IMG/VR virus record: IMGVR_UViG_3300049718_000055 | Span: 1 to 64,000 of that record | Source: a virus | Strand: one strand, 5' to 3' | Length of the DNA: 64,000 nt | Shown: in pieces, positions 1 to 64,000 of the stretch | Position numbering within the stretch: the first letter of the stretch is position 1 | How the letters are laid out: each line of letters opens with the position of its first letter | The notes under the pieces: model-generated | Told to the model about the DNA's origin: nothing | The model's database searches: none | Seen by the model: the letters and a program-made list of their open reading frames with translations, nothing else | Made by a program: the position numbers and the translations under genes

Positions 1-486
1 AGATCCGTGCGGGCTGCTGCTCTCCCTACTCACGATTCTCGGGCTGCTGCTCTCCCAACTCACGATTGTCGGGCTGCTGCTCCCCCAACTCTCGATTGTC
101 GGGCTGCTGCTCTCCCAACTCACGATTGTCGGGCTGCTGCTCCCCCAACTCTCGATTGTCGGGCTGCTGCTCTCCCTACTCACGATTCTCGGGCTGCTGC
201 TCTCCCAACTCACGATTCTCGGGCTGCTGCTCCCCCAACTCTCGATTGTCGGGCTGCTGCTCTCCCAACTCACGATTGTCGGGCTGCTGCTCCCCCAACT
301 CTCGATTGTCGGGCTGCTGCTCTCCCTACTCACGATTCTCGGGCTGCTGCTCTCCCAACTCACGATTCTCGGGCTGCCTGACGTGACCGTAAAAATACCG
401 GATCCAAGCAGTTCAATCTCACAACCATCTTCTTTCAAGGCCGCTTCAAATTCAGTCCGCGTTGAAACTTTAATGATTTTTCCCAT
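1..486 (-). CDS. Repeat protein (10-aa repeats, likely beta-solenoid); 3' end runs off the window
   Basis: Not in the ORF track. ATG at 486 overlaps the upstream stop (TGATG). Hand translation: MGKIIKVSTRTEFEAALKEDGCEIELLGSGIFTVTSG then (SPRIVSWESS / SPTIESWGSS)n, with no stop before position 1. Confidence 0.85.
   Translation of the reverse strand, partial: MGKIIKVSTRTEFEAALKEDGCEIELLGSGIFTVTSGSPRIVSWESSSPRIVSRESSSPTIESWGSSSPTIVSWESSSPTIESWGSSSPRIVSWESSSPRIVSRESSSPTIESWGSSSPTIVSWESSSPTIESWGSSSPTIVSWESSSPRIVSRESSSPHGS
11..377. repeat. Coding tandem repeat, 12 x 30 bp
   Basis: Unit gggctgctgctc(t/c)cc(t/a)actc(a/t)cgatt(c/g)tc, head-to-tail with no spacers. Confidence 0.98.
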
Positions 487-872
487 CAGAATGTCCCCCA
501 AAATATCGCGTTAGAAAGCCATGGTTGCCACGCCGAATCGAACAGGCAATTACTCGGCGTGTGTTTGAACATCGGCGCAATATCCTCATCCGCAAAGCCG
601 GCCAATCCACAGCCGATGCGCGTTACCTGGAATTCAAGGTCTGGATTCGCTACAGTGTATTCCAGAAAAGCCTCGACGCTACCGGCAACGTCCACCAAAG
701 AACGCGATGTGGACACATCAGCCTCTTTTGTCGGCAAAGCGTAACTGTCGCCAGTCCGCCCCTCACCGACACCCCACTCCGCTCCGTACTGCTTAAACGC
801 TACTCTCGCCGCGCCGCCACCATGGATACCGGCCAAATTACTGCCGAATACAAAGATCATTTTCCCCTCCAA
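486..872 (-). CDS. A1S_2505-family phage protein (macro-domain-like)
   Basis: Motif IFVFGSNLAGIHGGGAA...YALPT...VTRIGCGLAG. Confidence 0.8.
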   Translation of the reverse strand: MEGKMIFVFGSNLAGIHGGGAARVAFKQYGAEWGVGEGRTGDSYALPTKEADVSTSRSLVDVAGSVEAFLEYTVANPDLEFQVTRIGCGLAGFADEDIAPMFKHTPSNCLFDSAWQPWLSNAIFWGTF

Positions 873-1061
873 TCAGTTGATTTGTGAACACCTTAGCTTG
901 CTCACTGCCTTCAGGTAAAGAGTGTGCCGGTAGTCAGATTCAAAAGCATGGCACTCGTCCAGGTTCTCTACGGCCGGCCCGTCGTACTTCCCAAGAGCCC
1001 GCACAAAGTCCTCGTCCTGCCGGTCATCGAGCATCTCAGTCAAGAGCTTATCGGCGGTCAT
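873..1061 (-). CDS. Hypothetical protein
   Basis: Tightly packed with neighbours through overlapping stop/start codons. Confidence 0.6.
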   Translation of the reverse strand: MTADKLLTEMLDDRQDEDFVRALGKYDGPAVENLDECHAFESDYRHTLYLKAVSKLRCSQIN

Positions 1062-1291
1062 TGGCGTCCTTCTGCCGTTCCCTCAGAGTCATCGAACATC
1101 ACACTGTTAAACCCTCTCCCCGGAACTTCTTCCAAGTAAACTTCCGTGTGAAAACCGCCAACTTCTGTGCGTGAAACCGTGTATACCTCTCCCACTTTCA
1201 GGTATTCCGCGGCTTGCTCTTGATCGTGTTTGTATCCGTTGCCTGGGTGAGCAAATATAACCTTGCTTCCCGCTTTGCTGTAGATGTTCAT
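1058..1291 (-). CDS. Hypothetical phage protein
   Basis: Start refined to MNIYSKAG with GGAGGGG SD upstream. Confidence 0.7.
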   Translation of the reverse strand: MNIYSKAGSKVIFAHPGNGYKHDQEQAAEYLKVGEVYTVSRTEVGGFHTEVYLEEVPGRGFNSVMFDDSEGTAEGRQ

Positions 1292-1758
1292 TTCCCCTCC
1301 AGTTCCGGCATATCGCCGCCCCTCTCGTTGTTGCACTTCTTGTTGTAACACGCTTCGAGTATCCCGATTGCCTGTAGGCAGCGGTCGTCGTCCATCATAC
1401 CGAAATGGCACTCGCCTGTTGGTATCCCCATTTCCTTCGCCAGCCAAGCGTAAGCCGTATTTCTTGCATGTGACTTGCTCCAACCCCGGTGACGGATTGC
1501 CGCCCTCCAGAGAGCATCGAACAGAAAGTGGCAGCGGATCTTCAACTTCTGAAGTTGCGCGAACTTCTGAAGTTGCGCGTTTGCTAACCTGCCGAGCGGA
1601 GTCTTTCCCCCTTTGTGGCACCCAACTTTGGCCCCGCAGGTACGGCACAGATAAACATTCCCGCCATACGAACGCCCATGGTAGACCTCTGAATCCGGGA
1701 CCAGCACGGCGGGAATGTTGCAGTACGGGCAGATAACCGGAGGAATCTTTCTCCCCAT
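1288..1758 (-). CDS. DUF3268-type zinc-finger protein
   Basis: CPYC...YLCRTCGAKVGCH...PLGRLAN...H..FD.LW...AYAWLA...CHFG. Confidence 0.8.
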   Translation of the reverse strand: MGRKIPPVICPYCNIPAVLVPDSEVYHGRSYGGNVYLCRTCGAKVGCHKGGKTPLGRLANAQLQKFAQLQKLKIRCHFLFDALWRAAIRHRGWSKSHARNTAYAWLAKEMGIPTGECHFGMMDDDRCLQAIGILEACYNKKCNNERGGDMPELEGK

Positions 1759-1980
1759 CACGACCTCCGAACCAGCGGCCATACCCACCAAACCAGAACA
1801 GCCGCCAGCATCACAAAGCCCAACAGGTTCAGGAACGTGGCCATCGGCACCCCCGGAATAGATCACGCCACCACCGCGCAATCTCTCCAAAAGCTCCCTG
1901 CTTCCATAAATCCACGTACACGGGGACCATAACGAACACAGCCACCGCTCCCATCACGATTGCGACAATAAGCGGCCCCA

Positions 1981-2808
1981 TCACCGCCCCCGAGCCCGGA
2001 TGTAGGAATCAGCCGCGGCCACCACTTCATCCCGGTCCAGCGTCAAATCCATGGCAATGTCCGCCAGCGCGTCGGCCTTCTTCAGCCACTCCTCAACCTG
2101 CTTTGCGGTTGCTTCCTTGGCCTTGGTTGCCTCGCCAGCGCCCTTCTCGCGCTTCAGGGTGGTCTCACCCTTCTTCTTCGCTTCCGCAGCCGCCTTGGTC
2201 AGATTCTCTGCGGCCATGAGTGAGTTCTTCTTCGCCTCGGCTACCGCTCGGCCCTCGCTGACCTTGACGCCACCGATGCCTTCCTTGACGGCTTTCTTGA
2301 CCGCCAGGGGAGCCGCATTGAGGTCCAGAGCCTTCTTTGCGATGCGGATCGCCTTGGCCGGGTCCGTGGTGATCGACGGCGGGACGATCTTTGCCACCTG
2401 ATCCAAGGTCCAGCCGTAATCCATAAGCTGCTGGAGAGCTTTTCCGAGTTCCATCACTGTTGGCGGCAGCGCCGTGTTGTCGATGATGTTCTTGGCAAGC
2501 CGATTGGCCTCGTCTCCCTTCACAGGTACGCAGTCGATAAAGCCGTCCCACTTCTCCTTGCGGAGTTCCTGAGCGGCCGTCAGACGGCAGTAGCCGGCAT
2601 CCAGGTACACCTTGCCGCCGCTGAAAACGACATCGACGGGCTTCTTGACGCCATCCTGCCGGATCTCGTTCTTGAGCCATGCAATGTGATCCTGAGTCGC
2701 TTGGCTGTCCTTTTCGCGGTAGTTCTTGCTCCAGTCGATGATGATGATTTCAGGCCGCAACCGCGTGGCCCGAACTCCCGTTGTTCCCAAATCTTCAAGC
2801 CTTGGCAT
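1981..2808 (-). CDS. ParB/Srx N-terminal domain protein
   Basis: NYRE...LKNEIRQDGVKKPVDV...LDAGYCRLTAA (GxxR motif) followed by an HTH-like region (GWTLDQVAK). Confidence 0.75.
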   Translation of the reverse strand: MPRLEDLGTTGVRATRLRPEIIIIDWSKNYREKDSQATQDHIAWLKNEIRQDGVKKPVDVVFSGGKVYLDAGYCRLTAAQELRKEKWDGFIDCVPVKGDEANRLAKNIIDNTALPPTVMELGKALQQLMDYGWTLDQVAKIVPPSITTDPAKAIRIAKKALDLNAAPLAVKKAVKEGIGGVKVSEGRAVAEAKKNSLMAAENLTKAAAEAKKKGETTLKREKGAGEATKAKEATAKQVEEWLKKADALADIAMDLTLDRDEVVAAADSYIRARGR

Positions 2809-2853
2809 TTCTTGTTCCCTCCCTTTTACTCCCCCACTACTCCGTGGGCGGTG

Positions 2854-3024
2854 CTACTCCACTGTTTGAGTCTTCACAGAGGCTTTTGGCAAATCCTGAC
2901 GCATCCATTCTTTCTCGCCAAGAACAAGGAAATAAATCTCCCCTTGATCCGTCAGAGCCCACAAAACAGCATGACTTTTCTTGTCCTCGTTCATTACGGC
3001 AATCTGAATAATTTTTCCCTTCAT
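2854..3024 (-). CDS. Hypothetical protein
   Basis: MKGKIIQIAV with GGAGGG SD. Confidence 0.6.
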   Translation of the reverse strand: MKGKIIQIAVMNEDKKSHAVLWALTDQGEIYFLVLGEKEWMRQDLPKASVKTQTVE

Positions 3025-3202
3025 TCCCAGTCCCTCCATTTTTCCAAATTTTGGAATCCTTGCCGTGCCTTTACGGCTCCTAGATGAATGCTCACGTGCC
3101 AGAACGTCGTTTGACGGTAGCAAGGGGAGCGGAGCCGTAAAGGAAGGGCATATCCTCCAGTTCGTTGCACAGGAGATATTACTAGAATCTCCATGACTAC
3201 CG

Positions 3203-3231
3203 ACTTTATACAGGAAAATGATTATTGTCAA
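3203..3231 (-). promoter_or_regulatory. Sigma70-type promoter
   Basis: TTGACA-17bp-TAAAGT in an intergenic position. Confidence 0.7.
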
Positions 3232-3253
3232 GGGGCCTTCGTTGCACTATATA

Positions 3254-3526
3254 TTACGGGCATTCGGGGCATAAATTCGGGGCAATCCAGTTATGAGGGC
3301 AGCGCATCCCAAGCCGCAGAGAGTCCAAGTTCGCGGTCACAGAGGCGTCTTTGAGTGGGGAATCTCCATAAAGTCTCACCGACGCGACTTCTACGGCTCT
3401 GCCGGCAAGTCGGATCGTCACCGGGCCTGAGTAGTGGCGCCGGCATTGGGGGCAGACTTGCGGCGGGTCGTCTCGCACGAAGTCAAGGCCGCAGCGTTCA
3501 CAATGCCAGACGATCACGTTTTTCAT
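3254..3526 (-). CDS. Zinc-ribbon protein
   Basis: CERCG...CPQC and C-terminal CPH/CPEC. Confidence 0.6.
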   Translation of the reverse strand: MKNVIVWHCERCGLDFVRDDPPQVCPQCRRHYSGPVTIRLAGRAVEVASVRLYGDSPLKDASVTANLDSLRLGMRCPHNWIAPNLCPECP

Positions 3527-3952
3527 TTAGGTCTCGTTTGGGATCAAACCGGCACCGGGTTCTCGCAAGCCCAACGGGTAAATTTGGAAGTACGCCTGCC
3601 ACCAGTCCTCAGCAGGTTCAATGATGTACCCAATGTAGCTGCACACGCTACAGCAGAGCAGGGCCGCTTGGACTTCGGCATATCCGTCGTACACTTGGAA
3701 AATTTCTGGCTCGTTGATCCAATGACCGCACGGCCACGCGAGAAACGCCGCGAAAACCGTTGGGTAGATCGGCTTGTAATCCGCATGTTTCCAGTTGCTC
3801 GGTGGGCTCGTCTGCGGCGGCAAGGGAACCACGGGAGTTCCCACGCCTCCAGGTTGGCGGTAAATCAACTGCCCGTTCTGGTAGCCGCCGTTGTAGAGAG
3901 CGCCAACGCGGAACGGGAACAGGGGACCGAACTGTGGCGTTACCTGCGGCAT
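3527..3952 (-). CDS. Hypothetical protein
   Basis: Abuts the downstream gene; CGH...CSVC motif. Confidence 0.6.
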   Translation of the reverse strand: MPQVTPQFGPLFPFRVGALYNGGYQNGQLIYRQPGGVGTPVVPLPPQTSPPSNWKHADYKPIYPTVFAAFLAWPCGHWINEPEIFQVYDGYAEVQAALLCCSVCSYIGYIIEPAEDWWQAYFQIYPLGLREPGAGLIPNET

Positions 3953-4001
3953 GAACCCATTGTCACTCTAATGAGCCATAAAACACAACCGGGAAGTGCG
4001 A

Positions 4002-4274
4002 TCAGACAGGATTCCCTTCCCGGTCCCGAAACTGCCTCCACTGAGCCTTCCCGCGTCCCTGACGAGCTATGGACGCTGCCCCTGGATTCAGCCGCCGCTT
4101 CTTCTTCGTGATCCCCTTGCGGATGTACGTTGCATCTCGGATCTCCGGCGCCAACTCCCAGTCCTTGCTTCCACACAGCTTGCAGTTGGCCGGCGGGTCT
4201 TCGCCAAACTCCAAGTCAAAGGACTCGTGGCAAATCTCGCAAAACGCCCGCCGGACAATGACGATGATAATCAT
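4002..4274 (-). CDS. Zinc-ribbon basic protein
   Basis: CEICH...CKLCGSKDW; TAATG coupling. Confidence 0.6.
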   Translation of the reverse strand: MIIIVIVRRAFCEICHESFDLEFGEDPPANCKLCGSKDWELAPEIRDATYIRKGITKKKRRLNPGAASIARQGRGKAQWRQFRDREGNPV

Positions 4275-5008
4275 TACCGCCCCTTGGCTGGCTCACCGTA
4301 GGTGCTGATGTACTCGTAGAGCCGGTCGGACAACCACTGCTCTACAGGAACACCATCGGCTTCGGCCCATTGTTGCACGGCCTCCCAGTAGCCTTCCTGA
4401 ATCGTCACGATGACTTTGGTGGTCCCGTCAGGTTGCGGTCCAGTCGCCAACCTGACCGCGCCATTTGGCTCCAACGAGACGCCCTCTGATCCGTGCTTGT
4501 TGAGGAGTTCTTCCAGTTCGGTTATTGTCGGCCGCTTCCCCCTTGGCTCTCCACCACACGGCGGCTGCAAGTCCTTGACCGTCTCGGTCCCTACCGCCAT
4601 TGCGGTTTCCAGATCGGCTGCGGCGTCATCATCGCCAACTGCGTGATGATCGCCTGCCGGCCGCGGCTCATCGACTTCAAGAAATTCGGCATCGATTACC
4701 TCGTTTCCCGACTCTTTCAAGGCCGCTTCGAGTCCTTCATCATGTGCAACAATCTTTTCCGGCGATTCCAAATTTTGGAAAGATTCTCCGCCGTTTTCAG
4801 GCTCTAGGTTACCGGGGGTTTCGTTCCCCTCTCGGACCTCTAAAACCGCCTCTGGAACAGGTATCTGCTGTCCCTCAACTGTGGATTTATCTGTCACCTT
4901 GCTTGCCTCCTTTTGCGGCTTAACTCGTTTGTTCCCACGCGCTTTCATGCCCTTCCCGATCTGCCTCTTCTTTTGTCCCTCAACCATGATAAATTTCCTC
5001 CCATCCAC
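4274..5008 (-). CDS. Hypothetical protein, possible C-terminal ribbon-helix-helix
   Basis: Long ORF; C-terminal VIVTI...AEADGVPVEQWL. Confidence 0.6.
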   Translation of the reverse strand: MDGRKFIMVEGQKKRQIGKGMKARGNKRVKPQKEASKVTDKSTVEGQQIPVPEAVLEVREGNETPGNLEPENGGESFQNLESPEKIVAHDEGLEAALKESGNEVIDAEFLEVDEPRPAGDHHAVGDDDAAADLETAMAVGTETVKDLQPPCGGEPRGKRPTITELEELLNKHGSEGVSLEPNGAVRLATGPQPDGTTKVIVTIQEGYWEAVQQWAEADGVPVEQWLSDRLYEYISTYGEPAKGR

Positions 5009-5028
5009 AGAATCATACTACGAAAACG

Positions 5029-5337
5029 CTACTGTTGTTGGGCTGCCTTCCCTATCTTTCTCTCAACCCATGCGTAGGAACCGTGCGCTGTGAGCCTCTG
5101 AGCCGTCCTGTGGTCTTTGCCGCATGGTCCCCAGCCTGTCACCGGCCCAGTGCTTGTGACGACGCGGCAGGCGGTAGCTGGGCGCACTGGAGGGGCGGTG
5201 TGGGGCGCGGTCTGGTGCTGTGGCGGCAGGGCCTGCTTGACGGTCTGCGCCTTGCATCGATAGGACAGAAGAAACAGGGCGATCAAAAAGAACAGCCAGA
5301 CGGCTGCGGCTATGCGGTGGAACGTGCGGTCAGTCAT
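5029..5337 (-). CDS. Putative membrane/secreted protein
   Basis: MTDRTFHR then a hydrophobic stretch; AAGGAG SD. Confidence 0.55.
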   Translation of the reverse strand: MTDRTFHRIAAAVWLFFLIALFLLSYRCKAQTVKQALPPQHQTAPHTAPPVRPATACRVVTSTGPVTGWGPCGKDHRTAQRLTAHGSYAWVERKIGKAAQQQ

Positions 5338-5818
5338 GAGACTCCTTTGCTTGTGGAGCGTTGATGGGGCGGTAGTGCGTCCAAGAATGAGATAGCCATT
5401 GGCGGGCAGTTCTAAAAGGGCGCTCAAATTTGTGGATTACAGCCTCTACACCCTGTACAAATCCGTAAACTTCATACCCCTCGGGAGGCAGATGCTCTTC
5501 GTCAATTGGCACCCATACCGCCGCCTTCCGCGCCTCAGCAAGCTGGCGTTTGAGAGATTCGATTTCTTCCGCGCAGCACTCTTTGGCTAGCACGCGCTGG
5601 AGTTCATTTCGCGCTTCATTCGCGGAATCTTTCGCCTCGGCAAGTTGGCGCTCTAGCTCATCGACACGCTCCGCTGTCAGCACCCCTGTCTCAGGGATGG
5701 TGGCAAGAACACTTCGTACAGATTGCTCTGATACTCGCCGTATGTAAGTTATCTCAACTCCGGCCTTCTTCGCCTCTACTACACGCATGGCTTCCCATTT
5801 CTTCGGTGTCAGTTCCAT
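5330..5818 (-). CDS. Hypothetical coiled-coil protein
   Basis: AAGGAG SD; WVPI...LPP...WTHYRPI C-terminal module. Confidence 0.65.
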   Translation of the reverse strand: MELTPKKWEAMRVVEAKKAGVEITYIRRVSEQSVRSVLATIPETGVLTAERVDELERQLAEAKDSANEARNELQRVLAKECCAEEIESLKRQLAEARKAAVWVPIDEEHLPPEGYEVYGFVQGVEAVIHKFERPFRTARQWLSHSWTHYRPINAPQAKESHD

Positions 5819-5999
5819 GTGATTCTCCTTTCAGTGTGTGAATACAAAAGCAAGCAAGTTCGGGCCGCAGGAATAGACAACGTACAAAACGGCCAGGATG
5901 AATCCGATGCGGGTAACGCGCTCTTCGCGGGTCATAGAACTAAGTCTCCTCGTTCGTAAGGCTTCGGCCCAGGCTTCATTTTGTGGTCAACTCTACGGG

Positions 6000-6206
6000 T
6001 CATTGCAGCGCCTCCGGCTTGATGCCCTGGCAGAGTTCGTCGAGGGCGGCTTGTCGTGCATCGAGGATGCGCCGTATACGCAGTTGCTCACGAATACACT
6101 CCACGTGGTCAGGGCAGATATGATTAGCGTATTCCCTCTCAAGCCAGCCAATCTCTTCCTTGACCTGCCTGATTTTCTCCATTTCAATGTACTCTCTGTC
6201 TGTCAT
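6000..6206 (-). CDS. Hypothetical protein
   Basis: AAGGAGGT SD. Confidence 0.65.
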   Translation of the reverse strand: MTDREYIEMEKIRQVKEEIGWLEREYANHICPDHVECIREQLRIRRILDARQAALDELCQGIKPEALQ

Positions 6207-6417
6207 GACTTACCTCCTTGATGCGGCGCAGGCGTAGTGCGTCAGCAAGGACCGCTCCGTGCCCCTTGCCAAACACCGTGTCAAAAATCCCATTGATTAT
6301 TGCGCGTTGCATATCCGCATAATCATCATGTAGGCAATATACACCATTTTCATCAAAATGGGGCGGGGCGCCTTTTCTAGTTAGCGGCCGGCAAGAGATG
6401 TCCGAGATACTAACGCA

Positions 6418-6450
6418 GAAAACCCCGCCGACTCTTGCAGCCGACGGGGT
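6418..6450 (-). terminator. Intrinsic terminator after the cell-wall hydrolase
   Basis: ACCCCGTCGGCT...AGTCGGCGGGGT followed by TTTCT. Confidence 0.7.
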
Positions 6451-6468
6451 GCGTGGAGGGAAGCCTTT

Positions 6469-6924
6469 CTATTCGGTGAAGAAATACTGACCGCAGATCG
6501 TAGCCCGGTACGTCACCGCCGCCTCATTCCAGCTTGCCGGGAAAGGAACCACCGATCCATCAGGAAGCGTGTAGGGCTTAGTGGTGCCCTTTGCTAGGCC
6601 AGCAGGCGCGTAGTAAAGCGTCGAGCCATGGGTGATGTCCTCTAACTGCCCACAAGCGGCTTCTACGGCCAAACTCTTCGCGGCGTCCCATGCATCACCG
6701 TCAGGGCCATCAGCTTGTGTCGGATCAATACCGTATTCTGGATCGCTCTTGACGCTCATACTGGTGAACTGCTTTGGAGCCATGACGATGCTTTCGATAG
6801 TCGCATTGTGCTTTGCCGCCCGGTTCATCACCACATTGATGACGGAGGTCATCCCGGCTACGCCACCGCGCCGGTTCTCTTTCCACGCTACTTCCGCCAG
6901 TAAAAATCTTTCCTGACTCTCCAT
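6469..6924 (-). CDS. Cell wall hydrolase, SleB/Hydrolase_2 family (candidate endolysin)
   Basis: E.RR...V.NVVMNR...APKQFTS...DITHGSTLYY...ICGQYFF. Confidence 0.85.
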   Translation of the reverse strand: MESQERFLLAEVAWKENRRGGVAGMTSVINVVMNRAAKHNATIESIVMAPKQFTSMSVKSDPEYGIDPTQADGPDGDAWDAAKSLAVEAACGQLEDITHGSTLYYAPAGLAKGTTKPYTLPDGSVVPFPASWNEAAVTYRATICGQYFFTE

Positions 6925-6944
6925 TCATTCCCTCCAATGCTGCT

Positions 6945-6980
6945 AAAAATCCCCGGCTTCCCGCTGTCAGAGAAGCCGGG
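6945..6980 (-). terminator. Terminator-like hairpin upstream of the hydrolase
   Basis: CCCGGCTTC/GAAGCCGGG stem followed by GATTTTT. Confidence 0.55.
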
Positions 6981-7105
6981 TTCCCCAGTGAAACTTGGAG
7001 CCGGTAGGACTCTCGCAACTGCACGTTATGACTGCCGTACACATTGCGGGGATAAACCCGATCCTATCACCCCTAAAGGCACCGGCAAACTCAATCTTAC
7101 TCCCA

Positions 7106-7462
7106 TCAGGTTTGGAGCCGTTCTGGGAAGCCGCGATAGGCTTTGCGTAGAAGCTGCTCCACTGCCCGGATTACCACCTCGAAAATCTTTTCCAGCCCCT
7201 TGGGAGCCTCTACAAGCCTGAGCGGGGTCCAATCCCATAGGCGAAGGTCCATCAAGGCGCTCAGACCGGCCATCCAGCGCCCCACGGGTGCCCACAGCGC
7301 CTTGGCTGCCTCCTTTGCCTGCGGAAGCATGATGAACAGGCCAGCCGCGATCAGGAGGGCGGTAAAGAGCCAACCGAGCAGGTCGGGAGAGTTGAGCAGG
7401 CCGTGACTCACCGTGACTTGCGGGGCGGTCGGCTGTAGGCTGGTTAGGGCGTAGTCGGTCAT
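7106..7462 (-). CDS. Putative membrane protein
   Basis: One TM segment; coupled to the upstream small ORF. Confidence 0.55.
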   Translation of the reverse strand: MTDYALTSLQPTAPQVTVSHGLLNSPDLLGWLFTALLIAAGLFIMLPQAKEAAKALWAPVGRWMAGLSALMDLRLWDWTPLRLVEAPKGLEKIFEVVIRAVEQLLRKAYRGFPERLQT

Positions 7463-7551
7463 TGCTTTTCCCTCTGCCAACCAACGTAGGCTAACGACAG
7501 CAAAATAATCGCCGCCGCCGCAAGAATGATTCCAAGGAATATGTAAATCAT
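7459..7551 (-). CDS. Small single-TM peptide (30 aa)
   Basis: AGGAGG SD; MIYIFLGIILAAAAIILLSLAYVGWQREKQ. Confidence 0.6.
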   Translation of the reverse strand: MIYIFLGIILAAAAIILLSLAYVGWQREKQ

Positions 7552-7569
7552 TGGTTCCTCCTGATGGGT

Positions 7570-7780
7570 TTGCACTCCAGGCTGCGGCCTTTCACCGCCA
7601 GCGGGCCTCTCCCTGAAGTGAATTGCACGGGAAGCAACGGATTTGAACCGTCTCGGCCACAGCAGCGTTCGCGTTCTCTGCAAATTCCGTGAAACGCGCT
7701 TCCCGCGCAAACTTGTTAAAGGTCCCCGGCGGAGACCTTGCGAGTCAAGCCGGGGAGTTCTGCGCGGAAGAGCGTTCCCA
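7570..7780 (-). ncRNA. Candidate structured RNA containing a tRNA-like domain (7628-7704)
   Basis: GGGAAGC/GCTTCCC stem, T-arm GACGG-TTCAAAT-CCGTT, flanking long stems; no anticodon arm. Confidence 0.45.
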
Positions 7781-7889
7781 CTCCCGCCCTGATTGTGTTC
7801 CGTGGAAGCGTAATACAACCAGTCCGCGCATCTTGTTGGGGCAGCCGGGCCTTCTCCGGCCTCACGTTTCCTCTGTTACCGCCCCAAAG

Positions 7890-8066
7890 TTAGAAAATCT
7901 TTCCTTCGATCTTGATCGCCTTCGCCGCCGCTATAAGCTGCTTCGCATCCGGGTCCAGCGTCTTGATGAACGCCGTCGCCGCATCTGCCGTGTTCGTCCA
8001 TGCCACGATGAGCGTCTTGACGAGCGCCAGCAGACCGGGGGCGGGTTGGGATGAGGTGTCCGGCAT
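7890..8066 (-). CDS. Hypothetical protein (58 aa)
   Basis: Not in the track. TAATG coupling; MPDTSSQPAPGLLALVKTL...IEGKIF. Confidence 0.6.
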   Translation of the reverse strand: MPDTSSQPAPGLLALVKTLIVAWTNTADAATAFIKTLDPDAKQLIAAAKAIKIEGKIF

Positions 8067-8683
8067 TAGAGTCCTGCCGCTTGCATCTGCGCGTAACCCA
8101 CGTTGACTCGCGCCGTTGCCTCGTCCTGGTCGATGCCGTAGTGCTCGGCCACGAGTCGGGCGGTCTGCGCGTCATCCCGGTAGGGCTTAATCATCAAGAG
8201 CGTCACTGCGGTAGTCGAAGCTGCAATCGTCACGCCCTTGACTCCCTTGATGAGGCTCACCATGATATTCACGATGCTGGAAACGCCGTTGAGAACAGCC
8301 AGCGCCAATGCTTGACTCTTGGGATTGACAATCTTCGCAGCCGCCAGGAGCGCAGAGTTTACGTTCTGCTGCAACGCTACCAGTTGAGCGGCCAGCGTGG
8401 AGGCGAAAGTTGTCGTTGGATTCTTCAGGTAGTCTTGCGCCTGAGAGACGGCCAAGTTCGAGGCCGCGTCAAAGCCAACCGTAACAGCGGCGAAGATCGG
8501 AGCGGCAGCTGGGTCAAGCAATGCGGCTGTCGAGTCCACGGTTGCTACAGCAGCCTGTAAAGACGGAACCCAGTTAACAATGTCCTGCGCCACGGTGACG
8601 CCGTTGCAGCCCGACAAGAACGGTGTCGCGCACATGACGGCCCAAAGCGTAACGACGGTAAACAATGCGGTGATTCGTTTCAT
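8066..8683 (-). CDS. Putative lipoprotein
   Basis: MKRITALF... signal peptide with lipobox LSGC; GAGGAG SD. Confidence 0.7.
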   Translation of the reverse strand: MKRITALFTVVTLWAVMCATPFLSGCNGVTVAQDIVNWVPSLQAAVATVDSTAALLDPAAAPIFAAVTVGFDAASNLAVSQAQDYLKNPTTTFASTLAAQLVALQQNVNSALLAAAKIVNPKSQALALAVLNGVSSIVNIMVSLIKGVKGVTIAASTTAVTLLMIKPYRDDAQTARLVAEHYGIDQDEATARVNVGYAQMQAAGL

Positions 8684-8711
8684 GTATTGCTCCTCTCGGG
8701 TTGTGGTGCGG

Positions 8712-8933
8712 TTACTTGTTGACTGCGGCGATAGCAGCATCATTCGCCTGCACGGTTGCCACTTGGACCTGCGTCTCGGTGGAGTGCGTGTTGAAGTCTT
8801 TGGCAAGAAAGCCAAAAGCCGCAAGGCCGACAGCGATTCCATACCCCCACCAGCTTTTGCTTCCCTGGTAAGTGCTGAGAGCCTGAAAGATAGCCAAGGC
8901 ACATCCTACTGCGGTTGTTTTCCAATTGTTCAC
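8712..8933 (-). CDS. Holin-like small membrane protein
   Basis: NWKTT..G...GFLAKD two-TM pattern in a lysis-gene context. Confidence 0.6.
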   Translation of the reverse strand: MNNWKTTAVGCALAIFQALSTYQGSKSWWGYGIAVGLAAFGFLAKDFNTHSTETQVQVATVQANDAAIAAVNK

Positions 8934-9151
8934 GATTTCTCCTTTGCGCGGCGCTCGGCCGTACCTTTCTCTGCCCCGTTCGCAATGGCCGTAGCCGTAA
9001 GAGGCAACGCTTGTGCGTAGCGCAAAGCAGAAACAGCCAAGTCGTTAAGCGACCAGCCGCCCTTCTTTGCCTTTGATGCAAGTGCCTCTTTCAGCTTTGG
9101 GTCAACCAATGGGTTGATGCGAACTTGGATGTACTGCCATTTCGTAGCCAT
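8930..9151 (-). CDS. Ribbon-helix-helix (Arc/HicB-like) DNA-binding protein
   Basis: VRINPLVDPKLKEALASKAKKGGWSLNDL; leaderless start after a promoter. Confidence 0.65.
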   Translation of the reverse strand: MATKWQYIQVRINPLVDPKLKEALASKAKKGGWSLNDLAVSALRYAQALPLTATAIANGAEKGTAERRAKEKS

Positions 9152-9157
9152 GAGTGC

Positions 9158-9186
9158 ATTATGCACCCACGCTGCGAGCCTGTCAA
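9158..9186 (-). promoter_or_regulatory. Sigma70-type promoter, leaderless transcript
   Basis: TTGACA-17bp-CATAAT-6nt-ATG. Confidence 0.75.
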
Positions 9187-9324
9187 GCCCCTATTCCTCA
9201 GGCTCGTCCGGGTCCGGCTGCTCCTCGGCTGATGCTTCGGTTACGGGGACTTCATTTGCGCACGGCTGAGATGGCTTTGGTTTCGTGTGAGTAGGGTCTG
9301 TCGGATCGTCGTTTGGGTCTGGCA

Positions 9325-9774
9325 TTAGAATCTCCTTTCAACTGCTGATGGTATTCCTGCGTCTTGCTGGTTGTGGGCGTTCTGTGTCTCGCTGGTTGGA
9401 TATTGCTTATTTGGCTGTTGCTGCGGGAAAACTCTAGTTCTGTGAATCTCATGAATCTCTTGTGCTACAGCTTTCATGTCAACAATGAAGGTGTAGGCGC
9501 TTGTTCCAACGTACCATAACGCTCCGGCGAGAAGTGGAGCAACAATCGCGGCTACGGAGATTTTCTGCGGACGTGTCCAGTGCCGTTGCTTGTCGTTCTC
9601 AAGGTATGCAAGAACTTGATGGACGAATCCGTTTTCGGGATGCTCAGGCGTTCCGTTGAGAATCTTGTCTATCTTCTCGAATTTGGTTTCGATGTCCACG
9701 AGTTTGCACCCCACCTTACCAGGATTGGTTACTTCAGGGCAAACGTCTATCGAGCACGGCGGCATGTCATCCAT
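9325..9774 (-). CDS. Single-TM membrane protein
   Basis: SD present; central hydrophobic helix. Confidence 0.65.
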   Translation of the reverse strand: MDDMPPCSIDVCPEVTNPGKVGCKLVDIETKFEKIDKILNGTPEHPENGFVHQVLAYLENDKQRHWTRPQKISVAAIVAPLLAGALWYVGTSAYTFIVDMKAVAQEIHEIHRTRVFPQQQPNKQYPTSETQNAHNQQDAGIPSAVERRF

Positions 9775-9850
9775 TATCTTCCCTCGCTCTCCGACATCCG
9801 GTCCGGTCCGATTTGCACGGCGCGATTACTGCACTTGCTGACCGTTTAAT

Positions 9851-10087
9851 TCATACTTCTTTGATCTTGTCTTTCTCTGCCTGCCCACCAGCAATGAAGT
9901 TCGCCGATGCGGTGATCTTTAACAGGGCATTCAACAGTTCCGTGTGACCACCGTCTACCTTGGTTTCAATCGAGTCTGCTTTTTTGTCGATCTTCTTAAG
10001 CCGCTGGTAGTTGTAGTATCCGACACTGAAGGCTGCCAGTGTGGGGGCTACAGATACAATCAAGGCCACTTCTATCGCGTCTGTCAT
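9851..10087 (-). CDS. Small membrane protein (holin/antiholin-like)
   Basis: N-terminal TM segment and short coiled coil; AAGGAGG SD. Confidence 0.6.
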   Translation of the reverse strand: MTDAIEVALIVSVAPTLAAFSVGYYNYQRLKKIDKKADSIETKVDGGHTELLNALLKITASANFIAGGQAEKDKIKEV

Positions 10088-10276
10088 CGGCCCTCCTTCG
10101 GGAATCTGTCCCTGATCGGCTTTCCAATCTCCGCATAGAGCCTTTCCAGCGCCTCGTCCTCTTCCTCTTCCGTCAGCTTGGGAATGCGGCGCGGCGCGGT
10201 TGTCTTCTTCTTCTCCGGCTTGGGTTCCTCTGGCATCTCACCATCCCCCGTTCCTCGTGACCTGCACCGCTAATTC

Positions 10277-13030
10277 TTACTGCCCATAACACTGCACGTT
10301 GACATAATCGCCTGAACCCCACGGTGTTGCGACTGCCGATGAGTTGAAGTTGGTAATAGACACTGTTGTGCTGTTCGTCGCAGAAGCGCGGCACATGAAC
10401 ACACTCGTACTGAAGGTTGACATGTCTTGGCAGGTGCAGCCCCAATAGTGCGCAGCGGGAGGAAGTGTCAGGGTTCCGGTCGATGCCGTTCCGCCCGTGC
10501 CGACATTCACAGTGAAAAACCCTGTCCCGTTGGCATTAGTCATAAAAGGAGACGCACCAAATCCAGATGCGATTGTGGGGTTTGTCTGAGAAATGAGAAC
10601 TCCGGCAGGGCCGTTGATCTTCCCGGAGTAAGCTCCCGTAACCTCAAACTTCTCCGCATTCGTTGCAGGGTTCGTCGGCGTGATCGTCAAGCCAACAGAG
10701 TTCGCCGTACTGGTCGAGAAATTGATTCCCGCCTGCGAAGTGTTCCCGCTGCCGTTCGTCTGGATGGGAATTGTGCAGGTCGAACCAATCGCACACGTCT
10801 GTCCGTTAACTGCTGTTGATGCTCCAGAGTACAGCGCCTGTTGTCCATTGATTACTTGGCGTGGCTGAATCGGTGCGGCTGCCCCTAGTGCCGTAGTGCT
10901 CACATAGGGATGAATTGCGCTGCCTGGAGTGAACTGGGCACCATAAAGGTCAAGGCATTGCGTACCGGCCACTGAGCCAGCACCAATGGCCATTCCTACT
11001 TGAAATTGGGATGTGCCTGTTGTTTCTAGCGCAGTGGAATAAAGGCGCGTATAGCCGTTCGGACCTGTTCCCGCAGCGGGAACGGTGTATAAGCCAGCAT
11101 GGTTAATATTATCGCTGATTGCGAATGTGGCAGATGCACCCCCGGCATTGCACGATTTTGCGTAGATTGCCGTTGTATATGTTCCGCTACCCGGCGGTGG
11201 AGATATATTCTGCCGATATTCTGAGTAGCCTGTTGTGATTGAGAAAGTTACCTGCACGGCGCTTGTTCCGCCAATTGGATCTGAGATTCCAGTTACCGTA
11301 ACAGGTGCGCTGTCTCCAGAGCCATTCACTATGTACCATCCGGTAGTTAAGCCATCACTCCCGGTCGCCAGATTTCCTGTCACGCCTCCCCCGCTCAAAC
11401 CGTCCTTTGTAGCCCAAACACCCACAAACTCAGCATCGGTCTGCTGCGCGGGAGTGTAATCCAGATAATGCGAAGCGGGAAGGCTGCGCAGATCAAGAGG
11501 CACCCCACCAATAACAACTGCAAAGTATGAGTTATGAAACTCGCAAACACCCGTAGGGCAAACTAAATCAGGAACCAATAGGGTGCCATAAGTTGACGAA
11601 ACCGACTTAAATTCGACTTGACTTGACCCCGAACCGATTGTGATAAACGGCCCCGTAGGCGTAATTGGCTGATCATAGTTAGCTACATCATCGACAGACG
11701 CATTCCCTACATTATTCAGATTAAAACATCCAGCCGTTGCATATTCACAGAGCGAGTCGTGGATATGAACGTTACCCGCACTCCCGGAGTTTTGATTCAA
11801 CTCGAAAAGATAATGGGCAGAATATGCGCCGACCCCGTAAAGTCCTCTTGCAAAGAGAGCCATGTCTGCTATATCTATCACATTAATGGAGCCATCAAGT
11901 TGAATGCCAGGAACAGAGTTGCCACCTGCAACACGTCCAATAATATGATTCATTGTCATTTCTTGCATCCCGCCCGAGCCCACAATCCATGATTTCGCTG
12001 GATTGTTCTGGCTGAAAAGTATGTCAGTCATTTCAAAATCGACAACATAGGCACTGCTCCCAAAGTTAAATATATGTCCGCTGTTGGTTGCAGATGTCTC
12101 AGCCAGTTTAAGCCCCGATACACTAATAAATACACCACCTGTTGCAGTTGAGGGCATCGTAAACATATCGCCAGACGCGCATTGCAGCGTAGCCGCAAAA
12201 ATACCAGTATCACTAAGTCCGGATATATTCTGCCGCTGCCTGCTGTTAGCGGGACCAACAAGCATCATCGCGCCGAATGTATCGTTTACGAAAGGCTGCA
12301 AACCACATACATTGTAGACTCCAGGAGGGACAGAAATTTGCTCCCCGGTATTGATTGCCGCCTGAAACGCTGCCGTGCTCGACGCCACGCCAGTAGAGTC
12401 CACTGTTCCAAAAGCTGCGGGGTTCACTTGATTAGGAAGTACCGTAGTCCCGTCTTGCACTGGACCAGTAAACGTCGCGCCGGTCAGAGCCGCACCGCCC
12501 AAGTTCGCCAGCGCGCCCGCTGCCGTTGTCGCCGTGCAAGTCAACGTCCCAGAAACATTCTGGAGCAAAGTACAGTTTGATGTGATCCCCGCGCCAGAGA
12601 AGATATTCGTCCACGCCCCCGCTGCTGTAGTTGCGAACGTGCCACCTTGCGAAATCGGAACAGGGATTGAGATATAGCCCTGAGAAGCCGGCCCTGGAAC
12701 TACCCACGTGTAGGTCGTACCCAACTGCGGAACCGCGTTGACCACATAAAGATTTGGAGATGTAAGCGCCGCAGCATAGACAGTAAAATTACCGTTCGCG
12801 TCGGTTTGCGTCGGGTTCGGCGCCGGCAACGTCAAGCCATAGTCGTAGAAGATCGACGCCACTGGAGTGCAGGGCAACCCGCTCGACCCGGCCGCGGAAC
12901 AGATGTACACCTGAGCCCCGGCTACTGGCTGACCGTACTGTGAAATCACTTGGCCTGAAATGGGGGCAGCTTGGGACCACCCCAAAGGGCACAGGACTGC
13001 GGCGAGAGAGACGAGCCATAGACGCTTCAT
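10277..13030 (-). CDS. Tailspike/tail-fibre-like protein with pectate-lyase-like beta-helix and carbohydrate-binding-like domain
   Basis: NP...DANGNF head-binding-like motif; VNPAAFG...STAAFQAAIN...VPPGVY beta-helix entry motif; G/S/T-rich. Confidence 0.7.
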   Translation of the reverse strand: MKRLWLVSLAAVLCPLGWSQAAPISGQVISQYGQPVAGAQVYICSAAGSSGLPCTPVASIFYDYGLTLPAPNPTQTDANGNFTVYAAALTSPNLYVVNAVPQLGTTYTWVVPGPASQGYISIPVPISQGGTFATTAAGAWTNIFSGAGITSNCTLLQNVSGTLTCTATTAAGALANLGGAALTGATFTGPVQDGTTVLPNQVNPAAFGTVDSTGVASSTAAFQAAINTGEQISVPPGVYNVCGLQPFVNDTFGAMMLVGPANSRQRQNISGLSDTGIFAATLQCASGDMFTMPSTATGGVFISVSGLKLAETSATNSGHIFNFGSSAYVVDFEMTDILFSQNNPAKSWIVGSGGMQEMTMNHIIGRVAGGNSVPGIQLDGSINVIDIADMALFARGLYGVGAYSAHYLFELNQNSGSAGNVHIHDSLCEYATAGCFNLNNVGNASVDDVANYDQPITPTGPFITIGSGSSQVEFKSVSSTYGTLLVPDLVCPTGVCEFHNSYFAVVIGGVPLDLRSLPASHYLDYTPAQQTDAEFVGVWATKDGLSGGGVTGNLATGSDGLTTGWYIVNGSGDSAPVTVTGISDPIGGTSAVQVTFSITTGYSEYRQNISPPPGSGTYTTAIYAKSCNAGGASATFAISDNINHAGLYTVPAAGTGPNGYTRLYSTALETTGTSQFQVGMAIGAGSVAGTQCLDLYGAQFTPGSAIHPYVSTTALGAAAPIQPRQVINGQQALYSGASTAVNGQTCAIGSTCTIPIQTNGSGNTSQAGINFSTSTANSVGLTITPTNPATNAEKFEVTGAYSGKINGPAGVLISQTNPTIASGFGASPFMTNANGTGFFTVNVGTGGTASTGTLTLPPAAHYWGCTCQDMSTFSTSVFMCRASATNSTTVSITNFNSSAVATPWGSGDYVNVQCYGQ

Positions 13031-13075
13031 ACCCCCCATCTTAGAGGAGGTCAAGTCCAACTTTCCACAGAAAAA

Positions 13076-13486
13076 TCAGCAAGTGTCGAGAGGATCTATG
13101 AACGTGCTCATTTTGCGGCTTCCCTGAAGGCTGTTGCACCATGGACACAGTGCGCGATTCTGAGGTTTCATTTTTCCTGTTTTAGGGTCAAGGACTTCAA
13201 TGCGATCATCCTGCTTGCCTCCACTCCTAGAGACCTCGTGCCCAAATTGAGACTCCGCCTTTGGGAGTCTGCCGCCGCGGGTCTTGCATTGCGGAGAAAT
13301 CTGGAGGCCGCACCTTCCACCCTGCCGGTCCAGCATGACAAATTTCCTCCGCTGATACTCGTCGGAGCCCTTCTTGGAGGTCAACTGACACACTTCTCTA
13401 CCGTCCGGGTAGCGGAATACCCCGTCATCGTCGAGGTACTTGCGTTTCTGCTTTTGCTGCGACGGCTTGGGGAAGGCGGGGATCAT
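13076..13486 (-). CDS. HNH-like endonuclease
   Basis: RQGGRC...C...FGHE...ALCPWCNSLQGS. Confidence 0.6.
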   Translation of the reverse strand: MIPAFPKPSQQKQKRKYLDDDGVFRYPDGREVCQLTSKKGSDEYQRRKFVMLDRQGGRCGLQISPQCKTRGGRLPKAESQFGHEVSRSGGKQDDRIEVLDPKTGKMKPQNRALCPWCNSLQGSRKMSTFIDPLDTC

Positions 13487-13899
13487 GCGGACTCCTCCGA
13501 TTCCAAATTTTGGAGTGGCTTCGGCTGGAACACAACCTGTTTCCATTCCTCCATCATCTTCTCTGCGGACTCTTGGCCGTATATTTCTCCAAAGGCTTCC
13601 CTTACGTCTGCGATGATTCTTCGCTCTCCCCATCCCGCCGATAGAGCATCGCTGCTAAACTGCCGAAGGCACGGAGAAACCGGCATCTTCCTCTCGTCTG
13701 CCAACTTCTGCAATCTATCGAAGATAAATGTCAGCGGCAGCCCGTAGGTATCTCGGAAGAAAAACGTCTTCGAGAAATAGATCATTCCTCTTGCCATCAA
13801 GAGGAAATCATTGATCCGCGCAAAGACAGTACCAAGGAATACCCCTACCGCAGTACCATCCTTATTCTCTTCGATTACAAAACCCGGTTCTTGATACAT
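13483..13899 (-). CDS. Hypothetical protein with AlaRS-like DTYGLPL motif
   Basis: FFFRDTYGLPL resembles AlaRS FKLYDTYGFPL; GGAGGG SD. Confidence 0.55.
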   Translation of the reverse strand: MYQEPGFVIEENKDGTAVGVFLGTVFARINDFLLMARGMIYFSKTFFFRDTYGLPLTFIFDRLQKLADERKMPVSPCLRQFSSDALSAGWGERRIIADVREAFGEIYGQESAEKMMEEWKQVVFQPKPLQNLESEESA

Positions 13900-13900
13900 T

Positions 13901-14083
13901 TCATCCCTCCAATCCTGGATTCCGGCATGGCTTCGACTCGATCCGCTCGTACAGAACCGCATCGATCTCCCACACCTTCATAAAATAAGGAACTTCCTGC
14001 CGGGAATCGCTTACCCCAACAAAGAACCTTCGCCCATTCTTGAACGCCTCGACTCTAAGTTCTGTACCAATTCCTAAAATCAT
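13901..14083 (-). CDS. Hypothetical protein
   Basis: Coupled stop/start. Confidence 0.5.
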   Translation of the reverse strand: MILGIGTELRVEAFKNGRRFFVGVSDSRQEVPYFMKVWEIDAVLYERIESKPCRNPGLEG

Positions 14084-14853
14084 TGCTCCGAACTCCCGTT
14101 TTGCAGATTCTCCAATGCCGCCCTGAAGTCTGCTACGATCTCGTCCAGACCCGTGTATGCCTTCTCCAATACCTCGTCAGAACTCAGGCCGCTATTACTC
14201 AGTTCTTTGATTGCCGCTATGCGGTCGATGGCCTTGGAAATCGTACCGACAAGGGACACGCCCTCTTTTCTTTCGGCCACCATCAACTCAAGAGTCTTTG
14301 CCTCATTCCCCTCGCAGCCAAGTTCCTTGGAGATTTCCTGAAGGCCAGAGTCTATCGACTTCTTCTGGCTCTTCGTCATCTTGATGCTGATACAGACCAC
14401 CCGCTCCCGGCCGTCAGATGCTTTGGCGTGACCGTCAAGCTCCGTGTCCACTAAGGCTTGGAAAGTATCAGTCGAGTCCGTTGCCGCTCGGCGTAACCAG
14501 TATTCCGTAAGCCGCTTCGATTCGGGAAGGTTCATCAGTGCCTCAGCGTTCGTTAATTTCTGAGCACAAAACAATTTTTCATCCACGTTCGGAAACGCCT
14601 CAGCTATTCGGAGAACATTAAACCAGGTAGCGGTCTTAACCCCGGACGCCTCTTGCGCCTCTTTCTCGTTCGCGTAGCCAAGGATTCCGAAGAGGTTGTC
14701 TCTCTTCAGAGCCGCGGCGTGGTATCCGATTCTGAGGCTGTTAGTCGATACCAGCGGCCCCGACTGTTGAATTGCTTTCCAATGGTCACGAGCTTCCTTC
14801 TTCCGAAACTCTGCATCTTCGCTGACTGGATTCAATACGCTTACTGTTGCCAT
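14080..14853 (-). CDS. Hypothetical protein
   Basis: Long ORF downstream of dnaB. Confidence 0.7.
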   Translation of the reverse strand: MATVSVLNPVSEDAEFRKKEARDHWKAIQQSGPLVSTNSLRIGYHAAALKRDNLFGILGYANEKEAQEASGVKTATWFNVLRIAEAFPNVDEKLFCAQKLTNAEALMNLPESKRLTEYWLRRAATDSTDTFQALVDTELDGHAKASDGRERVVCISIKMTKSQKKSIDSGLQEISKELGCEGNEAKTLELMVAERKEGVSLVGTISKAIDRIAAIKELSNSGLSSDEVLEKAYTGLDEIVADFRAALENLQNGSSEQ

Positions 14854-14855
14854 GG

Positions 14856-16241
14856 TCACATTCCTTTCAGTGGTTGAATTGGGTAGCAAAACCGTACATG
14901 ATCTCGGTCAAAGTAGCAGTTGACCTTTGTCCGCTTTCCCTCGCGTTGCTTGACAATCCTTATTGCCGCATCAAGCAAATCTTTTTCGTCACGTTTTTCT
15001 GGATCTTCGATTGAAATCATAAACACATTCTGAGCCGCATGGTGAATCACGGAGCCGCCATACAGAGAGTCTTTCGTTCGCCCTGCGGACTTCTTCACAA
15101 ATTTGTCGCCCTGAGAATACTGAGACAGCACTACCAGATGAACATCCGGCTCTTCTTTTGGAATGTCGCGGAGAGTGAAAAGTATATTGCTGAACTGCTC
15201 CAGAGGAGCCATCTTCGGCAACCCTTTTATCAACTGGAGGTAATCCACGATGACGAGGATTTTATTGCCGCCAGTTTCTTTCTTCCACTTGCGGCACATC
15301 ATCTTTATTCTGCCCTTCAACTTGTCGATCCGCAACGGGCTTGTCTCGTCTATGTCGATTGGGAGCCGCGCTAGTTCTTGGCTTATCCGATTCATCTCTG
15401 GTATGTGGGTATGGGAATTCATTAAACGAGAATCGCGTAAATGATTATTGGTGAGGATTTCGCTCATCGAAGAATAAAACCGTTGCGTCAGAGCTTCCTT
15501 TGACATCTCCATCGAAAACCAGACTACCGGAGTCCCTTCGCGGGCGTTGGCAATCGACAACTGAACACCAAGTCCGGTTTTCCCGCCACTCGATTCACCG
15601 CCGATTACCGTAAACTCTCCACGGAAGCATCCGTGCGTGGCGTTATCTAAACCCTCCAAGGCCCACGTCATTTCGAGCGCCGTCCGCTCGTTGCTGATAT
15701 TGCGGTTCTTGTTTATCCTCTCCTCTACCGCTGAGGTTACTTCGCCGATTCTTACGGCCCCGCTGGTTCCTTCACCTATAACTTCCGCCAACTGCTCTTC
15801 AAGTTCCCCAACAACCTTCAATGCTGGATCGCTTTGGTCTGCGGCCTGTGCAATGGCCTTTCCGCAGATGAGCATCAACTTCCGCAGCCGAGCTTTGTCC
15901 TTCACGATCCGTACATATTCATCAATCACCGGGCGCCGCGGTAGTCCTTCCGTGAGACTGGCAAGATAGGCCACGCCGCCGATGGATTCGATCTCCTTTC
16001 GCCGAGTCAGTTCATTGGCAAGAGTGATGATGTCCACGTGGATAGCACCCTCAACTAACCCAAAGAGGATGTCGTTGATCGCTGAGAAGATGCGCCGGTG
16101 GGAGTCGAGGGAGAAGTCTTCTGCTTTAAGGTCTAGGGTGTCATCGAAAAAGCATTCATTATCGAGGAGAAGAGCCCCGAGTATGGTTCGCTCTCCGTCA
16201 ACGCTGGCCGGTAGTTGAGAGTCTTCGTATGATTGCGTCAC
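14856..16241 (-). CDS. dnaB: Replicative DNA helicase, DnaB family
   Basis: N-terminal ERTILGALL...IGGVAYL; Walker A GESSGGKT; FSMEMS; VDYLQL; LSQ; KQREG. Confidence 0.95.
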   Translation of the reverse strand: MTQSYEDSQLPASVDGERTILGALLLDNECFFDDTLDLKAEDFSLDSHRRIFSAINDILFGLVEGAIHVDIITLANELTRRKEIESIGGVAYLASLTEGLPRRPVIDEYVRIVKDKARLRKLMLICGKAIAQAADQSDPALKVVGELEEQLAEVIGEGTSGAVRIGEVTSAVEERINKNRNISNERTALEMTWALEGLDNATHGCFRGEFTVIGGESSGGKTGLGVQLSIANAREGTPVVWFSMEMSKEALTQRFYSSMSEILTNNHLRDSRLMNSHTHIPEMNRISQELARLPIDIDETSPLRIDKLKGRIKMMCRKWKKETGGNKILVIVDYLQLIKGLPKMAPLEQFSNILFTLRDIPKEEPDVHLVVLSQYSQGDKFVKKSAGRTKDSLYGGSVIHHAAQNVFMISIEDPEKRDEKDLLDAAIRIVKQREGKRTKVNCYFDRDHVRFCYPIQPLKGM

Positions 16242-16519
16242 GATAGGTCGCTCAGTTCAATGATTTCACGAGGCCAGGGGAAGCGGGTTCCCTCTTTCAA
16301 ATAGTTCTTCAGGCCGCGCTCCAATTCTTTCTCGTCAAGATCGCTCAACCCCTCAACGAAGATGCCGATGAGTTCTTCGTCTACTACGCGGTTTTTGTCG
16401 AGAGCCGCATACTTGTAGAGGTACACCCCAATCAATGCAGTCCGCTCTTGGCTAGGCGTTAGCGACTGCGGCTGCGACTGCTTCACGATTGCCTTGCCTG
16501 ATGGTAGCTGCCTCGCCAT
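16238..16519 (-). CDS. Putative helicase loader/inhibitor-like protein
   Basis: Lies between the initiator-like gene and dnaB; LSDL...RFPWPREI. Confidence 0.5.
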   Translation of the reverse strand: MARQLPSGKAIVKQSQPQSLTPSQERTALIGVYLYKYAALDKNRVVDEELIGIFVEGLSDLDEKELERGLKNYLKEGTRFPWPREIIELSDLS

Positions 16520-17081
16520 GCTTGCCCCCTCCCTCTGCCGGCTTGTTGAACCTGTCCAAAGGCCCAGCCGCATATTCATCCAACCTTCCAACCCAAACCC
16601 ATAGCGGCTGAGTACGAGCGCCGGCACGGTGTACCACTATGCTCGTCTTACGATGATTCAAAGCCTTACGCCAATCTTCTTGAGTCCACCGCTGGTGCTC
16701 CGAAAGGAACCTGCGAATTTGTACCCCATCTTTCCCGCTCATCTCAAACGGTAGCGCAGGATTAAGGAAATTCCAAAATTTGGAAAGATCGTCTACGAAC
16801 AACCTGTACCTCTCCGATTCTAAATTTTGGAGTACGACCCCCTCGCCGGCCTTCACTACCCCACATCTCCACCTATTCTTCGGTGCCTTCGCTACAAGCT
16901 CAGGAGCCGCTACAGCCGCATCCTTTAGCCCATCCAGCATATTCCCTGTCTTGCAGCGCACAAGGCCAGCCAAGGCCGCTGTGGTAGCCTCTGACCCCTC
17001 TGCAATCTTCACGGCGACATAGGCTAGGACGCCGTTGGACGACAGCCGCTCGATGATCTCTGTGTTGATTGAAACTTCCAT
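16452..17081 (-). CDS. Putative replication initiator-like protein
   Basis: Position upstream of loader and dnaB; wHTH-like N-terminus. Start uncertain (track gives 17168). Confidence 0.5.
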   Translation of the reverse strand: MEVSINTEIIERLSSNGVLAYVAVKIAEGSEATTAALAGLVRCKTGNMLDGLKDAAVAAPELVAKAPKNRWRCGVVKAGEGVVLQNLESERYRLFVDDLSKFWNFLNPALPFEMSGKDGVQIRRFLSEHQRWTQEDWRKALNHRKTSIVVHRAGARTQPLWVWVGRLDEYAAGPLDRFNKPAEGGGKHGEAATIRQGNREAVAAAVANA

Positions 17082-17235
17082 AAAATCCTCTTCTTCCGTC
17101 CCCAACGGATGGAGAGGCGGCGTTGGGGACACCGCCTCTCTGAAGGGCGCCACGCTCAGTTTCATCACTGCGCGTCACTTCCCGGCCACCAGACCGAGCA
17201 CCCTTAGACTAGCAAAATCTGCCAACACGCGCAAC

Positions 17236-17781
17236 TCAGTTGATTGCGACAGCCGCGGTCTTGCCTTCAGTCGCTTCAAACAAAGGCCGCGAGTGCTTGT
17301 CCAGAAGAGCCTCGGCAAACGATTCGAGGTCTTTCTTGTAGCAGCCGTGATGAGCAACGACGCTCTGGAATTCCTCGATGTCGTGCTTCCGCAGGCGCCA
17401 TACTTTGCGGCTTCGAGAATCGACCACCTGTTCGCCGTCACCGTCAACCGCCTGAGCAACATGACACAGTTCGTGGTCCAAGAGAGCCTTCTTCTTGGCC
17501 GCATCGAATTCCTTGTCTCCCCAGGTTTCTGCGTTCAAGGTAATCACGAAGTCCCACTCGGAGAATTCTTTCTCCAGATCCGATGCTCGATGGCACTGTC
17601 CGAGAACGATGTGGCCGTCCGCGTCCGGCTTGGTATCCAACTTCCACGCCAGCGCGATCTTCGCTTGGATGGTGTCGGAGTGGTACTTCTTCCTGATCTC
17701 AGCCATCAGCCGATACGGTTCCAACTGCGGTTTTGCTTCGGGGTCGATCAACTCAACCTTTACCTGCTTTTCCTTTGCCAT
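17236..17781 (-). CDS. Phage putative metallopeptidase
   Basis: ALLDHELCH (HExxH) and RKHDIEEF..VV..HG. Confidence 0.85.
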   Translation of the reverse strand: MAKEKQVKVELIDPEAKPQLEPYRLMAEIRKKYHSDTIQAKIALAWKLDTKPDADGHIVLGQCHRASDLEKEFSEWDFVITLNAETWGDKEFDAAKKKALLDHELCHVAQAVDGDGEQVVDSRSRKVWRLRKHDIEEFQSVVAHHGCYKKDLESFAEALLDKHSRPLFEATEGKTAAVAIN

Positions 17782-17792
17782 GAGTTTCTCCT

Positions 17793-18284
17793 TTAGAACA
17801 GCGTCCCGGCCAGTTCCGGTTTTGCTGCCGATTGATTTTCCAGTTCACCCTCAACAATCCTAACGCATACTTCAACCCGCTCCGGGGTGCCGTAGTGCTT
17901 ACGAGCTATCGACTCCACCACCTGCGCGTCATCCGCGTAAAGCAATCCAGTGAGAGAATCTTCCGTGGCCCGGACCAGCTTCGACACGTCCGGCCGAACC
18001 GACATCTCCGTTCTCTTTTTTGGAATTGACGGAGGCTTGGAGAAGTAAAAGTCCATGGTCATACTCACCGGAACCTGCTTGCCAGCCATCGGCTGCGGGA
18101 ACCCTGCGGCTTCCAACGCCACAACCGCTTCCCTTGTCACCTGCCCTCGATACGGCTTCAGATTCTTGTTGGTACTCGTGAGAATAGCCCGGTCCTTAGC
18201 TCCCCACTTGCCCTTCAGGACGAACCCCTTGACCGATCCCTGCGGCTCCGGGTGAACATACGCTGTGAATCTTACTTCGCTCAT
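17793..18284 (-). CDS. rusA: RusA-family Holliday junction resolvase
   Basis: PQGS; RPDVSKLVRATEDSLTG..YADDAQVV...KHY. Confidence 0.9.
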   Translation of the reverse strand: MSEVRFTAYVHPEPQGSVKGFVLKGKWGAKDRAILTSTNKNLKPYRGQVTREAVVALEAAGFPQPMAGKQVPVSMTMDFYFSKPPSIPKKRTEMSVRPDVSKLVRATEDSLTGLLYADDAQVVESIARKHYGTPERVEVCVRIVEGELENQSAAKPELAGTLF

Positions 18285-18384
18285 TGCCCCTCCATCGAAC
18301 AATACGGGCATGGATGCGAACTTGAATTCCACCCATGACGAGTGCAGATATACGGACACATCTTGAGTATGCGGATAATTGCCC

Positions 18385-19032
18385 TCATGCCTTCGACCCC
18401 GCTTTCTTGCCGCGCTGGTAGGCTTCAAGGATCGCTGCCTGTACAGCCTTACCTTGAGGCTCAATAAAACTTGCGATTATCTCCGTAACCTCCTCAGGCA
18501 CTTCCGGCTCCGGCTCGTCGTACATCCGGCGAACCCACGCAACAGCACACCTAATTCCATATACGATTGCGGTTCCGCCCCACAATTCCGGCTCAGAAAG
18601 TAACGCTGACCACTGCTCCGCTGTCGGCACAGGTGGATTCTCTTTCTGCCAGCGAAGAGCCTCTTCAAGCATAGGCACCACTGATTGCGGATACCACTGC
18701 ATAATCTTCTTCTCGCGTTCGTATGAGATATATTCAGATGCCTTCAACGCCGCCTTCAGCATCCCTTCAGGTACTTTGATTTGTGTGTCGCTTATCCCTT
18801 CCTCCCCAGTATTCACGTTCCTCCAAAACGATTCTGCGCTAGAGAACCATTCCCTCTCCGGTGGCGGTGTTGTCTGGTCGTGGCAGATTTCATGAGGCAA
18901 ATCCGCAGGGTGCCCAACCCTCCATGTGCAATTCAAATAACCTCCCCCGTTAGGAGTGACATATGGACACTGCGTATCTCCTCTGCTCATATCGCAATTC
19001 CATAAGTGTTTCTGTTTCTCATCTGATTTCAT
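18385..19032 (-). CDS. Hypothetical protein
   Basis: Shares a module with 59327..59968. Confidence 0.65.
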   Translation of the reverse strand: MKSDEKQKHLWNCDMSRGDTQCPYVTPNGGGYLNCTWRVGHPADLPHEICHDQTTPPPEREWFSSAESFWRNVNTGEEGISDTQIKVPEGMLKAALKASEYISYEREKKIMQWYPQSVVPMLEEALRWQKENPPVPTAEQWSALLSEPELWGGTAIVYGIRCAVAWVRRMYDEPEPEVPEEVTEIIASFIEPQGKAVQAAILEAYQRGKKAGSKA

Positions 19033-19234
19033 CCCTCTTATCCCTCCTCAAGAATTGGGCATCCGTTTTGGTAACTCGCGACTTCCGAGTTGCCTGATTC
19101 AACGCTCGCTCCAGATCCCACCGGGTCACCTTCGCGGCCATCAGTACCTTCCGCCCCGCGCCGGCCAGTTCGTCCACTCTTTCCTCGCGCTTCCTGCGCC
19201 GCTCCGTGCTCCGTTTCCTCTCCCAAGCCCTCAT
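19019..19234 (-). CDS. Small basic hypothetical protein
   Basis: Coupled to neighbours. Confidence 0.45.
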   Translation of the reverse strand: MRAWERKRSTERRRKREERVDELAGAGRKVLMAAKVTRWDLERALNQATRKSRVTKTDAQFLRRDKRDEIR

Positions 19235-19587
19235 CCCTTCTCGACCTCCACCAACTCCAGCGGCGAGTCCGTGCTCTTCACACGGAACGCCTTCCCCTTC
19301 ACTTCCACTACCAATGGCCTACGGTTTCCCGTATCGTCAAACATCCAACCAAACAATTCGTCCACCCTCACATCAAAGTACCGCCCAATCTGAAATGCCA
19401 ACTCCAGCGAAGGACTTGTCCGATGCTTCAAAACCGCTTCGGCATGGTTCCTCGATATTTTGAAGATGTCCGCAAACTCCCTGATGCTCAAACCGTGTAT
19501 CCGTGCCAACTGGTACAAGAGCGGCGTTGCCAGCGTTTCGTACACCGCCCGCTGCCGCTCTATCGTGCGCTGGAGGTTAGTGGGCAC
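19231..19587 (-). CDS. XRE/Cro-family HTH regulator
   Basis: GLSIREFADIFKISR...PSLELAFQIGRYFDVRVDELF. Confidence 0.85.
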   Translation of the reverse strand: MPTNLQRTIERQRAVYETLATPLLYQLARIHGLSIREFADIFKISRNHAEAVLKHRTSPSLELAFQIGRYFDVRVDELFGWMFDDTGNRRPLVVEVKGKAFRVKSTDSPLELVEVEKG

Positions 19588-19727
19588 TACTCGTCTTCTT
19601 CCGTGTCGTCGTCTTCTTCATAGCAGACGCAATCGCAGTCGTCTACATTGCATTTTGACGAGCCAGGATATTCGGGGATGCCACCATGCTCGTCTTCGTC
19701 ATGTCCGCAAGTGCAAGTTGTTGGCAT
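19587..19727 (-). CDS. Small Cys/His-rich acidic protein
   Basis: CTCGH...H...C...CDC; GAGGAG SD. Confidence 0.6.
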   Translation of the reverse strand: MPTTCTCGHDEDEHGGIPEYPGSSKCNVDDCDCVCYEEDDDTEEDE

Positions 19728-19907
19728 AGTCTCCTCACTTCTTCGGCGCTTCGGCCGGTTTGGTTTCCAATTTTTGGAGCGGCTTCCGCGGCAAAGACTT
19801 CCTCTTCCCAAGCCAGATGTCCGCCAATATCGGACACCCCATGAAATGAACGCCGCGAGTCGCAGCATCGCCGCAAATCTTCTGGCAAGCAGCTTCCTTC
19901 TCGCCGT

Positions 19908-20156
19908 TCATATCTTCATATTCCTATTGATGCCGTCGATGACATCCTGCACGGTCTTGAAGTTCTCCGCTTCCTCGTCGGGGATCTCAAGATCAAAATC
20001 CTCTTCAATTTGCACGACGATTTCAACCACGTCAAGAGAATCGGCCCCGAGGTCGTCCACAAGGGTTGACTTTGGGGTCACTTCTTCTTCATCCACCATC
20101 AACTGTGTGGCGATGATGGCCTTCACTTTTGCTTCAACGTCCATGCCTTCCTCCAA
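19908..20156 (-). CDS. acpP: Acyl carrier protein
   Basis: [34 protein letters not shown]. Confidence 0.95.
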
Positions 20157-20328
20157 TCTTTAGTGCGCGGGAGCCTGTGCATACAGTTGCCTTTCAGCAA
20201 AGGAGCCCCTTAAAGTCCCGCGCCTCTCCCAGCCGGCCCCTTGCGGTCGTCTGCTGCCAACTCTTTCGAGTCCCCTTTCGGGTTCAAGGCGCTCGTCGCC
20301 GTTGTGAACCTTACCGGCTGGAAACCCG

Positions 20329-20526
20329 TTACGCCTCGATCTTGATGACCAGATCCTTCTTGCCAAACGTCCTGGTATCGCTCTTTACGGCGTTGACTAA
20401 CTCGCCGTTCTCGCCGCCATACAAAGCATAGGCGCTCGTTTTGGACTTCTTCTGGTAAGCCTGTGCGACCTCACCCCCGACCGCGCTGACGAACTTGTCT
20501 CCCACTTCCAACTCTTCAAATGTCAT
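20329..20526 (-). CDS. Hypothetical protein
   Basis: MTFEELEVGDKF; SD present. Confidence 0.65.
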   Translation of the reverse strand: MTFEELEVGDKFVSAVGGEVAQAYQKKSKTSAYALYGGENGELVNAVKSDTRTFGKKDLVIKIEA

Positions 20527-20579
20527 TCTTGTCCTCTCTTTCTTTGGTTGCTACTACGTTAATGTTGATGGAAAAATCA

Positions 20580-21329
20580 CTAGCTGCGGAAATTGGTCGA
20601 TGATTGCTTGTCCAACCTGCATCCCGGCAACGAGAAACCTTCCTTGTCCAGAGCCGCTTTCTTGTCCAACCAACTTTGGTCGAGAGAAAAACATTGCATC
20701 GGAGCCGTCCCTGCTGCCACGGCCTTGAGCAATGCCTTCACGTCCGTCACCACACACTTGTACGCGGTCCTGCTGACCTGCCCAACCATCCGCACAGGAG
20801 CTTCCTGCTGAATCACAACCGGCGCCGCCTGAATCGGCTCATTCAAGAGTTGATCTGCGGCCTCTTTATCGCCAGCAGCCTCAAGTTCAACCGCCCTCGC
20901 CAAAGCCTCTTCCCGCGCAACCCGATCCGCTTCCTCACGGGCCAGACGCTCCGCTTCCTGCCGCTTGCGCTCCTGCTCTTGCATGAAGCCGGTGATGAGC
21001 CCACCAAGCCGCCGCTTCTCAGCATCAAGTGGAACTGTAAACTCCTTCTCGTGAAGCAACAGTGGAGCCTTGAAAGCGTCCACCTGCCTCTTCAGTGGCG
21101 TGTAAAAGCCCTCAACTTCTTTCGTTGCGGCCTGAAGCACCCTGCCGGCATTGTTGGCGTTCTCCAACTCTTCCGGTGTCTTCACTTGCTTGATTCCGCT
21201 GGCATCCAAAACAAGTTGGTTGATGTCTTTCTGGAGTGCGATTCTCCTGCGGTCGTACTCCCCACCCGGACCAAGAAGTTCGGCCGGAACCTTCAAAACC
21301 AATGCCGCTTCAATCGTTGCTGTTCCCAT
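20580..21329 (-). CDS. Coiled-coil phage protein of the recombination module
   Basis: Long E/A/R-rich helix; adjacent to the nuclease. Confidence 0.7.
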   Translation of the reverse strand: MGTATIEAALVLKVPAELLGPGGEYDRRRIALQKDINQLVLDASGIKQVKTPEELENANNAGRVLQAATKEVEGFYTPLKRQVDAFKAPLLLHEKEFTVPLDAEKRRLGGLITGFMQEQERKRQEAERLAREEADRVAREEALARAVELEAAGDKEAADQLLNEPIQAAPVVIQQEAPVRMVGQVSRTAYKCVVTDVKALLKAVAAGTAPMQCFSLDQSWLDKKAALDKEGFSLPGCRLDKQSSTNFRS

Positions 21330-21364
21330 GATTACCCTCCAAATTAAATTTGCCTACATCCATA

Positions 21365-22012
21365 CTACCCCAACTTCGTCAAACCCGCATTCAGCTTCAA
21401 AATAGCCGCTGCCAACAAAATCTGGAACTCTCTCTGCGCTGGCAGCAAATCAATGTAGATCGGATGGACCTCCCCGAGTTTGTCGAACTGAAGGACTACC
21501 CCCATCCAGCCGCCTTCCACCTTTTCCTGACCTGATACATACCCGCCCAACTGCCAGCGCCACGTTGGACTGGCCTTCACGCCGCTCTTCAGATCGATAA
21601 TTGCCTTGCGCTCTTTCCCTTGATGGACGATGGTTCCACGCAAGTCAACTGTGAGTCCGTACTGCATCCCAAACAACGTGTGGACCCGCATATCCTCTGC
21701 GGCCTCGTACTTGAACTGCATCGCCTTCAGCTTCATCTCAAGCCCGGTTACGGCCGGGATGATCGCTTCGTCGAGCGAATCCCAATCCAGGTCCCCGGCC
21801 ACAAGAAATTCAATAGCCCGGTGAACCGCGATTCCGTAGTTTCGCTTCCACTCAAGAACGTCCGGAGGAACCCCATCAAAATCATTACAGCCGAGGATGC
21901 TGAATACCTGGGTCGTTGAGGGAACCCGCGTATGCCGCTCGTTGAAGTAGGCATGGTCCTTGTCCCGATAAGAACCTCCCGGTATTTCAACCCCCCACTC
22001 TCCGTTCCCCAC
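21365..22012 (-). CDS. PD-(D/E)XK (Cas4-like) exonuclease
   Basis: VPSTTQV; GIAVH; YGLTVDL; IIDLKSG; QLGGY. Confidence 0.85.
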   Translation of the reverse strand: MGNGEWGVEIPGGSYRDKDHAYFNERHTRVPSTTQVFSILGCNDFDGVPPDVLEWKRNYGIAVHRAIEFLVAGDLDWDSLDEAIIPAVTGLEMKLKAMQFKYEAAEDMRVHTLFGMQYGLTVDLRGTIVHQGKERKAIIDLKSGVKASPTWRWQLGGYVSGQEKVEGGWMGVVLQFDKLGEVHPIYIDLLPAQREFQILLAAAILKLNAGLTKLG

Positions 22013-22021
22013 ATCACCCTC

Positions 22022-22399
22022 CTACCAAGGACTCGTTCCGATACGCGCCATCACCGGCCAGTTAAGATCACCGATAGCCCTCCGCTTCGACTCGGACATA
22101 AACCAAGGCTCATCAATGTACACCGGCCTCGATTCCTCCCCGCGTAGCCGCATCGGATCAGATGTGAAAAGAGGCATCGTGTCGTTCGGGTAGGCTTCCC
22201 TGTACCTGCGATAAATGCCTTCGGAAAGCATCTCGCTTGGACTGATTACCGCCGCGTTGCCGCCATGCTTCTCGTGAATGATCTGCATGATAGCTTCAGT
22301 CTTGCCTACCTGACGACGCACCCCAAGCGTCACCCCAGGGAACCATTCAATGACCTGCTTGATTCTAGCTACTCCCAATTCCATTTCTTCCCTGTCCAT
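22022..22399 (-). CDS. Small P-loop protein resembling a terminase ATPase fragment
   Basis: RRQVGKT Walker A; LRG; VYIDE Walker B. Confidence 0.55.
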   Translation of the reverse strand: MDREEMELGVARIKQVIEWFPGVTLGVRRQVGKTEAIMQIIHEKHGGNAAVISPSEMLSEGIYRRYREAYPNDTMPLFTSDPMRLRGEESRPVYIDEPWFMSESKRRAIGDLNWPVMARIGTSPW

Positions 22400-22411
22400 G
22401 CCGCCATCCCC

Positions 22412-22663
22412 TTACAACAAAAGAAACCGAAGTTCATTTACAGTAGTCCTGATCTCCCGCAGACGGTTCAGGTAAAACACCACTTCGCTGTTCGTCAGAT
22501 GGTAGAACCTCCGATAAGGATCATCCGCCTGCTGCCACTCGTGGCCCTCGTGTTCCTTCCCTTGATGCTCCATAATTTCATGCACGAAGAAGTATTTCTT
22601 ACACGCTCGGCACACTACGAAATCGCTCGGCTCGTGACTTTTGTCTTCCATCTCACCCTCCAA
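22412..22663 (-). CDS. Hypothetical protein (C2H2-like)
   Basis: CRAC...H...H. Confidence 0.55.
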   Translation of the reverse strand: MEGEMEDKSHEPSDFVVCRACKKYFFVHEIMEHQGKEHEGHEWQQADDPYRRFYHLTNSEVVFYLNRLREIRTTVNELRFLLL

Positions 22664-22675
22664 AGTTTGGAATGC

Positions 22676-22921
22676 TTACGAGATACGACGGAAGGGCTTG
22701 GTTCCCTTCCACAATTGACCAAATGTTATCCCCACCGACCCGCCGATGGCGCCGCTGGCAATCTGCACTGCTTCCTCGCGTGTCGCCGAATCGTATTCGT
22801 AAAGCGCACCGTTCTTGATGAACAGAATTCGCCCTTGGCTGGTCTCTGCGTTGAACAACACCTGGTCGATCTGCGAACTCGACTGCGACGGAATTACTTC
22901 AAAACCGCTCTCATCTGCCAT
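22676..22921 (-). CDS. KTSC-domain protein
   Basis: SSSQI..V.FN......I.F.KNGALYEY...SVG..F. Confidence 0.75.
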   Translation of the reverse strand: MADESGFEVIPSQSSSQIDQVLFNAETSQGRILFIKNGALYEYDSATREEAVQIASGAIGGSVGITFGQLWKGTKPFRRIS

Positions 22922-23065
22922 GCTTATTCCCTCCTTGAATTTTAGTTCGTTGATTGAATTCTCTCGTTTGCTGGATTGCCGTTAAGATTACTTCTCTGTC
23001 CTCCTCGTTCCCTGTGACCAGATAGACCATAACCAATTGCTGAACAGTGAGTTTGAGAGTTACTT

Positions 23066-23479
23066 TCACTGCCCCTCCACTGGAATTCCAAGTTTGGCGC
23101 AAATAACACCGTAGTCGCCGATGATACGAAAATACCTTTGATTCCGCAGACTTATAACAACAATCAATCGGCGATTATCTATTGGGTCTACGCCTTCATG
23201 AACATCAACCACTTCCCCTTTGTCGAACACGACTCGCCTGTGATCCTCTGTAATGAAATTCACCCACAGTGATTCTGCATTGACCGTTATCAGCGGATTG
23301 GCGATCTTCGCTAGGTGCTCGTTGGCCTCGGCAATCTGAGCCGTCAACTCTGCCAGTAGCATCATCGTTATGCTCATCTGCATAACATCGCGAGGAACCT
23401 TCTTAGGATCTCCCCCTACTTCTTTAACTGCGGCTTCCGTGAGAACATTTGGATAGTTTCTGATCTCTTCAGCTTTCAT
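23066..23479 (-). CDS. Hypothetical protein
   Basis: GGAGGG SD. Confidence 0.65.
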   Translation of the reverse strand: MKAEEIRNYPNVLTEAAVKEVGGDPKKVPRDVMQMSITMMLLAELTAQIAEANEHLAKIANPLITVNAESLWVNFITEDHRRVVFDKGEVVDVHEGVDPIDNRRLIVVISLRNQRYFRIIGDYGVICAKLGIPVEGQ

Positions 23480-23489
23480 CTTCCCTCCC

Positions 23490-23738
23490 TCAAAGTTGAG
23501 TTACTGCTATTGGATAGTCTCCGGGTTCAACCTGAACCCGAAGCTGCTGATTACCGCGCTGGCTCGTCAGTGATTCAAAGCCCTCGTTAAGAAGAGCCAC
23601 TTGGTATGCTACTTCCATCATGGCTCGATACATGGCTACATCTGTTGTCTTATTTATAGCCAGCAGTGGACCTTCATCTCTCCAAACCTTATCCGCCTGT
23701 TCTATTACCCCGGCTATCTGATCGCTTGTCATCCCCAT
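23490..23738 (-). CDS. Hypothetical protein
   Basis: MGMTSDQ with GGAGGG SD. Confidence 0.55.
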   Translation of the reverse strand: MGMTSDQIAGVIEQADKVWRDEGPLLAINKTTDVAMYRAMMEVAYQVALLNEGFESLTSQRGNQQLRVQVEPGDYPIAVTQL

Positions 23739-23864
23739 GCCCTCCATTTCCAAATTTTGGAATCTGCGACGTTCCCGGTTCGGCGGATGCGCCACCCCGC
23801 CAACTGCACGGCCTTCACTGAACCGTTCCGGTATTCCAGCACTCTCGCTCAAGGTGCCGGAGTC

Positions 23865-25235
23865 TTATTCAAATACATCCGACCACGCCTCTTCACCAGT
23901 GCAAAGTTTCTCAAACCACTCATACTTGGACTTTTCGAGATCCGAAAGATGATACTCCGCCAGCCCTGGATACATAGCCGCTAATACCTTCTTGATGTTC
24001 TCTTCTGTGAAGCCGGTCTTCTTCACATTCTGTGTGGCGATAGCATAAAGCCGCTGCGCCCTTCCTTTGCCGATAGTTCCCGCCTTCGCCGCCGGCAGGT
24101 TCGCTGCCGTTGTGACCGCCCCATTCTTCTTCAAGTCCTCGATTGCAGCATTGCCGGCCGCGGGATCTCCAGCCGCTTTCTCCTTGCCAAACATCTCATC
24201 AGCCACAGCCGATGCGTCCGGCGCCAGCTTCCCATCTTCAACCTTTGTCGCCTCTGCCTCTTGCACTGGAGACAACTCAATCAACGCCACGAGGGAATAG
24301 AAATCCCCATGCGGGTTCTTGTCAGTCTTCAGCTTCTCGCTCCACTTGAGCAAGCCGCGGAACTTGATGAAGTTCCCAACCACCATGTCTCCGTCGATGT
24401 TCTTCTCGTCCACTACCGCGGCTAAGGGCTCACCCTTCACCGTAATCCACAGACTGCCGGCCTGAGATTGCTTTGCGCCTTCAATGATGCCGGAGATGAC
24501 CTTCTCCCCCGGCTTCTCTGCGGCTTGAGTGGTCTGCTGCTGGACGGCCTGCTGCGCTTCCGGCTTCTTCTCGCTGGCGCGGGTGGGTTGCTGGACTGGA
24601 GGCTTCTTGTCTCTGTCTTCGTGTTCCTCGAATTGCTCATTGCCGGTCATCTCCTCGGCGGGTGTGGGCTGATAACCGGCGAGGACAACAACCCAAGAGA
24701 ATACGCCCTTGAGAGCCTTCGCTTCAGCGCGGGTTGCCGCCATAGATCGAAGCTGGAAGAGCGGTTTAGGAGTCGTCCCAACCTTAACTTTCTGCGATTT
24801 GTAGCCGCCCTTTCCATTGCGGAGATTGGCATCCCAAATCTTTTTCCCGTTATCGTCGAGGACATCCTTCCACTCGTACTTTGCGACCTCTCCCCATTGT
24901 TCCTCGTCCGAAAGGCACATCGACTCTGCGCGACCAACCTCACTCATATTGCGGTCGATCACAACAGCCACAGCCTCCCATCCACGAGCGCCGCCAAACT
25001 CCACATAGCGAGTCTCGATTGTTTTGGCCGTGCATCCGTAGAACTTTGCGACTGTTCCCCAATCTTCACGCTCCAGATATTGTTCTCCGCCAAACATGAC
25101 CGGAGATTTCTTCATGGAGACAACTTTCTTGAGAGCAATGGCAGCTTTCGTTGCCTCAGCGAGAACCTCTTCCGGTTCCCGCCACTGCGTCAAGTACGCG
25201 CCCGGTTCATAATGCGTGAGTGCTGTGCTGCTCAT
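23865..25235 (-). CDS. Putative ssDNA-annealing/recombination protein
   Basis: QYLEREDW...RSMAATRAEAKAL...GYQPTPAEEM pattern and recombination-module context. Confidence 0.55.
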   Translation of the reverse strand: MSSTALTHYEPGAYLTQWREPEEVLAEATKAAIALKKVVSMKKSPVMFGGEQYLEREDWGTVAKFYGCTAKTIETRYVEFGGARGWEAVAVVIDRNMSEVGRAESMCLSDEEQWGEVAKYEWKDVLDDNGKKIWDANLRNGKGGYKSQKVKVGTTPKPLFQLRSMAATRAEAKALKGVFSWVVVLAGYQPTPAEEMTGNEQFEEHEDRDKKPPVQQPTRASEKKPEAQQAVQQQTTQAAEKPGEKVISGIIEGAKQSQAGSLWITVKGEPLAAVVDEKNIDGDMVVGNFIKFRGLLKWSEKLKTDKNPHGDFYSLVALIELSPVQEAEATKVEDGKLAPDASAVADEMFGKEKAAGDPAAGNAAIEDLKKNGAVTTAANLPAAKAGTIGKGRAQRLYAIATQNVKKTGFTEENIKKVLAAMYPGLAEYHLSDLEKSKYEWFEKLCTGEEAWSDVFE

Positions 25236-25879
25236 ACCAAATCCCTCCAATTTTCCCTTCTGTGAATACTACCTATTGTCCCCTTTTCGACACCATAAAT
25301 CTCGCCTATTTCCCTCTGCGACAAATGTCCCACACTGCAAAGATCGCGTATGTCTAGCACTTGTTCTTTGGTTAATTTTGCCGCACCGTTCGATTCTCCC
25401 CTACAGTCATGAACTCCATAGGAACGACGCCCCTTCCGTGCCATGTCTTCGTTGTTTTCGGCAATCGTTCCGAGCGAGAGGTGCCACGGATTAACGCACG
25501 GCGGAGTATCGCACTTGTGCATCAGACACATATCGTTGATAGTCTCCGTATTTCTCGCAATCTCTTTTCCAAAGAACAAAAGAAACGACACTCGATGCGC
25601 TAAAGTAGAACGGTTGTTAAGATTGAACAGTCCGTATCCAGCCGCATTTCTCTTCGCTGTCCAAATCCAGCATCCAAACCTTTCTGGAGGCATTTTTACC
25701 TTGGAGAAGAATCTAACAATCAACCTCTCCGCCGTCATCGCTTGAGGCCGACCAGCCAGCCTGGAGAGCGTTTCAAAGGATGGGCACACATCAACTAGCC
25801 TCTTGCCATTCCACGCCTCTACCCGCTCAGCTTGACTACGCCATGCCTCATGTATCGACTTCTCGTAGAGGTTCATCAT
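25232..25879 (-). CDS. HNH homing endonuclease
   Basis: CWIW...GYG...AHRVS...HKCDTPPCVNPWHL..GT..EN..D...KGR; AKLT. Confidence 0.92.
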   Translation of the reverse strand: MMNLYEKSIHEAWRSQAERVEAWNGKRLVDVCPSFETLSRLAGRPQAMTAERLIVRFFSKVKMPPERFGCWIWTAKRNAAGYGLFNLNNRSTLAHRVSFLLFFGKEIARNTETINDMCLMHKCDTPPCVNPWHLSLGTIAENNEDMARKGRRSYGVHDCRGESNGAAKLTKEQVLDIRDLCSVGHLSQREIGEIYGVEKGTIGSIHRRENWRDLV

Positions 25880-26175
25880 GCTCCCCTCAATTGCCGAACA
25901 GCCTCGATTTCGTCTTTTGTGAGGACCGCTTTACCGTTAAGCCTTACGAAGTCGTAGGTGCCCAACAGGTCCACCAGTTTCCAAAGCCTCTCGCTTGAGG
26001 GCGAAAGAACTCCCTGCTCCCATCGGCTGATCGTGCTTTTGTTGCAGCCGTGGAAACCCTGCACCAAATCTTCCATAGAAAGCTGCGACTTTATCCTAGC
26101 CCGCGTCAAAGCCGCACCATCAATGGTTAGCAGGTTGTTTGCGCTGTACTGTCGTGTCTTGTTTCCCATGCACAC
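25876..26175 (-). CDS. XRE-family HTH regulator
   Basis: LTRARIKSQLSMEDL...STISRWEQG...PS. Confidence 0.85.
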   Translation of the reverse strand: MCMGNKTRQYSANNLLTIDGAALTRARIKSQLSMEDLVQGFHGCNKSTISRWEQGVLSPSSERLWKLVDLLGTYDFVRLNGKAVLTKDEIEAVRQLRGA

Positions 26176-26272
26176 TATCGTTGCACAGTCGTTTTAAGAT
26201 TGTCAACCCCCCTGTTTTTTAGATAATCATTTTCAGTGGCAAACCGCTGCAAACATGAGAGATAATGCCTAC

Positions 26273-26521
26273 ATGAAGACGCAAACCGTAAAGAAGCCCA
26301 AAGCCGTTACCCTCAAGAAAGTCCAGAAGGCCCAACCTGTCAAACCGAAGTTGAGCAAGAAAGACCCCGACTACTATGCGAAGATCGGAGCCATCTCCGC
26401 GGCGAAACGGAAGCTGTCGAAAGAGTATTTTTCTTCTATGGCGGCCAAAAGCCACGGCGCCGGCTCTCGTCCAGACGGATACCACGGTGGCCGCAAGCCA
26501 AAGTCTACGGATTCCGAATAG
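26273..26521 (+). CDS. Small lysine-rich protein with KGG-like repeats
   Basis: DPDYYAKIG / SKEYFSSMA; leaderless start after GATAAT. Confidence 0.6.
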   Translation: MKTQTVKKPKAVTLKKVQKAQPVKPKLSKKDPDYYAKIGAISAAKRKLSKEYFSSMAAKSHGAGSRPDGYHGGRKPKSTDSE

Positions 26522-26963
26522 GCTCTCCAAATAAATCGTTTGGCGGAAAGATCGGGTTGAGCAGTGTTCCGTTCTTCCAGTTGAGAAGGATTTTACCTGT
26601 GCGCCCGTTGCCGTCTACGAACGGGTGTATCTCCTCGAATTCCTTGTAGAACTCAAGCGGAGTCATCCCTTCTTCCGCCTCCCAAAGACGCTTCAACCGT
26701 GGTTCCACTTCTTCTGGGGGTGGACAGACACGCCACCCAACCCGAACGCCGCAACTTCTTTGCCCATGAGGATTCTTTCCAGGCTCCACAAATGTTCCAA
26801 GTTTAAGCGCGTCGTCAACCGTAAGTTTCTCGCCGCTGCCAAACCAGTTGAGAGCCCACGCCCAAGCGTCTAGCATCCATCCAACACGTTCTATGCCGTC
26901 TTGCATGGTAACATCATGCCCTTGCCGGCTAACCTCTTCACGCACGTAGTCGATTACATTCAT
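26505..26963 (-). CDS. Fic-domain protein
   Basis: HPFVDGNGRTGK. Confidence 0.92.
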   Translation of the reverse strand: MNVIDYVREEVSRQGHDVTMQDGIERVGWMLDAWAWALNWFGSGEKLTVDDALKLGTFVEPGKNPHGQRSCGVRVGWRVCPPPEEVEPRLKRLWEAEEGMTPLEFYKEFEEIHPFVDGNGRTGKILLNWKNGTLLNPIFPPNDLFGEPIRNP

Positions 26964-26995
26964 ATCCTATCCTTGTAGGCAGTATACTTCAGATT

Positions 26996-27631
26996 ATGAA
27001 TTCTCTACCTCAACGCTGGCTCTCCATCCACGGAATATGCACTGTTCTCGGATTGACTCCAAACCAAGTTCAACACTTGGCTCGAAAGAAATACCTCGTC
27101 CGAATCGGAGATCAGGCTAGACACTACCGCTACCTCGATCCCACCCCCGAGTACGCCGAACGCCTGCGGCTTGCGGCCGTCATGCTCTCCAAAAACAATG
27201 AGGTCAACATCGACCTGCCCTTGACGTTCCTGCTCACCATTAGGGAAGTTGCGGAGATCATGGGGTGGGGATTGAGTCATGCAAGATCGTATTTAGCTGA
27301 GAACAAAATCCCGTGCTATAAAAGCAAGAACAAGGCTTGCCTATTTTCTGTCTCGACCGTGCGCGACCTTATATTCGCCCGTCAAGGCCGGCATCTCGCC
27401 AAACAAAAAGCCCCCTTTTTACTGCCTGAGATTATCGCCTTTCAACGCAAGTTCCAAGCCGCAGAGGAATCCATCGTTCCCACCGATGCAGCCTTTTCCG
27501 AAGACGCGGCTTTGCAGAAAAAGATTGTCTGGATGATGAAGCAGCCGAGTCGAGACGTTCTATTGGCCGATTTTATTTCGAAGATGGAGTTGGCGAAGCA
27601 GGTTGCGACTGCAATTCGTAAACCTGAGTGA
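26996..27631 (+). CDS. DNA-binding protein with two excisionase-like HTH domains
   Basis: WLSIHGICTVLGLT and LLTIREVAEIMG...IPC. Confidence 0.7.
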   Translation: MNSLPQRWLSIHGICTVLGLTPNQVQHLARKKYLVRIGDQARHYRYLDPTPEYAERLRLAAVMLSKNNEVNIDLPLTFLLTIREVAEIMGWGLSHARSYLAENKIPCYKSKNKACLFSVSTVRDLIFARQGRHLAKQKAPFLLPEIIAFQRKFQAAEESIVPTDAAFSEDAALQKKIVWMMKQPSRDVLLADFISKMELAKQVATAIRKPE

Positions 27632-27847
27632 GTAGTTCGCGCCTCTTGCCAGTGTGATCTAAAAAGTTATTCACGGCGCAGCAGACAGCACCTATCGAAT
27701 TATCGCTCCGTGGGAGTCCGATTTCGTCTGGATAAATCTCAGTGAGTGCGATGTCGAATTCGTCTTCATCGACGTGGCAGCTTCCGCAGCATGAGACCTG
27801 ATCCTTTGTGATTCCAGCGTCCCACAGAGATTTGCACGTGATGTACA
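27573..27847 (-). CDS. Cys-rich hypothetical protein
   Basis: CCGSCH...VCC; GGAGG SD. Confidence 0.55.
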
Positions 27848-28150
27848 TTACGCCTCCTTTTTTGGAAACGGTTGCCCGCGATGAATCGGACACACGTCAA
27901 TAGTATCACCAAGCCGCTTCAATCCTGATCCCGCATCGGTTTCCTGAGCGCCTAGAGGGTGAGCGCAACTCCTGCACATTGCGGCATCGCACGTCTTGCC
28001 ATTGCCCACAGGAAAGTCGCAGAGTTTGCCTTCATTCTCACGGTAGTTGTAGTTGCAGAATTTGCACTTCATCAACCGTCCGGGTGAGGCTCCTCTGCGG
28101 TTGACGTGGACTACGACTCCATCAGCAGTCTTGTACCATTCGCAAGGCAT
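27848..28150 (-). CDS. Cys-rich zinc-finger protein
   Basis: CKFC...LCDFP...TCDAAMC..C...DVCPIH. Confidence 0.65.
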   Translation of the reverse strand: MPCEWYKTADGVVVHVNRRGASPGRLMKCKFCNYNYRENEGKLCDFPVGNGKTCDAAMCRSCAHPLGAQETDAGSGLKRLGDTIDVCPIHRGQPFPKKEA

Positions 28151-28152
28151 CG

Positions 28153-28347
28153 CTACTCAGCTACTTTCATGACTATCACGTTGGGACCGTTTGGCTCTCT
28201 AGTGGTTGGCTCTTCCACAACACGCCTAATAGAATCGCACAACTTAATCGCATCGCCGTCAGTGAGGGCACAGGCAAAGCCGTTGAGGATAGTTCCAAAC
28301 CTGATTAGGACGGGACCGGCGATGCTTCTCTCTACCCTTATGTCCAT
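28153..28347 (-). CDS. Hypothetical protein
   Basis: Packed between neighbours. Confidence 0.45.
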   Translation of the reverse strand: MDIRVERSIAGPVLIRFGTILNGFACALTDGDAIKLCDSIRRVVEEPTTREPNGPNVIVMKVAE

Positions 28348-28361
28348 GTACGCAGTTTACC

Positions 28362-28553
28362 TCAGCGCGACGTTTTGCGGGTCTTCACCTTGCGCTTCGA
28401 CTTCTTGACAACACCGTTTGCAGCCCTCACCGCGGCAGCGTCAGATCCGGTACGCTTCAGCACTGAGTTCGCTACATGACTCCACATCCGACGCTTCTTC
28501 GGAGTGTTCGCCTTTCGGTCGTGTTTCTTCGCTTCACGCGATGTCCACGGCAT
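28362..28553 (-). CDS. ChaB-like small basic protein
   Basis: MPWT...W..VANSVL......A.RAAN; AGGAGGT SD. Confidence 0.6.
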   Translation of the reverse strand: MPWTSREAKKHDRKANTPKKRRMWSHVANSVLKRTGSDAAAVRAANGVVKKSKRKVKTRKTSR

Positions 28554-28600
28554 TGCGGTTTACCTCCTACTTAGGTGGTGGCTTGATGCCGAATACATCC

Positions 28601-28819
28601 TCAAATGGTGGGAACTGCCTCAATGTTGATTTGATACCAGCGTCCAACTTCCAGTTTCTCGAAGGTTTCTTCGTCACATTCCATCGTGCATTTTTGACTA
28701 TATTTCATTGAATTACCAGTACCAAATTCAATCTTTCGATTAATCCTCTTGTCCTGTCCATACACTTCATCCTCTTTCGTCTTTCGGATTAGATGATACG
28801 CCATATCTTTTTCCTCCAT
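28601..28819 (-). CDS. Hypothetical protein
   Basis: TATACT-6nt-ATG. Confidence 0.55.
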   Translation of the reverse strand: MEEKDMAYHLIRKTKEDEVYGQDKRINRKIEFGTGNSMKYSQKCTMECDEETFEKLEVGRWYQINIEAVPTI

Positions 28820-28837
28820 GTACGCAGTATAGCGCAA

Positions 28838-31800
28838 CTACTTCGGGGGTGGTTGGATCTTCTTCGTGCCGGACCATTCGTTTACCTTCGGGATCGTCCC
28901 AAGAGGCCATGCAATCCGCTTCGCCTCTTTTGCTGATTCCTTTTCCAGATTCTTCCCGAACTTCTTTACCGTGGGGTTCTTCAATTTGCTGGTGTCATCT
29001 GCGGCTTTGGGAACAGTCGAACCGGCCATGAAAATATCCTTGTAGATGCTTCCCACCAAACGATCCAATTCGTCGGTTGCCATGTACCCCATCATCTTAT
29101 ACAGCTTCTTCTCTTCTCCCTCTGCGGCCATCATGCCAATATCTGTCCACATCTTCATTCTGTCGTTCGCCATGCCGATGAAGAGGCTATCCAGACAGAT
29201 TTTAAGGGCTCCGGACCATGGATGCTTCTCTAAGTCCCTGTAATCTTCCAGTAAATTATCCCAACTGTCCCTCGTGTGAGATTGTCCCGTTGCTCCCTCA
29301 AATGCTTTCTGAGCCCCGTGCTTCACTCCCGCCTTCAGATTCATTAAGGCAAATCCAGCGGCCGGATAAAGCAAGAAAAACGGCAACAGTGGTCTGAAGT
29401 TGCGATGATGGAATACCTCATCAAAATACCATTCCTTGATCCCCGAATAACTCTTGATCTGGAATGACTGAAGGTTGTAAGCTGCGTGTGCTACGGCATG
29501 GAGATTCTTTTCCGCATCTCCAAGACCTTCAGACATACTCAGTTTTGCCATTCTCGGCATCTGTTCCGGCTGCTCTGTGAATGCAACTTTGTTGGCAAAC
29601 ACCCTTTCGGCCTTCCACTTCGATTCTTCGTCCCAGCGGTTGTTTGCCACGGCCTTATTGATCTCGTCGTCGCTCAATAGCATACGATCTTTCAATAAAC
29701 GCCTTGAAGTCTCTGCCCGCTTTCCCCCAGCTTTCAAATCGCTGAGAACGTCAAGGTCCATCCATGCCCAAGCAATCTCTCCAACGGTAGCCCGCTGCCA
29801 GTTGTAAACATCGCTAAATCCTGTTGCTTTTAGCATTTCCTTGGCTACACCAAAGTTCTTTCCTTCAATCAGCGCAGGATTCATTCTCGGCGTTACAACC
29901 CCGACATAAAACTTTTCACGCATTCTCTCCTTCGGATGACGAAACATCCTATAATTTCCGACAAACCACGGCTTGAGACCGAGTTGTCCGGCATGAACAT
30001 TGTGGAATGCAACCGAGATCGGAGACAGGCTCATCTTCGTGATGACCTCGAAAGGCTGCATGAACCGATACATTCTTCCAACCCTTGTGTTCCAGTCTTG
30101 ATACTCAAAATACAGCTTCAAGTTTTCTGTCAAATCTTTTCTCAATGCAGAACTAGGAACGTCGGCAATCAAACTGCCAACCTTGCCCATGTCGTGACCG
30201 AGCGTGGACTCTAACGCTACTGCGCTTCCAAGCTGGTCGAAATACTTATTCAATGCCCAAATATCTTTCTTATAGAACGGATGATTAACCGTCCTTTTCG
30301 TGGTTACATTCGGGTTTCTAGGACGCTTCAAGCGGCGCTCACGGTCTCTGCTTAACTCCCCAAGCCAACGATGCGCATCTCCCGTTCCTACTTTCAATCT
30401 CTGTCTCTCCTTTTCGAGATAGCGCAACTTTGCTACATCGTCGAGAGTTTTATCGTCGCAAACTTCCGAAAGAGTCCTTATCTCTCCTGTCTCCGAGTCC
30501 GTCAATTCCATGTCCCAGTCTGTTTCATGGGGCATATAATGCGGGTTGTTTGGAACATCATATATGCTGCCGTCTTCCCGATGTACACCTTCTTTAGTTG
30601 CCAACTCGTTCGCTTCATCCATCAACAGACGCAATTCCTCTGCGGCTTTGTTGATACGAGGATCGTTCGATGCTACACGCCCCTCTTTAACATCCCACAC
30701 TTCGCGTACATCGTCATGACCCGGCCTACGCAGCCACTCCTTAACCTTCCCTTCCACTGGACCGTCTGAATTCCATTCCAATTTGTTCTCTTTGAAAATA
30801 TCAATCAAACGCATCTGGAAGTTTCCAGAGATTCCCATTTGTTTCTGCTGATAGTCGTCAAGTTTGTCAAAAACCGCTCCGGTCTTTTCTAAGTACCCGC
30901 TCTTTCTCGATACGCCCAAAGCCCTCATCCTGAAGTTCATGCCAAGAGTACGCTTCTGATAGTTTGCATATTCCTTGTCAAACCAGCGCCTCACCTTGTC
31001 TTGCATACCGATTTTTCTAGCCGCATTGATAGCAGGAATCCTGATCTTTTCTTTGATTCTCTGACCGAAAGTAGGCTCTTCCGACTCTCCAAGCCTGCGC
31101 TCTTCAAGGCCGCTCGTGTCTCTGCCAAGCATCTTCTTTGCATGATAGAGAGGGCCAGACCACTCGCCCGTTTCGGGATCATAGGTAAAACCGTGACTCT
31201 GAAGTTCGCCCTTCATTGCGTAGCTTCCAGCTTCGGCAGGGTCAATGCCCTCTGGGGTTATACCGGCCACTTCTGAGGCGTGTGCAGCCCCAAGAGCGAT
31301 GGTTTCCTTTGGGATGTCTGGATTCTTCGCCGCGGACTCGGCTATGTCGTTGATTGCCTTTTCCGCTTTCACGTTCGTCGGAGGCGGAGTAAAGGCTCTT
31401 TCCTTGTCCTGGTACATATTGGTCCAGTCCGCCCCCTCCTGAGCCCCAGTCCTCAAGCCCTTGTTCATTGCCTCCGATGCCGGCGGAATCTGGATTGCAT
31501 CCCAACTGTCGATTCCTACCACTCTGCCGGCGTGACGCACTCCAAAGTCTGCGGCCTTGACCTCGATTTCGTTGCCGTTCGCAAAATTCAATGTGTCCTG
31601 CTCGGCCCGCGTCCTCTCCACGTCGCTGTAGTTCTCCATTGCCGTAGCAAGAGAGTCCTTTATGCCATGCACGGCCGCACGAATAGACCGCATCCTCGGA
31701 GCCACAAGTTCCTTCATAATCCTGACCTGCGGCGCCGCGTCGGTCCCAAGGAAAACTACATGGACATCGGACTTGGTTCCGTCTCTCCACGGCCTGCCAA

Positions 31801-34800
31801 GGGTCTGCTCTAACAGCACTCCAGAGTAAGGCGGTCCCAACACATACATCAATCTCGGCTTGTCACCTTTCGTGTCGTTCCAGTCGCTTCCGATACCTCC
31901 AGCCGGGATGCTCAGGTAGGCCATCGGAAGTTTCCCGTCTTGGAAGTCTTTTCGCACCTTTTCACGCCCGGTATCCGACTGGTTGACGCCGCTGTAGTTT
32001 CCAATCTTATCCCCGAATTCTGCCTGCAACGCATCGAAGACGTTCGGAAGTCTTGGAAGCAATCGGCTAAACTGGCCGTTCATGGCGTCATCCATCTGCT
32101 GAAATGCAGTTGGTTCACCGCTTCTCTCTTTCCTGAACAAGTCCTCATCTGTGGTCGGAGACGCGATGATTATGCTGTACCCCTTCTCTATGTCCCTCTT
32201 TGCCATTTCAATGACATTAGGAATCATTTCGCGCTCAAGAAACGCCTTCGTGAACTGCGCTTCGTATGCGGAAATACTTTTTGGAGATAGCCCCTCGGTA
32301 AGTTTTGTACGTGTCCGCGCTCTTTCCATCAGACCGGAAATCGTGTCAAGGCCGCGCTTCATGGCGCTTGTCATCGGCACAAATCCAAAGTGGACATTGA
32401 ACCCCTCGTAGGAGAGAGTCTGCGATACCATCTGGCCGCGTTGGATCAACTGCTGGCGCAACTTTGCCATCTTTACAGGATCGAGTTCGGCTACCAGCGT
32501 CTTGTCTTTGTAGTAAGTCTTGAAATTGCTCTTCAGGAATTCCTCGTATCCGCCCTTCTTCCAGAGTCCTAACTTCTCAAGGTATCCAACCTCCAGCGGA
32601 GTGTGGAATGGAGTTGCGCTCATGTACACGCCCTTCTTGGCGTTTTGCATGATCGCCATGAGCATTTGACCTTGGCTCATGCCCTTCTTATTCTCTGCTT
32701 TCTTGAACCAGTTCCTTGCCTCTCCTGCCTCATCCGCAATCACCATATCCCACTTGATGTTCTGGTACACGGGGTTTCTTAGAGCCGTCTGATAGCTCAC
32801 TCCATACGTTCCGTTCTCGATTCCAAATTTTGGAGTATCGAGACTGAGGTCAACGCCAAATGCTTTTGCCGGTTCATCTGCGGTTTTCTCCAATAATGGA
32901 CGGTTGCGGGTTATGTATAGGGTCAACGGCTTATCGCCGGCCTCTCGGTCTCGTCCAAACTCGCTGATAATCCCCATCGCTGTCCAGGTCTTGCCCGTTC
33001 CTGTTCCGCTGGCAACCAACGCTCCGTCGCCGCGCTGCAATGCCGACATAACGATCTGTACCGTAGGTGCCTGACCGGGATGCTTGTCTTCGTCGAGAAT
33101 CCTTGCCGTCCGCTCAGTAATAGCCCAGATCGGAAGAGGAGACTCTGTAGACATCCCCGCTTTGCCAGTCCGCTTCTTCCACGATTCTTCCGTTTCAGGG
33201 GCATCGTCCGCCGTCTTGCCGACAACCGGATCGTTCGTCTCCCTCAACGGAAGCATTCTGATCGGCTCAACGCGGTCTACACCGAATCCTCGTATGGCGG
33301 GACTTCCTCCGGCTCCGTCATGTCGTGGCATCCCCAACTCGGTTTTGCCAGAAACTCTGTCAACTGTTGGAGGTCTTTGAATTCCAGCAGCCTCATGAGT
33401 TCCTTCTCGTACTCGGTTGGCTCTCTCATTTTTTCTTTCCTCCATCACCTTATGCGCTAACTCAGGATCGGTCTTCGGAGCACGTTCTTCCGTTCCGTAT
33501 TCCGCTGCGATTTTGTTTTCAAGGTCGTCAATCTGCATCTGCAAAAACTGCTTGTCGAGAATCTTGTGGCGCGGCAATGCGGAAAGTTCTCTCTTCAATT
33601 GGTTTCGACGTGCTCCCATCTCTCCGCGAGTTTCAGGCTGTGATTCTTGGAACATGACGGTCGGCGGAACATTCCCTTTAGTGTTGAACTTTACACCCCA
33701 ATTGCCATCGTCCATCTCTATCAACTGCGCTGCATCAGCCTGAATTCCCGACGATCCATACCTCGTCTCTCGGCCTATAGGAGTGAAAGCCATAACAGCC
33801 TTCGCGTAATCGTCAAACGCAAAAACTACGGTTTTACCTGGGATGTTCTTTACATCCTTCGCGCCTTCGTGAGTACGGGCCTCAATCACCCCTTTCACAT
33901 CACGGCGGACAAAGATTGCCCCTGTATCTTTTCTTGCTTGCTCAATCGGATCTACAACATCCGAAGGATTCTTTATCCTCTTCTTGGCTTTTTCAGCCGC
34001 TTCGGTTTCGGTCAGAAACTCATCTGCCGGGTCCATGCCCGTAACATGGTAGATGCGGTCTAGTGTCTCCTTGGCATCGTCCGTCACTCTAAACGGACGA
34101 AGCGGGTCTTCACGCCACTTCTTGTAGACCTGCTGGAATATCTCCTTCAACTTCGCAAGAATCTTCCCGGTCTCAGCAGAGAACAACTTTGGATTCTCGT
34201 CGCGGTTATATTTCTCAATACCCCCAATAGCTCTTTCGCTGAATTCTTCAAGAACTTTCCCAACTAAATCTGCCCTGCTTTTTCCATCCCAAAGCGCCTT
34301 CGTCGGTCCCGTGATCGTATTCAAGGCGCGAAGGTCTTCATCGCTCAAAAAAGGCAAGAATGCGTGCCATAGTTCATGCGTGACAGTCGTCTTGTCAGCC
34401 TTCTCGTGGAGATACACACGCGATGTTTTACCGATTTCGTCCCACTCGGTTCGTCCCCTGCCTCTCTCGAAGTATTTGTCGCGCTCTATGCTGCTGAGAA
34501 TCTTTTTCCTCTCAAGAACCCACTTCAGAGCGTCTTTGCGTTCAACCCCCTCCGGTTTCTCAAACTCCCAAATTGCCTCTGAAACCAGATGGAAGTTCTT
34601 CATGTGCCATTTTGCGTTTTCCTTCGTTGATTCATCAGCGTAGACAAACGTCTTCAATCCTTCGTAATCAACATAGCCCTGCTCGCGCACTTGATTGAGC
34701 AACACATCCTTGGCAACTTCTTTTTCGCTACGAGTCTTCGGCGGCGGCTTGATTCCCTTTTCCGTTTCGGCCTTCGGTTCGGCTGGTGGCTCGATTCCAA

Positions 34801-37800
34801 TTTTTGGAATCTCTTCTGCTTTTACCTCTGGCTGCGGTTCTGGCTTCTTCTCCTCTTTAGGAGCCTCATAACGGTTTTGCAGAGCCGCTTCAAATTCCTC
34901 CTGCGTTACCGGCTCAAACTTCTTCCCCTGTGATTTTGCGATCTTCTCCAACTCTGGACGAAAAGCAACATTGAAATAGTCCGCGGCGGTGTGGAGTTCT
35001 TGCCCTTCTACTTTCGGAGCAAACAACATTTCCATCCCCGGCTCACCAACAATCATGTCATTCAAGGCGCCATTGAGACGTGTCGTTTTTGAATCAAGAA
35101 GAGCGACATAGACAGCTTGCGTAACGCGGCTCGGCTCGTCTGGTTTACCTAAGAAGAAATCTCCGTTCCCATAGACGTGATTCCATGCCGGTATCGGCTT
35201 GTCGCCTTCTCTCCTGAATCTTCGAGTCTTTGCCGCCGCCGAAACAGCCTCAGTAACTTTCTCTGTGAGACCTGGATAATAAGCTCTCAGTGCTGTTACC
35301 GATCCAATTGCCTTTGTCAGAGAGGATTCTGCATCAGTTCCGCTTATCAGCCGCACAGACTCTACATCTAGAATATGAGATCCGACAAGAGCGAGAACAA
35401 ACTTATCCTTCCCCGCCTTGTTGAGAGTGGCATCCTCCCCAACGCTATCGAACCATGCCGCATTTTCGGTAGGTGGAATATGGAAATACTCTCTAGCTTT
35501 TTTGGCAAACCAATACGGATCATCGTCAATCGCCGCTCTTACGGTCGAGATGTCGTTGCCAGCTATTTTACTGGCAATCTCACTTAGGATTCCATCCTTC
35601 CCATCCAAACGCTCTTGATGGTCGGCATCGGAAAGTAGTTTCCCGTTGCTTAACGCCTCTACGTTTTCTCCTACCTGGGCGGAACTGCGGTCGTTGAATA
35701 ATCTTCCAATTCTAGCCGCTTCACCCACGGTGTCTATCGGCTTATCCAAGACCCGTACAGGGATGTAGGTTCTTCCATCATCGGGAACGTGTTTAATACC
35801 TACCTTAGCGGAGAACTTTGCTACGGCATCATTGAAAACAATCATTTCCGCATCGCGGGCCTTCGTATCCCCCATCCGAGAAATGTTCTCAAGCCACTTC
35901 TTGAGCCGTAGAAGTCTTGTGTTCCCTCCAATTACACGGCCATACGAATCGAGAATCGCTGGACCATTCTCCGGCCCATATCCTGTATCAAAATAAAGCC
36001 GATGCGTGAAGTTTTCAGGCTGAGCTTCCCCTAAGACATCTTTCGTCCGATTCTCATCGAAATCTCTGTACTGCATTTCCTTTGGAACATACTCTTCGTT
36101 GTCCTCCAGATTGTTTCCATTCCACCTGTGAGAGACAATAGGAGCTTCAATGTCCATAAGAGCGTACTGCCCCGGGTGAGATTCCTTCCCTTTGTTGACC
36201 TGGGTAGGATCGCCACGACGGGCTATAAGAATTCCCCCTCCACTTGGATAATCGCCCTTACCTGCGGCTTTCCCTACCGCATCCGCGGTTTGCTGCACTG
36301 CACGATGAAGCGTGTCCGTTGCCTCTTTTACGGCTTGTGCCCTCTTGTCAATATCCTGTTCCGTAGTGCCGGCGTTGACATCAAACGCATCACCTATCGA
36401 CCGAACAACCTCAGCAACAGCGGCCTCCTGCCGACCCTCTGCCGCCTGAACGTACTCCTTTGCCTCTTCCGCGTTACGAGGTTCCGGCGCGGGACTTCCC
36501 GCCCTGTCATTGACCCCTTGAGTCGCTTGCCGATTGTTCTCAACCCACACGGATTTAGATGCGGCCTCCGCTAACTGCTCCGGCTTATTGAAAACGATGC
36601 TGTCTCCCTTGCCAACAATCCTGCGCACTACATCGCTTGGGTTTAAGGGATTGAGGTCGTGCTGTGCGCCTCCAGAGGAAAGATACAAGTCTCCGTTTTT
36701 CCTCTCGCTTACGGTCCAAGTGCGCCCCTTCCAGTTAGCGTCTTGAACTGTGTTCCCCGGCTGCAACTGAGCGATCCTCGCCAGAGGATCTTCGCTGCCA
36801 GAGAGTTTCTGACGAACCAATGCTTCGACCGGAACACCTTCCCTGTCGGCTACCTCTTGAAGTCTTCCGGCCGCATATTCAGGATTGCTTGCCCAACCAG
36901 CGTCTCCGACCTGGGTGAGAAGATTTATAAGTGACTGCTCGGTGTCTGGCGCCGGACCCTGCTCTCCCTCTTGCGGATTTGTGCGCTCTGCGCGGCTCTG
37001 CCGGCGCCGGTTCGAGTAATCCCTCACACGCGCCAGTTTCTCTTCAGGAATAGGCTCTGCCCCTGTCGCCAGCAACTCTTGGTCAATCGAAGCAACCGCC
37101 CGCTGTGCGTCCCTGTCCCGCTCTTCCCGAGACAACCTTTCTTCTCTTGTCATCTCCCCGTAGCGGATACGTCCATAAGCCGCTAAATTCATTGCCAGAT
37201 TAGAGTAAATTCCATCCTTCTTCAAAGGAATTTTTTGTCCATCTGGACCATGAAGAAGCCCGTCGGCCCCAAGTTCCCAAACATTGCCTCTGCGGTCAAC
37301 AATCCTGTCTCCAGACCGCGTGAGCATATTCAGGTTTTCGTTGGTCAGATCCCATGCAGACGCTTCAGCCTGGGAGAGAGTCGCATCTTTCTTCTCGTAG
37401 TCCACTCCAGACTTTTCAAAGGCTTCATCGAATTCGTGGTTGAATTGCTCTCTTCCATTTGCGAACGGACCTTCTACGCCCTCACCACGAGCAGCGTCAT
37501 GCTCGTCTGGTAGACGCTCATCACCGCCAATCCCGGTCATGTCTTGAGCGTGGCGAGAATCAATTTCCTTCGCAATCAACTGCTCTGTGACATTTCCTAG
37601 ATGATCTTCCTTTGCGGCATCTTCGGCTGTTGTGGTCCTGAGAGCTTGAATCTTGGCAAGCGTTCTCGCCGACTCCTCATCCTCAACACTCGCGGCCGTC
37701 TCTGCTGATCCGAAGTACCCTGTGGAATTTAGATACTGCTTCTCCCCTGTTTCCTCGTCTTGGACATAAACCCCAAACCCGCTGCCGACTGGCTCGACGC

Positions 37801-39682
37801 CGATATACGCTTTCTGCTCAAGACGGGTTACGGGGCCATAAACCTCTTCGCCATCAACAACCGTCTTCGGAATTACTTCCGTGGCTTGTGGGCGCGGAGT
37901 CTCTTTCTCACGCTCCTCTCTAGCCTTTACGTTCCGCTGCCTTGCGGCCTCGTTGTCGGAAATGATTTTCTCGCGCTTTACTGTCTCCGCCTTTTTGTTC
38001 TCCTCTACGGCTTTGCGGATTGACTCCTGAACCGCGCTCTCATGCTGCCTTGCAACAAGCTCTTCCCGGTCTGCATGGATTTTCCTTACAGCCCGTTCCG
38101 CCGCAATCGGATTCCAGGATTCTCTTAATGCTGTGCTGTGACGATATTGAATCCGTTTCAGGTTTCTTTCGTCTGCCTTCCCTATGAGATCATGCGCTCT
38201 CTGGAAATAAGGGTCATCGTTCCATACCTTGTCGAGTACAATCGACTGCTCTTGCGGAGTTTTTAATTGCCCAAATTTCTTCCCGTCAAATAGTTCCTTA
38301 GAGGCATCATCAAGATGGCTCGTGACTACCGCCTTGGCAGCATCTTCTTTAATTCCATGCGCCAGCATTGCAAGATTGCCAAGACCGGAAAGGCCAAATT
38401 CAAGCGTTTCTGAAATATCCCCCTTCTTTGCCGCTTCCATTGTCTGCTGATAGTCCTGCCCTACTCCAGCGGCCATCTGAATCTTGAAGCCATAATCAGC
38501 AAGAGTGGAGACGGTTCTGACTGTTCTCGCAACAGCAATAGGAGCTTCCCATCCCATTTGTTCTGGAAGGCTTGCGCCCCGTGAGGCCACGATAATAGCC
38601 ACCATTGCAGGATTGGTTAGAGTTTCCCCAAGCCGCATCGAGGCATTTGAAATTCCGGCATTACCTTTTGCTACTATTCCTTTCCACTTACTTGTCTCTC
38701 CAACCCTGTCGGCCCATGTATTGTTTTTTGCCCTGATAAGGTCTGTGTCCCCTCCTTCAATACCTACGGATTTTGATGCGAGAGAGACTAGGTTGGGATG
38801 CTCCGCGTGTGGCTCTGGAATGCCCAGCAGTCTAGCGGTATTCGCTATTCCTCCCTTGATTTCATCCCACCAATTTCCGCCGGCAACTTCGAGCCTCTTC
38901 GTTGCTCTGGCAAGATCGGTAAGTCCTGCGTATTCCTGCTTTCGCTCCTCATTCCACCCTTGCTCACTGGCATAGGCATACCCTTCAGCATAGTGCTTCG
39001 CATACTCCTCTGGGGTAGAAAATGAGTGATACGCTATCTCCGCCGGGTCCGCAATTGTACGAGAGGTGTCAAAGCGATGATTTTTAAGGTCTGATTCTTC
39101 TTTTGCCTTGTGATCTTGCGCCCTCTTCAATGCGCTCTGGTATACGCCTCCCTGCTCATCTGGCGTGAGGGTTTTCTTCTCTGCATCTTCCCACTGCAAA
39201 GACATAGCATATTCTTCACCCCTTGCGGGATTTAGATGATGCAGTTGCACACCATCCCTGTATCGGCTGACTCTTTCAATTGCCCTGTCTTTGCTTTGCC
39301 CTTCGTTTATAGTGCGGGCATAGATTCTCTGCTCGGGTGTCATCCACGAATCGTCATACGTTCCGCTCTGCATACTGCGGGCATTTTCCGATTCGACTGA
39401 CGAAGGCCCAATTGTCGCATGGTGAGGGCCGGCGCCTGTCGCTTGGAGAATCTTTTCCTGTGGGGTCTGAACAGCGGTTGCACCGTGCTTTTCAGCCAGT
39501 GCCGCGAAGTCTGTCTTTGGGGTCTTACTTACATTTTGAATAACAGGTTGGGCAGCTTGAGACTTCGACGAACCTCCAAATTGCTTGGCGAGACTCTGGT
39601 AATCGACGTTTGGGCCTTCCTTCTTTTGCCCAACTACGCCACCAAATTGTCCTGCGAGTTTTTCATAATCAGTCGGCATCAC
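28838..39682 (-). CDS. Giant polyvalent internal virion protein (DarB-like): ParB-like domain, zincin motif, Strawberry-notch-type SF2 helicase
   Basis: GPAIL...IGGNTR; TTVTHELWH; GTGTGKT, DEAG, SATPF, AGGIG, EQTLGRPWR. Confidence 0.8.
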   Translation of the reverse strand: MMPTDYEKLAGQFGGVVGQKKEGPNVDYQSLAKQFGGSSKSQAAQPVIQNVSKTPKTDFAALAEKHGATAVQTPQEKILQATGAGPHHATIGPSSVESENARSMQSGTYDDSWMTPEQRIYARTINEGQSKDRAIERVSRYRDGVQLHHLNPARGEEYAMSLQWEDAEKKTLTPDEQGGVYQSALKRAQDHKAKEESDLKNHRFDTSRTIADPAEIAYHSFSTPEEYAKHYAEGYAYASEQGWNEERKQEYAGLTDLARATKRLEVAGGNWWDEIKGGIANTARLLGIPEPHAEHPNLVSLASKSVGIEGGDTDLIRAKNNTWADRVGETSKWKGIVAKGNAGISNASMRLGETLTNPAMVAIIVASRGASLPEQMGWEAPIAVARTVRTVSTLADYGFKIQMAAGVGQDYQQTMEAAKKGDISETLEFGLSGLGNLAMLAHGIKEDAAKAVVTSHLDDASKELFDGKKFGQLKTPQEQSIVLDKVWNDDPYFQRAHDLIGKADERNLKRIQYRHSTALRESWNPIAAERAVRKIHADREELVARQHESAVQESIRKAVEENKKAETVKREKIISDNEAARQRNVKAREEREKETPRPQATEVIPKTVVDGEEVYGPVTRLEQKAYIGVEPVGSGFGVYVQDEETGEKQYLNSTGYFGSAETAASVEDEESARTLAKIQALRTTTAEDAAKEDHLGNVTEQLIAKEIDSRHAQDMTGIGGDERLPDEHDAARGEGVEGPFANGREQFNHEFDEAFEKSGVDYEKKDATLSQAEASAWDLTNENLNMLTRSGDRIVDRRGNVWELGADGLLHGPDGQKIPLKKDGIYSNLAMNLAAYGRIRYGEMTREERLSREERDRDAQRAVASIDQELLATGAEPIPEEKLARVRDYSNRRRQSRAERTNPQEGEQGPAPDTEQSLINLLTQVGDAGWASNPEYAAGRLQEVADREGVPVEALVRQKLSGSEDPLARIAQLQPGNTVQDANWKGRTWTVSERKNGDLYLSSGGAQHDLNPLNPSDVVRRIVGKGDSIVFNKPEQLAEAASKSVWVENNRQATQGVNDRAGSPAPEPRNAEEAKEYVQAAEGRQEAAVAEVVRSIGDAFDVNAGTTEQDIDKRAQAVKEATDTLHRAVQQTADAVGKAAGKGDYPSGGGILIARRGDPTQVNKGKESHPGQYALMDIEAPIVSHRWNGNNLEDNEEYVPKEMQYRDFDENRTKDVLGEAQPENFTHRLYFDTGYGPENGPAILDSYGRVIGGNTRLLRLKKWLENISRMGDTKARDAEMIVFNDAVAKFSAKVGIKHVPDDGRTYIPVRVLDKPIDTVGEAARIGRLFNDRSSAQVGENVEALSNGKLLSDADHQERLDGKDGILSEIASKIAGNDISTVRAAIDDDPYWFAKKAREYFHIPPTENAAWFDSVGEDATLNKAGKDKFVLALVGSHILDVESVRLISGTDAESSLTKAIGSVTALRAYYPGLTEKVTEAVSAAAKTRRFRREGDKPIPAWNHVYGNGDFFLGKPDEPSRVTQAVYVALLDSKTTRLNGALNDMIVGEPGMEMLFAPKVEGQELHTAADYFNVAFRPELEKIAKSQGKKFEPVTQEEFEAALQNRYEAPKEEKKPEPQPEVKAEEIPKIGIEPPAEPKAETEKGIKPPPKTRSEKEVAKDVLLNQVREQGYVDYEGLKTFVYADESTKENAKWHMKNFHLVSEAIWEFEKPEGVERKDALKWVLERKKILSSIERDKYFERGRGRTEWDEIGKTSRVYLHEKADKTTVTHELWHAFLPFLSDEDLRALNTITGPTKALWDGKSRADLVGKVLEEFSERAIGGIEKYNRDENPKLFSAETGKILAKLKEIFQQVYKKWREDPLRPFRVTDDAKETLDRIYHVTGMDPADEFLTETEAAEKAKKRIKNPSDVVDPIEQARKDTGAIFVRRDVKGVIEARTHEGAKDVKNIPGKTVVFAFDDYAKAVMAFTPIGRETRYGSSGIQADAAQLIEMDDGNWGVKFNTKGNVPPTVMFQESQPETRGEMGARRNQLKRELSALPRHKILDKQFLQMQIDDLENKIAAEYGTEERAPKTDPELAHKVMEERKNERANRVREGTHEAAGIQRPPTVDRVSGKTELGMPRHDGAGGSPAIRGFGVDRVEPIRMLPLRETNDPVVGKTADDAPETEESWKKRTGKAGMSTESPLPIWAITERTARILDEDKHPGQAPTVQIVMSALQRGDGALVASGTGTGKTWTAMGIISEFGRDREAGDKPLTLYITRNRPLLEKTADEPAKAFGVDLSLDTPKFGIENGTYGVSYQTALRNPVYQNIKWDMVIADEAGEARNWFKKAENKKGMSQGQMLMAIMQNAKKGVYMSATPFHTPLEVGYLEKLGLWKKGGYEEFLKSNFKTYYKDKTLVAELDPVKMAKLRQQLIQRGQMVSQTLSYEGFNVHFGFVPMTSAMKRGLDTISGLMERARTRTKLTEGLSPKSISAYEAQFTKAFLEREMIPNVIEMAKRDIEKGYSIIIASPTTDEDLFRKERSGEPTAFQQMDDAMNGQFSRLLPRLPNVFDALQAEFGDKIGNYSGVNQSDTGREKVRKDFQDGKLPMAYLSIPAGGIGSDWNDTKGDKPRLMYVLGPPYSGVLLEQTLGRPWRDGTKSDVHVVFLGTDAAPQVRIMKELVAPRMRSIRAAVHGIKDSLATAMENYSDVERTRAEQDTLNFANGNEIEVKAADFGVRHAGRVVGIDSWDAIQIPPASEAMNKGLRTGAQEGADWTNMYQDKERAFTPPPTNVKAEKAINDIAESAAKNPDIPKETIALGAAHASEVAGITPEGIDPAEAGSYAMKGELQSHGFTYDPETGEWSGPLYHAKKMLGRDTSGLEERRLGESEEPTFGQRIKEKIRIPAINAARKIGMQDKVRRWFDKEYANYQKRTLGMNFRMRALGVSRKSGYLEKTGAVFDKLDDYQQKQMGISGNFQMRLIDIFKENKLEWNSDGPVEGKVKEWLRRPGHDDVREVWDVKEGRVASNDPRINKAAEELRLLMDEANELATKEGVHREDGSIYDVPNNPHYMPHETDWDMELTDSETGEIRTLSEVCDDKTLDDVAKLRYLEKERQRLKVGTGDAHRWLGELSRDRERRLKRPRNPNVTTKRTVNHPFYKKDIWALNKYFDQLGSAVALESTLGHDMGKVGSLIADVPSSALRKDLTENLKLYFEYQDWNTRVGRMYRFMQPFEVITKMSLSPISVAFHNVHAGQLGLKPWFVGNYRMFRHPKERMREKFYVGVVTPRMNPALIEGKNFGVAKEMLKATGFSDVYNWQRATVGEIAWAWMDLDVLSDLKAGGKRAETSRRLLKDRMLLSDDEINKAVANNRWDEESKWKAERVFANKVAFTEQPEQMPRMAKLSMSEGLGDAEKNLHAVAHAAYNLQSFQIKSYSGIKEWYFDEVFHHRNFRPLLPFFLLYPAAGFALMNLKAGVKHGAQKAFEGATGQSHTRDSWDNLLEDYRDLEKHPWSGALKICLDSLFIGMANDRMKMWTDIGMMAAEGEEKKLYKMMGYMATDELDRLVGSIYKDIFMAGSTVPKAADDTSKLKNPTVKKFGKNLEKESAKEAKRIAWPLGTIPKVNEWSGTKKIQPPPK

Positions 39683-41361
39683 TTAATCCCGGCTGCTTGC
39701 TTGAAGGCGTCAGCCGATTTCTGGTCTGGGAATGTGTAGGTATTTCCGTCTGGAGCTTGAATCGCTATGGTCCCCTGCTGCTGTCCCCCTGTTGTCCCAC
39801 CAATCGACTTTACGGCAGAGTCGTACTCTTCCGCAACGCTTTGCTTTGCGCCGTCAAGAAACTTCTTCGCTCTGGTGTAGGCCGCATCTTTGGCCTGTTG
39901 AGCAGCCTCGAGAATCGACGGGTCGCCAGTAGCCGCCGTCTTTTGAGCCGCTGCAAATGCCTTGTCCGCAGCGGCAAGGTCGGCCTTGTATTGATTCTCA
40001 GCCTTCCGGTAGCCTTCCTTCTGCTTCTGAGTAGCCTGCCGGGTTACTGAGGCTGTGAGAGCCGTCTGCTTGCCTCCCGGCGGCGGGGTGATTCCAGCCT
40101 TTGCGGTCTTGCCAGCCTGCGGTGGACGGCCAATCCCTTGCGCTCCCTGCCCGGTAGGAGACGCCTTTGCCGTTGGAGGCTTACTGATCCCTGCCGAAGC
40201 GGGAGAAGCCTGCCTCGAAGCCGCTGGAGGTGGCTGTATGGCCACCGGAGTGGCCTTGCGCGTCGCTGTGGTCTTCCTGTCTCCCTGCGGGGTGGTAGAG
40301 GACGTACTCGTGGTGGCTGTCTGAAGAGTTTTATCCGCCCTCGCTTGCTGCCTTGCTGCCGTCAGTTGCTCTGTGGTGGCGTTTTCTCTCGTTACCCCAA
40401 ACTTTTCCTTTAGAAACTTATCCTCTGCTTCGGCGTCGGAACCGGCCTTTGGCGCCGCGCTCCCTGCCGTTGCGTTCCATCCCTCCGGCTGTCTCCCAGG
40501 AACATACCAACCCCTACGGCTTCCGTCTGGAGAGGAGTATTCCTTCGGAGTACCCCTTCCAGATTCCCGCTCCCTTTGCTCGATTCTTCCCTTTGCCGCA
40601 TCGATTGGCTTGACGCCGGTCTCAGGGTCTACGTCAAACACCTGCTTCTTTACTTCGGGCGGGAGAATAGCCTGTTGTTTTTCATCAAGGCTGCCGTATA
40701 GAGCAACCATATTGGAGTCCGCAGCGGCTTGCTGCTTGCTCTGGACTTCCTGTTGTTGTTCCTGCAACTTAACATTTTGTTCTTTCCCTTGCTGGGTCTG
40801 ACCTAGCGGCCTTGCCTGCATGGTCATCAAAGCAAGTTGGGGAACGATATGCTGGTTCGCCGCAAGAAAATCTCGAATGTTGCTGAATCCCGCGCTGGCT
40901 TGTTTCTTGTCTTTGCCGCCCGTTGAACCAGAGCCTCCCGATGCGCTCTTCTTCCCCTTCTGTGTCTTATCAGGAATCATTATCGAACTGATCCCAGCTA
41001 GAGCCGTGTCTGTTGTTCCCTTATATGCAATGAAAGCAGGGTCTTTTTCGTCGTTCGGCTTCGCTTCTCCAGAGTCGATTTTCTGCTGGTACTGATCCCT
41101 CGCTGCCCCTATCGCCGCTTGCGCAGAATTGTACATTGCCTCTGCTTGAGCTTGCTTCCGCTGTTCTTTTACCTTGTGCCCCTGCATGAAACCCTTGAGC
41201 ATGGCATCGCCGATTGCCAGAGCACCTGTTCCACGTCTTCCAAATTGGCCATTTAGAGGTTGCGCAGGCCCGCCGCCGCCGGTATTGTTCATGGGCAGTT
41301 GAACAAGCGGAATCGTACTGACATACGGCTTGATCTCGGTTTGGGGAGTATTTACTGGCAA
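39679..41361 (-). CDS. Putative internal virion/ejection protein
   Basis: A/Q/G/K-rich, Cys-free; C-terminal APDGNTYTFPD; upstream of the giant protein. Confidence 0.6.
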   Translation of the reverse strand: MPVNTPQTEIKPYVSTIPLVQLPMNNTGGGGPAQPLNGQFGRRGTGALAIGDAMLKGFMQGHKVKEQRKQAQAEAMYNSAQAAIGAARDQYQQKIDSGEAKPNDEKDPAFIAYKGTTDTALAGISSIMIPDKTQKGKKSASGGSGSTGGKDKKQASAGFSNIRDFLAANQHIVPQLALMTMQARPLGQTQQGKEQNVKLQEQQQEVQSKQQAAADSNMVALYGSLDEKQQAILPPEVKKQVFDVDPETGVKPIDAAKGRIEQRERESGRGTPKEYSSPDGSRRGWYVPGRQPEGWNATAGSAAPKAGSDAEAEDKFLKEKFGVTRENATTEQLTAARQQARADKTLQTATTSTSSTTPQGDRKTTATRKATPVAIQPPPAASRQASPASAGISKPPTAKASPTGQGAQGIGRPPQAGKTAKAGITPPPGGKQTALTASVTRQATQKQKEGYRKAENQYKADLAAADKAFAAAQKTAATGDPSILEAAQQAKDAAYTRAKKFLDGAKQSVAEEYDSAVKSIGGTTGGQQQGTIAIQAPDGNTYTFPDQKSADAFKQAAGIK

Positions 41362-41365
41362 CGTC

Positions 41366-41737
41366 TTACCTCGATGAATCCTTGCGTTCCTTCTTCCGCT
41401 TCTTGTCGGGCTTCTTTCCGCCCACTGTGCTCATTCCAACCTTATGAACGCCAACACGCTTCGCCTTCTTCCGTTTCGGGATGATCCGGTCCTCGGCCTT
41501 AGTGCGTTTCGCTTTGCGAATTTTACCGCCGGTCCTATACTCGACAGGGTGAATGTGCTCTGCGTATTTCCCCGCAGATTCCGTCTCCGAACGACCACCC
41601 GCGGCCATAGCCTTGCCTACCTGCTGGAGAACAATTCCCCCTGGGCTTGATGGCTTTCCGCCGCCGGCGCCGCCCTTCGCGCCGCCTTTTCCCCCACCCT
41701 GAACCATGCTCATTATGCCGCTTGCGCTGTCTCCCAT
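41366..41737 (-). CDS. Small Gly/Lys-rich virion-like protein
   Basis: YRTGGKI motif; basic tail. Confidence 0.65.
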   Translation of the reverse strand: MGDSASGIMSMVQGGGKGGAKGGAGGGKPSSPGGIVLQQVGKAMAAGGRSETESAGKYAEHIHPVEYRTGGKIRKAKRTKAEDRIIPKRKKAKRVGVHKVGMSTVGGKKPDKKRKKERKDSSR

Positions 41738-41739
41738 AA

Positions 41740-41949
41740 CTACCTCCCCGCCGATCTTTCGTCCTTCTTCCGCTTGCCCTTCGCGCTCTTCATTAGACGC
41801 TCAGAATTCTTGGTTTTCCGTACCTTGCCACCGCGCTTCAGAATGGCCGGAATTTCTACACCATACTTCATAAAAGGAGTCTTGTACCACGGAGTTCCCT
41901 TGTGGGGTTCCCACTTACCGTTTTTCCCTTTGAGAATTTCGCTACTCAT
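41740..41949 (-). CDS. Small basic virion-like protein
   Basis: LKRGGKV motif; basic tail. Confidence 0.6.
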   Translation of the reverse strand: MSSEILKGKNGKWEPHKGTPWYKTPFMKYGVEIPAILKRGGKVRKTKNSERLMKSAKGKRKKDERSAGR

Positions 41950-41951
41950 TT

Positions 41952-42368
41952 TTAGCTCCTTCCGGCGTCTTTGCGATCTTTCTTCCGCTTGTCCTTCTTG
42001 CGCTTCTTGTCGGTCAACGTCATCCCGGCTCTCTTCATCAGGCGCTCAACTTTCTTGCGCTTGTCGGCAGGAATCACCCGCTCATTCTCATGTGCGATGA
42101 TCGGGACAGCCCGATTCTTCCTCTTCGATTTTCCTACTCTGCCACCCTTTTTGTAGCGAACTGGCTGGATACTATCGCTTATTTTCCCGGCGTTAGACGA
42201 TTCGATATTGGCCCAATCCTGCATGGCCTTCCCCGCAGAAGACGAGGCTTTCTTCAAGCGTCCGCCCATGCCTCCGCTGCCGCTCGAAGACCCTCCCGAG
42301 GAACCGCTCTTCGACTGCTGCTGAATTCCCTGTTGAACCATTCCCTGCCAACCGCCACTAGCAGCCAT
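41952..42368 (-). CDS. Small Gly/Lys-rich virion-like protein
   Basis: Start refined to MAASGG; YKKGGRV...IIAHENERVIP. Confidence 0.65.
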   Translation of the reverse strand: MAASGGWQGMVQQGIQQQSKSGSSGGSSSGSGGMGGRLKKASSSAGKAMQDWANIESSNAGKISDSIQPVRYKKGGRVGKSKRKNRAVPIIAHENERVIPADKRKKVERLMKRAGMTLTDKKRKKDKRKKDRKDAGRS

Positions 42369-43158
42369 AAGGCGCTCCTTTCGATTTCTTCGCTTGCGAT
42401 AGGAACCAGTCAAACAGCGGCTTGAGGACAAACCTAACCGCCGCGTTCCTCTTGAATTGCCGCGCAACTCTCTGCCCATACTCCCGGTACATCCACATGA
42501 CCGCAGACCCCACAAACGTCTTCGCGTAGACTCTATTGAGCCACCTGCGAACCAAGAGAGTCCGTTCGTCGAAGTCTCCCCAATACGCCATTGCAATCCA
42601 GCACGCTTCTCCACCAGCCTCAAGCAGTGAGCCCCCGACACTCCCCCACAGTCCCATTTGAGTAGCTTTTTGCTCGTTGGAAATCTGCTGAATCTGCCCA
42701 TATTGGTTAGACGCCGAGTTCATTCCACGCAATCCTGTCTCTGTGGCCTGATTCCCCTGCGACACGTTCTGACCGCCCAAACTTGCCAGAGACGAGAACG
42801 CTCCCGTATACGATCCGGTCGTAAGGTTGCTGATCTGCGCCCCCTTTGACAAGTCCGCATCCGAGATTGCAAGGTCTCGCGCCCCTCCTCTTGGGGCGTT
42901 CTGCATGATGTTTTGGAGTTGCTGATTCGACTGCCCGGTAATGCTCTGAATGGCCGGTGCGTTTGCCCTCGCTAGCGCGTTCGGATCACCGCTGGCCAGT
43001 TTATTGTAATAGGATTCTGATTTTTCAAGTCCAGGAAGGGCGAGATTAAAGAGAGTGGAGCCCTCTTCGGCGCTCTGTTTTCCAGAAGCCGTCATCATGT
43101 CAGCTAAATTCGCTTGACTGGCCTGTAGTTGGGCGTCCTCGCCTGAACTCTTTCCCAC
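42358..43158 (-). CDS. Putative ejection protein with CFI-box-CTERM-like domain
   Basis: Q/S/A/G-rich N-terminus; C-terminal CWIAMAYWG...RRWL...G....Y..YG..VA. Confidence 0.65.
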   Translation of the reverse strand: MGKSSGEDAQLQASQANLADMMTASGKQSAEEGSTLFNLALPGLEKSESYYNKLASGDPNALARANAPAIQSITGQSNQQLQNIMQNAPRGGARDLAISDADLSKGAQISNLTTGSYTGAFSSLASLGGQNVSQGNQATETGLRGMNSASNQYGQIQQISNEQKATQMGLWGSVGGSLLEAGGEACWIAMAYWGDFDERTLLVRRWLNRVYAKTFVGSAVMWMYREYGQRVARQFKRNAAVRFVLKPLFDWFLSQAKKSKGAPYGC

Positions 43159-43190
43159 GGATGCACTCCTACATGGAAGGGTACAACCGA

Positions 43191-43799
43191 TTAGGCGTTC
43201 GTTGCCACTAATTTCTTCGACTCAAACCATTTCTCGAACGCTGGAGTAAAATCATTTACCTCAAGTATCATGGCAACCGCTGAAACCAACTTGCCGCGGT
43301 AGAAGTGGAAACGTCTCACTACGCCTTGATGCTTGAACCCAAGCCGCTCCGCAAACCTCTGCGCCGGCTTGTTCTCTTCAAGAAGTACCCCGTGGATGAC
43401 ATCGATCTTCAACCCTTCCGTCCAATATGCGATTCCGAGCATCCCTAAATCGTACATATAGCGGCTTCTCTTGATAAACGCGAACCCGCATAATGCCGCT
43501 CTCTCCCCGTCAACCCCCTTTGGAAGTTCCACCCAAGCATAGCCGACCGGATGAACGATCTCCTCTGGAGTCCCCTGATTCTCAACCTCGCAGAGTATTT
43601 GAGTCACCCTCTTGGATTCATCGAATGATCGAATGAACTGGTCGTGAGAGGGATTTTCTCCGCACATGATGTACTCCAAACGGCCGAGTTCCTTGCTGCG
43701 GTAGTAGAGCGTAGAGAGCATTCCATCCCGGTAAACTGCGGTTCCAGGAGAAAACGGAATCACCGCCGCGTTTTTCGTCATGTATTTCCAGCCGTCCAT
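43191..43799 (-). CDS. GNAT-family acetyltransferase (virion-module type)
   Basis: ENKPAQRFAERLGFKHQGVVR. Confidence 0.75.
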   Translation of the reverse strand: MDGWKYMTKNAAVIPFSPGTAVYRDGMLSTLYYRSKELGRLEYIMCGENPSHDQFIRSFDESKRVTQILCEVENQGTPEEIVHPVGYAWVELPKGVDGERAALCGFAFIKRSRYMYDLGMLGIAYWTEGLKIDVIHGVLLEENKPAQRFAERLGFKHQGVVRRFHFYRGKLVSAVAMILEVNDFTPAFEKWFESKKLVATNA

Positions 43800-43841
43800 C
43801 ACGCCTCCCTTGTCTCTTCGGCACTCCAAAAATTAGAATCC

Positions 43842-44627
43842 CTACGCATTGATGATGTAGGCCGCGGTTCCAACGGCACTATTCAAATAGCCGCTGGCCG
43901 TTGCGATAGCCTTGATTGTCTCGCTTCCATATACTCCGATAGCGCCCGTGTACAGAGTGGATGAAGTCGTCGGCGTGCTCCCATCGGTAGTGTAGTAAAT
44001 CACCGCCCCCGGCGTCGTGCAACTAATCGCCACCGACTGCACTGTTGTATAAGACCCCGCCGCCGGCAAGAACGTCGGCGTTGCTGCCGTTAATCCGATA
44101 GTGAACAATGCGGTCGCTACCGCGCTGGTGTTGAAACCCGTTGCCGTCGCTATCGCCTTAACTGTCTCAGTGGACGTAATGGTGATTGGGGCGCTGTACA
44201 AAGTTGAAGACGTGGTTGGTGTCGATCCGTCAGTGGTGTAATAAATGGACGCTCCCGGTGATGAGCAACTGATCGCCACCGCTTGTCCTGAAGCGTAATT
44301 TCCCGCTGACGGAGAAAACGATGGTGTGGCCGCAGGATTGAGTGCAGGTCCGCTGATTGCCGCCCCCGCCAGAGATGTAAGTGAATTGGTCAACGTCTGA
44401 TTCGCTCCGTTATACGCCGTGTGCTGTGATGCAATCCAAGAGGTCACCTGAGCGATACTGCTGTTGAATTGGATGATGAACTGAGAGGCGTCTAGGCCGT
44501 AGTTGCGGGTAGGCCCGAGCCATGTACTTACCCCGTCCGTAGTCGAGGAATGCACCCGTACAGTGATGTGACCGCTTGCTTGATCTACTTGAACACTGTC
44601 AACAATGATTGATGTGGTATTTGCCAC
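43842..44627 (-). CDS. Protein with two chitobiase/Fn3-associated Ig-like repeats
   Basis: 2 x ATP.F.P.AG.Y...V.IS...GA.IYYTTDGSTPTTSSTLY...I....T.KAIA. Confidence 0.85.
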   Translation of the reverse strand: MANTTSIIVDSVQVDQASGHITVRVHSSTTDGVSTWLGPTRNYGLDASQFIIQFNSSIAQVTSWIASQHTAYNGANQTLTNSLTSLAGAAISGPALNPAATPSFSPSAGNYASGQAVAISCSSPGASIYYTTDGSTPTTSSTLYSAPITITSTETVKAIATATGFNTSAVATALFTIGLTAATPTFLPAAGSYTTVQSVAISCTTPGAVIYYTTDGSTPTTSSTLYTGAIGVYGSETIKAIATASGYLNSAVGTAAYIINA

Positions 44628-44636
44628 TTCACCCTC

Positions 44637-45821
44637 CTAGAAAAATACACCCGCGGTCGGAGAACCCACTATCGGAGATCCGCCGCCTCCACTCAATGAC
44701 ACCTGCCCACCAGAGTTCGTCAACACCACCACAGCAACTATTTGGTTCCCATCAAAATTTACCTGAAGCCTATTTTGTGCAGTATCGCCAGAATACGGCC
44801 CCGAAAGAATGACAATTCGGCTTCCCTTTTTGACGCTGTAGTACCACACGTTCCCTACTTCAACGCTTCCCCCAGACCCGCTAACGGTTCCCAGGGAGGC
44901 TTGATAGGTGAACGTATACGGCGGAGTTGCTGAACTGATCGGATATGAGCCATTGAACCCCGCAGGGGATACTCCGGCAATCGTCATCGAACTTTGAGCC
45001 GTGAGCCCCGTGGCTACATAGGTAACCACCGTCACAAGGTTTCCCACACTGGAGATTGAATGGATTCCATACGAGGTAGGAAGGGAAAGGGTATCCGTCC
45101 TTCCGTACAAATAGGTTTTACTTCCATCGGCAAAAGTGAAGGGGCTGGCCGGAATGGTTACCGTCACGCTTCCGGCATTTGTTATTGCAGCCACTAGGAA
45201 ATAGGCGCTTCCAACCGAGCCGGACTGAGTGGGATAAACCTTGTCCCCAATCGCATAATTCAACCCTCCAAAAACACTTCCCCCTGTGACCACCCCGCCA
45301 GCCGCCGTAATCGCAGCCAAAGCCCCCGTGCCGCTTCCCGAAGTGGTCGTAGGCAGGTTGGAAGCATTGCTGTACCCAGAAGTTCCGCCAGCCCCCAGAG
45401 AAGACGAAGTGATTACCCCGCCCGAGATAGAGTTCGTTGTCAGCGGAATGATGTTGTTGGCGTTTGGGGGAGTTGACATAAGATCGTTCAACCAGGAGCT
45501 TTGCTGCTCCCTCTGTGAATTTGAATTTATCATCCGATACGTGTCGAGAGAGTTTCCGCTGTTTGCCTGAAGCTGCGGCTTCAAAGCGGCAGCACTGTAC
45601 GAAGTCTTCGCCGCCCCGCTCGTCAACGCATCACTATCCGAGGTCGGCGCCGCAACATTCTTGATATTATTGCCACCGAGGTTGAGATGATTGCTCAACT
45701 CGACTTCCCCATTATGACCGCCAAGAGTGTTCACGTTGTCAATCAGTTGGCTCATCAATTGGCTCTCTGGAAGAGACAGGGAGGAAAAGTTTATCTTTCC
45801 GAGTTTGGAAGACTTCGGCAT
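44637..45821 (-). CDS. Virion structural (tail-associated) protein
   Basis: G/S/T-rich; IKNVAAPTSDSDA motif. Confidence 0.6.
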   Translation of the reverse strand: MPKSSKLGKINFSSLSLPESQLMSQLIDNVNTLGGHNGEVELSNHLNLGGNNIKNVAAPTSDSDALTSGAAKTSYSAAALKPQLQANSGNSLDTYRMINSNSQREQQSSWLNDLMSTPPNANNIIPLTTNSISGGVITSSSLGAGGTSGYSNASNLPTTTSGSGTGALAAITAAGGVVTGGSVFGGLNYAIGDKVYPTQSGSVGSAYFLVAAITNAGSVTVTIPASPFTFADGSKTYLYGRTDTLSLPTSYGIHSISSVGNLVTVVTYVATGLTAQSSMTIAGVSPAGFNGSYPISSATPPYTFTYQASLGTVSGSGGSVEVGNVWYYSVKKGSRIVILSGPYSGDTAQNRLQVNFDGNQIVAVVVLTNSGGQVSLSGGGGSPIVGSPTAGVFF

Positions 45822-46075
45822 TATCCAGCTACCTCTACTAGTTTTCCGTGCTGTTCCCACGGCGTAACGACATCATCAGGAACAGGACCAAAACACCTTC
45901 CTTCGTTCTTGCATTCCGATATTCCCGATCTTGACATTCTAGAATCAGGTTTTCCGTGAAAGATATGACGCTTCCCGTCAGTCTTTGAAATCTTCGGAAT
46001 CCAATACTGTTCGCACCCCCAGCAGTATCCGTCAACCTGAAACCTTGGAAATTCGGATTGGATCGTCTCTGGCAT
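45821..46075 (-). CDS. Hypothetical protein
   Basis: TATACT-6nt-ATG; TAATG coupling. Confidence 0.5.
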   Translation of the reverse strand: MPETIQSEFPRFQVDGYCWGCEQYWIPKISKTDGKRHIFHGKPDSRMSRSGISECKNEGRCFGPVPDDVVTPWEQHGKLVEVAG

Positions 46076-46153
46076 GGAATCAGTATACCCCAATGTAGGC
46101 ATAAACAGAAAAGCCTCTTCCGAAGAAGAGGCCCGTCTGCGGATAGGGGAAGC

Positions 46154-46501
46154 CTAAGCCGGGGTTGTAAATTGCACTGCCACGCTTTGCGTGAGTTGGG
46201 CCGGCGGAACGACAGCGTTCGTGGTGATTGTGAACGCCTGAGTCCAGGTCGAAACCACGCCGTCATTATCAGTGACCGTGGCAGCAGCCGTTCCAGTGAC
46301 AGCGCCGGCCGAGGCCGCTACGCCGGTAACAGTGGCGGTCAAGCCGTCAGCATTGAGAACCACGGTCGCGGACGGGTCCGAGAACGTGTACGAGACGGCA
46401 GAGAGTACGCCGCCAGAGAGGGTGACGCCATCGGCCAAAAGGGGCTGAATGGACGCCTGCGAAGTTTGACCAACATTGAGGGTCAAAGCATTGTTTGCCA
46501 T
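46154..46501 (-). CDS. Ig-like domain protein
   Basis: LTLNVGQT...SDPSATV...VTGVAA; AGGAG SD. Confidence 0.7.
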   Translation of the reverse strand: MANNALTLNVGQTSQASIQPLLADGVTLSGGVLSAVSYTFSDPSATVVLNADGLTATVTGVAASAGAVTGTAAATVTDNDGVVSTWTQAFTITTNAVVPPAQLTQSVAVQFTTPA

Positions 46502-46728
46502 GGGTGAGTCTCCTGTGAAACGAACTTCGATTGAGTAGGTTGCGAGTTTGGGTTTGAGTTCACGGCGAATCTCTCTGAGCAACCGCTCAATCCGATGTCT
46601 TGCATAGAGCGTTGCCCATTGACATTCTAAAATTTCACGTAATTGTTCGAGTGGATTCTCCAAATGGTCCCTCCACCAATCTCTTAACTACACTATACCA
46701 CTACATTTTGAATCTGTGGTGAGCAATA

Positions 46729-46812
46729 TGGAGCGGGGGACGGGATTTGAACCCGCGTGTCTCTCGACGGCAGCTTGGAAGGCTGCTGACCTACCAGTTG
46801 GTCATCCCCCGC
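46729..46812 (-). tRNA. tRNA-Gly(TCC), long variable arm
   Basis: GCAGC-CTTCCAA-GCTGC; CCA encoded. Confidence 0.9.
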
Positions 46813-46817
46813 AAACT

Positions 46818-46891
46818 TGGTGCTCCCCGCAGAAATCGAATCCGCATTGGCCGATAATCGGTCGGCTTTCCTACCATTGGAAGAGAGGAGC
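46818..46891 (-). tRNA. tRNA-Ile(GAT), atypical loop
   Basis: GCCGA-CCGATTA-TCGGC; CCA. Confidence 0.8.
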
Positions 46892-46892
46892 A

Positions 46893-46966
46893 TGGGGCCG
46901 GGAGCGAGAATCGAACTCGCGCCTCATCCGTACCAGGGATGCAGTCTCCCACTAAAATATCCCGGC
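46893..46966 (-). tRNA. tRNA-Thr(GGT)
   Basis: CATCC-CTGGTAC-GGATG; CCA. Confidence 0.88.
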
Positions 46967-46972
46967 TCTACT

Positions 46973-47050
46973 TGGTGCGGATGGCAGGACTCGAACCTGC
47001 GGTAATTCTTCTTTGTAGGAGAAGCGGCGTCGCCACTGGCCCACATCCGC
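46973..47050 (-). tRNA. tRNA-Val(TAC)
   Basis: CTTCT-CCTACAA-AGAAG; CCA. Confidence 0.85.
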
Positions 47051-47055
47051 AAAAC

Positions 47056-47133
47056 TGGTACTCCCGGTTGGACTCGAACCAACATCAATCCACTTACGGA
47101 CACTCGCTTCGGAGGCGAGACCGATACGGGAGC
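47056..47133 (-). tRNA. tRNA-Arg(CCG), no canonical D-arm
   Basis: CTCGC-CTCCGAA-GCGAG; normal T-arm and acceptor stem. Confidence 0.8.
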
Positions 47134-47138
47134 ATAAC

Positions 47139-47215
47139 TGGGGCCGCTGGCCGGAATCGAACCGGCGTCATCCAACTACTCTTGCCGGTTTAGGAAACCG
47201 GAGAGATACAGCGGC
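47139..47215 (-). tRNA. tRNA-Arg(CCT), no canonical D-arm
   Basis: CCGGT-TTCCTAA-ACCGG. Confidence 0.8.
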
Positions 47216-47219
47216 AAAC

Positions 47220-47296
47220 TGGCGCTCCCGGCAGGAGTCGAACCCGCGTCATCCGTCTACGGCCTCCTGTTTAGAAGACAGTGCCGATACGGGAGC
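47220..47296 (-). tRNA. tRNA-Arg(TCT), no canonical D-arm
   Basis: CTGT-CTTCTAA-ACAG. Confidence 0.8.
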
Positions 47297-47298
47297 AT

Positions 47299-47384
47299 TG
47301 GTGGAGCCGGTGGGACTCGAACCCACATTGGGTTACCCCGCTGATTAAAAGTCAGGTCTCTGCATCCAATTCGAGTACGACTCC
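47299..47384 (-). tRNA. tRNA-Lys(TTT), long variable arm
   Basis: CTGA-CTTTTAA-TCAG; V-arm GGGTAACCC. Confidence 0.88.
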
Positions 47385-47390
47385 GAAACT

Positions 47391-47465
47391 TGGTGGGTCG
47401 CCGGGGAATCGAACCCCGCTCTTTCGATTAAGAGTCGAGTGCATCGCCGACAATGCTTGCAACCC
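47391..47465 (-). tRNA. tRNA-Lys(CTT)
   Basis: TCGA-CTCTTAA-TCGA. Confidence 0.9.
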
Positions 47466-47468
47466 ACA

Positions 47469-47562
47469 TGGTAGGGGATGAAGGTGTCGAACCTTCCCGT
47501 TGCGCTAATCTGGCGCTCTCCAGAGTTTATAAGACTCCGCCGCACGGCCGATGCTATCCCCC
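47469..47562 (-). tRNA. tRNA with TAT anticodon (Ile), long variable arm
   Basis: GGAGT-CTTATAA-ACTCT; 94 nt. Confidence 0.8.
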
Positions 47563-47568
47563 AAAACT

Positions 47569-47640
47569 TGGTGCCGCGCCTGAAAATCGAATTCAGCAAA
47601 CAGGGTTATGAATCCTGCGTTCTCTCCAGAGATGCGCGGC
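47569..47640 (-). tRNA. tRNA-Met/Ile2(CAT), short D-arm
   Basis: CAGGA-TTCATAA-CCCTG. Confidence 0.75.
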
Positions 47641-47641
47641 T

Positions 47642-47715
47642 TGGCAGGGGATACAGGACTCGAACCCGTAAATTCCGCTCTGGAGGCGGACGTTTTTCCA
47701 TTAGACTAATCCCCT
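47642..47715 (-). tRNA. tRNA-Trp(CCA)
   Basis: TCCGC-CTCCAGA-GCGGA. Confidence 0.92.
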
Positions 47716-47729
47716 ATGTCAAAGAGCAT

Positions 47730-47756
47730 AAAAAACCCGCTCCTGAGAGCGGGCCT
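47730..47756 (-). terminator. Attenuator terminator 3
   Basis: AGGCCCGCTC-TCAG-GAGCGGGTTTTTT. Confidence 0.85.
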
Positions 47757-47780
47757 GTCGCAACAAAAACGCAGCAGACC

Positions 47781-47852
47781 CTAAAACACGACTCCCCAAA
47801 TGACCCGCTTCCCGGTCATTCTGGTTATCACGTGTTTGGTCCTGATCTGCAT
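47781..47852 (-). CDS. Leader peptide 3, MQIRTKHVITRMTGKRVIWGVVF
   Basis: Lies between promoter and terminator; codons match the 12 downstream tRNAs. Confidence 0.8.
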   Translation of the reverse strand: MQIRTKHVITRMTGKRVIWGVVF

Positions 47853-47872
47853 GAATTCCCACCTGCAAGTAC

Positions 47873-47901
47873 AGCGTACATCAACTTTCCGTTTTGTGCA
47901 A
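47873..47901 (-). promoter_or_regulatory. Promoter of tRNA block 3
   Basis: TTGCAC-17bp-TACGCT. Confidence 0.65.
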
Positions 47902-47905
47902 CTGC

Positions 47906-49090
47906 TCAGTCCTTGTAAGGATCAAATTCACGGGCAGATGCCATAGCCACTCCGACCGGGGTCAACACGTGAAGAACTTTGATCGAATCTCCACACGCCG
48001 CAAGAACTCCGTCTAGCCGTTTGTAGCAGTCTGGAGATTCGTCTAACCCGGCGCCACGCAGTTCAATTCCGGCCTTCCTTACCCATCCATCCATCATCTC
48101 CTGAGTTACTCTTCCAGGGCGCTTGCACTCGCCTGTCTTGCGGTCGAAAGTCCCCTTCGCCTCCATGCGACCCATTGCACGGCCAGCGCCGTGAACGGTT
48201 GAGTAAAGGCTGTACTTGGCATCCTCGTTCTCCATGCCCTCCAAGATGACGGACTTCTCGCCCATCGTTCCTCCAACGAATCCCTTCTGTCCAGGGAACG
48301 CCGGAGTGGCTCCCTTGCGAACAACCCACAGCATCTCACCACCATGCTCTTCCCGCCATGCGAAGTTGTGATGGTTGTGAACCTCTTCAATAGCCTTAGC
48401 TCCAAGAATCTTAATCACGCGGTCGCAGACCCAGTTCCTTCCTGCATAAGCGTACTCGCCGGCAAGAGACATAGCCTGTAGATATTCGCTGCCTAGTGCG
48501 CTGTCTACCGACAAGACACATGGCTCCACATCCATTCCGTCTTTTGCTCCTGCTGCTTTCAAAAACCACGTTGCAATCTTATGCCCGAGGCCGCGAGAAC
48601 CGAAATGAACACCCACCCAAACGCGGTCTTCTTCGTCTGTAAAAAGATCTACATAATGGTTTCCAGAACCCAAAGTCCCAAGTTGCTGATGAGCCATTTC
48701 CTTGAGCGGGGAGGTCATTGAAAGACTCCAGGCATCATGCTCGAAAACCTGATCGTCTACACGCTCGTCGTCATTCTTTCTCCCAACCCCAAAACTGACT
48801 ATATTCCATACGTCATCCATTATCGGCTTGATGCTGCCACGCAACATCCAGCCTTCCATGTCGGTCAACACGGCCTTGTTTCCACAGCCGATGTCGTATC
48901 CCACTCCGGTTGGGCTGATGGAATTTCTATAAGCCACAACACCGCCAATGGGCACACCGTACCCAAGGTGGTTATCTGGCATCAATGCCACTTTGTCCGC
49001 GGTTTTCGCACAGGTCCGAATCTGGTTGAGAGTCTTTTCTTCAGCTTCCCCAAATACCGGTATAGTTCCATCTACTAACTGCATCCCCAT
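47906..49090 (-). CDS. rtcB: RNA 3'-phosphate/5'-OH ligase RtcB
   Basis: MPDNHLGYGVPIGG; VGYDIGCG; GTLGSGNHY; HFGSRG; HNHHN; RKGAT; HGAGR; DESP..YK. Confidence 0.96.
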   Translation of the reverse strand: MGMQLVDGTIPVFGEAEEKTLNQIRTCAKTADKVALMPDNHLGYGVPIGGVVAYRNSISPTGVGYDIGCGNKAVLTDMEGWMLRGSIKPIMDDVWNIVSFGVGRKNDDERVDDQVFEHDAWSLSMTSPLKEMAHQQLGTLGSGNHYVDLFTDEEDRVWVGVHFGSRGLGHKIATWFLKAAGAKDGMDVEPCVLSVDSALGSEYLQAMSLAGEYAYAGRNWVCDRVIKILGAKAIEEVHNHHNFAWREEHGGEMLWVVRKGATPAFPGQKGFVGGTMGEKSVILEGMENEDAKYSLYSTVHGAGRAMGRMEAKGTFDRKTGECKRPGRVTQEMMDGWVRKAGIELRGAGLDESPDCYKRLDGVLAACGDSIKVLHVLTPVGVAMASAREFDPYKD

Positions 49091-49105
49091 ACCCTCCTTT
49101 TTATT

Positions 49106-49180
49106 TGGTGAGCGCGGAGGGAATCGAACCCCCATCGTTGCGTTCGTAGCGCAGCACTCTATCCGTTGAGCTACGCGCCC
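49106..49180 (-). tRNA. tRNA-Arg(ACG)
   Basis: TGCG-CTACGAA-CGCA. Confidence 0.93.
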
Positions 49181-49191
49181 ACATTCAAACT

Positions 49192-49265
49192 TGGTCTCCG
49201 AGGGCGGACTCGAACCGCCGACACCGCGCCCCGAACGCGGGATGTTTCCACTACACTACTCAGAG
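49192..49265 (-). tRNA. tRNA-Pro(CGG)
   Basis: CCGCG-TTCGGGG-CGCGG. Confidence 0.92.
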
Positions 49266-49266
49266 A

Positions 49267-49340
49267 TGGTCAGCGAGGGGAGAATTGAACTCCCACCACA
49301 AGTTCCCAAGACTTGGATGCAACCATTACACCACTCACTG
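49267..49340 (-). tRNA. tRNA-Pro(TGG)
   Basis: CAAGT-CTTGGGA-ACTTG. Confidence 0.9.
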
Positions 49341-49348
49341 ATTAAAAG

Positions 49349-49517
49349 TTATGCGTGACGGAATCAAACCGTCTCCACCCGCTCCAATGCGGGAGTGCTA
49401 TCCGTCCAGAGTCGTGTCGATCTTGAGCCGCTACGTATCGCCCCAAAACGCATTCCACTGTACTGCCTTCGCTACGCTCCGTCGAGCTTCACTTTGGCTT
49501 CATTACACCAACGCATA
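49349..49517 (-). ncRNA. tRNA-like RNA with a ~95-nt insertion in the D-loop
   Basis: TATGCGT/ACGCATA acceptor stem, GTGT/GCAC D-stem, CCCGC-ATTGGA-GCGGG, T-arm GACGG-TTTGATT-CCGTC; no CCA. Confidence 0.65.
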
Positions 49518-49519
49518 CT

Positions 49520-49595
49520 TGGTGCCGACTACCCGTATCGAGCGGGTTTCCATCGCTCTTCAGGCGATTGCTATGACCTCATCAGCTAAGTCGGC
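49520..49595 (-). tRNA. tRNA-Phe(GAA)
   Basis: ATCGC-CTGAAGA-GCGAT. Confidence 0.9.
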
Positions 49596-49600
49596 AAAAC

Positions 49601-49676
49601 TGGTGGACCTAGAGGGGCTTGAGTCCTCGACCTCCCCGGTGCAAACGGGGTGCTACTCCATCTGAGCTATAGGCCC
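49601..49676 (-). tRNA. tRNA-Ala(TGC)
   Basis: CCCCG-TTTGCAC-CGGGG; G3:U70 present. Confidence 0.92.
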
Positions 49677-49684
49677 GTAAAACT

Positions 49685-49760
49685 TGGAGGGAAAGGTGGG
49701 AGTTGGACCCACTAGAACCTGTTCCACAGACAGGCGCCGCACCGTTTGGCTTCAGTCCCC
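49685..49760 (-). tRNA. tRNA-His(GTG), weak acceptor stem
   Basis: CCTGT-CTGTGGA-ACAGG. Confidence 0.78.
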
Positions 49761-49770
49761 ATAAAGCTGT

Positions 49771-49842
49771 TGGGGCCGGATGTGGGAATCTAACCCACCG
49801 CGCAGGCCGTACAAAGGGCTGCTGCTACTCAGAGCATCCGGC
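49771..49842 (-). tRNA. tRNA-Thr(TGT), atypical D-arm
   Basis: Loop TTTGTAC; perfect acceptor and T stems. Confidence 0.72.
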
Positions 49843-50391
49843 TCAGTTAAACGCATACCTCTTATCACCTTCGGAGTCCGTGAATAAAAACGGACCCCAC
49901 TCATTTACCTCGGCGCCGAGAGACCTCAACAAAAATCGCGGCGTGTGAATCGACTGCGGCAGCGGCCGGCGAAGCAACTTCATTCCAGCTTCCTCCGGCG
50001 TCCGGTCGGCCTTGCGGTGATTATCTTTGGCGCAACATGAAACCAAGTTGCTCCACGATGGCGATCCTCCTCTTGACTTTGGAATTATGTGGTCAAGAGT
50101 TAGTTCGCTAGTCTTGAACCTTTCTCCGCAATACATACACCTTTCTCCGTCACGAAGAAAAATGTTCTTGCGGCTTACAACTTGAAGCCTAATTGGGACG
50201 TGGCGATAAGCGCGAAGCCTGATTACCGATGGAGCATAGATTCCAAGTCCGCGATGGATAAGTACATCGGTAGGAACCTCAACCAGAGCAACACCTTTCG
50301 TAATAAGAGTCAGAGCCTTCTTAACTGAAACTATGCGAAGCGGCTCATACGATGCATTGAGAAGAAGTGTTGCGCTTTTTCCTATTGTCAT
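49843..50391 (-). CDS. HNH endonuclease
   Basis: LLLNASYEPL; SRKNIFLRDGERCMYCG; TLDHIIPKSRGG..SWSNLV.CC...N..K..RTPEEAGM. Confidence 0.93.
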   Translation of the reverse strand: MTIGKSATLLLNASYEPLRIVSVKKALTLITKGVALVEVPTDVLIHRGLGIYAPSVIRLRAYRHVPIRLQVVSRKNIFLRDGERCMYCGERFKTSELTLDHIIPKSRGGSPSWSNLVSCCAKDNHRKADRTPEEAGMKLLRRPLPQSIHTPRFLLRSLGAEVNEWGPFLFTDSEGDKRYAFN

Positions 50392-51163
50392 AGTCACCAC
50401 GCTCCCAACGTTCTTTCAGTAAAGCAGACATCTTCGCCTTAGTTTCTTCCTTGTGCTTCATACCTTTGTTTCCAGGTACTCTGCCTTTCCTGATTGCCGA
50501 CTGTTTAGCCCGTGTTTCTTCGGAAGCCTTTTTACCTGTCAGAGAGCGAGAAATCTTTGCTTTACTCTCTTCTGAAAGTTTCCTTCGTCTGTTCGCCGCA
50601 GAAATCTTCTCACTAAATCCCTGCGGTTTAGGTCTCCCCTTCAAAGCAGCAGATCGTTTTGCTTTTTCTTCCTCCGACATTGGGCCTAATTTCCGGCCCC
50701 TAAATGATGCCGACATACGCGCTTTGGTTTCTTCCGAACGCTTTGAACCAGTCCTAGATTTAATCATCTTGGCTATCGCCTCTGCTGTGTGTCTCAATCC
50801 CTTATGCACAGCAGATACTTTCGCTTTCATTTCGGCTGTTCTAACCGCTCCTGATCCTCCCTCGCCCCCATCTGTTCTATTTCTCAAGCATCCAGTTCCA
50901 AGGTTAATTCTCCCATGGAATTTTATTAGCTGCTTCTCCATGAAAAACGCTTCGTCCTCTGACAAATCTTTGGCAATAATTACAATCATCGATTTATCTT
51001 TTGGAGTACGTATCGCTTCAATAGGATTTTTCTTATAGGCTCTTAACCCGTGTCCTTTCCCTATGTAATAAGGAGAACCCGCTGGGCCGTGTTCGGAGGC
51101 AAAAGTCCTCACGTATTGGTATACGTAAAACCCAGAGATTACAGGTCTCCTATAGTTACTCAC
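50345..51163 (-). CDS. GIY-YIG endonuclease with NUMOD3 repeats
   Basis: FYVYQY...YYIGKG...R; LRNRTDGGEG; repeated SEETKAKMS. Start refined to GTG 51163. Confidence 0.88.
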   Translation of the reverse strand: MSNYRRPVISGFYVYQYVRTFASEHGPAGSPYYIGKGHGLRAYKKNPIEAIRTPKDKSMIVIIAKDLSEDEAFFMEKQLIKFHGRINLGTGCLRNRTDGGEGGSGAVRTAEMKAKVSAVHKGLRHTAEAIAKMIKSRTGSKRSEETKARMSASFRGRKLGPMSEEEKAKRSAALKGRPKPQGFSEKISAANRRRKLSEESKAKISRSLTGKKASEETRAKQSAIRKGRVPGNKGMKHKEETKAKMSALLKERWERGDYDNRKKRNTSSQCIV

Positions 51164-51187
51164 TGTCTTACTCTCTTTCCTTAAAAG

Positions 51188-51262
51188 TGGAGCCGGGTAG
51201 CGAAATCGAATCGCTGTCTGTGGGATACGAATCCACTGCTCTGCCATCTGAGCTAACCCGAC
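51188..51262 (-). tRNA. tRNA-Thr(CGT)
   Basis: GTGGA-TTCGTAT-CCCAC. Confidence 0.88.
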
Positions 51263-51345
51263 TATGTTTTTCTGCTAACCTCTTCCACACTTCTCGGAGA
51301 TCGGCATTCAAATGAAACCTGTGCGGCATGTCAACCTCCAAAATT

Positions 51346-51419
51346 TGGAGCGGTTTGCCGGATTTGAACCGGCGCTTTCGCCCTGGCAAGGCAACGTCTT
51401 ACCACTCGACTAAAACCGC
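51346..51419 (-). tRNA. tRNA-Gly(GCC)
   Basis: TTGCC-TTGCCAG-GGCGA. Confidence 0.9.
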
Positions 51420-51424
51420 TTCAC

Positions 51425-51498
51425 TGGCTCCGAGAGTAGGAGTCGAACCTACACAGCGAGCTTCAAAGACTCGCGGCCTACCGTTAACCGATCTCGGA
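51425..51498 (-). tRNA. tRNA-Gln(TTG)
   Basis: CGAGT-CTTTGAA-GCTCG. Confidence 0.92.
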
Positions 51499-51505
51499 TC
51501 AAACT

Positions 51506-51581
51506 TGGCTGGGAAGGCAAGTCTCGAACTTGCTACCTTCCGGGTCAGAGCCGGACGTTCTACCCGTTGAACTTCTTCCCA
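51506..51581 (-). tRNA. tRNA-Gln(CTG)
   Basis: TCCGG-CTCTGAC-CCGGA. Confidence 0.92.
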
Positions 51582-51590
51582 ACTTCAAAC

Positions 51591-51665
51591 TGGCTGTGCA
51601 GGTGGGAGTCGGACCCACATCCTCTCGCTTAACAGGCGAACGCTCGACCATTGAGCTACCGCACA
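51591..51665 (-). tRNA. tRNA-Asn(GTT)
   Basis: TCGC-CTGTTAA-GCGA. Confidence 0.9.
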
Positions 51666-51667
51666 TC

Positions 51668-51706
51668 AAAAAGCCCCTAACCGCTTATTCTCGGCTAGGG
51701 GCTTTT
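51668..51706 (-). terminator. Attenuator terminator 2
   Basis: AAAAGCCCCTAGCCG...CGGTTAGGGGCTTTTT. Confidence 0.85.
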
Positions 51707-51749
51707 CCTCATTTGCTACGTTGTAGCAGTTGAATCTTTGCGCCCAAGC

Positions 51750-51812
51750 CTACACGGGATTACCGAACGCTTGTGGCGTTGTCGGCTGTCCGGTATGGGC
51801 TCGGTTCATCAT
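51750..51812 (-). CDS. Leader peptide 2, MMNRAHTGQPTTPQAFGNPV
   Basis: Starts 7 nt after the -10 box; codons match the 12 downstream tRNAs. Confidence 0.8.
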   Translation of the reverse strand: MMNRAHTGQPTTPQAFGNPV

Positions 51813-51819
51813 GTTTCCT

Positions 51820-51848
51820 ACTTTACCGCCGTTCGCAATTTCTGTCAA
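51820..51848 (-). promoter_or_regulatory. Promoter of tRNA block 2
   Basis: TTGACA-17bp-TAAAGT. Confidence 0.8.
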
Positions 51849-51857
51849 ATCATTTTC

Positions 51858-51934
51858 TGGTAGGGTTGGTGGAACTCGAATCCACTAGGACATGATTGAA
51901 GGTCATGGTGCTCGTCCGCTTTGCATTCAACCCC
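51858..51934 (-). tRNA. tRNA-Glu(TTC)
   Basis: CATGA-CCTTCAA-TCATG. Confidence 0.8.
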
Positions 51935-51939
51935 ATAAC

Positions 51940-52016
51940 TGGCGCGGTAGACGGAAATCGAATCCGTGTACACGATCTTGAGAGAATCGCTGGAGAACCA
52001 GCACCCCTGCTACCGC
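51940..52016 (-). tRNA. tRNA-Glu(CTC)
   Basis: CGATT-CTCTCAA-GATCG. Confidence 0.8.
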
Positions 52017-52017
52017 A

Positions 52018-52092
52018 TGGCGGTCCCACGGGGAGTTGAACCCCGAACGCCTCTTAGACAGAGAGGAATCATTGCCGTTAGACCATGGGACC
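52018..52092 (-). tRNA. tRNA-Asp(GTC)
   Basis: CCTCT-CTGTCTA-AGAGG. Confidence 0.9.
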
Positions 52093-52095
52093 AAA

Positions 52096-52212
52096 AGTTC
52101 CGTTTTGTTTGCCTAGCGGCCCAGTCTCCCATCGCATTAGCAGAATTCCGACTGAGGTTCATCCACTGCGGACTCGAGTCCGTTTGCTAGACTCTTGCCA
52201 GAACGGTACTGG
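52096..52212 (-). ncRNA. Candidate structured ncRNA inside the tRNA array
   Basis: Terminal stem AGTaCCGTT/AACGGaACT; GTCTAGC/GCTAGGC; perfect palindrome CGGACTCGAGTCCG. Confidence 0.45.
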
Positions 52213-52221
52213 CCTTTGGAT

Positions 52222-52296
52222 TGGTTGCGTGGGGAGGACTCGAACCTCCGGTCTCCAGCTTATGAGGCTGGCGAGATGCCGCTTCTCTACCTCGCC
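52222..52296 (-). tRNA. tRNA-Met(CAT), initiator-like
   Basis: CCAGC-CTCATAA-GCTGG; 1:72 mismatch; GCAACCA end. Confidence 0.88.
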
Positions 52297-52301
52297 ATTT
52301 C

Positions 52302-52330
52302 AGTATGCCACTACTCTTTCATGTTGGCAA
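52302..52330 (-). promoter_or_regulatory. Promoter of the Met/Asp/Glu/Glu block (no attenuator)
   Basis: TTGCCA-17bp-CATACT; +1 falls near the tRNA-Met 5' end. Confidence 0.65.
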
Positions 52331-52333
52331 GTA

Positions 52334-52419
52334 TGGTGCATCGCCCCAGGCTCGAACTGGGCTGCTCCGAAGAGCGGCAGGTTTACAGTCTGCTGGCCGT
52401 CCACCCGACCATGCGATGC
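52334..52419 (-). tRNA. tRNA-Tyr(GTA)
   Basis: GCAGA-CTGTAAA-CCTGC; long V-arm. Confidence 0.88.
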
Positions 52420-52423
52420 AAAA

Positions 52424-52513
52424 TGGAGGAAGGTGGAGTAATCGAAACCCTACGCCATCGCTGACGCACCACGGTTTTCAGGACCGTTCGCCGACCATTC
52501 AGCGGCACCTTCC
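52424..52513 (-). tRNA. tRNA-Ser(TGA)
   Basis: ACGGT-CCTGAAA-ACCGT; long V-arm. Confidence 0.88.
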
Positions 52514-52517
52514 AAAC

Positions 52518-52605
52518 TGGCGGAGACGATCCGATTTGAACGGATGGAACCTTGCGGTTCGGAGGTTTAGCAAACCTCTGGATTAGACCGCTCTCCCACG
52601 TCTCC
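52518..52605 (-). tRNA. tRNA-Ser(GCT)
   Basis: GAGGT-TTGCTAA-ACCTC; long V-arm. Confidence 0.93.
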
Positions 52606-52610
52606 AAACT

Positions 52611-52686
52611 TGGTGCCGATGGTCGGGTACGAGCCGACAAGCCTGAAGGTTTGAGCTTCAGAGGTATTCCTTCCCATCACATCGGC
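52611..52686 (-). tRNA. tRNA-Leu(CAA), short variable loop
   Basis: TGAAG-CTCAAAC-CTTCA. Confidence 0.8.
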
Positions 52687-52691
52687 AAAAC

Positions 52692-52767
52692 TGGTGCGGG
52701 TGGAGGGACTCGAACCCCCATGAGACTGATCCTAAGTCAGCCGCGTATTCCATTCCGCCACACCCGC
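52692..52767 (-). tRNA. tRNA-Leu(TAG), short variable loop
   Basis: GCTGA-CTTAGGA-TCAGT. Confidence 0.88.
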
Positions 52768-52778
52768 ACATCTCAAAC

Positions 52779-52851
52779 TGGAGTACCGGGCCGGACTTTA
52801 ACCGGCTTCAACGGTTTTGCAGACCGTCCGCTCGCCCTTCGCTTCCGGTAC
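52779..52851 (-). tRNA. tRNA-Cys(GCA)
   Basis: ACGGT-CTGCAAA-ACCGT; U73. Confidence 0.85.
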
Positions 52852-52852
52852 A

Positions 52853-52930
52853 TGGTGCGGGTGAACGGTGTCGAACCGATCCTAAACTGGGCTTAAACCA
52901 GTTGCCTCTTCCAACGTGGGCTACACCCGC
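52853..52930 (-). tRNA. tRNA-Leu(TAA), short variable loop
   Basis: ACTGG-TTTAAGC-CCAGT. Confidence 0.88.
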
Positions 52931-52931
52931 A

Positions 52932-52967
52932 CAAAACAAAGCCGCCGATCTCTTCGACCGGCGGCTC
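52932..52967 (-). terminator. Attenuator terminator 1
   Basis: GAGCCGCCGGTC-GAAGA-GATCGGCGGCTT-TGTTTTG. Confidence 0.85.
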
Positions 52968-52992
52968 GTGAATTCCAAACTTTGGAATCAGT

Positions 52993-53058
52993 TCACATAA
53001 GCCCCCGGCCCGTCAATGGCAGGCAATACGAGGATAGCGAACTGAGTAAAATTCTCAT
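52993..53058 (-). CDS. Leader peptide 1, MRILLSSLSSYCLPLTGRGLM
   Basis: Leaderless start; contains all six Leu codons plus Ser, Tyr and Cys codons, matching the 7 downstream tRNAs. Confidence 0.8.
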   Translation of the reverse strand: MRILLSSLSSYCLPLTGRGLM

Positions 53059-53064
53059 ATCCAA

Positions 53065-53093
53065 ATCTTCCCACAGATAATCATTATTGTCAA
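53065..53093 (-). promoter_or_regulatory. Promoter of tRNA block 1
   Basis: TTGACA-17bp-GAAGAT-6nt-ATG. Confidence 0.7.
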
Positions 53094-53156
53094 TCGGTCA
53101 TTCCGGTACAGTTAAATTCCCCTCTTCGTCCTCCAATTGAGGCTGAGGTGTACACC

Positions 53157-53372
53157 ATGCCACTAAGTTTGTTTTGGATCATCGCCGTTGTAATCATTGC
53201 CGGAGTAGTTCTTTGGGCTCTAAACTCGTTCCCTGCCATTGACCCCACCATGAAGCAGATCGCCAGAGTGCTTATCATCGTGCTCGTGGTTATCATGGTT
53301 CTCTACTTCCTGTTTGGATTGCTTGCAGGTGGTGGTGCGGGATTCCATAGCTTCCCCGGTCCTTGCCGCTAA
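53157..53372 (+). CDS. Small two-TM membrane protein
   Basis: IIAGVVLWALN..P.IDP.MKQI..VLIIV; GAGGTG SD. Confidence 0.8.
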   Translation: MPLSLFWIIAVVIIAGVVLWALNSFPAIDPTMKQIARVLIIVLVVIMVLYFLFGLLAGGGAGFHSFPGPCR

Positions 53373-53384
53373 TCTTGCCGGCAC

Positions 53385-53414
53385 AAAAAAGCGGCAGACC
53401 CGAAAGCCTGCCGC
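53385..53414 (-). terminator. Intrinsic terminator insulating the tRNA array from upstream transcription
   Basis: GCGGCAGGCTTTCGGGTCTGCCGC-TTTTTT. Confidence 0.85.
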
Positions 53415-53482
53415 ATTCCCCATGATTTGATCTGCGTTGTTATGAATAAACTCTACATCCGGTCGTAGAAGTTGTCAACCGC

Positions 53483-56400
53483 TCATGGCTCCACAAACAA
53501 TACTTTCTCGTAGCCTCTCCCTTGGCACTGGACCTTGTACCACAAATTAGAATCAGGCCAAAGAATAAAGTCCTCCGTACTTGTTCCGACCATTCTCAGT
53601 GTACGGAACGAGATTGCCGGTAGTCGGGTCCGCAATGGATTGCGAAAGCCGCCAGCTTGCGGCATTACAAATGTGAATCCAGCCGTTGGATTATCGTCGT
53701 AGAACACGTTGACAATGATCGGCGCACCCGCTGAGTAAATCCAGAAAACGTCGCGCGCAAATTTGGAAGATGCCTCCGAAATATTGATCTTGTAAGTGTC
53801 GAACGTCTTCCTCGTCCTCGGCAGTACCAGAGCCTCTACAGCGGCTTGGTACAGGTACGCGAACGTGGACAGATTCCCGACGATCTGGAGACTGATTTTG
53901 TAGGCTTGCTGGCCGAGTCCGTTGAGCAACGGCAGGTTGATCTTGCCGCGAGTCGAGTTGCTGATCGTTCCGAGTGGGACCGTGATTGCGCCGTCATTAA
54001 ACAAGGCGTTGACGGTCAAGGTCTGCCCCCCGAGGTTGCAGTCAACCACAATCGCGTTGTACTGTTTCTGGTTTGCCGGCGAGCTTTGGAATGAGTAAGC
54101 AGTCTGGAGATTGATTGCAATCGGCCCCGCGGCCAGTACGCCCCCGCTTGATACTTGATCGTAGGGAAGGTTTTGCCGGTCAATGTGTACGAGCCCGTTT
54201 GAATCGCCGTAGAGCAACTGATTCGTATCGGCCTCAAGCATCAAGCATTGCGCGTCAACGTCATCATTCCTGAATCGCTTGTACTGAGCGTGGTATACCA
54301 ACCGATGCCGGTTTCCGTCCGTACCGATGTAACTGAAAAATACCATTGAGTTCCAGTACGAAGCCACCGTCTGCGACAACTTCGTTTGGTCCGCTTCGAC
54401 AATCGGAGTGGAACCTACGCCCTGGAAAAGGAACTCAACCTGGAGACTCATGTACACCGACTCCCCACCAGTAAAAGCACGTAGACCATCTGCGGCTTGG
54501 TAGGCAATCATCTCTTCGGTCGCCACGTACCCAAATGGCGCCACACAACCATGCGCACAAGACGTGGGATATGGTGCCTGTTTTGCCGGACTGTCCGGTG
54601 GAACCATCCACCATCCGCTTTTGATACAACTGACCATGATATTTCCCTTGAAAGGCACCACGGCCGTAATGTAATCATCCGGCGTAGAGATGATGATGTT
54701 GTTCGCTTCACCCACGTACTGCGGAGCGTTTCCGGTGCTGAAGTAAAGCGTTGACGGGTTGTTCGGATCTCCCCAATACCATGCCTTGTTGAAAGCTATG
54801 ACCATGCCGTAGACCGGCTGGCCTACCTTAATACTCGCCTGGACCTGCTCTCCAGCCGCATGATAATTCTGGACAAAGGCAGTGAAAGAACTCACTCCGA
54901 CTGTCAATACCACTACGGTTTCAAAGTTGTTTGCTTGAGCCGTTGGATTCCCCAACAAGACTTGCTGGCGCACTGAGATGTTCGCCATGCTTGCCGGGTT
55001 TATCGTCACTACAGAGCCCACCGGAATATCTGGCAGCGTGTAATAGATCGTGACCACTAGATTGTTGACATAGACGGTTGCCGCTGATGATCCTAAGTTG
55101 TCTCCGCCTACAAGCGTCTGAGTAAAATCAGCATTGACGATTGCAGGAGTAATCGTAGTGCCCCACAAATTTCCACTTCCACCAAAGACATAAGTCTGCG
55201 GAGCTAGTGTCAAGGAAATCTCTGCCGGAAGGGCGGCTCCGGGAATATTTATACTTGCGGTCATCTTAGGACCGAGCACGCTCGTATAAGCATCAAAGCT
55301 GACTTTAATTCCGGTGATGGTCGCGGTTAAGGGGATGCTCGGAAGACTGAAGTCTCCCTGCAAGGCCCCAATCCCTTGCGAAGCAGGTGCCGACACGGAC
55401 GTATAAAGTGATGAAGATGTAGCGTTGGTTGGATTTACCCAAGTAGACCCGACCGGATTCGATCCTGTGATTGACGGAGAAACCTGTAATGTTCCTACAA
55501 TAGCAGCGTTCAGTGTAGTATTCACCGGAACCGGAAGAAGACTCGGAACCGGAACATCGTTCGTAAACGAAACCATATCCGCTCCGGCTATCAGGTAGTC
55601 CGGTGCCGTGTCGGTATACTGGACTATCCCCCCGCCCTCTATGCTGATCGGGATTTCGTCTATTCGCCTGAAGTTATCTCCGTAGGTTCCCCCTCTTCTA
55701 TAGATTCTCAGATACCCGATCTGACCATCCTGCAACTGTCCTGCGGGTCCGTAAGTCTTAGTGTTGATTTTTAACAACACCGGCTGGCGCCGCGGGTAGA
55801 CCCAGTTCGTATGGTTAGGCGGGTTCTGATTCGTCATTATCGGAGATGGATTCGATTCCGTTCCATCCACGTCATTTAAGAACGTCGCAACATAGTCATA
55901 GGCTACTCCACCAAGAGTATCTGGACCTGCCCCTCCAAACAGTACCAGAGAAGAAAGTTTAATCGTCGAGCTTGAGTTGTCATTCATCACAATCGTGATC
56001 TGATAGCCGTTGACGTTTGACCAGTTGTAGACCGCATCTTTATAGTCCGCCATCCCTGCTCCAGAAAAATCTGACAACTGGAAGAGAAGCGGCGTCCAGA
56101 TATTTTTCCCTGTATCCAGTTCTCCGATAGACCCGGCTCCATTTCCGTAAAGGCTGAGACTATCCTCAAGAACAGCTTCCGTTAGAAGAGTAGTTACGCT
56201 ACTTGTCCCAGAGGCAGAAGATGTTGCTAAAGTAGTCAACTCCTGCAAAGGTCCTTGGGAAATTACTTTATAGAAATAGTCGCTCTCGAATGATCCGTCT
56301 CCGCAATCAAAACTTAGCGTTATGCTCTGGATTTGCGTTTGGTCGCTGACAAACATATAGAGACCAATGTAATCAGATTGGTTGTCGGATACAGTCTCGC

Positions 56401-57319
56401 TAGAGGGGATAGGATATGGACCTATCGGAAGCCCACTAAACGGCGCTGTGATCGTTGCGGTTGTGGACGCCGGCACGATAACCGAAAGAGAGAGGCTTGA
56501 TATTGACGCCCCAACAGAGTGAGTCTTTGTAAAATCTGCAACAAACCCGGTTGGCGTCACCAAGAGGACTAAAACTGTTTCCTGATTTGATCCTGTATCG
56601 ATGGTCAAATGCTGAAACAAATAGATTGCATTATTGTCTGCGACTGCCGTGGAAACTGGGTACGTCACCTCCTGAATCCCAATTGCCTTCACCGCAGAGG
56701 AAAGATTCGTGTTTACATAGGTTTCGATTGAATCGCTGCTTGTTGCTGAAAACGTGTATGGCGTCGTGTCGCTCACATAGTCGTCAAGTACGACAAGCGT
56801 CGTTGGAGATTGAGACTGAGCGGTGACCGGGAACTGTGGAGGAAAAATTCCTCCCTGCTGGGGAGCAGAGAATGTTCCGTCGTCCTTCCAAAAACCGTTT
56901 GAATCCGAGAAAAACGCACTCACGGTGCTCGTAAAATCAGTATTAGAGAACGATTGAATCGAACATGGGTTTCCGCTGAATGACGTGGATATTTTTGTGA
57001 ATGCGCCCGGAGTAAGCGCCCCCCGGCGCCATAGAGACCCGTCTGCCGTCACGCAGTATCTTGCGTATGCTCCGGCGAGTTGCCCGAGCTTGAAGAGACT
57101 GACACATTTTCCTGATAGCGGGTAGACCTCCCCACCCAACACGCCAGTGCTGTTTACGATTACGCTGCCCAATTTTTGGGCATAGGCTCCTTCCGCCAAC
57201 TCTTCGACGTTGCACTCGTTTAGCAGACCTTGGGGGTCCACGAGGTCATCTACCTGACGGGCAAAGATTCCCTTGCTTTTGAACAGCAAAACACTCTCGG
57301 CATAGTGCGGATCGGGCAT
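53483..57319 (-). CDS. Tail nozzle/stabilisation-like structural protein
   Basis: 1278 aa, beta-rich; NNPSTLYFS...ITAV...HGCVAP propeller-like motifs. Confidence 0.6.
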   Translation of the reverse strand: MPDPHYAESVLLFKSKGIFARQVDDLVDPQGLLNECNVEELAEGAYAQKLGSVIVNSTGVLGGEVYPLSGKCVSLFKLGQLAGAYARYCVTADGSLWRRGALTPGAFTKISTSFSGNPCSIQSFSNTDFTSTVSAFFSDSNGFWKDDGTFSAPQQGGIFPPQFPVTAQSQSPTTLVVLDDYVSDTTPYTFSATSSDSIETYVNTNLSSAVKAIGIQEVTYPVSTAVADNNAIYLFQHLTIDTGSNQETVLVLLVTPTGFVADFTKTHSVGASISSLSLSVIVPASTTATITAPFSGLPIGPYPIPSSETVSDNQSDYIGLYMFVSDQTQIQSITLSFDCGDGSFESDYFYKVISQGPLQELTTLATSSASGTSSVTTLLTEAVLEDSLSLYGNGAGSIGELDTGKNIWTPLLFQLSDFSGAGMADYKDAVYNWSNVNGYQITIVMNDNSSSTIKLSSLVLFGGAGPDTLGGVAYDYVATFLNDVDGTESNPSPIMTNQNPPNHTNWVYPRRQPVLLKINTKTYGPAGQLQDGQIGYLRIYRRGGTYGDNFRRIDEIPISIEGGGIVQYTDTAPDYLIAGADMVSFTNDVPVPSLLPVPVNTTLNAAIVGTLQVSPSITGSNPVGSTWVNPTNATSSSLYTSVSAPASQGIGALQGDFSLPSIPLTATITGIKVSFDAYTSVLGPKMTASINIPGAALPAEISLTLAPQTYVFGGSGNLWGTTITPAIVNADFTQTLVGGDNLGSSAATVYVNNLVVTIYYTLPDIPVGSVVTINPASMANISVRQQVLLGNPTAQANNFETVVVLTVGVSSFTAFVQNYHAAGEQVQASIKVGQPVYGMVIAFNKAWYWGDPNNPSTLYFSTGNAPQYVGEANNIIISTPDDYITAVVPFKGNIMVSCIKSGWWMVPPDSPAKQAPYPTSCAHGCVAPFGYVATEEMIAYQAADGLRAFTGGESVYMSLQVEFLFQGVGSTPIVEADQTKLSQTVASYWNSMVFFSYIGTDGNRHRLVYHAQYKRFRNDDVDAQCLMLEADTNQLLYGDSNGLVHIDRQNLPYDQVSSGGVLAAGPIAINLQTAYSFQSSPANQKQYNAIVVDCNLGGQTLTVNALFNDGAITVPLGTISNSTRGKINLPLLNGLGQQAYKISLQIVGNLSTFAYLYQAAVEALVLPRTRKTFDTYKINISEASSKFARDVFWIYSAGAPIIVNVFYDDNPTAGFTFVMPQAGGFRNPLRTRLPAISFRTLRMVGTSTEDFILWPDSNLWYKVQCQGRGYEKVLFVEP

Positions 57320-57660
57320 GACCACAGAATACCGCTGTCTAAGCTGTAGATGCCACTATTTTCCCCACATAAACCGAAACCCGTTCAAAACGCCCAGAAC
57401 AAACAGCAGACTAACTGCCATCAAAAAGTATTCCTGCCATTCGAATTTTAGGTTTCTCTTTGCGTTCCTGTGTCGCATCACGCCTCCTGCCGAACCAGCG
57501 GCCTTCTGGACGCTTCCCGCATCCGCCTGATGATCTCGTTCAAACATTCCTCTTCCCGGCGCTTCGCGTAGTTGTTTCCCTCGTCCAAAGCCGCAGACTC
57601 CAACGATTCCGTCCACTCGTTGAATAAATCATTGTTGCTGATCTTCTGAAGGTTCACGTC

Positions 57661-58083
57661 TTACTCTCCGGTCCAGAGCTTCTCAAGCACTTCCTTGACC
57701 CCAAGCATCACCATCCCGTAAGGGGTTCTATAAATCCCCCCTTTACCTGGACGCAAAAATTCCGAGAAATCCTGCTCAAGTAAATGGCCGTTCGCGGATC
57801 TTATCTGCTCAAGCGCCCTGCCTGCCATCATCAAGTTCTGCTTGCGGTGGTATTCTTGATTTTCTTGACTCTCCATCTCCCTTTCCAGTTCATCCTCGAA
57901 GTCTTGGCCGATGATTCGTTCGAGGATAGACATAGCAGCATTCATGCGCTTATGAATAAATTCCTCTTCAGGGTCATTCTCCGGCTGTCTCGTGATTCCT
58001 GCGTAGGTTTGCATGGCCCTCTCCAAGTGCGGTTTAACGAATTGGATATACTCTCTGGTTCCGCAAATAACGTCCGGTTGCAT
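57661..58083 (-). CDS. Hypothetical protein
   Basis: GGAG SD. Confidence 0.65.
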   Translation of the reverse strand: MQPDVICGTREYIQFVKPHLERAMQTYAGITRQPENDPEEEFIHKRMNAAMSILERIIGQDFEDELEREMESQENQEYHRKQNLMMAGRALEQIRSANGHLLEQDFSEFLRPGKGGIYRTPYGMVMLGVKEVLEKLWTGE

Positions 58084-58105
58084 GGTTACTCCAAATTTTG
58101 GAATC

Positions 58106-58570
58106 CTACAATTGCTTGAGGCTAATCTTGCCGCCGTTTTTATCGATGAGCTTCGCCTGATTCAAAGCGGCCACCACGTTCGTCACTGTTCGAGTAGCGC
58201 ATCCAAGGATGATGCGAAGTTGGGTTTGGTTCATCTCTCCATGAACCATCAAGGCGTCGATTGCCCTTGCCGTCGCGCCCCCGAGCCTCTGCTTCCACTG
58301 CTCCCATGCGGCGCTATTTCGAGGACTTGCCGCGCTGGTTGAAGTCCCATCCGAAACACCCATCGACTCGATCTCACCAAACACCTGCCTGAGTGCTTGA
58401 TAAAGTGGGTTGAGGGCACTGCGCAATTCACGAACCCCATCCTCAACCGAATTCGCCCTTCCTTGCTCAACCAGACGAGCCGATTCACTTTCCCGTAGTT
58501 GAGATTTCAATCGGATAATCGTTTCGTCGCGGTCGTCAACCGCACCTTCAAGCAGTAGTGGTCGCAGCAC
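58106..58570 (-). CDS. Coiled-coil plus C-terminal winged-helix protein
   Basis: HGEMNQTQLRIILG...V...LNQAKLIDKNG. Confidence 0.6.
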   Translation of the reverse strand: MLRPLLLEGAVDDRDETIIRLKSQLRESESARLVEQGRANSVEDGVRELRSALNPLYQALRQVFGEIESMGVSDGTSTSAASPRNSAAWEQWKQRLGGATARAIDALMVHGEMNQTQLRIILGCATRTVTNVVAALNQAKLIDKNGGKISLKQL

Positions 58571-59165
58571 TTGATCCTCCTGTCAACTTCGCCCGGAATG
58601 CTCCGAGGGTTTGCGTAAGAATCGCCGGAGCCCCAACCCTCTCAAGGCCGCGGATATAAGAGAAGGCTAGCCGTAGAGCGCATAGATTCAGCCGCGCCTC
58701 GCTGTATTGGTCAATCCCCATCACAAATTCGTGAGCGTGAGCGTGAGATCCGGTAATCCAGTTCTTTGCTTGAGTCCGCCATTCTGCTAGGCGCTTGAAT
58801 GCTTCTGGGTCGCCACCATCAGAATTATCGGGATGCACCTTACGAGCTTTTAGTTTGAAAGCAGAGTCAATTTCGCCAAAGGTCGGCATGGGCGTTTCCA
58901 GCCCTAATCCCTGCTGCCAACCAAAGTCTTCTTTCTTCATCGTCCACCATACCGCCACTCCAGGGTCCAGACGATCATCCCCGGTACGGGTTATTAGAAT
59001 CGAGGTAGCTCCCATTTTGTCCAGTTCGCCGGCAAGCATGTTCTGGTACTCTTGACGAGTTTTCTTCCAAGCGTGCTGCGGACGGCGTTCCCTGATGCGG
59101 GTCCGCTCACAACCATCCGGCCAGCGCAGTTTCAGTTCTTCTGCTACTTCAATCTTCTTCGCCAT
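58548..59165 (-). CDS. Phage J-domain (DnaJ-like) protein
   Basis: LRWPDG.ERT; DPGVAVWW; AF..KARKVHPD..GGDPEAFKRL. Confidence 0.8.
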   Translation of the reverse strand: MAKKIEVAEELKLRWPDGCERTRIRERRPQHAWKKTRQEYQNMLAGELDKMGATSILITRTGDDRLDPGVAVWWTMKKEDFGWQQGLGLETPMPTFGEIDSAFKLKARKVHPDNSDGGDPEAFKRLAEWRTQAKNWITGSHAHAHEFVMGIDQYSEARLNLCALRLAFSYIRGLERVGAPAILTQTLGAFRAKLTGGSSAATTTA

Positions 59166-59334
59166 CTTCATCTCCTTCGGTAAACCGCTCACCGCATTCC
59201 AAACATTCGTACACAGCGTTTCCGTCATCGTCCTCGCCAAGAGATTCTAGTTCGTCGCTGCCGCATTCAGGACACACAACGGTTTCTTCTATCTCTTCGT
59301 CGTCGTAAAATTCGTCGTCAAGGTCTTCAGGCAT
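59149..59334 (-). CDS. Acidic zinc-ribbon protein
   Basis: CPECGS...YECLECG. Confidence 0.7.
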   Translation of the reverse strand: MPEDLDDEFYDDEEIEETVVCPECGSDELESLGEDDDGNAVYECLECGERFTEGDEDGEED

Positions 59335-59968
59335 GGCTATCCTTCCCGAGAAGGTGAGCTTCGTGCATCATGCGAAAGAACTCCATGCCTCGATCATCAG
59401 AACTTTTGTCTAGAACAGAATAGGTTGTCGCAAATCCGCACGAACAAACAACCGCCCTAGATGAACCGATATTGTTTGAGAACACTTCCTGACGGCATTC
59501 TGGTACGGATGGTTGCGGCATAACTTTTATGCGTGGGTAAAACTCCCCAACCTTCGGTTGCTCAGGGTCAGATTCAGTGAATTGCTGTATGCGGGTTACG
59601 CTGTGAATAAGGACTGCACCTGATTCCTGTTTCAGAAGAGTGCATTTGTAGGCTCCACCAGGAGTATAGATGGTGACGACTTCCGGCGCAGCTTCCGGCT
59701 CTGGGGCAAGGTACATCCGGCGAACCGTTTCGATAGCCTCACTAGACGCCAATCCCCACCACCCTGGACTTGAAACAAGACTCAATGCTAAAGCAACTAG
59801 CTTTTTGTCCTGCCAGAGGATGAAGGCTTCGAGAGCCTTGGGGAGTTTCTGCGCGATGATATGGACAATCACCGGACTATCGTGATAGACCCCATTAGAA
59901 GGTTGCAGAAACGCTTCCTTCGCCACCTTCAACCCCTCTTCAGGTACTGCGTAGTGTTGCTCGGTCAT
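59327..59968 (-). CDS. Hypothetical protein
   Basis: Shares a module with 18385..19032. Confidence 0.6.
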   Translation of the reverse strand: MTEQHYAVPEEGLKVAKEAFLQPSNGVYHDSPVIVHIIAQKLPKALEAFILWQDKKLVALALSLVSSPGWWGLASSEAIETVRRMYLAPEPEAAPEVVTIYTPGGAYKCTLLKQESGAVLIHSVTRIQQFTESDPEQPKVGEFYPRIKVMPQPSVPECRQEVFSNNIGSSRAVVCSCGFATTYSVLDKSSDDRGMEFFRMMHEAHLLGKDSHA

Positions 59969-60250
59969 CACTGTCTCCCTCATTTCTTTTGCGTTGCAAG
60001 GCGAACTGTATTTTCCTTGACCCCGCCGCCGCATCTTCTCTTTGAATCCAGGCGGGCATTTCACATAACCTTTAAACACTCTTCCCATCAGAATTCCTCC
60101 AGTTCCACTCTCATGGCCTACTCCATCCTCTCGCTCGTGACTTGTGACTTCGAGAATTACTCTTGTGATGCCTTCGAGGAGTACCGCACTGCGTAGCCGC
60201 GAAGAACAGTCCTATAACAACCACAACGGCAATCACTACTCCCAGTGCGT

Positions 60251-60454
60251 TCAAAGTTCCTCCAGTTCTACGGTAGCCACCTTGAACCGCTTCCCGGCGT
60301 TGGGACAAGAAATGTCGGTAGGATGCGGATAATAGCGGCCCGTTCCTTCAATCCTTGCGTTCTTTGATGTTGCCCACATCTCAACTCCGCATCCTTCGCA
60401 ACAAATGGAGCGCGGGTACGCCGTCGCCTTCCCTGCCTTGTCCTCTGCCATCAC
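60251..60454 (-). CDS. Small Cys/His protein
   Basis: CEGCG...HP....CPNAGK. Confidence 0.55.
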   Translation of the reverse strand: MMAEDKAGKATAYPRSICCEGCGVEMWATSKNARIEGTGRYYPHPTDISCPNAGKRFKVATVELEEL

Positions 60455-60591
60455 GGTCTCCGTTTATGGCGGAACTTTTTCTTGCCGCCATTAGAACTCA
60501 AAAACATTCCAACGAAAAACAACGCGAGTAGTCCCACAAAAATCCATCTAGCCATCACTTCAACTCTCCTCTCCCAATCCGGCAGACCGGC

Positions 60592-60894
60592 CTACTTCTC
60601 CCTCACCCACCAGCAGTTCTCAACATTGTCCCGAAGATGCGTACCTGCGGCATTCAACACAAACCGCGAATCCAGCGTTCCAGGCGCCACAATCTCCAAG
60701 GACCGCGACCGGTTGCGAGAATCCTTCAGCAAACCCTTCTCCTTCAGATGCCCGATATGCTTGGAAACCGTTGCTAATGATTTCAGCCCGAGTCCGTCCG
60801 CAATTTCATCGAACGATGGAGAGTAGCGATTTGTCTCAATGAACCCCTTTATGAAGTCGAGAACTCGTCTTTGACTCTTCGTGACAGCCGCCAT
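60592..60894 (-). CDS. LexA-type DNA-binding domain protein lacking the peptidase domain
   Basis: TKSQRRVLDFI......YSPSFDEIA..LGLKS.ATV..H...L..KG.L.....RSRSLEI. Confidence 0.88.
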   Translation of the reverse strand: MAAVTKSQRRVLDFIKGFIETNRYSPSFDEIADGLGLKSLATVSKHIGHLKEKGLLKDSRNRSRSLEIVAPGTLDSRFVLNAAGTHLRDNVENCWWVREK

Positions 60895-60938
60895 TTATTC
60901 CCCTCCACTTGATTAGCGTACCACGTTGGCAGTTTCCG

Positions 60939-61217
60939 TCAAGGGGTAGAGGTTTTCAAATCTTCATCGGACCAAATTTTCACCCTCCCGCAAGGCATAG
61001 TGAAACTCTTCGGGTCTGATACGGACTTCTCTACGTTCACTAAAGCCCATGCCGCACAATGCTTACACTCGATCTTCCATGAACCTTTGTCGGGAGCCTG
61101 CGGGAGTTCTACTGTACAGGAATCTCCCGAGCATACTGAAGCCGCTGGAGGAAAACCCCTCCAACTCTTGCGTTCTTTCGCGTTCTCTGGAATAAAGAAG
61201 AGATAGTGTTCGCTCAT
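60939..61217 (-). CDS. Cys-containing hypothetical protein
   Basis: C...ECKHC...PC. Confidence 0.5.
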   Translation of the reverse strand: MSEHYLFFIPENAKERKSWRGFPPAASVCSGDSCTVELPQAPDKGSWKIECKHCAAWALVNVEKSVSDPKSFTMPCGRVKIWSDEDLKTSTP

Positions 61218-61237
61218 AGATTTTCCAAACTTTGGAA

Positions 61238-61969
61238 TCAGCCCTTCGGGAATTCCTTCCACTCGCGGCCGTCGAGCAGCGGAGAATGAACCAGCTTACC
61301 GTTGACCTTCATCTGCTTCAGAAAATAAGGAACGCCGGCCGCAGAGCATTGGTCTCTCAGTGAACGGAAAGCATTATCGTCCACGTCACGCGAACCGACG
61401 CCGCTCTCACAACCTCCAATCACCCAATTTATCCCAGTTGGAGGATGGAGCCAAGATTCAACGTGGATCTCTTCGAGAAGAGGCTCTGCGCTAATTCCGT
61501 GGACCACCGCTGGAATTCTCGTGATAAGAGGTATCCTCTTGTTCGCAGATTCTTGATTCTCCGTGGAAGTCATCAACCACACATTCTCATAGCCGCCACC
61601 CCAGTCCGGCGGCAAGCAATCCGCAATCCTCTCAGCCCTCTTCGTGCAAAGCTGGTAGATGAACTGCGGAGTCCGCCGCATAATATCCCACGCTTCCTCT
61701 CTCCACGGGTCCGCTTCCTCGATAAAGAAGTCAGACCATGAATCAACGAAAATGTACTTGATGTCGGGATATTTCTCAGTGTTCTTCGCCCACCGCAGAG
61801 GCGCGTTAAATGTGACCGGGTTTGATCGCACGACCACGTTCGGATTCTGTCCGTAGCGCGTCTTCTCCGAAAACATATAGCAGTTCTTGCAGCCGGCGCT
61901 TACCTTGTGGCATCCCTGCCAGCAATTCCAAGTTGCGTCGGTCCACGCGATTCCAGTTTTGCTTCCCAT
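61238..61969 (-). CDS. DUF5131 (phage Gp37/Gp68) family protein
   Basis: TGIAWTDATWN.WQGC.KVSAGCKNCY; SWSDFF; SAEPLL; WVIGGCESG; VPYFLKQ. Confidence 0.93.
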   Translation of the reverse strand: MGSKTGIAWTDATWNCWQGCHKVSAGCKNCYMFSEKTRYGQNPNVVVRSNPVTFNAPLRWAKNTEKYPDIKYIFVDSWSDFFIEEADPWREEAWDIMRRTPQFIYQLCTKRAERIADCLPPDWGGGYENVWLMTSTENQESANKRIPLITRIPAVVHGISAEPLLEEIHVESWLHPPTGINWVIGGCESGVGSRDVDDNAFRSLRDQCSAAGVPYFLKQMKVNGKLVHSPLLDGREWKEFPKG

Positions 61970-61973
61970 AGAA

Positions 61974-62774
61974 TTACCCTCCGTTTTCCAAAGTTTGGAG
62001 TTCGCGCGGATCTGTACCTTTTACGTGCGAGAGAGTTCCATCTTCAGATCTCGTCCACTGACGCGCTTCATTGATGTCCATTTTCTTACTGACCTCAGTG
62101 TGCAAGTCGCATCCAATCGAGTCTGCAATCACACTCAAGCAAATAGCCACGTCCGCCAATTCTTCCTTAGCGTGTCCATGATTCCCGCAATAAAGATCAA
62201 CCTCAAGCTCGTCTAGTTCTTTCCGTAGACGCCTCAACCTATCCATAGGGAAACCTCCGCCATCGTTTTTCTTGTACCAAGTTCCAATACGGCGTTGCTC
62301 TGCCGAACGAAGACGGGGAGAGGTCTTATTCAACTGGCTTCGGATTTCTCCCAAGTCTGCTGTGACTAAATCAGCCATCTTCACCATGAGGTCCGGTTCT
62401 CTCATTCCAGGGATGTAGACATACACGTGGCAGTTTGCGCCTACAGCCCAGCCCATTTCCATCGAAGCACTAGGACCGCACGGCATGACCATCACGCAAG
62501 CGTCTGCCTGTTCGAGAGCATCCATGTCTCGATGAAAACCCTCAATAGCTCGTGGATTTTTCAGGCCATCAATGTACTTCTGAATATCACTCGGCCATTT
62601 CTGCCAATCAGGATCAATCTCCGACCAGTGGAATCCTCCCGGCCCGTGGATTCCTTCACCCCAACCGTCACCATCTTCTTTGAAGTCATAGACTCTGTGA
62701 CCGTCTTTTCTTAGAACCTTTACAACCTCTGGCTGGAAATCATTTCTCCAAGAACTCGCAACGTAAATGTTCAT
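61974..62774 (-). CDS. Nucleoside deoxyribosyltransferase-like domain fused to MazG-like pyrophosphatase
   Basis: IYVASSWRN...D...L..AD......PCG.SA..E.GWA; C-terminal KELDEL...EELADV....KKMDINEARQW. Confidence 0.8.
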   Translation of the reverse strand: MNIYVASSWRNDFQPEVVKVLRKDGHRVYDFKEDGDGWGEGIHGPGGFHWSEIDPDWQKWPSDIQKYIDGLKNPRAIEGFHRDMDALEQADACVMVMPCGPSASMEMGWAVGANCHVYVYIPGMREPDLMVKMADLVTADLGEIRSQLNKTSPRLRSAEQRRIGTWYKKNDGGGFPMDRLRRLRKELDELEVDLYCGNHGHAKEELADVAICLSVIADSIGCDLHTEVSKKMDINEARQWTRSEDGTLSHVKGTDPRELQTLENGG

Positions 62775-63235
62775 TATCCCTCCATATTAGGAATCTTACC
62801 ATGTTGGCAGATATTTATGTGAGGGGTCTTTTCCATCTACAAAAAAGAATAAAAGTCCCCACTGACCGCTCGTACTTTGAGCGGACAGTGAACAAGCCGT
62901 AGGCGCGTTAGACACACTTCGTCCTTGGGGAACAATACCCCAAAACAGAAAATTCAAGCCGAGAATGCCTACGCCTATGCGTGAACGATATTCATCGCTC
63001 CGTCGCACCGTACCGAGCTCTCGCCCCCCGCGTTTTCGCCGGAGCGTAGGTCTTCCCTACGGGTAATGCGGTCCAAGTCGCCACCAAAACCATTTGACTC
63101 AGCATCCTTGCTCGTGCTTTTGGATTGAATTGAGGATTTGGGGCGAAAATACGCGCCGTCGATCTTCTTTTCCTAAGCGAACTAAGAATATACATAAAAC
63201 CGCTTGCAATACAACAGAATTCTGATAATCTGATG

Positions 63236-63372
63236 ATGTGGGCGGATGGCCAGACCGTCCTCGCGTCTCTCTTCGATTCCTAAGCAGCTTCGCCCTGTAG
63301 ACGCCGCCCACACCTTTTACCTCGTTGCTCCAACCTATCCTCCAAGCCCCGGCCCCACCGGGGCTCTTTTTT
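63236..63372 (+). ncRNA. Candidate small RNA with its own promoter and terminator
   Basis: TTGCAA-16bp-TAATCT upstream; TGTGGGCG/CGCCCACA and GCGTCT/AGACGC stems. Confidence 0.45.
63345..63372 (+). terminator. Intrinsic terminator
   Basis: AGCCCCGG-CCCCA-CCGGGGCT-CTTTTTT. Confidence 0.8.
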
Positions 63373-63414
63373 GCCTGTTTTCCACAAATTCTCAATCCGT
63401 GAGATACTGCCTAC

Positions 63415-63849
63415 ATGAGACCTCGTAAAATCGTACTCTGCGTCAACGACAACGAAGACGAACTCTCAGTCCTGAAGTTCATGCTGGAAACCAACGGCTA
63501 CCGTGTCCTTGCCGCGGCCGGCGGCGAACAGGCCATCGCTCTCTTCACTGAGCATCAGGTTGAACTCGTGCTGGCCGACTACGACATGCCGCAAATGAAC
63601 GGCGCCCAACTCGTAAACCGCCTCAAACAGATTGCGCCCCACATCCCCATGGTCATACTCGGAGATCCGAAGTCCATGGCCGGCGAGATGCACGATGCCG
63701 ATGCCCTGCTCTGCAAAAAGACCGTAGCCTCCGCAGAGTTGCTGGACCGCATCAAAGTCATGGCCGCAAGGAAGCGTGGACCCTCGGCAGAGTATTGTAT
63801 TCGGAGACGCGAAGCCGCTGCACGACGTAAAGCACTGGTGGCCGCATGA
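63415..63849 (+). CDS. Single-domain response regulator receiver
   Basis: VLCVNDN...LVLADYDMPQMNG...IPMVIL...K. Confidence 0.9.
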   Translation: MRPRKIVLCVNDNEDELSVLKFMLETNGYRVLAAAGGEQAIALFTEHQVELVLADYDMPQMNGAQLVNRLKQIAPHIPMVILGDPKSMAGEMHDADALLCKKTVASAELLDRIKVMAARKRGPSAEYCIRRREAAARRKALVAA

Positions 63850-64000
63850 TCGTCCAAATCTGTTCCATAAAACGCGGCATCATCAACCCTCCCGAGCCGC
63901 TGGAGAACAGCGAACAAATAGAAGCCCTATGGTGGGCTCAGGACCATCCTGTAAATTCCACACCTTTAAGCCGCTACAGGGAGAGTGAGATTTTTAGGCA

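What the first reader, a model, noticed from the sequence alone, without database searches (positions are those of the whole stretch)
47056..47296. Three Arg tRNAs share a non-canonical fold with the D-loop moved to the 3' side of the anticodon arm
All three have only 7 nt (TATCGGC, TATCTCT, TATCGGT) between the acceptor and anticodon stems, and an enlarged variable region containing a D-loop-like TAG..GGAT or TAAGTGGAT. Pairings co-vary (CGGC/GCCG, CTCT/AGAG, CGG/CCG), and ATC can pair with GAT. The GGA could supply G18G19 for the T-loop contact and the A20 identity element of ArgRS from the opposite strand (inference). Three diverged copies with perfect T and acceptor stems and CCA argue against decay.
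Basis: partly seen in the sequence, partly recalled or inferred. Interest (0 to 1): 0.75.

Follow-up and report, generated by a model that had tools for sequence, protein, structure and literature searches.

The report
Three rewired phage arginine tRNAs
Three neighbouring genes in a peat-soil phage are very probably working arginine tRNAs in which one D-stem strand and the D-loop lie after the anticodon arm instead of before it; this breaks the universal cloverleaf order but seems to keep the L-shape, and I found no paper describing it.

Summary
On the minus strand lie three tandem 74-75-nt genes plus encoded CCA, with anticodons UCU, CCU and CCG. Each has a 7-bp acceptor stem, a normal T arm and a normal anticodon arm. 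Only 7 nt separate the acceptor and anticodon stems, and a 12-13-nt D-loop-like connector (UA-R-NN-GGAU..A-N) precedes the T arm.

Pattern scans found 68 distinct Arg-anticodon relatives in viral, metagenome and a few bacterial contigs. A 3-bp helix enclosing the anticodon arm covaries through all four Watson-Crick pair types. The nucleotides I map to positions 15 and 48 covary like a Levitt pair. A occupies position 20, the main bacterial ArgRS determinant, whereas a sister rewired tRNA-Ile family has U there.

Related phages carry either a rewired or an ordinary tRNA-Arg with the same anticodon at the same array slot. With the one ordinary tRNA-Arg(ACG), the three genes cover all six Arg codons.

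ARAGORN misses all three, and Rfam's tRNA model scores them only marginally. This scan has already met the same architecture on other DNA, including Felix O1, which I re-tested. Charging and 3-D fold remain untested.

The parts
47220..47296 (-). Rewired tRNA-Arg(UCU), element A: 74 nt plus encoded CCA; anticodon at 47275-47273; discriminator G
   Evidence: Sequence read. Model R1 scores it 75.2 bits. RF00005 scores it 30.8 bits when the speed filters are bypassed. ARAGORN does not call it. Near-identical orthologue at L177:2107-2180.
47139..47215 (-). Rewired tRNA-Arg(CCU), element B: 74 nt plus CCA; anticodon at 47194-47192; discriminator C
   Evidence: Sequence read. R1 scores it 79.4 bits. 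RF00005 scores it 35.0 bits. Its minimum-free-energy fold is the proposed fold. Orthologue at L196:1051-1124 differs by one T-loop base.
47056..47133 (-). Rewired tRNA-Arg(CCG), element C: 75 nt plus CCA; anticodon at 47112-47110; discriminator A
   Evidence: Sequence read. R1 scores it 81.2 bits. RF00005 scores it 35.1 bits. It matched the first pattern scan.
47283..47289 (-). Element A: junction UAU (U8, A9, U) followed by the 5' strand of the enclosing helix, CGGC. I map this strand to canonical positions 22-26.
   Evidence: Alignment columns 8-14 of A1. Pairs 11:37, 12:36 and 13:35 covary.
47248..47263 (-). Element A: 3' strand of the enclosing helix, GCCG, followed by the D-loop-like connector UAGACGGAUGAC (A14, G15, G18, G19, A20; last C = position 48)
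47202..47208 (-). Element B: junction UAU followed by helix strand CUCU
47167..47182 (-). Element B: helix strand AGAG followed by connector UAGUUGGAUGAC
47120..47126 (-). Element C: junction UAU followed by helix strand CGGU
47084..47100 (-). Element C: helix strand UCCG (a U.U pair lies next to the anticodon stem) followed by connector UAAGUGGAUUGAU (A15 with U48)
49106..49180 (-). Ordinary cloverleaf tRNA-Arg(ACG) of the same array. Its D-loop reads AACGGAUA. With the three rewired genes it completes coverage of all six Arg codons.
   Evidence: ARAGORN. RF00005 scores it 59.8 bits. Sequence.

Best explanation
These are three functional arginine tRNAs reading AGA(/AGG), AGG and CGG, with a transposed core. 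Along the chain the order is: acceptor 5' strand, U8-A9, a strand equivalent to D-stem positions 22-25 plus 26, the anticodon arm, a 2-nt bulge, a strand equivalent to D-stem positions 10-13, a D-loop (A14, R15, G18, G19, A20), a position-48 nucleotide, the T arm, the acceptor 3' strand, the discriminator and CCA. The secondary structure is therefore a three-way junction rather than a cloverleaf.

The long hairpin has 10 stacked layers: U.U, 3 Watson-Crick pairs, 1 non-Watson-Crick pair and 5 anticodon-stem pairs. That equals the canonical count of 4 D-stem pairs, position 26 and 5 anticodon-stem pairs.

Inferred steps: the connector docks on the unchanged T loop through G18 and G19, closes a 15:48 Levitt pair and a U8:A14 pair, and so rebuilds the L-shape. 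Host ArgRS reads A20 together with C35 and U36/G36. RNase P, EF-Tu and the ribosome see normal acceptor/T and anticodon domains.

Shown here: the sequence anatomy, the covariation, family-wide restriction to Arg anticodons, position-20 identity matching, exchange with ordinary tRNAs at the same array slot, and codon coverage. Not shown: processing, charging, decoding and the 3-D fold.
For: 1. Anatomy is intact in all three genes: stems, U33, A37, T loop and encoded CCA.
2. The helix around the anticodon arm covaries. On 35 sequences pair 12:36 is GC 14, UA 8, AU 7, CG 6 with none unpaired. Pair 13:35 is GC 19, AU 7, CG 6, GU/UG 2 with 1 unpaired. The structure forms standard pairs in 93.9% of cells against 35-44% when partners are slid. 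RNAalifold predicts the same helix without being told. The 69-sequence union agrees.
3. Tertiary-pair signal in the 68 Arg-type sequences: 15:48 is A:U 51, G:G 13, G:C 4, with no A paired to a non-U (Fisher p = 2e-16). The Ile-type family gives A:U 43 and G:C 26 (p = 6e-17).
4. Identity: 68 of 69 distinct pattern hits with tRNA stems carry Arg anticodons (UCU 31, CCU 16, CCG 8, ACG 7, UCG 6). Where GGAT was not forced, A20 is present in 31 of 34 Arg-type genes; Ile-type genes have U20 in 73 of 74 and A73 in 74 of 74. This matches published identity sets (PMC9976931).
5. Synteny: in the conserved array order Lys-Lys-[UCU]-[CCU]-[CCG]-Val, L177 has three rewired genes. L196 has an ordinary tRNA-Arg(UCU) plus two rewired genes. 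L156 has two rewired genes plus an ordinary tRNA-Arg(CCG).
6. The record has only one other tRNA-Arg, the ordinary ACG gene. AGA, AGG and CGG make up 55% of Arg codons in the window's long ORFs.
7. Model R1 separates the three genes (75-81 bits) from ordinary tRNAs (28 bits or less).
8. Weak hint of transcription: a 259-nt contig from a peat metatranscriptome run is identical over 47184-47442, while that run does not cover the adjacent RtcB gene.
Against: There is no direct evidence of a mature RNA, aminoacylation or decoding. The metatranscriptome evidence is a single low-depth contig, and DNA carry-over is not excluded. Single-sequence thermodynamics favour the proposed fold only for B. For A and C it lies 6.0 and 2.4 kcal/mol above the minimum free energy, and the helix pairs have 0.01-0.09 ensemble probability. 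Element B has discriminator C, which is not in the published bacterial Arg identity set of A/G/U73. Element A has an A27.G43 mismatch where its orthologue has G:C. The motifs UAUC, UA and GGAU were partly forced by my search patterns, so their invariance is overstated; the freer scans and the model search do show variants. The mapping onto canonical positions and the L-shape are inferences; no 3-D model was made. Relatedness among the sequences inflates the Fisher p-values.
Confidence: 0.8

Rival explanations
1. These are mitochondria-like D-armless tRNAs. The linker-complementary strand merely lengthens the anticodon helix, and the long connector is a flexible spacer that makes no D-loop-like tertiary contacts. 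The molecule would work through flexibility rather than a rebuilt elbow.
For: No hairpin lies between the acceptor and anticodon stems. D-armless mitochondrial tRNAs are known to function (PMC7609411). No 3-D evidence was obtained here.
Against: The connector is not free to vary. A14, G18 and G19 are invariant or nearly so, position 20 tracks amino-acid identity, and R15 covaries with the last connector nucleotide. The T loop is fully canonical, unlike most truncated mitochondrial tRNAs. The 10-layer helix length equals the canonical D-stem plus anticodon-stem stack.
Confidence: 0.09
2. These are tRNA-like decoys or regulators rather than translational adaptors. They might be bait for a host anticodon nuclease or another tRNA-directed defence, or sensors tied to the upstream leader and terminator. 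They would not be delivered to the ribosome.
For: An RtcB RNA ligase gene sits inside the array. The fold is unusual. A conserved leader ORF with AGG, AGA and CGG codons plus a terminator precedes the block.
Against: The three anticodons exactly complement the single ordinary tRNA-Arg to cover all six codons. Ordinary tRNA-Arg genes with the same anticodon replace them at the same slot in relatives. The aaRS identity positions, U33, A37 and CCA are conserved across many phages. A decoy would not need A20.
Confidence: 0.07
3. These are class-II-like tRNAs that lost the D arm and carry a small hairpin in the variable region, for example CCG/CGG in element A.
For: Element A can draw a CCG-UAGA-CGG hairpin. 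Rfam's tRNA-Sec model aligns it that way at 28.1 bits, below its cut-off of 47.
Against: On 35 relatives the three pairs of that hairpin show no change on both sides. 8, 14 and 4 sequences respectively are unpaired. Element B would need a different register.
Confidence: 0.02
4. These are decaying pseudogenes left by tRNA duplication in a fast-evolving array.
For: Some rewired-like copies elsewhere have abnormal anticodon loops, for example L058:2278-2355 and L058:2818-2895.
Against: All three have intact stems, loops and CCA. They have conserved orthologues in related phages and relatives in dozens of unrelated contigs, with compensatory changes.
Confidence: 0.01

Closest known systems
Canonical class I bacterial and phage tRNA-Arg (Rfam RF00005), e.g. 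this window's own tRNA-Arg(ACG) at 49106-49180
   Same: Both have a 7-bp acceptor stem, a 5-bp T stem with a UUCRANY loop, a 5-bp anticodon stem with a 7-nt loop (U33, A37), encoded CCA, Arg anticodons with C35, and a D-loop motif A-R-N-(N)-G-G-A-U. The canonical gene reads AACGGAUA and the rewired genes read UA-R-NN-GGAU.
   Different: The segment carrying positions 10-21 (5' D-stem strand plus D-loop) lies after the anticodon arm instead of before it. There is no D hairpin and no 4-5-nt variable loop. The junction is three-way instead of four-way. RF00005 gives 31-35 bits, against 40-66 for neighbouring tRNAs.
Rewired phage tRNA-Ile(UAU/GAU) family
   Same: Both share the layout: UAU junction, C-rich strand, anticodon arm, bulge, complementary strand ending in G, UA-R-NN-GG connector, and 15:48 covariation.
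   Different: The Ile family has U20 instead of A20 and A73 in all members. In this sample its helix is fixed as CCC/GGG because my search pattern required it. It has a 4-5-nt bulge and Ile anticodons.
[quoted passage not shown]
   Same: Neither has a D hairpin between the acceptor and anticodon stems.
   Different: The mitochondrial tRNAs have short connectors, often reduced T arms and no D-loop/T-loop interaction. They rely on flexibility and dedicated mitochondrial factors. The phage genes keep a complete D-loop motif, a canonical T loop and a canonical helix length, and must work with bacterial machinery.
Allo-tRNAs with 8/4 or 9/3 acceptor/T branches (PMC5389517)
   Same: Both are non-canonical tRNAs found in bacteria, phages and metagenomes that standard finders miss.
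   Different: Allo-tRNAs keep the cloverleaf segment order and change stem lengths. The phage genes keep canonical stem lengths and change the segment order.
Circularly permuted tRNA genes of Cyanidioschyzon merolae and split tRNAs of Nanoarchaeum (from my own knowledge, not checked here)
   Same: In both, tRNA segments are encoded in a non-standard order.
   Different: In those cases processing restores a normal cloverleaf RNA. Here the 5' and 3' ends are in normal order and the mature RNA itself would carry the internal transposition.

Membership tests
Canonical tRNA (Rfam RF00005 cloverleaf) | 7-bp acceptor stem, discriminator and 3' CCA | tested here: met
   All three have 7 pairs (C has G1.U72) and an encoded CCA.
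Canonical tRNA (Rfam RF00005 cloverleaf) | T arm with a 5-bp stem and a 7-nt UUCRANY loop | tested here: met
   The loops read UUCGACU, UUCGAUU and UUCGAGU.
Canonical tRNA (Rfam RF00005 cloverleaf) | Anticodon arm with a 5-bp stem and a 7-nt loop carrying U33 and a purine at 37 | tested here: met
   Element A has an A27.G43 mismatch.
Canonical tRNA (Rfam RF00005 cloverleaf) | D-arm hairpin between position 9 and position 26 | tested here: not met
   Only 7 nt lie between the acceptor and anticodon stems. ARAGORN fails in default, relaxed and mitochondrial modes.
Canonical tRNA (Rfam RF00005 cloverleaf) | Score above the family gathering threshold of 29 bits | tested here: inconclusive
   The genes were not reported by the standard cmscan at gathering threshold. 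With the filters bypassed they score 30.8-35.1 bits.
Bacterial tRNA-Arg identity set (PMC9976931) | C35 and U36 or G36 | tested here: met
   The anticodons are UCU, CCU and CCG.
Bacterial tRNA-Arg identity set (PMC9976931) | A20 in the D-loop variable pocket | tested here: inconclusive
   An A follows GG in all three genes and in 31 of 34 unforced relatives, against U in 73 of 74 Ile-type genes. Whether it occupies the position-20 pocket in 3-D cannot be tested here.
Bacterial tRNA-Arg identity set (PMC9976931) | Discriminator A/G73 (U73 also listed) | tested here: inconclusive
   A has G, C has A and B has C. Across the 68 Arg-type sequences the discriminator is U 26, G 23, A 17, C 2.
Rewired (transposed D-segment) phage tRNA-Arg family, model R1 | UAU junction; 3-bp covarying helix enclosing the anticodon arm; D-loop-like connector with 15:48 covariation; Arg anticodon | tested here: met
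   The three genes score 75-81 bits. The covariation is shown.
Mitochondrial-type D-armless tRNA | Short connectors, loss of the G18G19/T-loop interaction, and a reduced or atypical T loop | tested here: not met
   The connector is 12-13 nt with a conserved A14, R15, GG motif, and the T loop is canonical. ARAGORN's mitochondrial mode does not call them.
Permuted or split tRNA genes | The 3' half is encoded upstream of the 5' half, or the halves lie on separate loci, with processing motifs at the junction | tested here: not met
   The acceptor 5' and 3' strands are in normal order within one 77-nt gene.

The most novel reading that the evidence does not exclude
The transposed-core fold is a second natural way to build a working L-shaped tRNA that bacterial ArgRS, EF-Tu, RNase P and ribosomes accept. 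Phages keep it because it removes the canonical D-arm/variable-loop face that some host tRNA-directed nuclease or defence system reads, so that phage Arg (and Ile) decoding survives when host tRNAs are attacked. The RtcB ligase gene in the same array would belong to the same counter-measure.
Probability: 0.2. Interest if true: 0.9.

Novelty: new variant of a known kind. Interest (0 to 1): 0.8.

Why it matters
The cloverleaf order of tRNA segments is treated as universal outside a few truncated mitochondrial tRNAs. A widespread natural tRNA class that works with ordinary bacterial machinery, keeps every standard part and strings them in a different order would have three consequences. First, it would show that the L-shape does not require cloverleaf connectivity. 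Second, it would give a natural test of how ArgRS and IleRS read position 20 out of its usual chain context. Third, it would mean phage tRNA repertoires are systematically under-annotated. The Felix O1 genome paper noted the lack of an expected AGA tRNA (PMC3185647), yet a member of this family sits unannotated in that genome. The class could also serve as a scaffold for orthogonal tRNA engineering. Members exist in cultured phages, so the question can be tested directly.

Tried and rejected
1. Rfam matches below threshold over the three genes (tRNA-Sec 28.1 bits, tmRNA, permuted tmRNA, and Plastid-ycf2 on the opposite strand). I treated them as clan or chance matches.

2. The variable-arm hairpin fold. 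It shows no covariation.

3. The ATC/GAT pairing. It conflicts with the invariant C:G pair, and linker variants are not compensated. It does appear in the single-sequence minimum-free-energy fold of A.

4. Single-sequence folding as a test. It was inconclusive.

5. BLAST of the region against deposited phage genomes. It returned only short ordinary-tRNA matches and no close relative.

6. Literature searches. I found no description of this layout. The review of non-canonical tRNAs (PMC7609411) does not mention phages or such a fold. A catalogue of viral structured RNAs (PMC10690425) lists a candidate, DNAVirus_2961, that sometimes overlaps tRNA-Arg calls. Its supplementary data were not available, so I could not tell whether it is this family.

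7. Read laying. All runs were contigs. Parts without cover in the DNA and RNA runs carry no information. No start, end or level of an RNA could be read.

8. The identity of the 0.5-1.9 Mb contigs carrying the ACG version. Seven neighbouring ORFs gave only TnpB-like and thymidylate synthase matches, so the question is unresolved.

9. I did not test association with RtcB across phages, because contig sizes confound it. I sent no protein-complex or structure job because the object is RNA.

Full report
WHAT IS THERE. The window belongs to an 88.6-kb virus record, estimated 91% complete. Public runs place it in peat and permafrost metagenomes. Its proteins are mostly novel phage-type proteins: a DnaB-like helicase, a ParB-like protein and virion structural proteins.

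Between 46.7 and 52.9 kb the minus strand carries a dense tRNA array. ARAGORN genes at default settings and 30 at a relaxed threshold, one of which is a plus-strand call overlapping the tRNA-Met gene. A 240-nt stretch between tRNA-Val and tRNA-Lys(UUU) receives no call from ARAGORN in default, relaxed or mitochondrial mode. Rfam at gathering threshold also reports nothing there.

Read on the minus strand, that stretch holds three head-to-tail genes separated by 4-5 nt:
- A: 47296-47223 plus CCA, anticodon UCU.
- B: 47215-47142 plus CCA, anticodon CCU.
- C: 47133-47059 plus CCA, anticodon CCG.

All three share one layout. The order is a 7-bp acceptor stem, UAU, a 4-nt strand beginning with C, a normal anticodon arm, a 2-nt bulge and a 4-nt strand ending in G that complements the first strand. 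A 12-13-nt connector reading UA-R-NN-GGAU-(N)-A-N follows, then a normal T arm, the acceptor 3' strand, the discriminator and CCA.

IS IT MORE THAN CHANCE? I scanned public collections with patterns that fixed only short motifs and left the stems and the anticodon free. Hits fell into two classes. Those with paired acceptor and T stems gave 69 distinct sequences, of which 68 carry Arg anticodons: UCU 31, CCU 16, CCG 8, ACG 7 and UCG 6. The remaining hits had no stems and scattered triplets.

A covariance model built from 35 of these sequences (R1) scores the window's three genes at 75-81 bits and every ordinary tRNA in the window at 28 bits or less. Rfam's tRNA model reaches only 30.8-35.1 bits when its speed filters are bypassed.

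WHICH FOLD? On the 35-sequence alignment, the two variable pairs of the helix enclosing the anticodon arm use all four Watson-Crick types and are almost never unpaired. The third pair is an invariant C:G. The fourth, next to the anticodon stem, is usually C.A, U:A or G.A. Sliding the partners drops pairing from 93.9% to 35-44%. RNAalifold predicts the same 3-bp helix unprompted. The alternative small hairpin inside the long 3' region shows no change on both sides and many broken pairs.

Relatives whose junction reads UAC, UAG or UAA show no compensating change. Single-sequence thermodynamics are uninformative: only B folds this way as its minimum-free-energy structure.

IS THE CONNECTOR A DISPLACED D-LOOP? 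Four observations say yes.
- It begins with an invariant A preceded by U, and an invariant U8-A9 follows the acceptor stem, as U8:A14 would need.
- Its third base covaries with its last base: A with U in 51 sequences, G with G in 13, G with C in 4, and never A with a non-U. That is the pattern of the 15:48 Levitt pair.
- It keeps GG in front of an unchanged T loop.
- The base after GG tracks amino-acid identity.

On the last point, the scan that did not force GGAT gave A at that position in 31 of 34 Arg-type genes. A sister family with the same layout but Ile anticodons gave U in 73 of 74 and A73 in 74 of 74. Published bacterial identity sets are A20/C35/U36-G36 for Arg and U20/A73 for Ile (PMC9976931). 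The window's own ordinary tRNA-Arg(ACG) has the D-loop AACGGAUA.

The long hairpin has 10 stacked layers, the same as the D stem, position 26 and the anticodon stem in a cloverleaf. My mapping is therefore that the block carrying positions 10-21 has moved from before the segment 22-43 to after it, where it replaces most of the variable loop. This mapping and the resulting L-shape are inferences.

ARE THEY USED? Direct evidence is lacking, but several lines point the same way.
- Related phages keep the same array order. L177 has three rewired Arg genes. L196 has an ordinary cloverleaf tRNA-Arg(UCU) in slot A followed by rewired CCU and CCG genes. L156 has rewired UCU and CCU genes and an ordinary tRNA-Arg(CCG). 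Ordinary and rewired genes with the same anticodon are thus interchangeable at a slot.
- The record holds only one other tRNA-Arg, the ordinary ACG gene. The four genes together read all six Arg codons.
- AGA, AGG and CGG make up 55% of Arg codons in the window's long ORFs.
- A 23-codon ORF followed by an intrinsic terminator lies just upstream of this tRNA block. Its three Arg codons are AGG, AGA and CGG, and this holds in three relatives.
- A peat metatranscriptome from another study holds a 259-nt contig identical over 47184-47442, while showing no cover of the neighbouring RtcB gene. This is only a weak hint of transcription.

WHAT IS KNOWN. I found no paper describing this layout. The closest published cases are mitochondrial D-armless tRNAs, which lack the D-loop/T-loop elbow, and allo-tRNAs, which keep the segment order. 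One catalogue entry, DNAVirus_2961 in PMC10690425, could overlap this family, but I could not check it.

This scan has already reported the same architecture on other DNA many times, for Arg and for Ile. I reached the Arg family independently before reading those notes. I then re-tested one of their claims. Felix O1 carries an unannotated member at 25951-26029 scoring 55 bits. Its genome paper remarked that an AGA tRNA was expected but not found (PMC3185647).

New in this window: three isoacceptors in tandem are all rewired; ordinary and rewired genes exchange at the same slot among relatives; the 15:48 covariation; and the A20 versus U20 contrast between the two families.

VERDICT. The most likely explanation, at about 0.8, is three working arginine tRNAs with a transposed D segment. 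Why phages favour this fold is open. The RtcB ligase gene inside the array makes escape from tRNA-directed host defence a reasonable but untested idea.

Noticed in passing
window 47781-47852 (-) and 47733-47756 (-): A 23-codon ORF (MQIRTKHVITRMTGKRVIWGVVF) is followed by an intrinsic terminator directly upstream of the tRNA block that begins with tRNA-Trp. Its three Arg codons are AGG, AGA and CGG, matching the three rewired tRNAs. The peptide and these codons are conserved upstream of the same block in L177, L196 and L156.
   Followed up: partly
window 47906-49135 (-), 49843-50400 (-), 50345-51247 (-): An RtcB RNA ligase gene (Pfam E = 2.5e-69) lies inside the tRNA array. So do an HNH endonuclease gene and a gene for a NUMOD3-motif protein, probably a homing endonuclease.
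   Followed up: partly
window 47469-47562 (-): A 94-nt tRNA-Ile(UAU) carries an extra hairpin after the anticodon arm. The loop of that hairpin (CAGAUUA) resembles a GAU anticodon loop. The scan noted this type earlier on another genome.
   Followed up: no
window 46818-46891 (-): A tRNA-Ile(GAU)-like gene has an otherwise normal cloverleaf but the anticodon loop CCGAUUA, with C at position 33 and U at position 37. ARAGORN calls it only at relaxed thresholds, and Rfam does not report it at gathering threshold.
   Followed up: no
window 47569-47640 (-): A tRNA(CAU) gene has a minimal D arm (3-bp stem, 4-nt loop), a 4-nt junction before the anticodon stem and an A31.C39 mismatch. Default ARAGORN misses it.
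   Followed up: no
window 46729-46812 (-): An 84-nt tRNA-Gly(UCC) has an enlarged variable region. In the permissive Rfam scan its kept match is tRNA-Sec at 42.8 bits, below that family's cut-off of 47. Scored against RF00005 with the filters bypassed, it reaches 52.1 bits.
   Followed up: no
L058, L088, L091, L096, L120, L128 (metagenome contigs of 35 kb and 0.5-1.9 Mb where listed): A rewired tRNA-Arg(ACG) sits about 15-20 nt from an ordinary tRNA-Arg(ACG). Both lie in large arrays with many tRNA-Glu, Ile and Asp copies. Some extra rewired-like copies there have abnormal anticodon loops. Neighbouring ORFs are mostly unknown, apart from TnpB-like and thymidylate synthase matches. Whether these contigs are viral or cellular is unresolved.
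   Followed up: partly
L220-L299 and further loci (viral contigs): A sister family of rewired tRNA-Ile genes shares the layout. Among 74 distinct sequences, 68 have anticodon UAU and 6 have GAU. U follows GG in 73 of 74, A73 is present in all, and 15:48 covaries (A:U 43, G:C 26).
   Followed up: partly
L137:1501-1579 = NC_005282 25951-26029: Salmonella phage Felix O1 has an unannotated rewired tRNA-Arg(UCU) scoring 55 bits, with a 7-nt bulge and GGAG in the connector. Its 3' end overlaps the annotated start of HNH endonuclease ORF45 (CDS 26003-26395).
   Followed up: partly
L073:1018-1094: A rewired-layout tRNA has anticodon CAU and GGCU in the connector, so it lacks A20. The layout therefore also occurs with a Met or Ile2-type anticodon.
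   Followed up: no
L003 / L039 (Devosia riboflavina contig and the provirus predicted from it): The same rewired tRNA-Arg(UCU) occurs as a solitary gene in a cultured bacterium's genome. ARAGORN calls it as a 90-nt tRNA-Arg, which shows how finders can mislabel this family.
   Followed up: no
window 28838-39682 (-): An open reading frame of 3614 codons. It was not examined.
   Followed up: no

Follow-up and report, generated by a model that had tools for sequence, protein, structure and literature searches.

What controls the expression of a phage tRNA array, and does the RNA ligase gene that follows it answer to the same signal? The question is raised by a 64,000-nt stretch of DNA from an uncultured peat-soil phage (hereafter the window), in which a block of 12 tRNA genes (block 2) is preceded by a small cassette of its own (cassette 2); every feature of cassette and block lies on the minus strand. 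The leader ORF and terminator described before block 2 in the initial annotation were confirmed. Because the ORF is spelled in the amino acids of the 12 tRNAs and is followed by a stop signal, the phage probably makes these tRNAs and the RNA-repair ligase only when ribosomes read the leader codons slowly. We consider it fairly likely that the element is a ribosome-mediated transcription attenuator (trp/his/ilv-type) regulating tRNA genes, the mechanism being classical attenuation and the target a new one.

Anatomy of the cassette and the tRNA block

The cassette begins with a sigma-70-type promoter, P2 (TTGACA-17 nt-TAAAGT, 10/12 matches; 51848-51820), whose -10 box is followed after 7 nt by the leader ATG, the geometry of a leaderless mRNA; an AGGA between the two could serve internal initiation on read-through transcripts. 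The same TTGACA-17-(-10)-6/7 nt-ATG geometry stands before leaders in nine relatives (L003, L007, L015, L083-L086, L088 and L176). The leader ORF (20 codons plus TAG; 51812-51750) reads MMNRAHTGQPTTPQAFGNPV-stop and is followed by an intrinsic terminator (regions 3:4; 51707-51668) with a 16-bp stem of about -25 kcal/mol, at least seven pairs of which show compensatory changes among six relatives. The hairpin is succeeded by UUUUUGAUGU, and the U-tract runs into tRNA-Asn (51665) with a gap of 3-4 nt. This leaves no room for another promoter, so the block-2 tRNAs would be made only by read-through. Neither a T-box nor any other cis-regulatory Rfam family was matched in the block-2 region.

All 12 tRNAs of the set listed previously (Asn, Gln x2, Gly, Thr x2, His, Ala, Phe, Pro x2 and Arg) were recovered by ARAGORN and Rfam combined. 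At its default threshold ARAGORN found Asn(GTT; 51591-51665), Gln(CTG; 51506-51581), Gln(TTG; 51425-51498), Gly(GCC; 51346-51419), Thr(CGT; 51188-51262), Phe(GAA; 49520-49595), Pro(TGG; 49267-49340), Pro(CGG; 49192-49265) and Arg(ACG; 49106-49180); a lower threshold added Thr(TGT; 49771-49842) and His(GTG; about 49685-49759), and Rfam found His and Ala(TGC; 49604-49676). A further 179-nt tRNA-like element (49341-49519), matched by neither program, combines an acceptor stem and T arm with an anticodon-like arm (UGG); roughly 95 nt are inserted in place of the D arm, and the fold is not significant (z = -1.3).

Leader codons match the tRNAs downstream

A recount upheld the codon match noted first: of the 19 codons after the start, 17 specify one of the nine amino acids that block-2 tRNAs carry, against a background of 0.49 (binomial P = 2.6e-4). 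That count is reached by only 12 of 10,463 segments of equal length taken from the long ORFs of the window, and the CAG/CAA, ACA/ACG and CCG/CCA pairs are all present in the leader as described. Under conservative wobble rules 13/19 codons are read directly by block-2 tRNAs and six are not, three of which (ACC, GGA and GTG) belong to block-3 tRNAs. The phage carries three such cassettes in series, with leaders at 53058, 51812 and 47852, and each is matched to its own tRNA block. Comparing the three leaders with the three blocks gives a diagonal matrix (leader 1, 13/20 with its own block vs 6 and 7 with the others; leader 2, 17/19 vs 1 and 10; leader 3, 20/22 vs 1 and 11), and the Asp, Glu and Met tRNAs of block 1 are without codons in leader 1.

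Within the window only, the leader-2 match is moderate (P about 3e-4 to 1e-3), and it might have arisen by chance if the cassette were a plain partial terminator or insulator between tRNA sub-operons, with the ORF untranslated or a micropeptide gene. Such an insulator sits poorly with a promoter placed upstream of the terminator and with nothing lying between terminator and tRNA, and it is the relatives that decide the case, arguing strongly for a putative codon-matched attenuator. Cassettes of promoter, mini-ORF and terminator recur in ten syntenic arrays, one of them from a cultured phage, Tunturi_5 of Tunturiibacter. They precede the corresponding blocks in L003, L004, L007, L015, L083-L086, L088, L176 and Tunturi_5 (represented by L001 and L163). 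Beyond the three cassettes of this phage, about 25 in relatives match their own tRNA blocks, with leader composition following the tRNA set of each block. In block-2 leaders the composition is kept while the order of residues differs (several relatives share TRF.NANPTA..TPQG, which is permuted in the window), which points to selection on codon content rather than on the peptide.

Codon content also tracks tRNA content in detail. Where block 3 holds Asp and Glu tRNAs (L001, L004), its leader uses Asp and Glu codons often, and the block-3 leaders of the window, L003, L083 and L085 have none; an exception is L088, with three Asp/Glu codons near the 3' end of the leader and a block 3 that shows no Asp or Glu tRNA. 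Among block-1 leaders, Trp is confined to those whose block includes tRNA-Trp (L007, L015). Synonymous codons also go with the isoacceptors: block-2 vs block-3 leaders have Thr ACR:ACY of 22:6 vs 1:21 (Fisher 8.5e-8), Arg CGH vs AGR/CGG of 9:2 vs 3:12 (4e-3) and a Gly synonymous split of 7:8 vs 1:11 (0.04). These counts come from six loci with related sequences, and because the leaders are homologous rather than independent, there were fewer events than the P values suggest. When all tRNA runs of about 160 fetched loci were scanned without bias, the top leader matches all fell in this clade, and the best antisense-control P was 3e-3. The block-1 leaders of L007 and L015 end 21-27 nt before the first tRNA and have no terminator; the cassette therefore does not always act via an intrinsic terminator. 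Given the comparative evidence, we regard a plain insulator with a fortuitous ORF as highly improbable.

Predicted antitermination

In folds of the untranslated leader RNA (MFE -72.2 kcal/mol, z = -7.5), region 1 (CCGAGCC, codons 3-5; 51804-51798) pairs with region 2, and RNAalifold on six relatives also gives this 1:2 helix, with most pairs lacking both-sided changes and several rows broken. Region 2, the candidate 5' strand of the antiterminator (GGCUUGGGC; 51750-51742), begins in the TAG stop and had been proposed to pair with the terminator. In truncated folds with a masking ribosome placed at codons 2-17, GGCUUGG(GC), from the TAG, does pair with GC.CCC.UAGCC of the terminator 5' arm, enclosing a small hairpin (51734-51708) whose position is kept and whose sequence varies among relatives; with the ribosome at codons 19 to stop the pairing is gone. 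The proposed pairing thus forms, but for the window by itself it does not exceed chance, since 107/300 shuffles pair the arm as well and 11/300 fold as stably, a result that favours a plain insulator.

Support for an antiterminator comes instead from co-change of the two strands among relatives. The pair is of the GGCUUGG/CCAAGCC type in the window and L085, GGGUCUC/GAGGCCC in L003, L083 and L088, and GGGGUCUC/GAGACCCC in L004. Across ribosome-masked truncated folds of 11 attenuators, upstream stalls give antiterminator pairing, and in most of them (window included) it is lost or cut as the ribosome nears the stop.

Under the attenuation model, transcription would start at or next to the leader AUG, so that the first ribosome trails RNA polymerase closely. 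Where translation runs fast through the leader Asn, Arg, Ala, His, Thr, Gly, Gln, Pro and Phe codons, the ribosome would reach the TAG and cover region 2, letting the 16-bp terminator form and stopping transcription at the first bases of tRNA-Asn. Were any leader codon slow, its tRNA being scarce, uncharged or damaged, the ribosome would stall upstream and region 2 would pair with the terminator 5' arm; polymerase would then continue across the 12 tRNA genes, both endonuclease genes and rtcB and enter the attenuator that follows (47852). Such a device would be a homeostatic OR-gate, in which shortage of any block-2 tRNA raises output of the whole block.

Relationship of rtcB and the endonuclease genes to the proposed attenuator

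The rtcB gene (392 aa; 47906-49084; Pfam RtcB 2e-69 over 4-424 of 426; PHROG 1075) has GGAGG 8 nt before an ATG that lies only 21 nt after tRNA-Arg, and its catalytic motifs (GYDIxCG, GSGNH, GSRGLGH and HGAGR) are intact in alignment to Pyrococcus horikoshii RtcB (4dwr). Promoter scans, which use a sigma-70-like consensus and cannot recognise phage-specific promoters, found no minus-strand site between 51660 and the rtcB start at 49084. The earlier statement that no terminator intervenes holds, as the only terminator-like match between attenuator and rtcB is a 5-bp stem inside the homing-endonuclease ORF, which is not credible. With no sigma-70-like promoter and no credible terminator before it, rtcB is likely co-transcribed with the block-2 tRNAs, as far as gene architecture indicates, and RtcB output would then rise with those tRNAs in this phage.

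The attenuator might instead gate only the nearest tRNAs, leaving rtcB, and perhaps also the HNH gene, to be expressed mostly independently, whether from a promoter that is internal or phage-specific or by way of precursor processing and differential stability; 'replacement and repair under one sensor' would then fail. A weak promoter-like site inside block 2 (TTGACA-17-TTGAAT; 51334-51306), read from the sequence and missed by the scans, could be such a promoter and qualifies any strict control by one sensor; the corresponding spacer of L003 holds TTGACT-16-TAAAAT. However, the window's site lacks the -11 A and its position is not conserved. The placement of rtcB also varies. It lies among or directly behind the array tRNAs in six of 11 arrays (window included) and is lacking within the fetched DNA of the other five (L083-L086 and L088), while L003, the closest relative, has two terminator-like hairpins (8485-8512 and 9962-9981) and a Ro-like gene ahead of it. 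Some phage contigs without tRNAs within 10 kb (L005, L006, L008 and L078) encode RtcB proteins that share 70-74% identity with that of the window. Against separate expression stand the short distance to tRNA-Arg and the embedding of rtcB among array tRNAs, flanked on both sides, in L001, L004, L007 and L015, and overall we judge it unlikely.

The endonuclease genes differ in their constancy. The HNH gene (182 aa; 49843-50391; Pfam HNH_5 1e-15; PHROG 16726 7e-30) is kept between Thr(CGT) and Thr(TGT) in nine other arrays (tblastn map). The homing-endonuclease ORF (272 aa, GTG start, NUMOD3 repeats; 50345-51163; Pfam NUMOD3 2e-17; PHROG 314 'homing endonuclease' 3.5e-22) has GIY-YIG-like motifs at its N terminus by eye only, the Pfam GIY-YIG comparison not being significant. 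In the tblastn map it is absent from all relatives and so resembles a mobile insert more than an integral gene of the unit. Architecture places rtcB, HNH and GIY-YIG-like genes in the putative gated transcription unit, as first proposed, but the rtcB link is not conserved and the GIY-YIG-like gene is sporadic. The initial annotation accordingly stands in its codon-matched attenuator before block 2, for which the comparative evidence is strong, and less so in its rtcB link and in the antiterminator as written.

What the leader may sense

RtcB seals 2',3'-cyclic-phosphate/5'-OH breaks, the kind left by anticodon nucleases, and tRNA cleavage is one of several signals that the leader might sense. 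The attenuator may alternatively report overall translation capacity or amino-acid supply rather than host anticodon-nuclease attack, with tRNA and RtcB output forming a general supply-and-demand adjustment to starvation, slow growth in peat or late-infection load. Sequence does not distinguish the causes of slow decoding, but extra tRNA gives no relief of amino-acid starvation, so a tRNA-level signal fits better, and the repair chemistry of the RtcB family points the same way. On the other hand, leader 2 samples nine amino acids one to three times each rather than one target, the three cassettes jointly cover nearly all codon families, and the tRNA array and rtcB of Anabaena are induced by general translational stress (PMC8421152). 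We hold a general supply sensor to be a tentative possibility with some weight.

Comparison with known systems

Multivalent attenuators are familiar from enterobacteria, in thr (Thr/Ile) and ilvGMEDA (Ile/Leu/Val), alongside trpL, hisL, leuL and pheL. Shared with these are the promoter, the short leader rich in regulatory codons, the intrinsic terminator and, as predicted for the phage, translation of the leader and mutually exclusive 1:2, 2:3 and 3:4 helices with a ribosome at the stop masking region 2. Enterobacterial attenuators control biosynthetic enzymes and their leaders have runs of one or a few amino acids, whereas the phage element would control tRNAs and an RNA ligase from a leader sampling nine, with leaderless mRNA geometry and three cassettes in series. 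The pheM leader attenuator regulates pheST, and T-box riboswitches regulate aminoacyl-tRNA synthetase genes. There, as would be the case in the phage, a component of the translation apparatus is set by the matching charged-tRNA supply through conditional termination, but the targets are synthetases instead of tRNAs, and T-boxes bind uncharged tRNA directly without a ribosome. In mycobacteria, according to the available part of the report, leaderless polycysteine short ORFs are Cys-responsive attenuators (bioRxiv 10.1101/834739); as may hold for the phage, the codon content of a leaderless 5' short ORF sets downstream operon expression, although one amino acid, cysteine-metabolism genes and a cellular genome are involved.

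Phage tRNAs are known as counter-defence, including those of T5 (PMC10264068) and a tRNA neutralising PARIS (PMC11464382), and the present set could likewise replace nuclease-removed host tRNAs; in the parts available, both sources treat what phage tRNAs do, while the element described here concerns control of the array. T4 SegB, listed among the references of PMC8421152, is a free-standing homing endonuclease in a phage tRNA region. The NUMOD3-repeat gene among the tRNA genes resembles it and is found only in this phage, as for a mobile insert, whereas the neighbouring HNH gene holds its position across ten arrays, counting the window, an unusual constancy for a homing endonuclease.

Our literature search returned no published account of leader-peptide/terminator control of tRNA genes and, in the literature searched, none of a sensing or regulatory element lying ahead of a phage tRNA array. 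The nearest published system is the long tRNA array (trn operon) of Anabaena sp. PCC 7120, co-regulated with rtcB (PMC8421152) by the repressor TrcR (PMC10272220). The published Anabaena repeat motif is absent from this window, and PMC8421152 nowhere uses the words attenuator, leader or terminator. As we propose for the phage, a supernumerary tRNA array is kept low and induced, together with rtcB, when translation is impaired, and rtcB is enriched next to such arrays (PMC8421152). Control in Anabaena is at initiation, where TrcR binds direct repeats over the -10 box and start site (PMC10272220), and rtcB is a locus separate from the tRNA array (PMC8421152), whereas in the phage it lies directly behind the block-2 tRNAs.

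A putative leader-peptide attenuator upstream of the second tRNA block

The parent record of the window is an 88.6-kb IMG/VR virus of peat origin (91% complete, CheckV), and its nearest isolate is Tunturi_5, a 309-kb phage of Tunturiibacter (Acidobacteriota), with 68.5% nucleotide identity in rtcB. The tRNA array extends from about 52930 to 46729 on the minus strand in three blocks, and holds at least 35 tRNA genes when those missed by ARAGORN are included (24 at its default setting). A 1280-aa ORF with no Pfam match lies just upstream of the array (53483–57325, minus strand), and a 3614-aa ORF occupies 28838–39682 on the same strand.

Block 2 is preceded by a sigma-70-type promoter (TTGACA-17-TAAAGT, 51848–51820, minus strand) lying directly upstream of a 20-codon leader ORF (MMNRAHTGQPTTPQAFGNPV, 51812–51750), which begins seven bases past the promoter. 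A small hairpin follows, and then an intrinsic terminator with a 16-bp stem of about -25 kcal/mol and a U-tract (51707–51668). The terminator ends 3–4 nt from tRNA-Asn (51665), its U-tract reaching into that gene, and no other promoter separates it from the regulated genes. Past the terminator the order is Asn, Gln (two), Gly, Thr(CGT), a 272-aa homing-endonuclease ORF, a 182-aa HNH gene, Thr(TGT), His, Ala, Phe, a 179-nt tRNA-like element, Pro (two), Arg(ACG), and rtcB. The list of 12 tRNAs in the initial annotation was correct, based on ARAGORN at default and lowered thresholds together with Rfam; the Thr(TGT), His, and Ala genes were detected only with the lowered threshold or Rfam.

The HNH assignment also held (HNH_5, 1.3e-15 over residues 85–139; PF14279/PF01844; PHROG 16726). 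The other ORF had been called a GIY-YIG gene: it is a homing endonuclease by its only significant matches (NUMOD3 in Pfam, and a PHROG family annotated as homing endonuclease), but Pfam does not confirm the GIY-YIG domain (best match E = 0.21), although GFYVY and YYIGKG motifs were seen by eye. RtcB is full length (PF01139, 235 bits, covering 4–424 of 426), and alignment to 4dwr indicated that the metal-binding and nucleotidylated-histidine motifs GYDIxCG, GSGNH, GSRGLGH, and HGAGR are intact.

Some phage tRNAs of the array are structurally odd, namely three tandem tRNA-Arg genes (TCT, CCT, CCG; 47060–47297, minus strand) that gave only weak tRNA-Sec or tmRNA matches in Rfam, and a 94-nt tRNA-Ile(TAT) with a long variable arm (47469–47562, minus strand). 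The 179-nt element between Phe and Pro(TGG) (49341–49519, minus strand) combines a 7-bp acceptor stem with a T arm and a UGG anticodon-like arm, and carries about 95 nt in place of the D arm. It was missed by ARAGORN and Rfam and its fold was not significant. It could represent a tRNA-Pro that is disrupted, or that bears an insertion, and needs processing. Considered as a possible Y-RNA, it gave only a sub-threshold YrlA match (27 bits against a threshold of 69) that lay over neighbouring tRNAs.

Leader codons match the tRNAs of the block that follows

As initially annotated, 17 of the 19 post-start codons of leader 2 specify the nine amino acids served by block 2, a count that was borne out (binomial P = 2.6e-4, against a background of 49% for these nine among the residues of long ORFs in the window). 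Among equal-length windows of real genes drawn from these ORFs, only 12 of 10,463 reached at least 17 matches. Of the 19 codons, 13 have a block-2 tRNA that reads them directly under conservative wobble rules. On its own, this match is suggestive rather than decisive.

Two further cassettes of like build occur in the window, with leaders at 53058–52993 and 47852–47781, and terminators at 52967–52939 and 47756–47733. The matrix of three leaders against three blocks was diagonal: leader 1 matched its own block at 13 of 20 codons (6 and 7 for the others), leader 2 at 17 of 19 (1 and 10), and leader 3 at 20 of 22 (1 and 11). Leader 1 does not represent the tRNAs for Met, Asp, and Glu that close block 1 (51862–52092 and 52222–52296, minus strand). 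These include a probable tRNA-Glu(TTC) at about 51862–51935 (minus strand), read by eye and missed by both ARAGORN and Rfam.

Conservation of the cassettes among related phages

Relative loci were retrieved with the RtcB and HNH proteins, and Tunturi_5 was added. This yielded ten further syntenic arrays (L001/L163, which is Tunturi_5; L003, on the L087 contig; L004; L007; L015; L083; L084, on the L176 contig; L085; L086; and L088), with a cassette of the same build at nearly every block start. All three cassettes are present in the cultured Tunturi_5 (L163 5157–5255; L001 4456–4569 and 16807–16956; host Tunturiibacter psychrotolerans X4BP1). Block-2 leaders were located in L001 (4456–4569), L003 (4552–4647), L004 (3420–3518), L007 (5073–5162), L083 (9164–9229), L085 (9401–9481), L086 (9151–9237), L088 (9334–9414), and L176 (4430–4504), and T, R, F, H, N, A, P, Q, and G are abundant in every one. 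The pattern TRF.NANPTA..TPQG recurs in several; the window leader has the same composition in a different order, as expected from selection on codon content rather than on the peptide.

Where tRNAs have moved between blocks, leader composition tracks tRNA content. Block 3 of L001 and L004 contains Asp and Glu tRNAs and their block-3 leaders contain D and E; in the window, L003, L083, and L085 the corresponding leaders have neither. L088 is an exception, with one E and two D near the 3' end of its block-3 leader and no Asp or Glu tRNA in the block. Similarly, W occurs in block-1 leaders only in L007 and L015, the arrays with tRNA-Trp in block 1.

Synonymous codon choice is the sharpest test of the match between leader and block, as the Thr, Gly, and Arg isoacceptors differ between blocks 2 and 3. 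At six loci, codon use in the leaders fits the isoacceptors of their own block. In block-2 and block-3 leaders, respectively, ACA/ACG versus ACC/ACT for Thr was 22:6 and 1:21 (Fisher 8.5e-8), CGH versus AGR/CGG for Arg was 9:2 and 3:12 (4e-3), and GGY versus GGR for Gly was 7:8 and 1:11 (0.04), these counts coming from related sequences and hence not being independent events. Genes in the window use these alternatives about evenly, and the L176 leader, outside the six-locus counts, adds a further 3:3 for Thr. Because the phages share 55–80% protein identity, synonymous sites free of selection would not be expected to remain sorted by block.

We also scanned every tRNA run in all fetched loci without bias, and the top leader matches were all in this clade (best antisense control P = 3e-3). 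Codon-matched leaders were absent from the rtcB-anchored arrays of other lineages (L026, L062, L081, L089, and L111) and are therefore not universal among tRNA arrays. A pattern search of viral contigs with the conserved region-2 motif (the 5' strand of the antiterminator) returned only contigs already in the set and chance matches.

Some cassettes depart from the common build. In L176 (4430–5040), an endonuclease-VII-like ORF is inserted directly behind the attenuator-2 hairpin and ahead of tRNA-Asn; the hairpin is without its U-tract and the leader is retained. The block-1 leaders of L007 (3339–3475) and L015 (6893–7000) have a high content of S, L, Y, C, and W. In both, no terminator hairpin occupies the 21–27 nt from the leader end to the first tRNA, which implies another mode of action, if these cassettes function at all.

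The endonuclease genes vary as well. The NUMOD3 endonuclease was found only in the window phage, compared with the arrays of its relatives. In ten arrays, that of the window included, the HNH gene (46–64% identity) lies between Thr(CGT) and Thr(TGT); in L007 it sits after rtcB instead. Such a fixed position is unusual for a homing endonuclease. A 51–62-codon ORF with a Shine-Dalgarno-like sequence begins in the spacer between Gly and Thr(CGT), spans the entire tRNA-Thr(CGT) gene, and stops just ahead of the next endonuclease gene (window 51168–51330, minus strand; L003 5303–5458, L083 9791–9979, L084 9810–9986, L086 9823–9996, and L088 9838–9996). Its N-terminal part, M.H[RK]M[IM]L..ADF..V.K.VVARRK, is kept in four relatives and is looser in the window. 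The ORF might couple HNH translation to the unprocessed precursor RNA.

Predicted RNA structures of the leader region

In the free RNA (-72.2 kcal/mol, z = -7.5), a long hairpin pairs codons 3–5 with GGCUUGG at the stop, followed by the small hairpin and the terminator. Full-length minimum free energy folds with only the ribosome footprint masked always kept the terminator. The energetics of the whole RNA cannot reveal the switch, which is also true of classical attenuators, and we therefore used truncated folds in which the RNA was cut before the 3' arm of the terminator and the ribosome footprint was masked. With the ribosome at codons 2–17, GGCU.UGG.GC paired with GC.CCC.UAGCC of the terminator 5' arm, and with the ribosome at codon 19 to the stop this pairing was gone, a predicted pattern that follows trp-type logic. 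The same procedure applied to 11 cassettes gave antiterminator pairing for upstream stalls in 11 of 11, and the pairing was lost or cut in most as the ribosome neared the stop.

The antiterminator initially proposed, starting in the TAG stop and pairing with GCCC(CT)AGCC of the terminator, thus forms in the masked folds but is not significant in the window against shuffled spacers, which matched the arm pairing in 107 of 300 cases and the fold stability in 11 of 300. Across 21 cassettes the shuffle control was mixed for antiterminator pairing, and stability of the region was more often significant. Among relatives, the two strands change together: region 2 and the terminator arm are of the type GGCUUGG / CC(A/U)AGCC in the window and L085, GGGUCUC / GAGGCCC in L003, L083, and L088, GGGGUCUC / GAGACCCC in L004, and GUCUCAG / CUGAGAC in L086. 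This co-change supports a putative antiterminator, and the terminator itself carries compensatory changes in at least 7 pairs. Duplex energies of region 2 against terminator arms averaged -14.4 kcal/mol within a locus and -11.0 kcal/mol across loci, a comparison that is only rough, since at some loci region 2 fell outside the fixed windows set around the stop. Most cassettes have 6–7 nt between the -10 box and ATG, which points to leaderless transcripts on which the first ribosome would be tightly coupled to the polymerase.

For the leader-peptide attenuator placed before block 2 by the initial annotation, the promoter, codon-matched ORF, and terminator are all present, and relatives carry cassettes of the same build. 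These sequences are best explained by leader-peptide attenuation of tRNA genes; we consider the statement as a whole probable, and hold the attenuator by itself with higher confidence.

Extent of the unit behind attenuator 2

In the window, rtcB (49084–47906, minus strand) starts 21 nt past tRNA-Arg and has a GGAGG, leaving hardly any room for a promoter of its own. No minus-strand TTGAC-type promoter was found between 51660 and 49084, a scan that does not recognise phage-specific promoters. A site inside block 2 (TTGACA-17-TTGAAT, 51334–51306) could be a weak internal promoter; it is without the -11 A, and its position is not conserved in relatives. The absence of a terminator between attenuator 2 and rtcB, noted initially, was upheld: the sole match before rtcB was a 5-bp stem inside a coding region, and a looser hairpin scan added only weak hairpins inside tRNAs or ORFs. 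Contigs from a peat metatranscriptome (X15, with possible DNA content) matched some stretches of blocks 1 and 3 exactly, and none was exact from attenuator 2 to rtcB, such holes being uninformative. In three DNA runs (X2, X4, and X7), none of the listed variants lay within the leader.

That rtcB falls within the gated unit is likely in the window phage, where it would be co-induced with the tRNAs as initially proposed, but the arrangement is not a conserved property. The gene also lies among tRNAs in L001, L004, L007, and L015; in L003 it is preceded by two terminator-like hairpins and a Ro-like gene, and it is absent from the fetched DNA of L083, L084, L085, L086, and L088. As no terminator occurs from rtcB to the next leader, read-through transcripts would meet attenuator 3. 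The attenuator-3 promoter in the window is degenerate (TTGCAC-17-TACGCT; 47852–47905, minus strand) and followed by a 20-nt insertion with a GGTGGG ribosome site (L003 has TTGACA-18-TACTAT-6-ATG at 11170–11216), such that part of block-3 expression in the window may come from transcripts reading through block 2 and rtcB.

Association of rtcB with a Ro/TROVE gene defines the rsr-Y RNA-rtcB RNA-repair module of the Salmonella/Deinococcus type. The window's virus has no such gene beside rtcB, nor any TROVE match across the 88.6-kb record. Some relatives have a Ro/TROVE-like ORF (L003 8100–9981, L085 12014–13522, and L015 11819–13099) that adjoins rtcB or takes its place, ahead of attenuator 3, and in L003 and L085 tRNA-like pieces resembling Y-RNA modules are found immediately upstream of it.

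Implications and comparison with known systems

The role of phage tRNAs has been debated for fifty years, as codon compensation or as escape from tRNA-targeting immunity, and to our knowledge hardly anything has been said about the control of their genes. An attenuator before tRNA genes would constitute direct feedback from decoding speed to tRNA supply, carry a textbook mechanism over to regulated genes of a new class, and explain the splitting of large arrays into blocks. The trigger may be tRNA attack or a general slowing of decoding. More tentatively, and on balance doubtfully, the three serial codon-matched attenuators might form an inducible counter-defence that senses, per codon family, the loss of host tRNAs to host anticodon nucleases. 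If so, matching phage tRNAs would be released only after host tRNAs had been removed, attenuator 2 would also release RtcB to reseal cleaved tRNAs, and the damage itself would trigger both replacement and repair. The idea is directly testable, given that the cultured pair of Tunturi_5 and T. psychrotolerans has all three cassettes, and the cassettes could act as compact codon-specific reporters of tRNA availability.

We found no description of an attenuator or leader peptide upstream of tRNA genes or phage tRNA arrays in the literature searched, which excluded most subscription journals. The mechanism resembles that of multivalent leader-peptide attenuators such as thr and ilvGMEDA, and attenuation of a component of translation is reminiscent of T-boxes and of the pheM-pheST attenuator. 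For mycobacteria, one report (10.1101/834739) describes leaderless short-ORF attenuators. The paper on the Tunturi phages reported 43 tRNAs and a ligase, and no regulation (PMC11924767). The nearest system in print is the tRNA array of Anabaena, which stays silent until translational stress induces it and which shares its regulation with rtcB (PMC8421152, PMC10272220). Its control rests on promoter repeats bound by the repressor TrcR, a motif of tandem 9-nt direct repeats over the -10 box and start site (PMC8421152, PMC10272220), which had no matches in the window with one mismatch allowed. The two systems, the cyanobacterial one being the sole parallel located in print, would be alike in the co-induction of rtcB with tRNAs and differ in that Anabaena employs a protein repressor. 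The phage and cyanobacterial arrays could represent convergence on the same logic.

Follow-up and report, generated by a model that had tools for sequence, protein, structure and literature searches.

How does a phage set the output of the tRNA genes that it carries? Such genes are usually explained either as compensation for codon usage or as spares against host defences that cleave tRNAs, and to our knowledge their regulation is largely unknown. The locus studied here belongs to a virus whose IMG/VR record is 88.6 kb long and 91% complete (CheckV); we analysed a stretch of 64,000 nucleotides of it, referred to as the window. Metagenome runs that hold the window sequence come mostly from peat, bog and freshwater. 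The minus strand contains a tRNA island of about 35 tRNA genes, extending from 52930 to 46729, which also harbours genes for a GIY-YIG/NUMOD3 homing endonuclease, an HNH homing endonuclease and an RtcB RNA ligase. At the head of the island lies cassette 1, in which a promoter is followed by a leader ORF, a terminator and seven tRNA genes. We consider it likely that cassette 1 is a ribosome-mediated attenuator of the trp/his/ilv type, sensing the supply of the same tRNAs that it controls.

The tRNA genes of block 1 (52334-52930, minus strand) were identified with ARAGORN, Rfam and cloverleaf folds. They are tRNA-Leu-UAA (52930-52853), tRNA-Cys-GCA (52851-52782), tRNA-Leu-UAG (52767-52692), tRNA-Leu-CAA (52686-52611), tRNA-Ser-GCU (52605-52518), tRNA-Ser-UGA (52513-52428) and tRNA-Tyr-GUA (52419-52334). 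An initial interpretation of this DNA, made from the letters alone (the sequence-only reading), had placed the leader ahead of Leu/Cys/Leu/Leu/Ser/Ser/Tyr tRNAs, and all seven are found. ARAGORN at default settings detects five; tRNA-Cys-GCA and tRNA-Ser-UGA each rest on a match to the Rfam tRNA model and a clean cloverleaf fold, which were used in place of relaxed ARAGORN thresholds that misassign atypical tRNAs.

Block 1 is closed by another promoter (52302-52330, minus strand; TTGCCA, N17, TG-CATACT) directly before a tRNA-Met gene, a feature newly recognized here. It is kept in the related contigs L092 and L093, and the same promoter type precedes a lone tRNA-Met in two phages without a tRNA array (L100 and L104). 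The conserved, separate promoter before tRNA-Met implies that the unit under cassette 1 alone consists of the seven tRNAs listed above. Four runs, three of them metatranscriptomes and the fourth of unknown kind, were compared with 46600-53500, as contigs only, which do not show RNA ends. Contigs 100% identical to the window span several block 1 tRNAs, which is weak evidence for their transcription. No RNA-library contig covers the leader; within 46600-53500 the window-identical contigs cover tRNA pieces.

The promoter of cassette 1 (53065-53093, minus strand), read from the sequence, comprises TTGACA (53093-53088), a 17-nt spacer and GAAGAT (53070-53065). This -10 hexamer is too weak for detection by a consensus promoter scan. 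Six nucleotides separate the end of the promoter from the leader ATG at 53058, and the layout TTGACR, N17, xAxGAT, 6 nt, ATG is common to L093, G001 and L092, three IMG/VR contigs with homologues of the cassette. The conserved 6-nt gap had not been pointed out before this analysis. Because the promoter ends 6 nt before the ATG, the leader mRNA is probably leaderless; its transcription start is inferred and not mapped. The leader ORF has no Shine-Dalgarno sequence.

The leader ORF (52993-53058, minus strand), identified from the sequence and codon statistics, has 21 codons followed by TGA and the translation MRILLSSLSSYCLPLTGRGLM. Its codons read exactly as the sequence-only reading had quoted them. 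That reading had also counted 12 Leu, Ser, Tyr or Cys codons among the 20 after the start, with ten in a single run, and our recount agrees. The run occupies codons 4-13 (53049-53020) and, together with Leu codon 15 (53016-53014), forms the putative regulatory region. Each of the six Leu codons (TTA, CTC, CTA, CTG, TTG and CTT) is used once, as had been claimed; given six Leu codons and the codon usage of the phage, an all-different set has P = 0.0077. The cassette thus has the short ORF with start and stop near a promoter that is expected of an attenuator, with the start site itself inferred.

Under standard wobble rules the leader offers a cognate codon for every one of the seven block 1 tRNAs. 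Only 0.08% of 200,000 20-codon windows taken from the phage's own long ORFs reach the same coverage (p about 8e-4). The other two frames of the leader DNA cover 4/7 and 3/7 tRNAs, and the full match is confined to the ORF frame. A second expectation for an attenuator, that the regulatory codons correspond to the regulated product, is therefore met in cassette 1. When 69 short ORFs that precede tRNAs in 12 loci were scanned blind, the matched leaders came out on top.

The specificity of cassette 1 is imperfect. The phage tRNAs do not read CTC, CTT and TCC under standard wobble rules, which counts against the model; these codons are matched at the amino-acid level only, unless U34 reads all four bases. 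For seven of the 20 leader codons (R, I, P, T, G, R, G) block 1 offers no tRNA, and the gate would also open for a ribosome stalled at codons 2-3. Tyr and Cys have a single leader codon each, so the sensitivity to a graded shortage of either should be low.

The leader RNA can adopt three helices. The 5' strand of a protector helix (segment 1, 53020-53045, minus strand) lies inside the Leu/Ser run and pairs with 53012-52988 in the minimum free energy (MFE) fold of the full leader. The antiterminator (segments 2:3, 52956-53010, minus strand), which rests on folds, a shuffle control and homologues, pairs the last five codons and the stop (GGCCGG.GGGCUU..GUGA) with the 5' arm of the terminator (UUCAC.GAGCC.GCCGGUC), and the palindrome TTCCAAAGTTTGGAA (52988-52972) forms its apex. 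The intrinsic terminator (segments 3:4, 52931-52967, minus strand) was located by a hairpin scan and folds. Its hairpin (52967-52939) contains 12 pairs, eight of them G-C, and a 5-nt loop, and is followed by TGTTTTGT, giving a U-rich tail. In the element as a whole, stem and loop are followed by UGUUUUGU; the hairpin alone has a folding energy of about -20 kcal/mol and is the strongest in the local hairpin scan. The end of the terminator at 52931 adjoins the start of tRNA-Leu at 52930, which satisfies the requirement for an attenuator terminator.

The complete leader folds into the protector hairpin, with the Leu/Ser codons paired to the leader 3' end, and the terminator (z = -3.9). When the terminator 3' arm is left out, the MFE structure is the antiterminator, in line with the earlier proposal that the 3' part of the leader pairs with the terminator 5' arm. 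In these folds the protector, antiterminator and terminator helices are mutually exclusive. The protector (1:2) expected of an attenuator is found in the MFE folds of the window, L093, G001 and L092. An attenuator's antiterminator should exclude the terminator and have its 5' strand under a ribosome at the stop codon; both hold in four lineages, in silico only.

To follow the switch during translation, a ribosome footprint was placed codon by codon and the pairing of the terminator 5' arm was scored as the 3' arm would emerge. In this truncated transcript of the window, pairing of the arm is 0.84-0.90 with the A site at codons 2-13; at codon 14 it declines to 0.61, and from codon 15 up to and including the stop it is 0.42-0.45. 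When the upstream strand is dinucleotide-shuffled, 4% of trials match the observed sequestration. For the window together with L093, G001, L092 and the homologue in the cultured phage Tunturi_5, the arm is 0.81-0.90 paired up to the end of the run and 0.34-0.62 beyond it. If the transcript includes the full terminator, stalling at window codons 5-8 reduces the terminator probability to at most 0.03, and a stall at codons 6-13 of G001 reduces it to below 0.1. Folding with ribosome-footprint constraints, which the sequence-only reading had put forward as a check, hence finds the terminator 5' arm sequestered during the run and freed at the last codons and stop. The predicted behaviour, in which the antiterminator survives a stall in the L/S/Y/C run but not a ribosome at the stop, is reproduced in silico for the window and four homologues. 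In the ribosome-free equilibrium fold of the truncated window transcript the antiterminator is already preferred (0.85), and the off state must therefore depend on kinetics or translation.

These features suggest the following sequence of events. Transcription would start at or beside the leader AUG, as inferred from the promoter position, and a ribosome would translate the 21 leader codons as RNA polymerase moves through the following 60 nt. Fast decoding of the Leu, Ser, Tyr and Cys codons would bring the ribosome to the last codons and the UGA, where it would cover the antiterminator's 5' strand. This would allow the terminator to form, and transcription would end before tRNA-Leu, with an efficiency that we can only infer. 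If any tRNA reading codons 4-15 is scarce, the ribosome is predicted to stall in the run and cover segment 1. This would leave segment 2 free for the terminator 5' arm, resulting in read-through into the block of seven tRNAs. Phage tRNAs made in this way would speed up translation of the leader and shut the gate, providing negative feedback on tRNA supply. Translation of the leader and the physiological trigger are likewise inferences.

The closest structural models are the leader-peptide attenuators of enterobacterial amino-acid operons. Some of these respond to a single amino acid (trpL, hisL, leuL and pheL), and others are multivalent, such as thrL (Thr, Ile), ilvL of ilvGMEDA (Ile, Leu, Val) and ivbL. 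Cassette 1 meets every structural criterion that we tested for the trpL/hisL/thrL/ilvL family: it has a short leader ORF with regulatory codons, in the model translated; its 1:2, 2:3 and 3:4 helices are mutually exclusive; and a ribosome at the stop codon would block the antiterminator. The criterion of classical scope, control of biosynthetic enzymes or a synthetase, is not met, as the phage targets are tRNAs. The panel of cassette 1 is also broader, with four amino acids, seven tRNA species and varied synonymous codons. Where the enterobacterial leaders use tandem runs, the phage codons are mostly single copies, and sister or related cassettes cover up to nine amino acids and 14 tRNAs. In further contrast to the enterobacterial elements, the phage element is phage-borne and probably on a leaderless mRNA. 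The E. coli pheST attenuator with its pheM leader is similar in that a component of the decoding machinery is controlled by the translation speed of its own codons; it regulates the synthetase for one amino acid, whereas the phage cassette would regulate the tRNAs themselves. The E. coli tRNA-Phe genes were considered as a possible precedent with an attenuator-like leader and rejected, since pheV in K-12 has a promoter only. The attenuation model is described in PMC1183508 and PMC3082878.

In our literature search we met no precedent for tRNA genes, phage arrays included, under the control of attenuation or a leader peptide. The nearest published biology that we found is the trn L-array of Anabaena sp. 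PCC 7120, whose 26 tRNA genes are silent until translation is impaired and are co-regulated with rtcB (PMC8421152). Both systems would switch on accessory tRNAs as translation falters, and both are associated with an RtcB ligase. The Anabaena array is controlled by the repressor TrcR (PMC10272220), a ribbon-helix-helix protein whose targets are direct repeats spanning the -10 box and the transcription start, with no codon specificity and no leader peptide. The window contains no copy of the TrcR-type repeat motif (from PMC8421152), even when one mismatch is allowed. Another likeness is found in toiL, a uORF of the E. coli topAI-yjhQ operon in which stalls at various positions are reported to relieve premature termination (PMC12121999). 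As described there, toiL differs in that termination is Rho-dependent, the signals are antibiotics and the regulated genes form a toxin-antitoxin operon.

If the proposed mechanism is true, phages gauge decoding speed codon by codon and make tRNAs on demand with negative feedback, and classical attenuation extends from metabolism to the decoding apparatus itself. The signature, a leader codon set equal to the tRNA block behind it, would predict operon structure in tRNA arrays, and the leaders would serve as compact sensors for how well single tRNA species are supplied.

The island contains two further cassettes of the same kind. Cassette 2 (51662-51848, minus strand) consists of a promoter, the leader MMNRAHTGQPTTPQAFGNPV, an antiterminator that begins within the leader stop codon, and a terminator. 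It is followed by tRNAs for Asn, Gln (two), Gly, Thr (two), His, Ala, Phe, Pro (two) and Arg-ACG, and by two homing endonuclease genes and RtcB. In cassette 3 (47724-47901, minus strand) the leader MQIRTKHVITRMTGKRVIWGVVF is followed by a terminator and an antiterminator that begins right after the stop codon. The block behind it comprises tRNAs for Trp, CAU, Ile (two), Lys (two), Arg (three), Val, Thr-GGU and Gly-UCC.

Each of these leaders covers its own block 12/12, a value reached by 0 of 200,000 random gene windows, and few tRNAs of the other blocks. The match extends to isoacceptors: CAG and CAA, ACG and ACA, CCG and CCA, and CGA are present in leader 2, and AGA, AGG, CGG, GGG/GGA, ACC and ATA in leader 3. 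For the amino acids that are split between the blocks (Arg, Gly and Thr), 8/8 codons in leader 3 and 4/6 in leader 2 belong to the leader's own block. For cassettes 2 and 3 of the window, folding at equilibrium with the full terminator does not show a switch; it is visible in both with the truncated-transcript proxy.

Homologues of cassette 1 are present in L093, G001 (loci L084 and L004), L092 (the same phage as L103) and, unannotated, in the Tunturiibacter phage Tunturi_5 (L108, 36157-36316). L093 is nearly identical to the window; a TCA (Ser) codon replaces CCA (Pro), which extends the run to 12/12. Three of the four homologues are diverged. All have an L/S/Y/C run of 11-15 codons, the same promoter-ATG spacing or a comparable start, and a terminator that abuts tRNA-Leu. 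An exact-motif scan of IMG/VR for cassette 1 returned only L093, G001 and a chance hit inside a coding region (L098), and one metagenome scan with the neighbouring protein returned only L103 or contigs without a tRNA array beside the gene.

The helices are rebuilt from differing sequences to the same design in the window, G001, L092 and Tunturi_5. The antiterminator arms are UUCAGAGGC with GCCUCUGAA in G001, GGGAGGC with its complement (GCCUCCC-type) in L092, and GGUUGGG.CUU with AAG.CCCCAGCC in Tunturi_5. Shuffle controls of the antiterminator give p = 0.017-0.043 for each of the four IMG/VR sequences (window, L093, G001 and L092). A MAFFT alignment of the five terminators folded with RNAalifold was out of register and uninformative, and we relied on the individual folds.

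The leaders also follow the tRNA content of their phages. In the window, L092, G001 and Tunturi_5, all 12 leader-block pairs show this pattern, with 86-100% coverage of the own block and 0-50% of other blocks. All three cassettes have homologues in Tunturi_5. In this phage the Asp, Glu, Val-GAC and Arg-ACG tRNAs have moved into block 3; the corresponding leader, annotated as the hypothetical protein gp308, has many D, E, V and R residues, and its coverage is 14/14. Its block 2 has three Ala and three Thr tRNAs, with a leader coverage of 13/13. In the distant relatives L008 and L016 a tRNA-Trp is located within the Ser/Tyr/Leu/Cys block, and TGG is present in that leader. The occurrence of the cassettes in a cultured phage-host pair, Tunturi_5 and Tunturiibacter psychrotolerans X4BP1, which we report here, makes the idea directly testable, because Tunturi_5 has homologues of all three.

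The same switch could respond to a different signal. Under amino-acid starvation, uncharged tRNA would stall the ribosome, and tRNA transcription would be tied to the charging of Leu, Ser, Tyr and Cys tRNAs in the host. Stalling as a readout of aminoacyl-tRNA supply is established for the trp, his and leu attenuators. Such stalling cannot distinguish a missing from an uncharged tRNA, and the fold evidence fits starvation equally well. We nevertheless regard starvation as an unlikely signal. Extra tRNA would not relieve a shortage of amino acids, and the match is at the level of anticodons, down to the two Gln, two Pro and three Arg isoacceptors, each of which has its codon in its own leader. 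The leaders track tRNA gene content across phages, and the RtcB gene that lies behind cassette 2 in the island hints that tRNAs are lost or damaged. We favour tRNA loss as the signal because of the anticodon-level match and the position of RtcB, a preference that sequence cannot decide.

It is possible, though we propose it only tentatively, that the three cassettes form a codon-resolved surveillance circuit against host tRNA loss, for instance through a defence that depletes tRNAs, such as an anticodon nuclease. Each leader would poll 7-12 tRNA species with single codons, and the loss of a species would lead to transcription of replacement tRNAs and, behind cassette 2, of the RNA repair ligase RtcB. 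Polling by single codons suits all-or-none loss of a tRNA better than graded starvation.

A translated, codon-matched leader might also act without the intrinsic terminator. A stalled ribosome could block Rho, or the precursor could be protected or processed in a ribosome-dependent manner, in which case the hairpin would be an ordinary insulator. L008 and L016 provide some support for this: their codon-matched S/L/C/Y/W leaders end 21-23 nt before the first tRNA and lack a terminator, indicating that an intrinsic terminator is not needed everywhere. With 36% C, 20% G and only weak structure, the L008 leader resembles a Rho loading site. A Rho-type variant may thus exist, as judged from these C-rich, terminator-less leaders. 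As an account of cassette 1 it seems improbable to us. In the window and four homologues the antiterminator overlaps the last codons or the stop of the leader as well as the terminator 5' arm, and it is rebuilt from new sequence each time, which an unrelated insulator would not require.

The terminator-coupled attenuator also has to be weighed against the reading that the leader is a chance open frame beside a constitutive terminator, or encodes a small functional peptide unrelated to regulation. The ORF is short, it lacks a Shine-Dalgarno sequence, its -10 box is weak (the host is unknown), and there are no expression data over it. This reading is strongly disfavoured by the coverage statistics, the frame specificity of the match, the presence of three cassettes in one window and the diagonal leader-block pattern in four phages. 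The leader ORFs of the window and G001 have one indel between them, a 3-nt change that keeps the frame. The homologous leaders of cassette 2 keep their amino-acid set with the order shuffled, which indicates selection on codon content and not on the peptide.

T-box riboswitches sense tRNA status and choose between a terminator and an antiterminator through one specifier codon and direct tRNA binding, without a ribosome. It is very doubtful that the leader RNA binds tRNAs directly in this way, by codon-anticodon pairing: the leader codons are complementary to the downstream anticodons and the antiterminator/terminator choice is shared with T-boxes, but the leader has neither a Stem I nor a T-box motif, a panel of seven to fourteen specifiers would be unprecedented, and all homologues keep the start, the stop and an open frame in which alone the match is found. 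In a cmscan of 44000-56000 at E up to 1, the T-box model matched nowhere, and neither an Rfam cis-regulatory model nor any other matched at the leader. Elsewhere in this region the scan returned hits of tRNA type and, below threshold, some weak matches to models of sRNAs, snoRNAs and plastid UTRs.

Homologues of all three cassettes can be observed in a cultured jumbo phage, Tunturiibacter phage Tunturi_5 (PP885688.1). They are located at positions 36157-36316 of its locus L108 and at 4457-4640 and 16807-17040 of its locus L001. The third leader is annotated in this phage as the hypothetical protein gp308, while the other two carry no annotation. Leaders are also present in two more distant phages, L008 (339-452) and L016 (3893-3979 and 4859-4990). 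Both phages have S/L/C/Y/W leaders that are codon-matched, the short ORF using codons read by the tRNAs behind it. These leaders stop 21-23 nt short of the first tRNA and are not followed by a terminator. The L008 leader is C-rich, with 36% C, and the corresponding value for L016 is 29%. The second leader of L016 (P, Q, A, T, K, V, D, N, R, E, G) is accompanied by a terminator and precedes a block of 23 tRNAs.

For part of the island, expression seems not to involve a leader. A conserved promoter (TTGCCA, N17, TG-CATACT; 52302-52330, minus strand) stands 5 nt before tRNA-Met, and for this reason the Met, Asp, Glu-CUC and Glu-UUC tRNAs appear to be leader-free. The same promoter precedes the lone tRNA-Met of the related phages L100 and L104, which lack the tRNA array.

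The palindrome TCCAAA-N-TTTGGA occurs 15 times in the window, against 0.25 copies expected (52974-52986, 51337-51349 and 13 other sites). One copy constitutes the apex of the antiterminator of Att1, the first cassette. This apex palindrome is present in two of the IMG/VR contigs with Att1 homologues, L092 and L093, and is absent from the third, G001, and from Tunturi_5. A second copy is located between tRNA-Gly(GCC) and tRNA-Thr(CGU), 2 nt upstream of a TTGACA motif. Judged by its sequence, the palindrome resembles the site of a DNA-binding regulator, and such a regulator might act as a second control layer.

Upstream of Att1, the minus strand contains a consensus-like promoter (TTGACA, N17, TAGAGT) and a hairpin, together spanning 53391-53478. 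The hairpin is strong, carries a T-tract (53414-53391) and lies within 40 nt after the promoter. Reading the sequence by eye, we also noticed a convergent ORF-like stretch on the plus strand (~53150-53370), closed by the same hairpin. From its sequence alone, it looks like a small hydrophobic protein.

Many tRNAs of the island (46729-52930, minus strand) are atypical. The three Leu tRNAs have no long variable arm and measure only 76-78 nt. Lengths of 94, 86 and 84 nt are found for Ile-UAU, Lys-UUU and Gly-UCC, respectively. Three tandem Arg tRNAs (47057-47298) have an unusual fold and were not detected by ARAGORN.

Between tRNA-Phe and tRNA-Pro, the minus strand contains an element of 175-179 nt (49341-49519), the ends of which fold into an acceptor stem and a T arm like those of a tRNA. 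The element is missing from L092 and G001, and a contig from sequencing run X5 joins 49341 to 49517, leaving it out. An interrupted tRNA and a small mobile insertion are both possible readings of this element. tRNA-Met and tRNA-Asp are separated by a structured spacer of 129 nt (52093-52221, minus strand), the nature of which is unknown. It is covered by a contig from the X10 RNA library that is identical to the window over 52077-52283.
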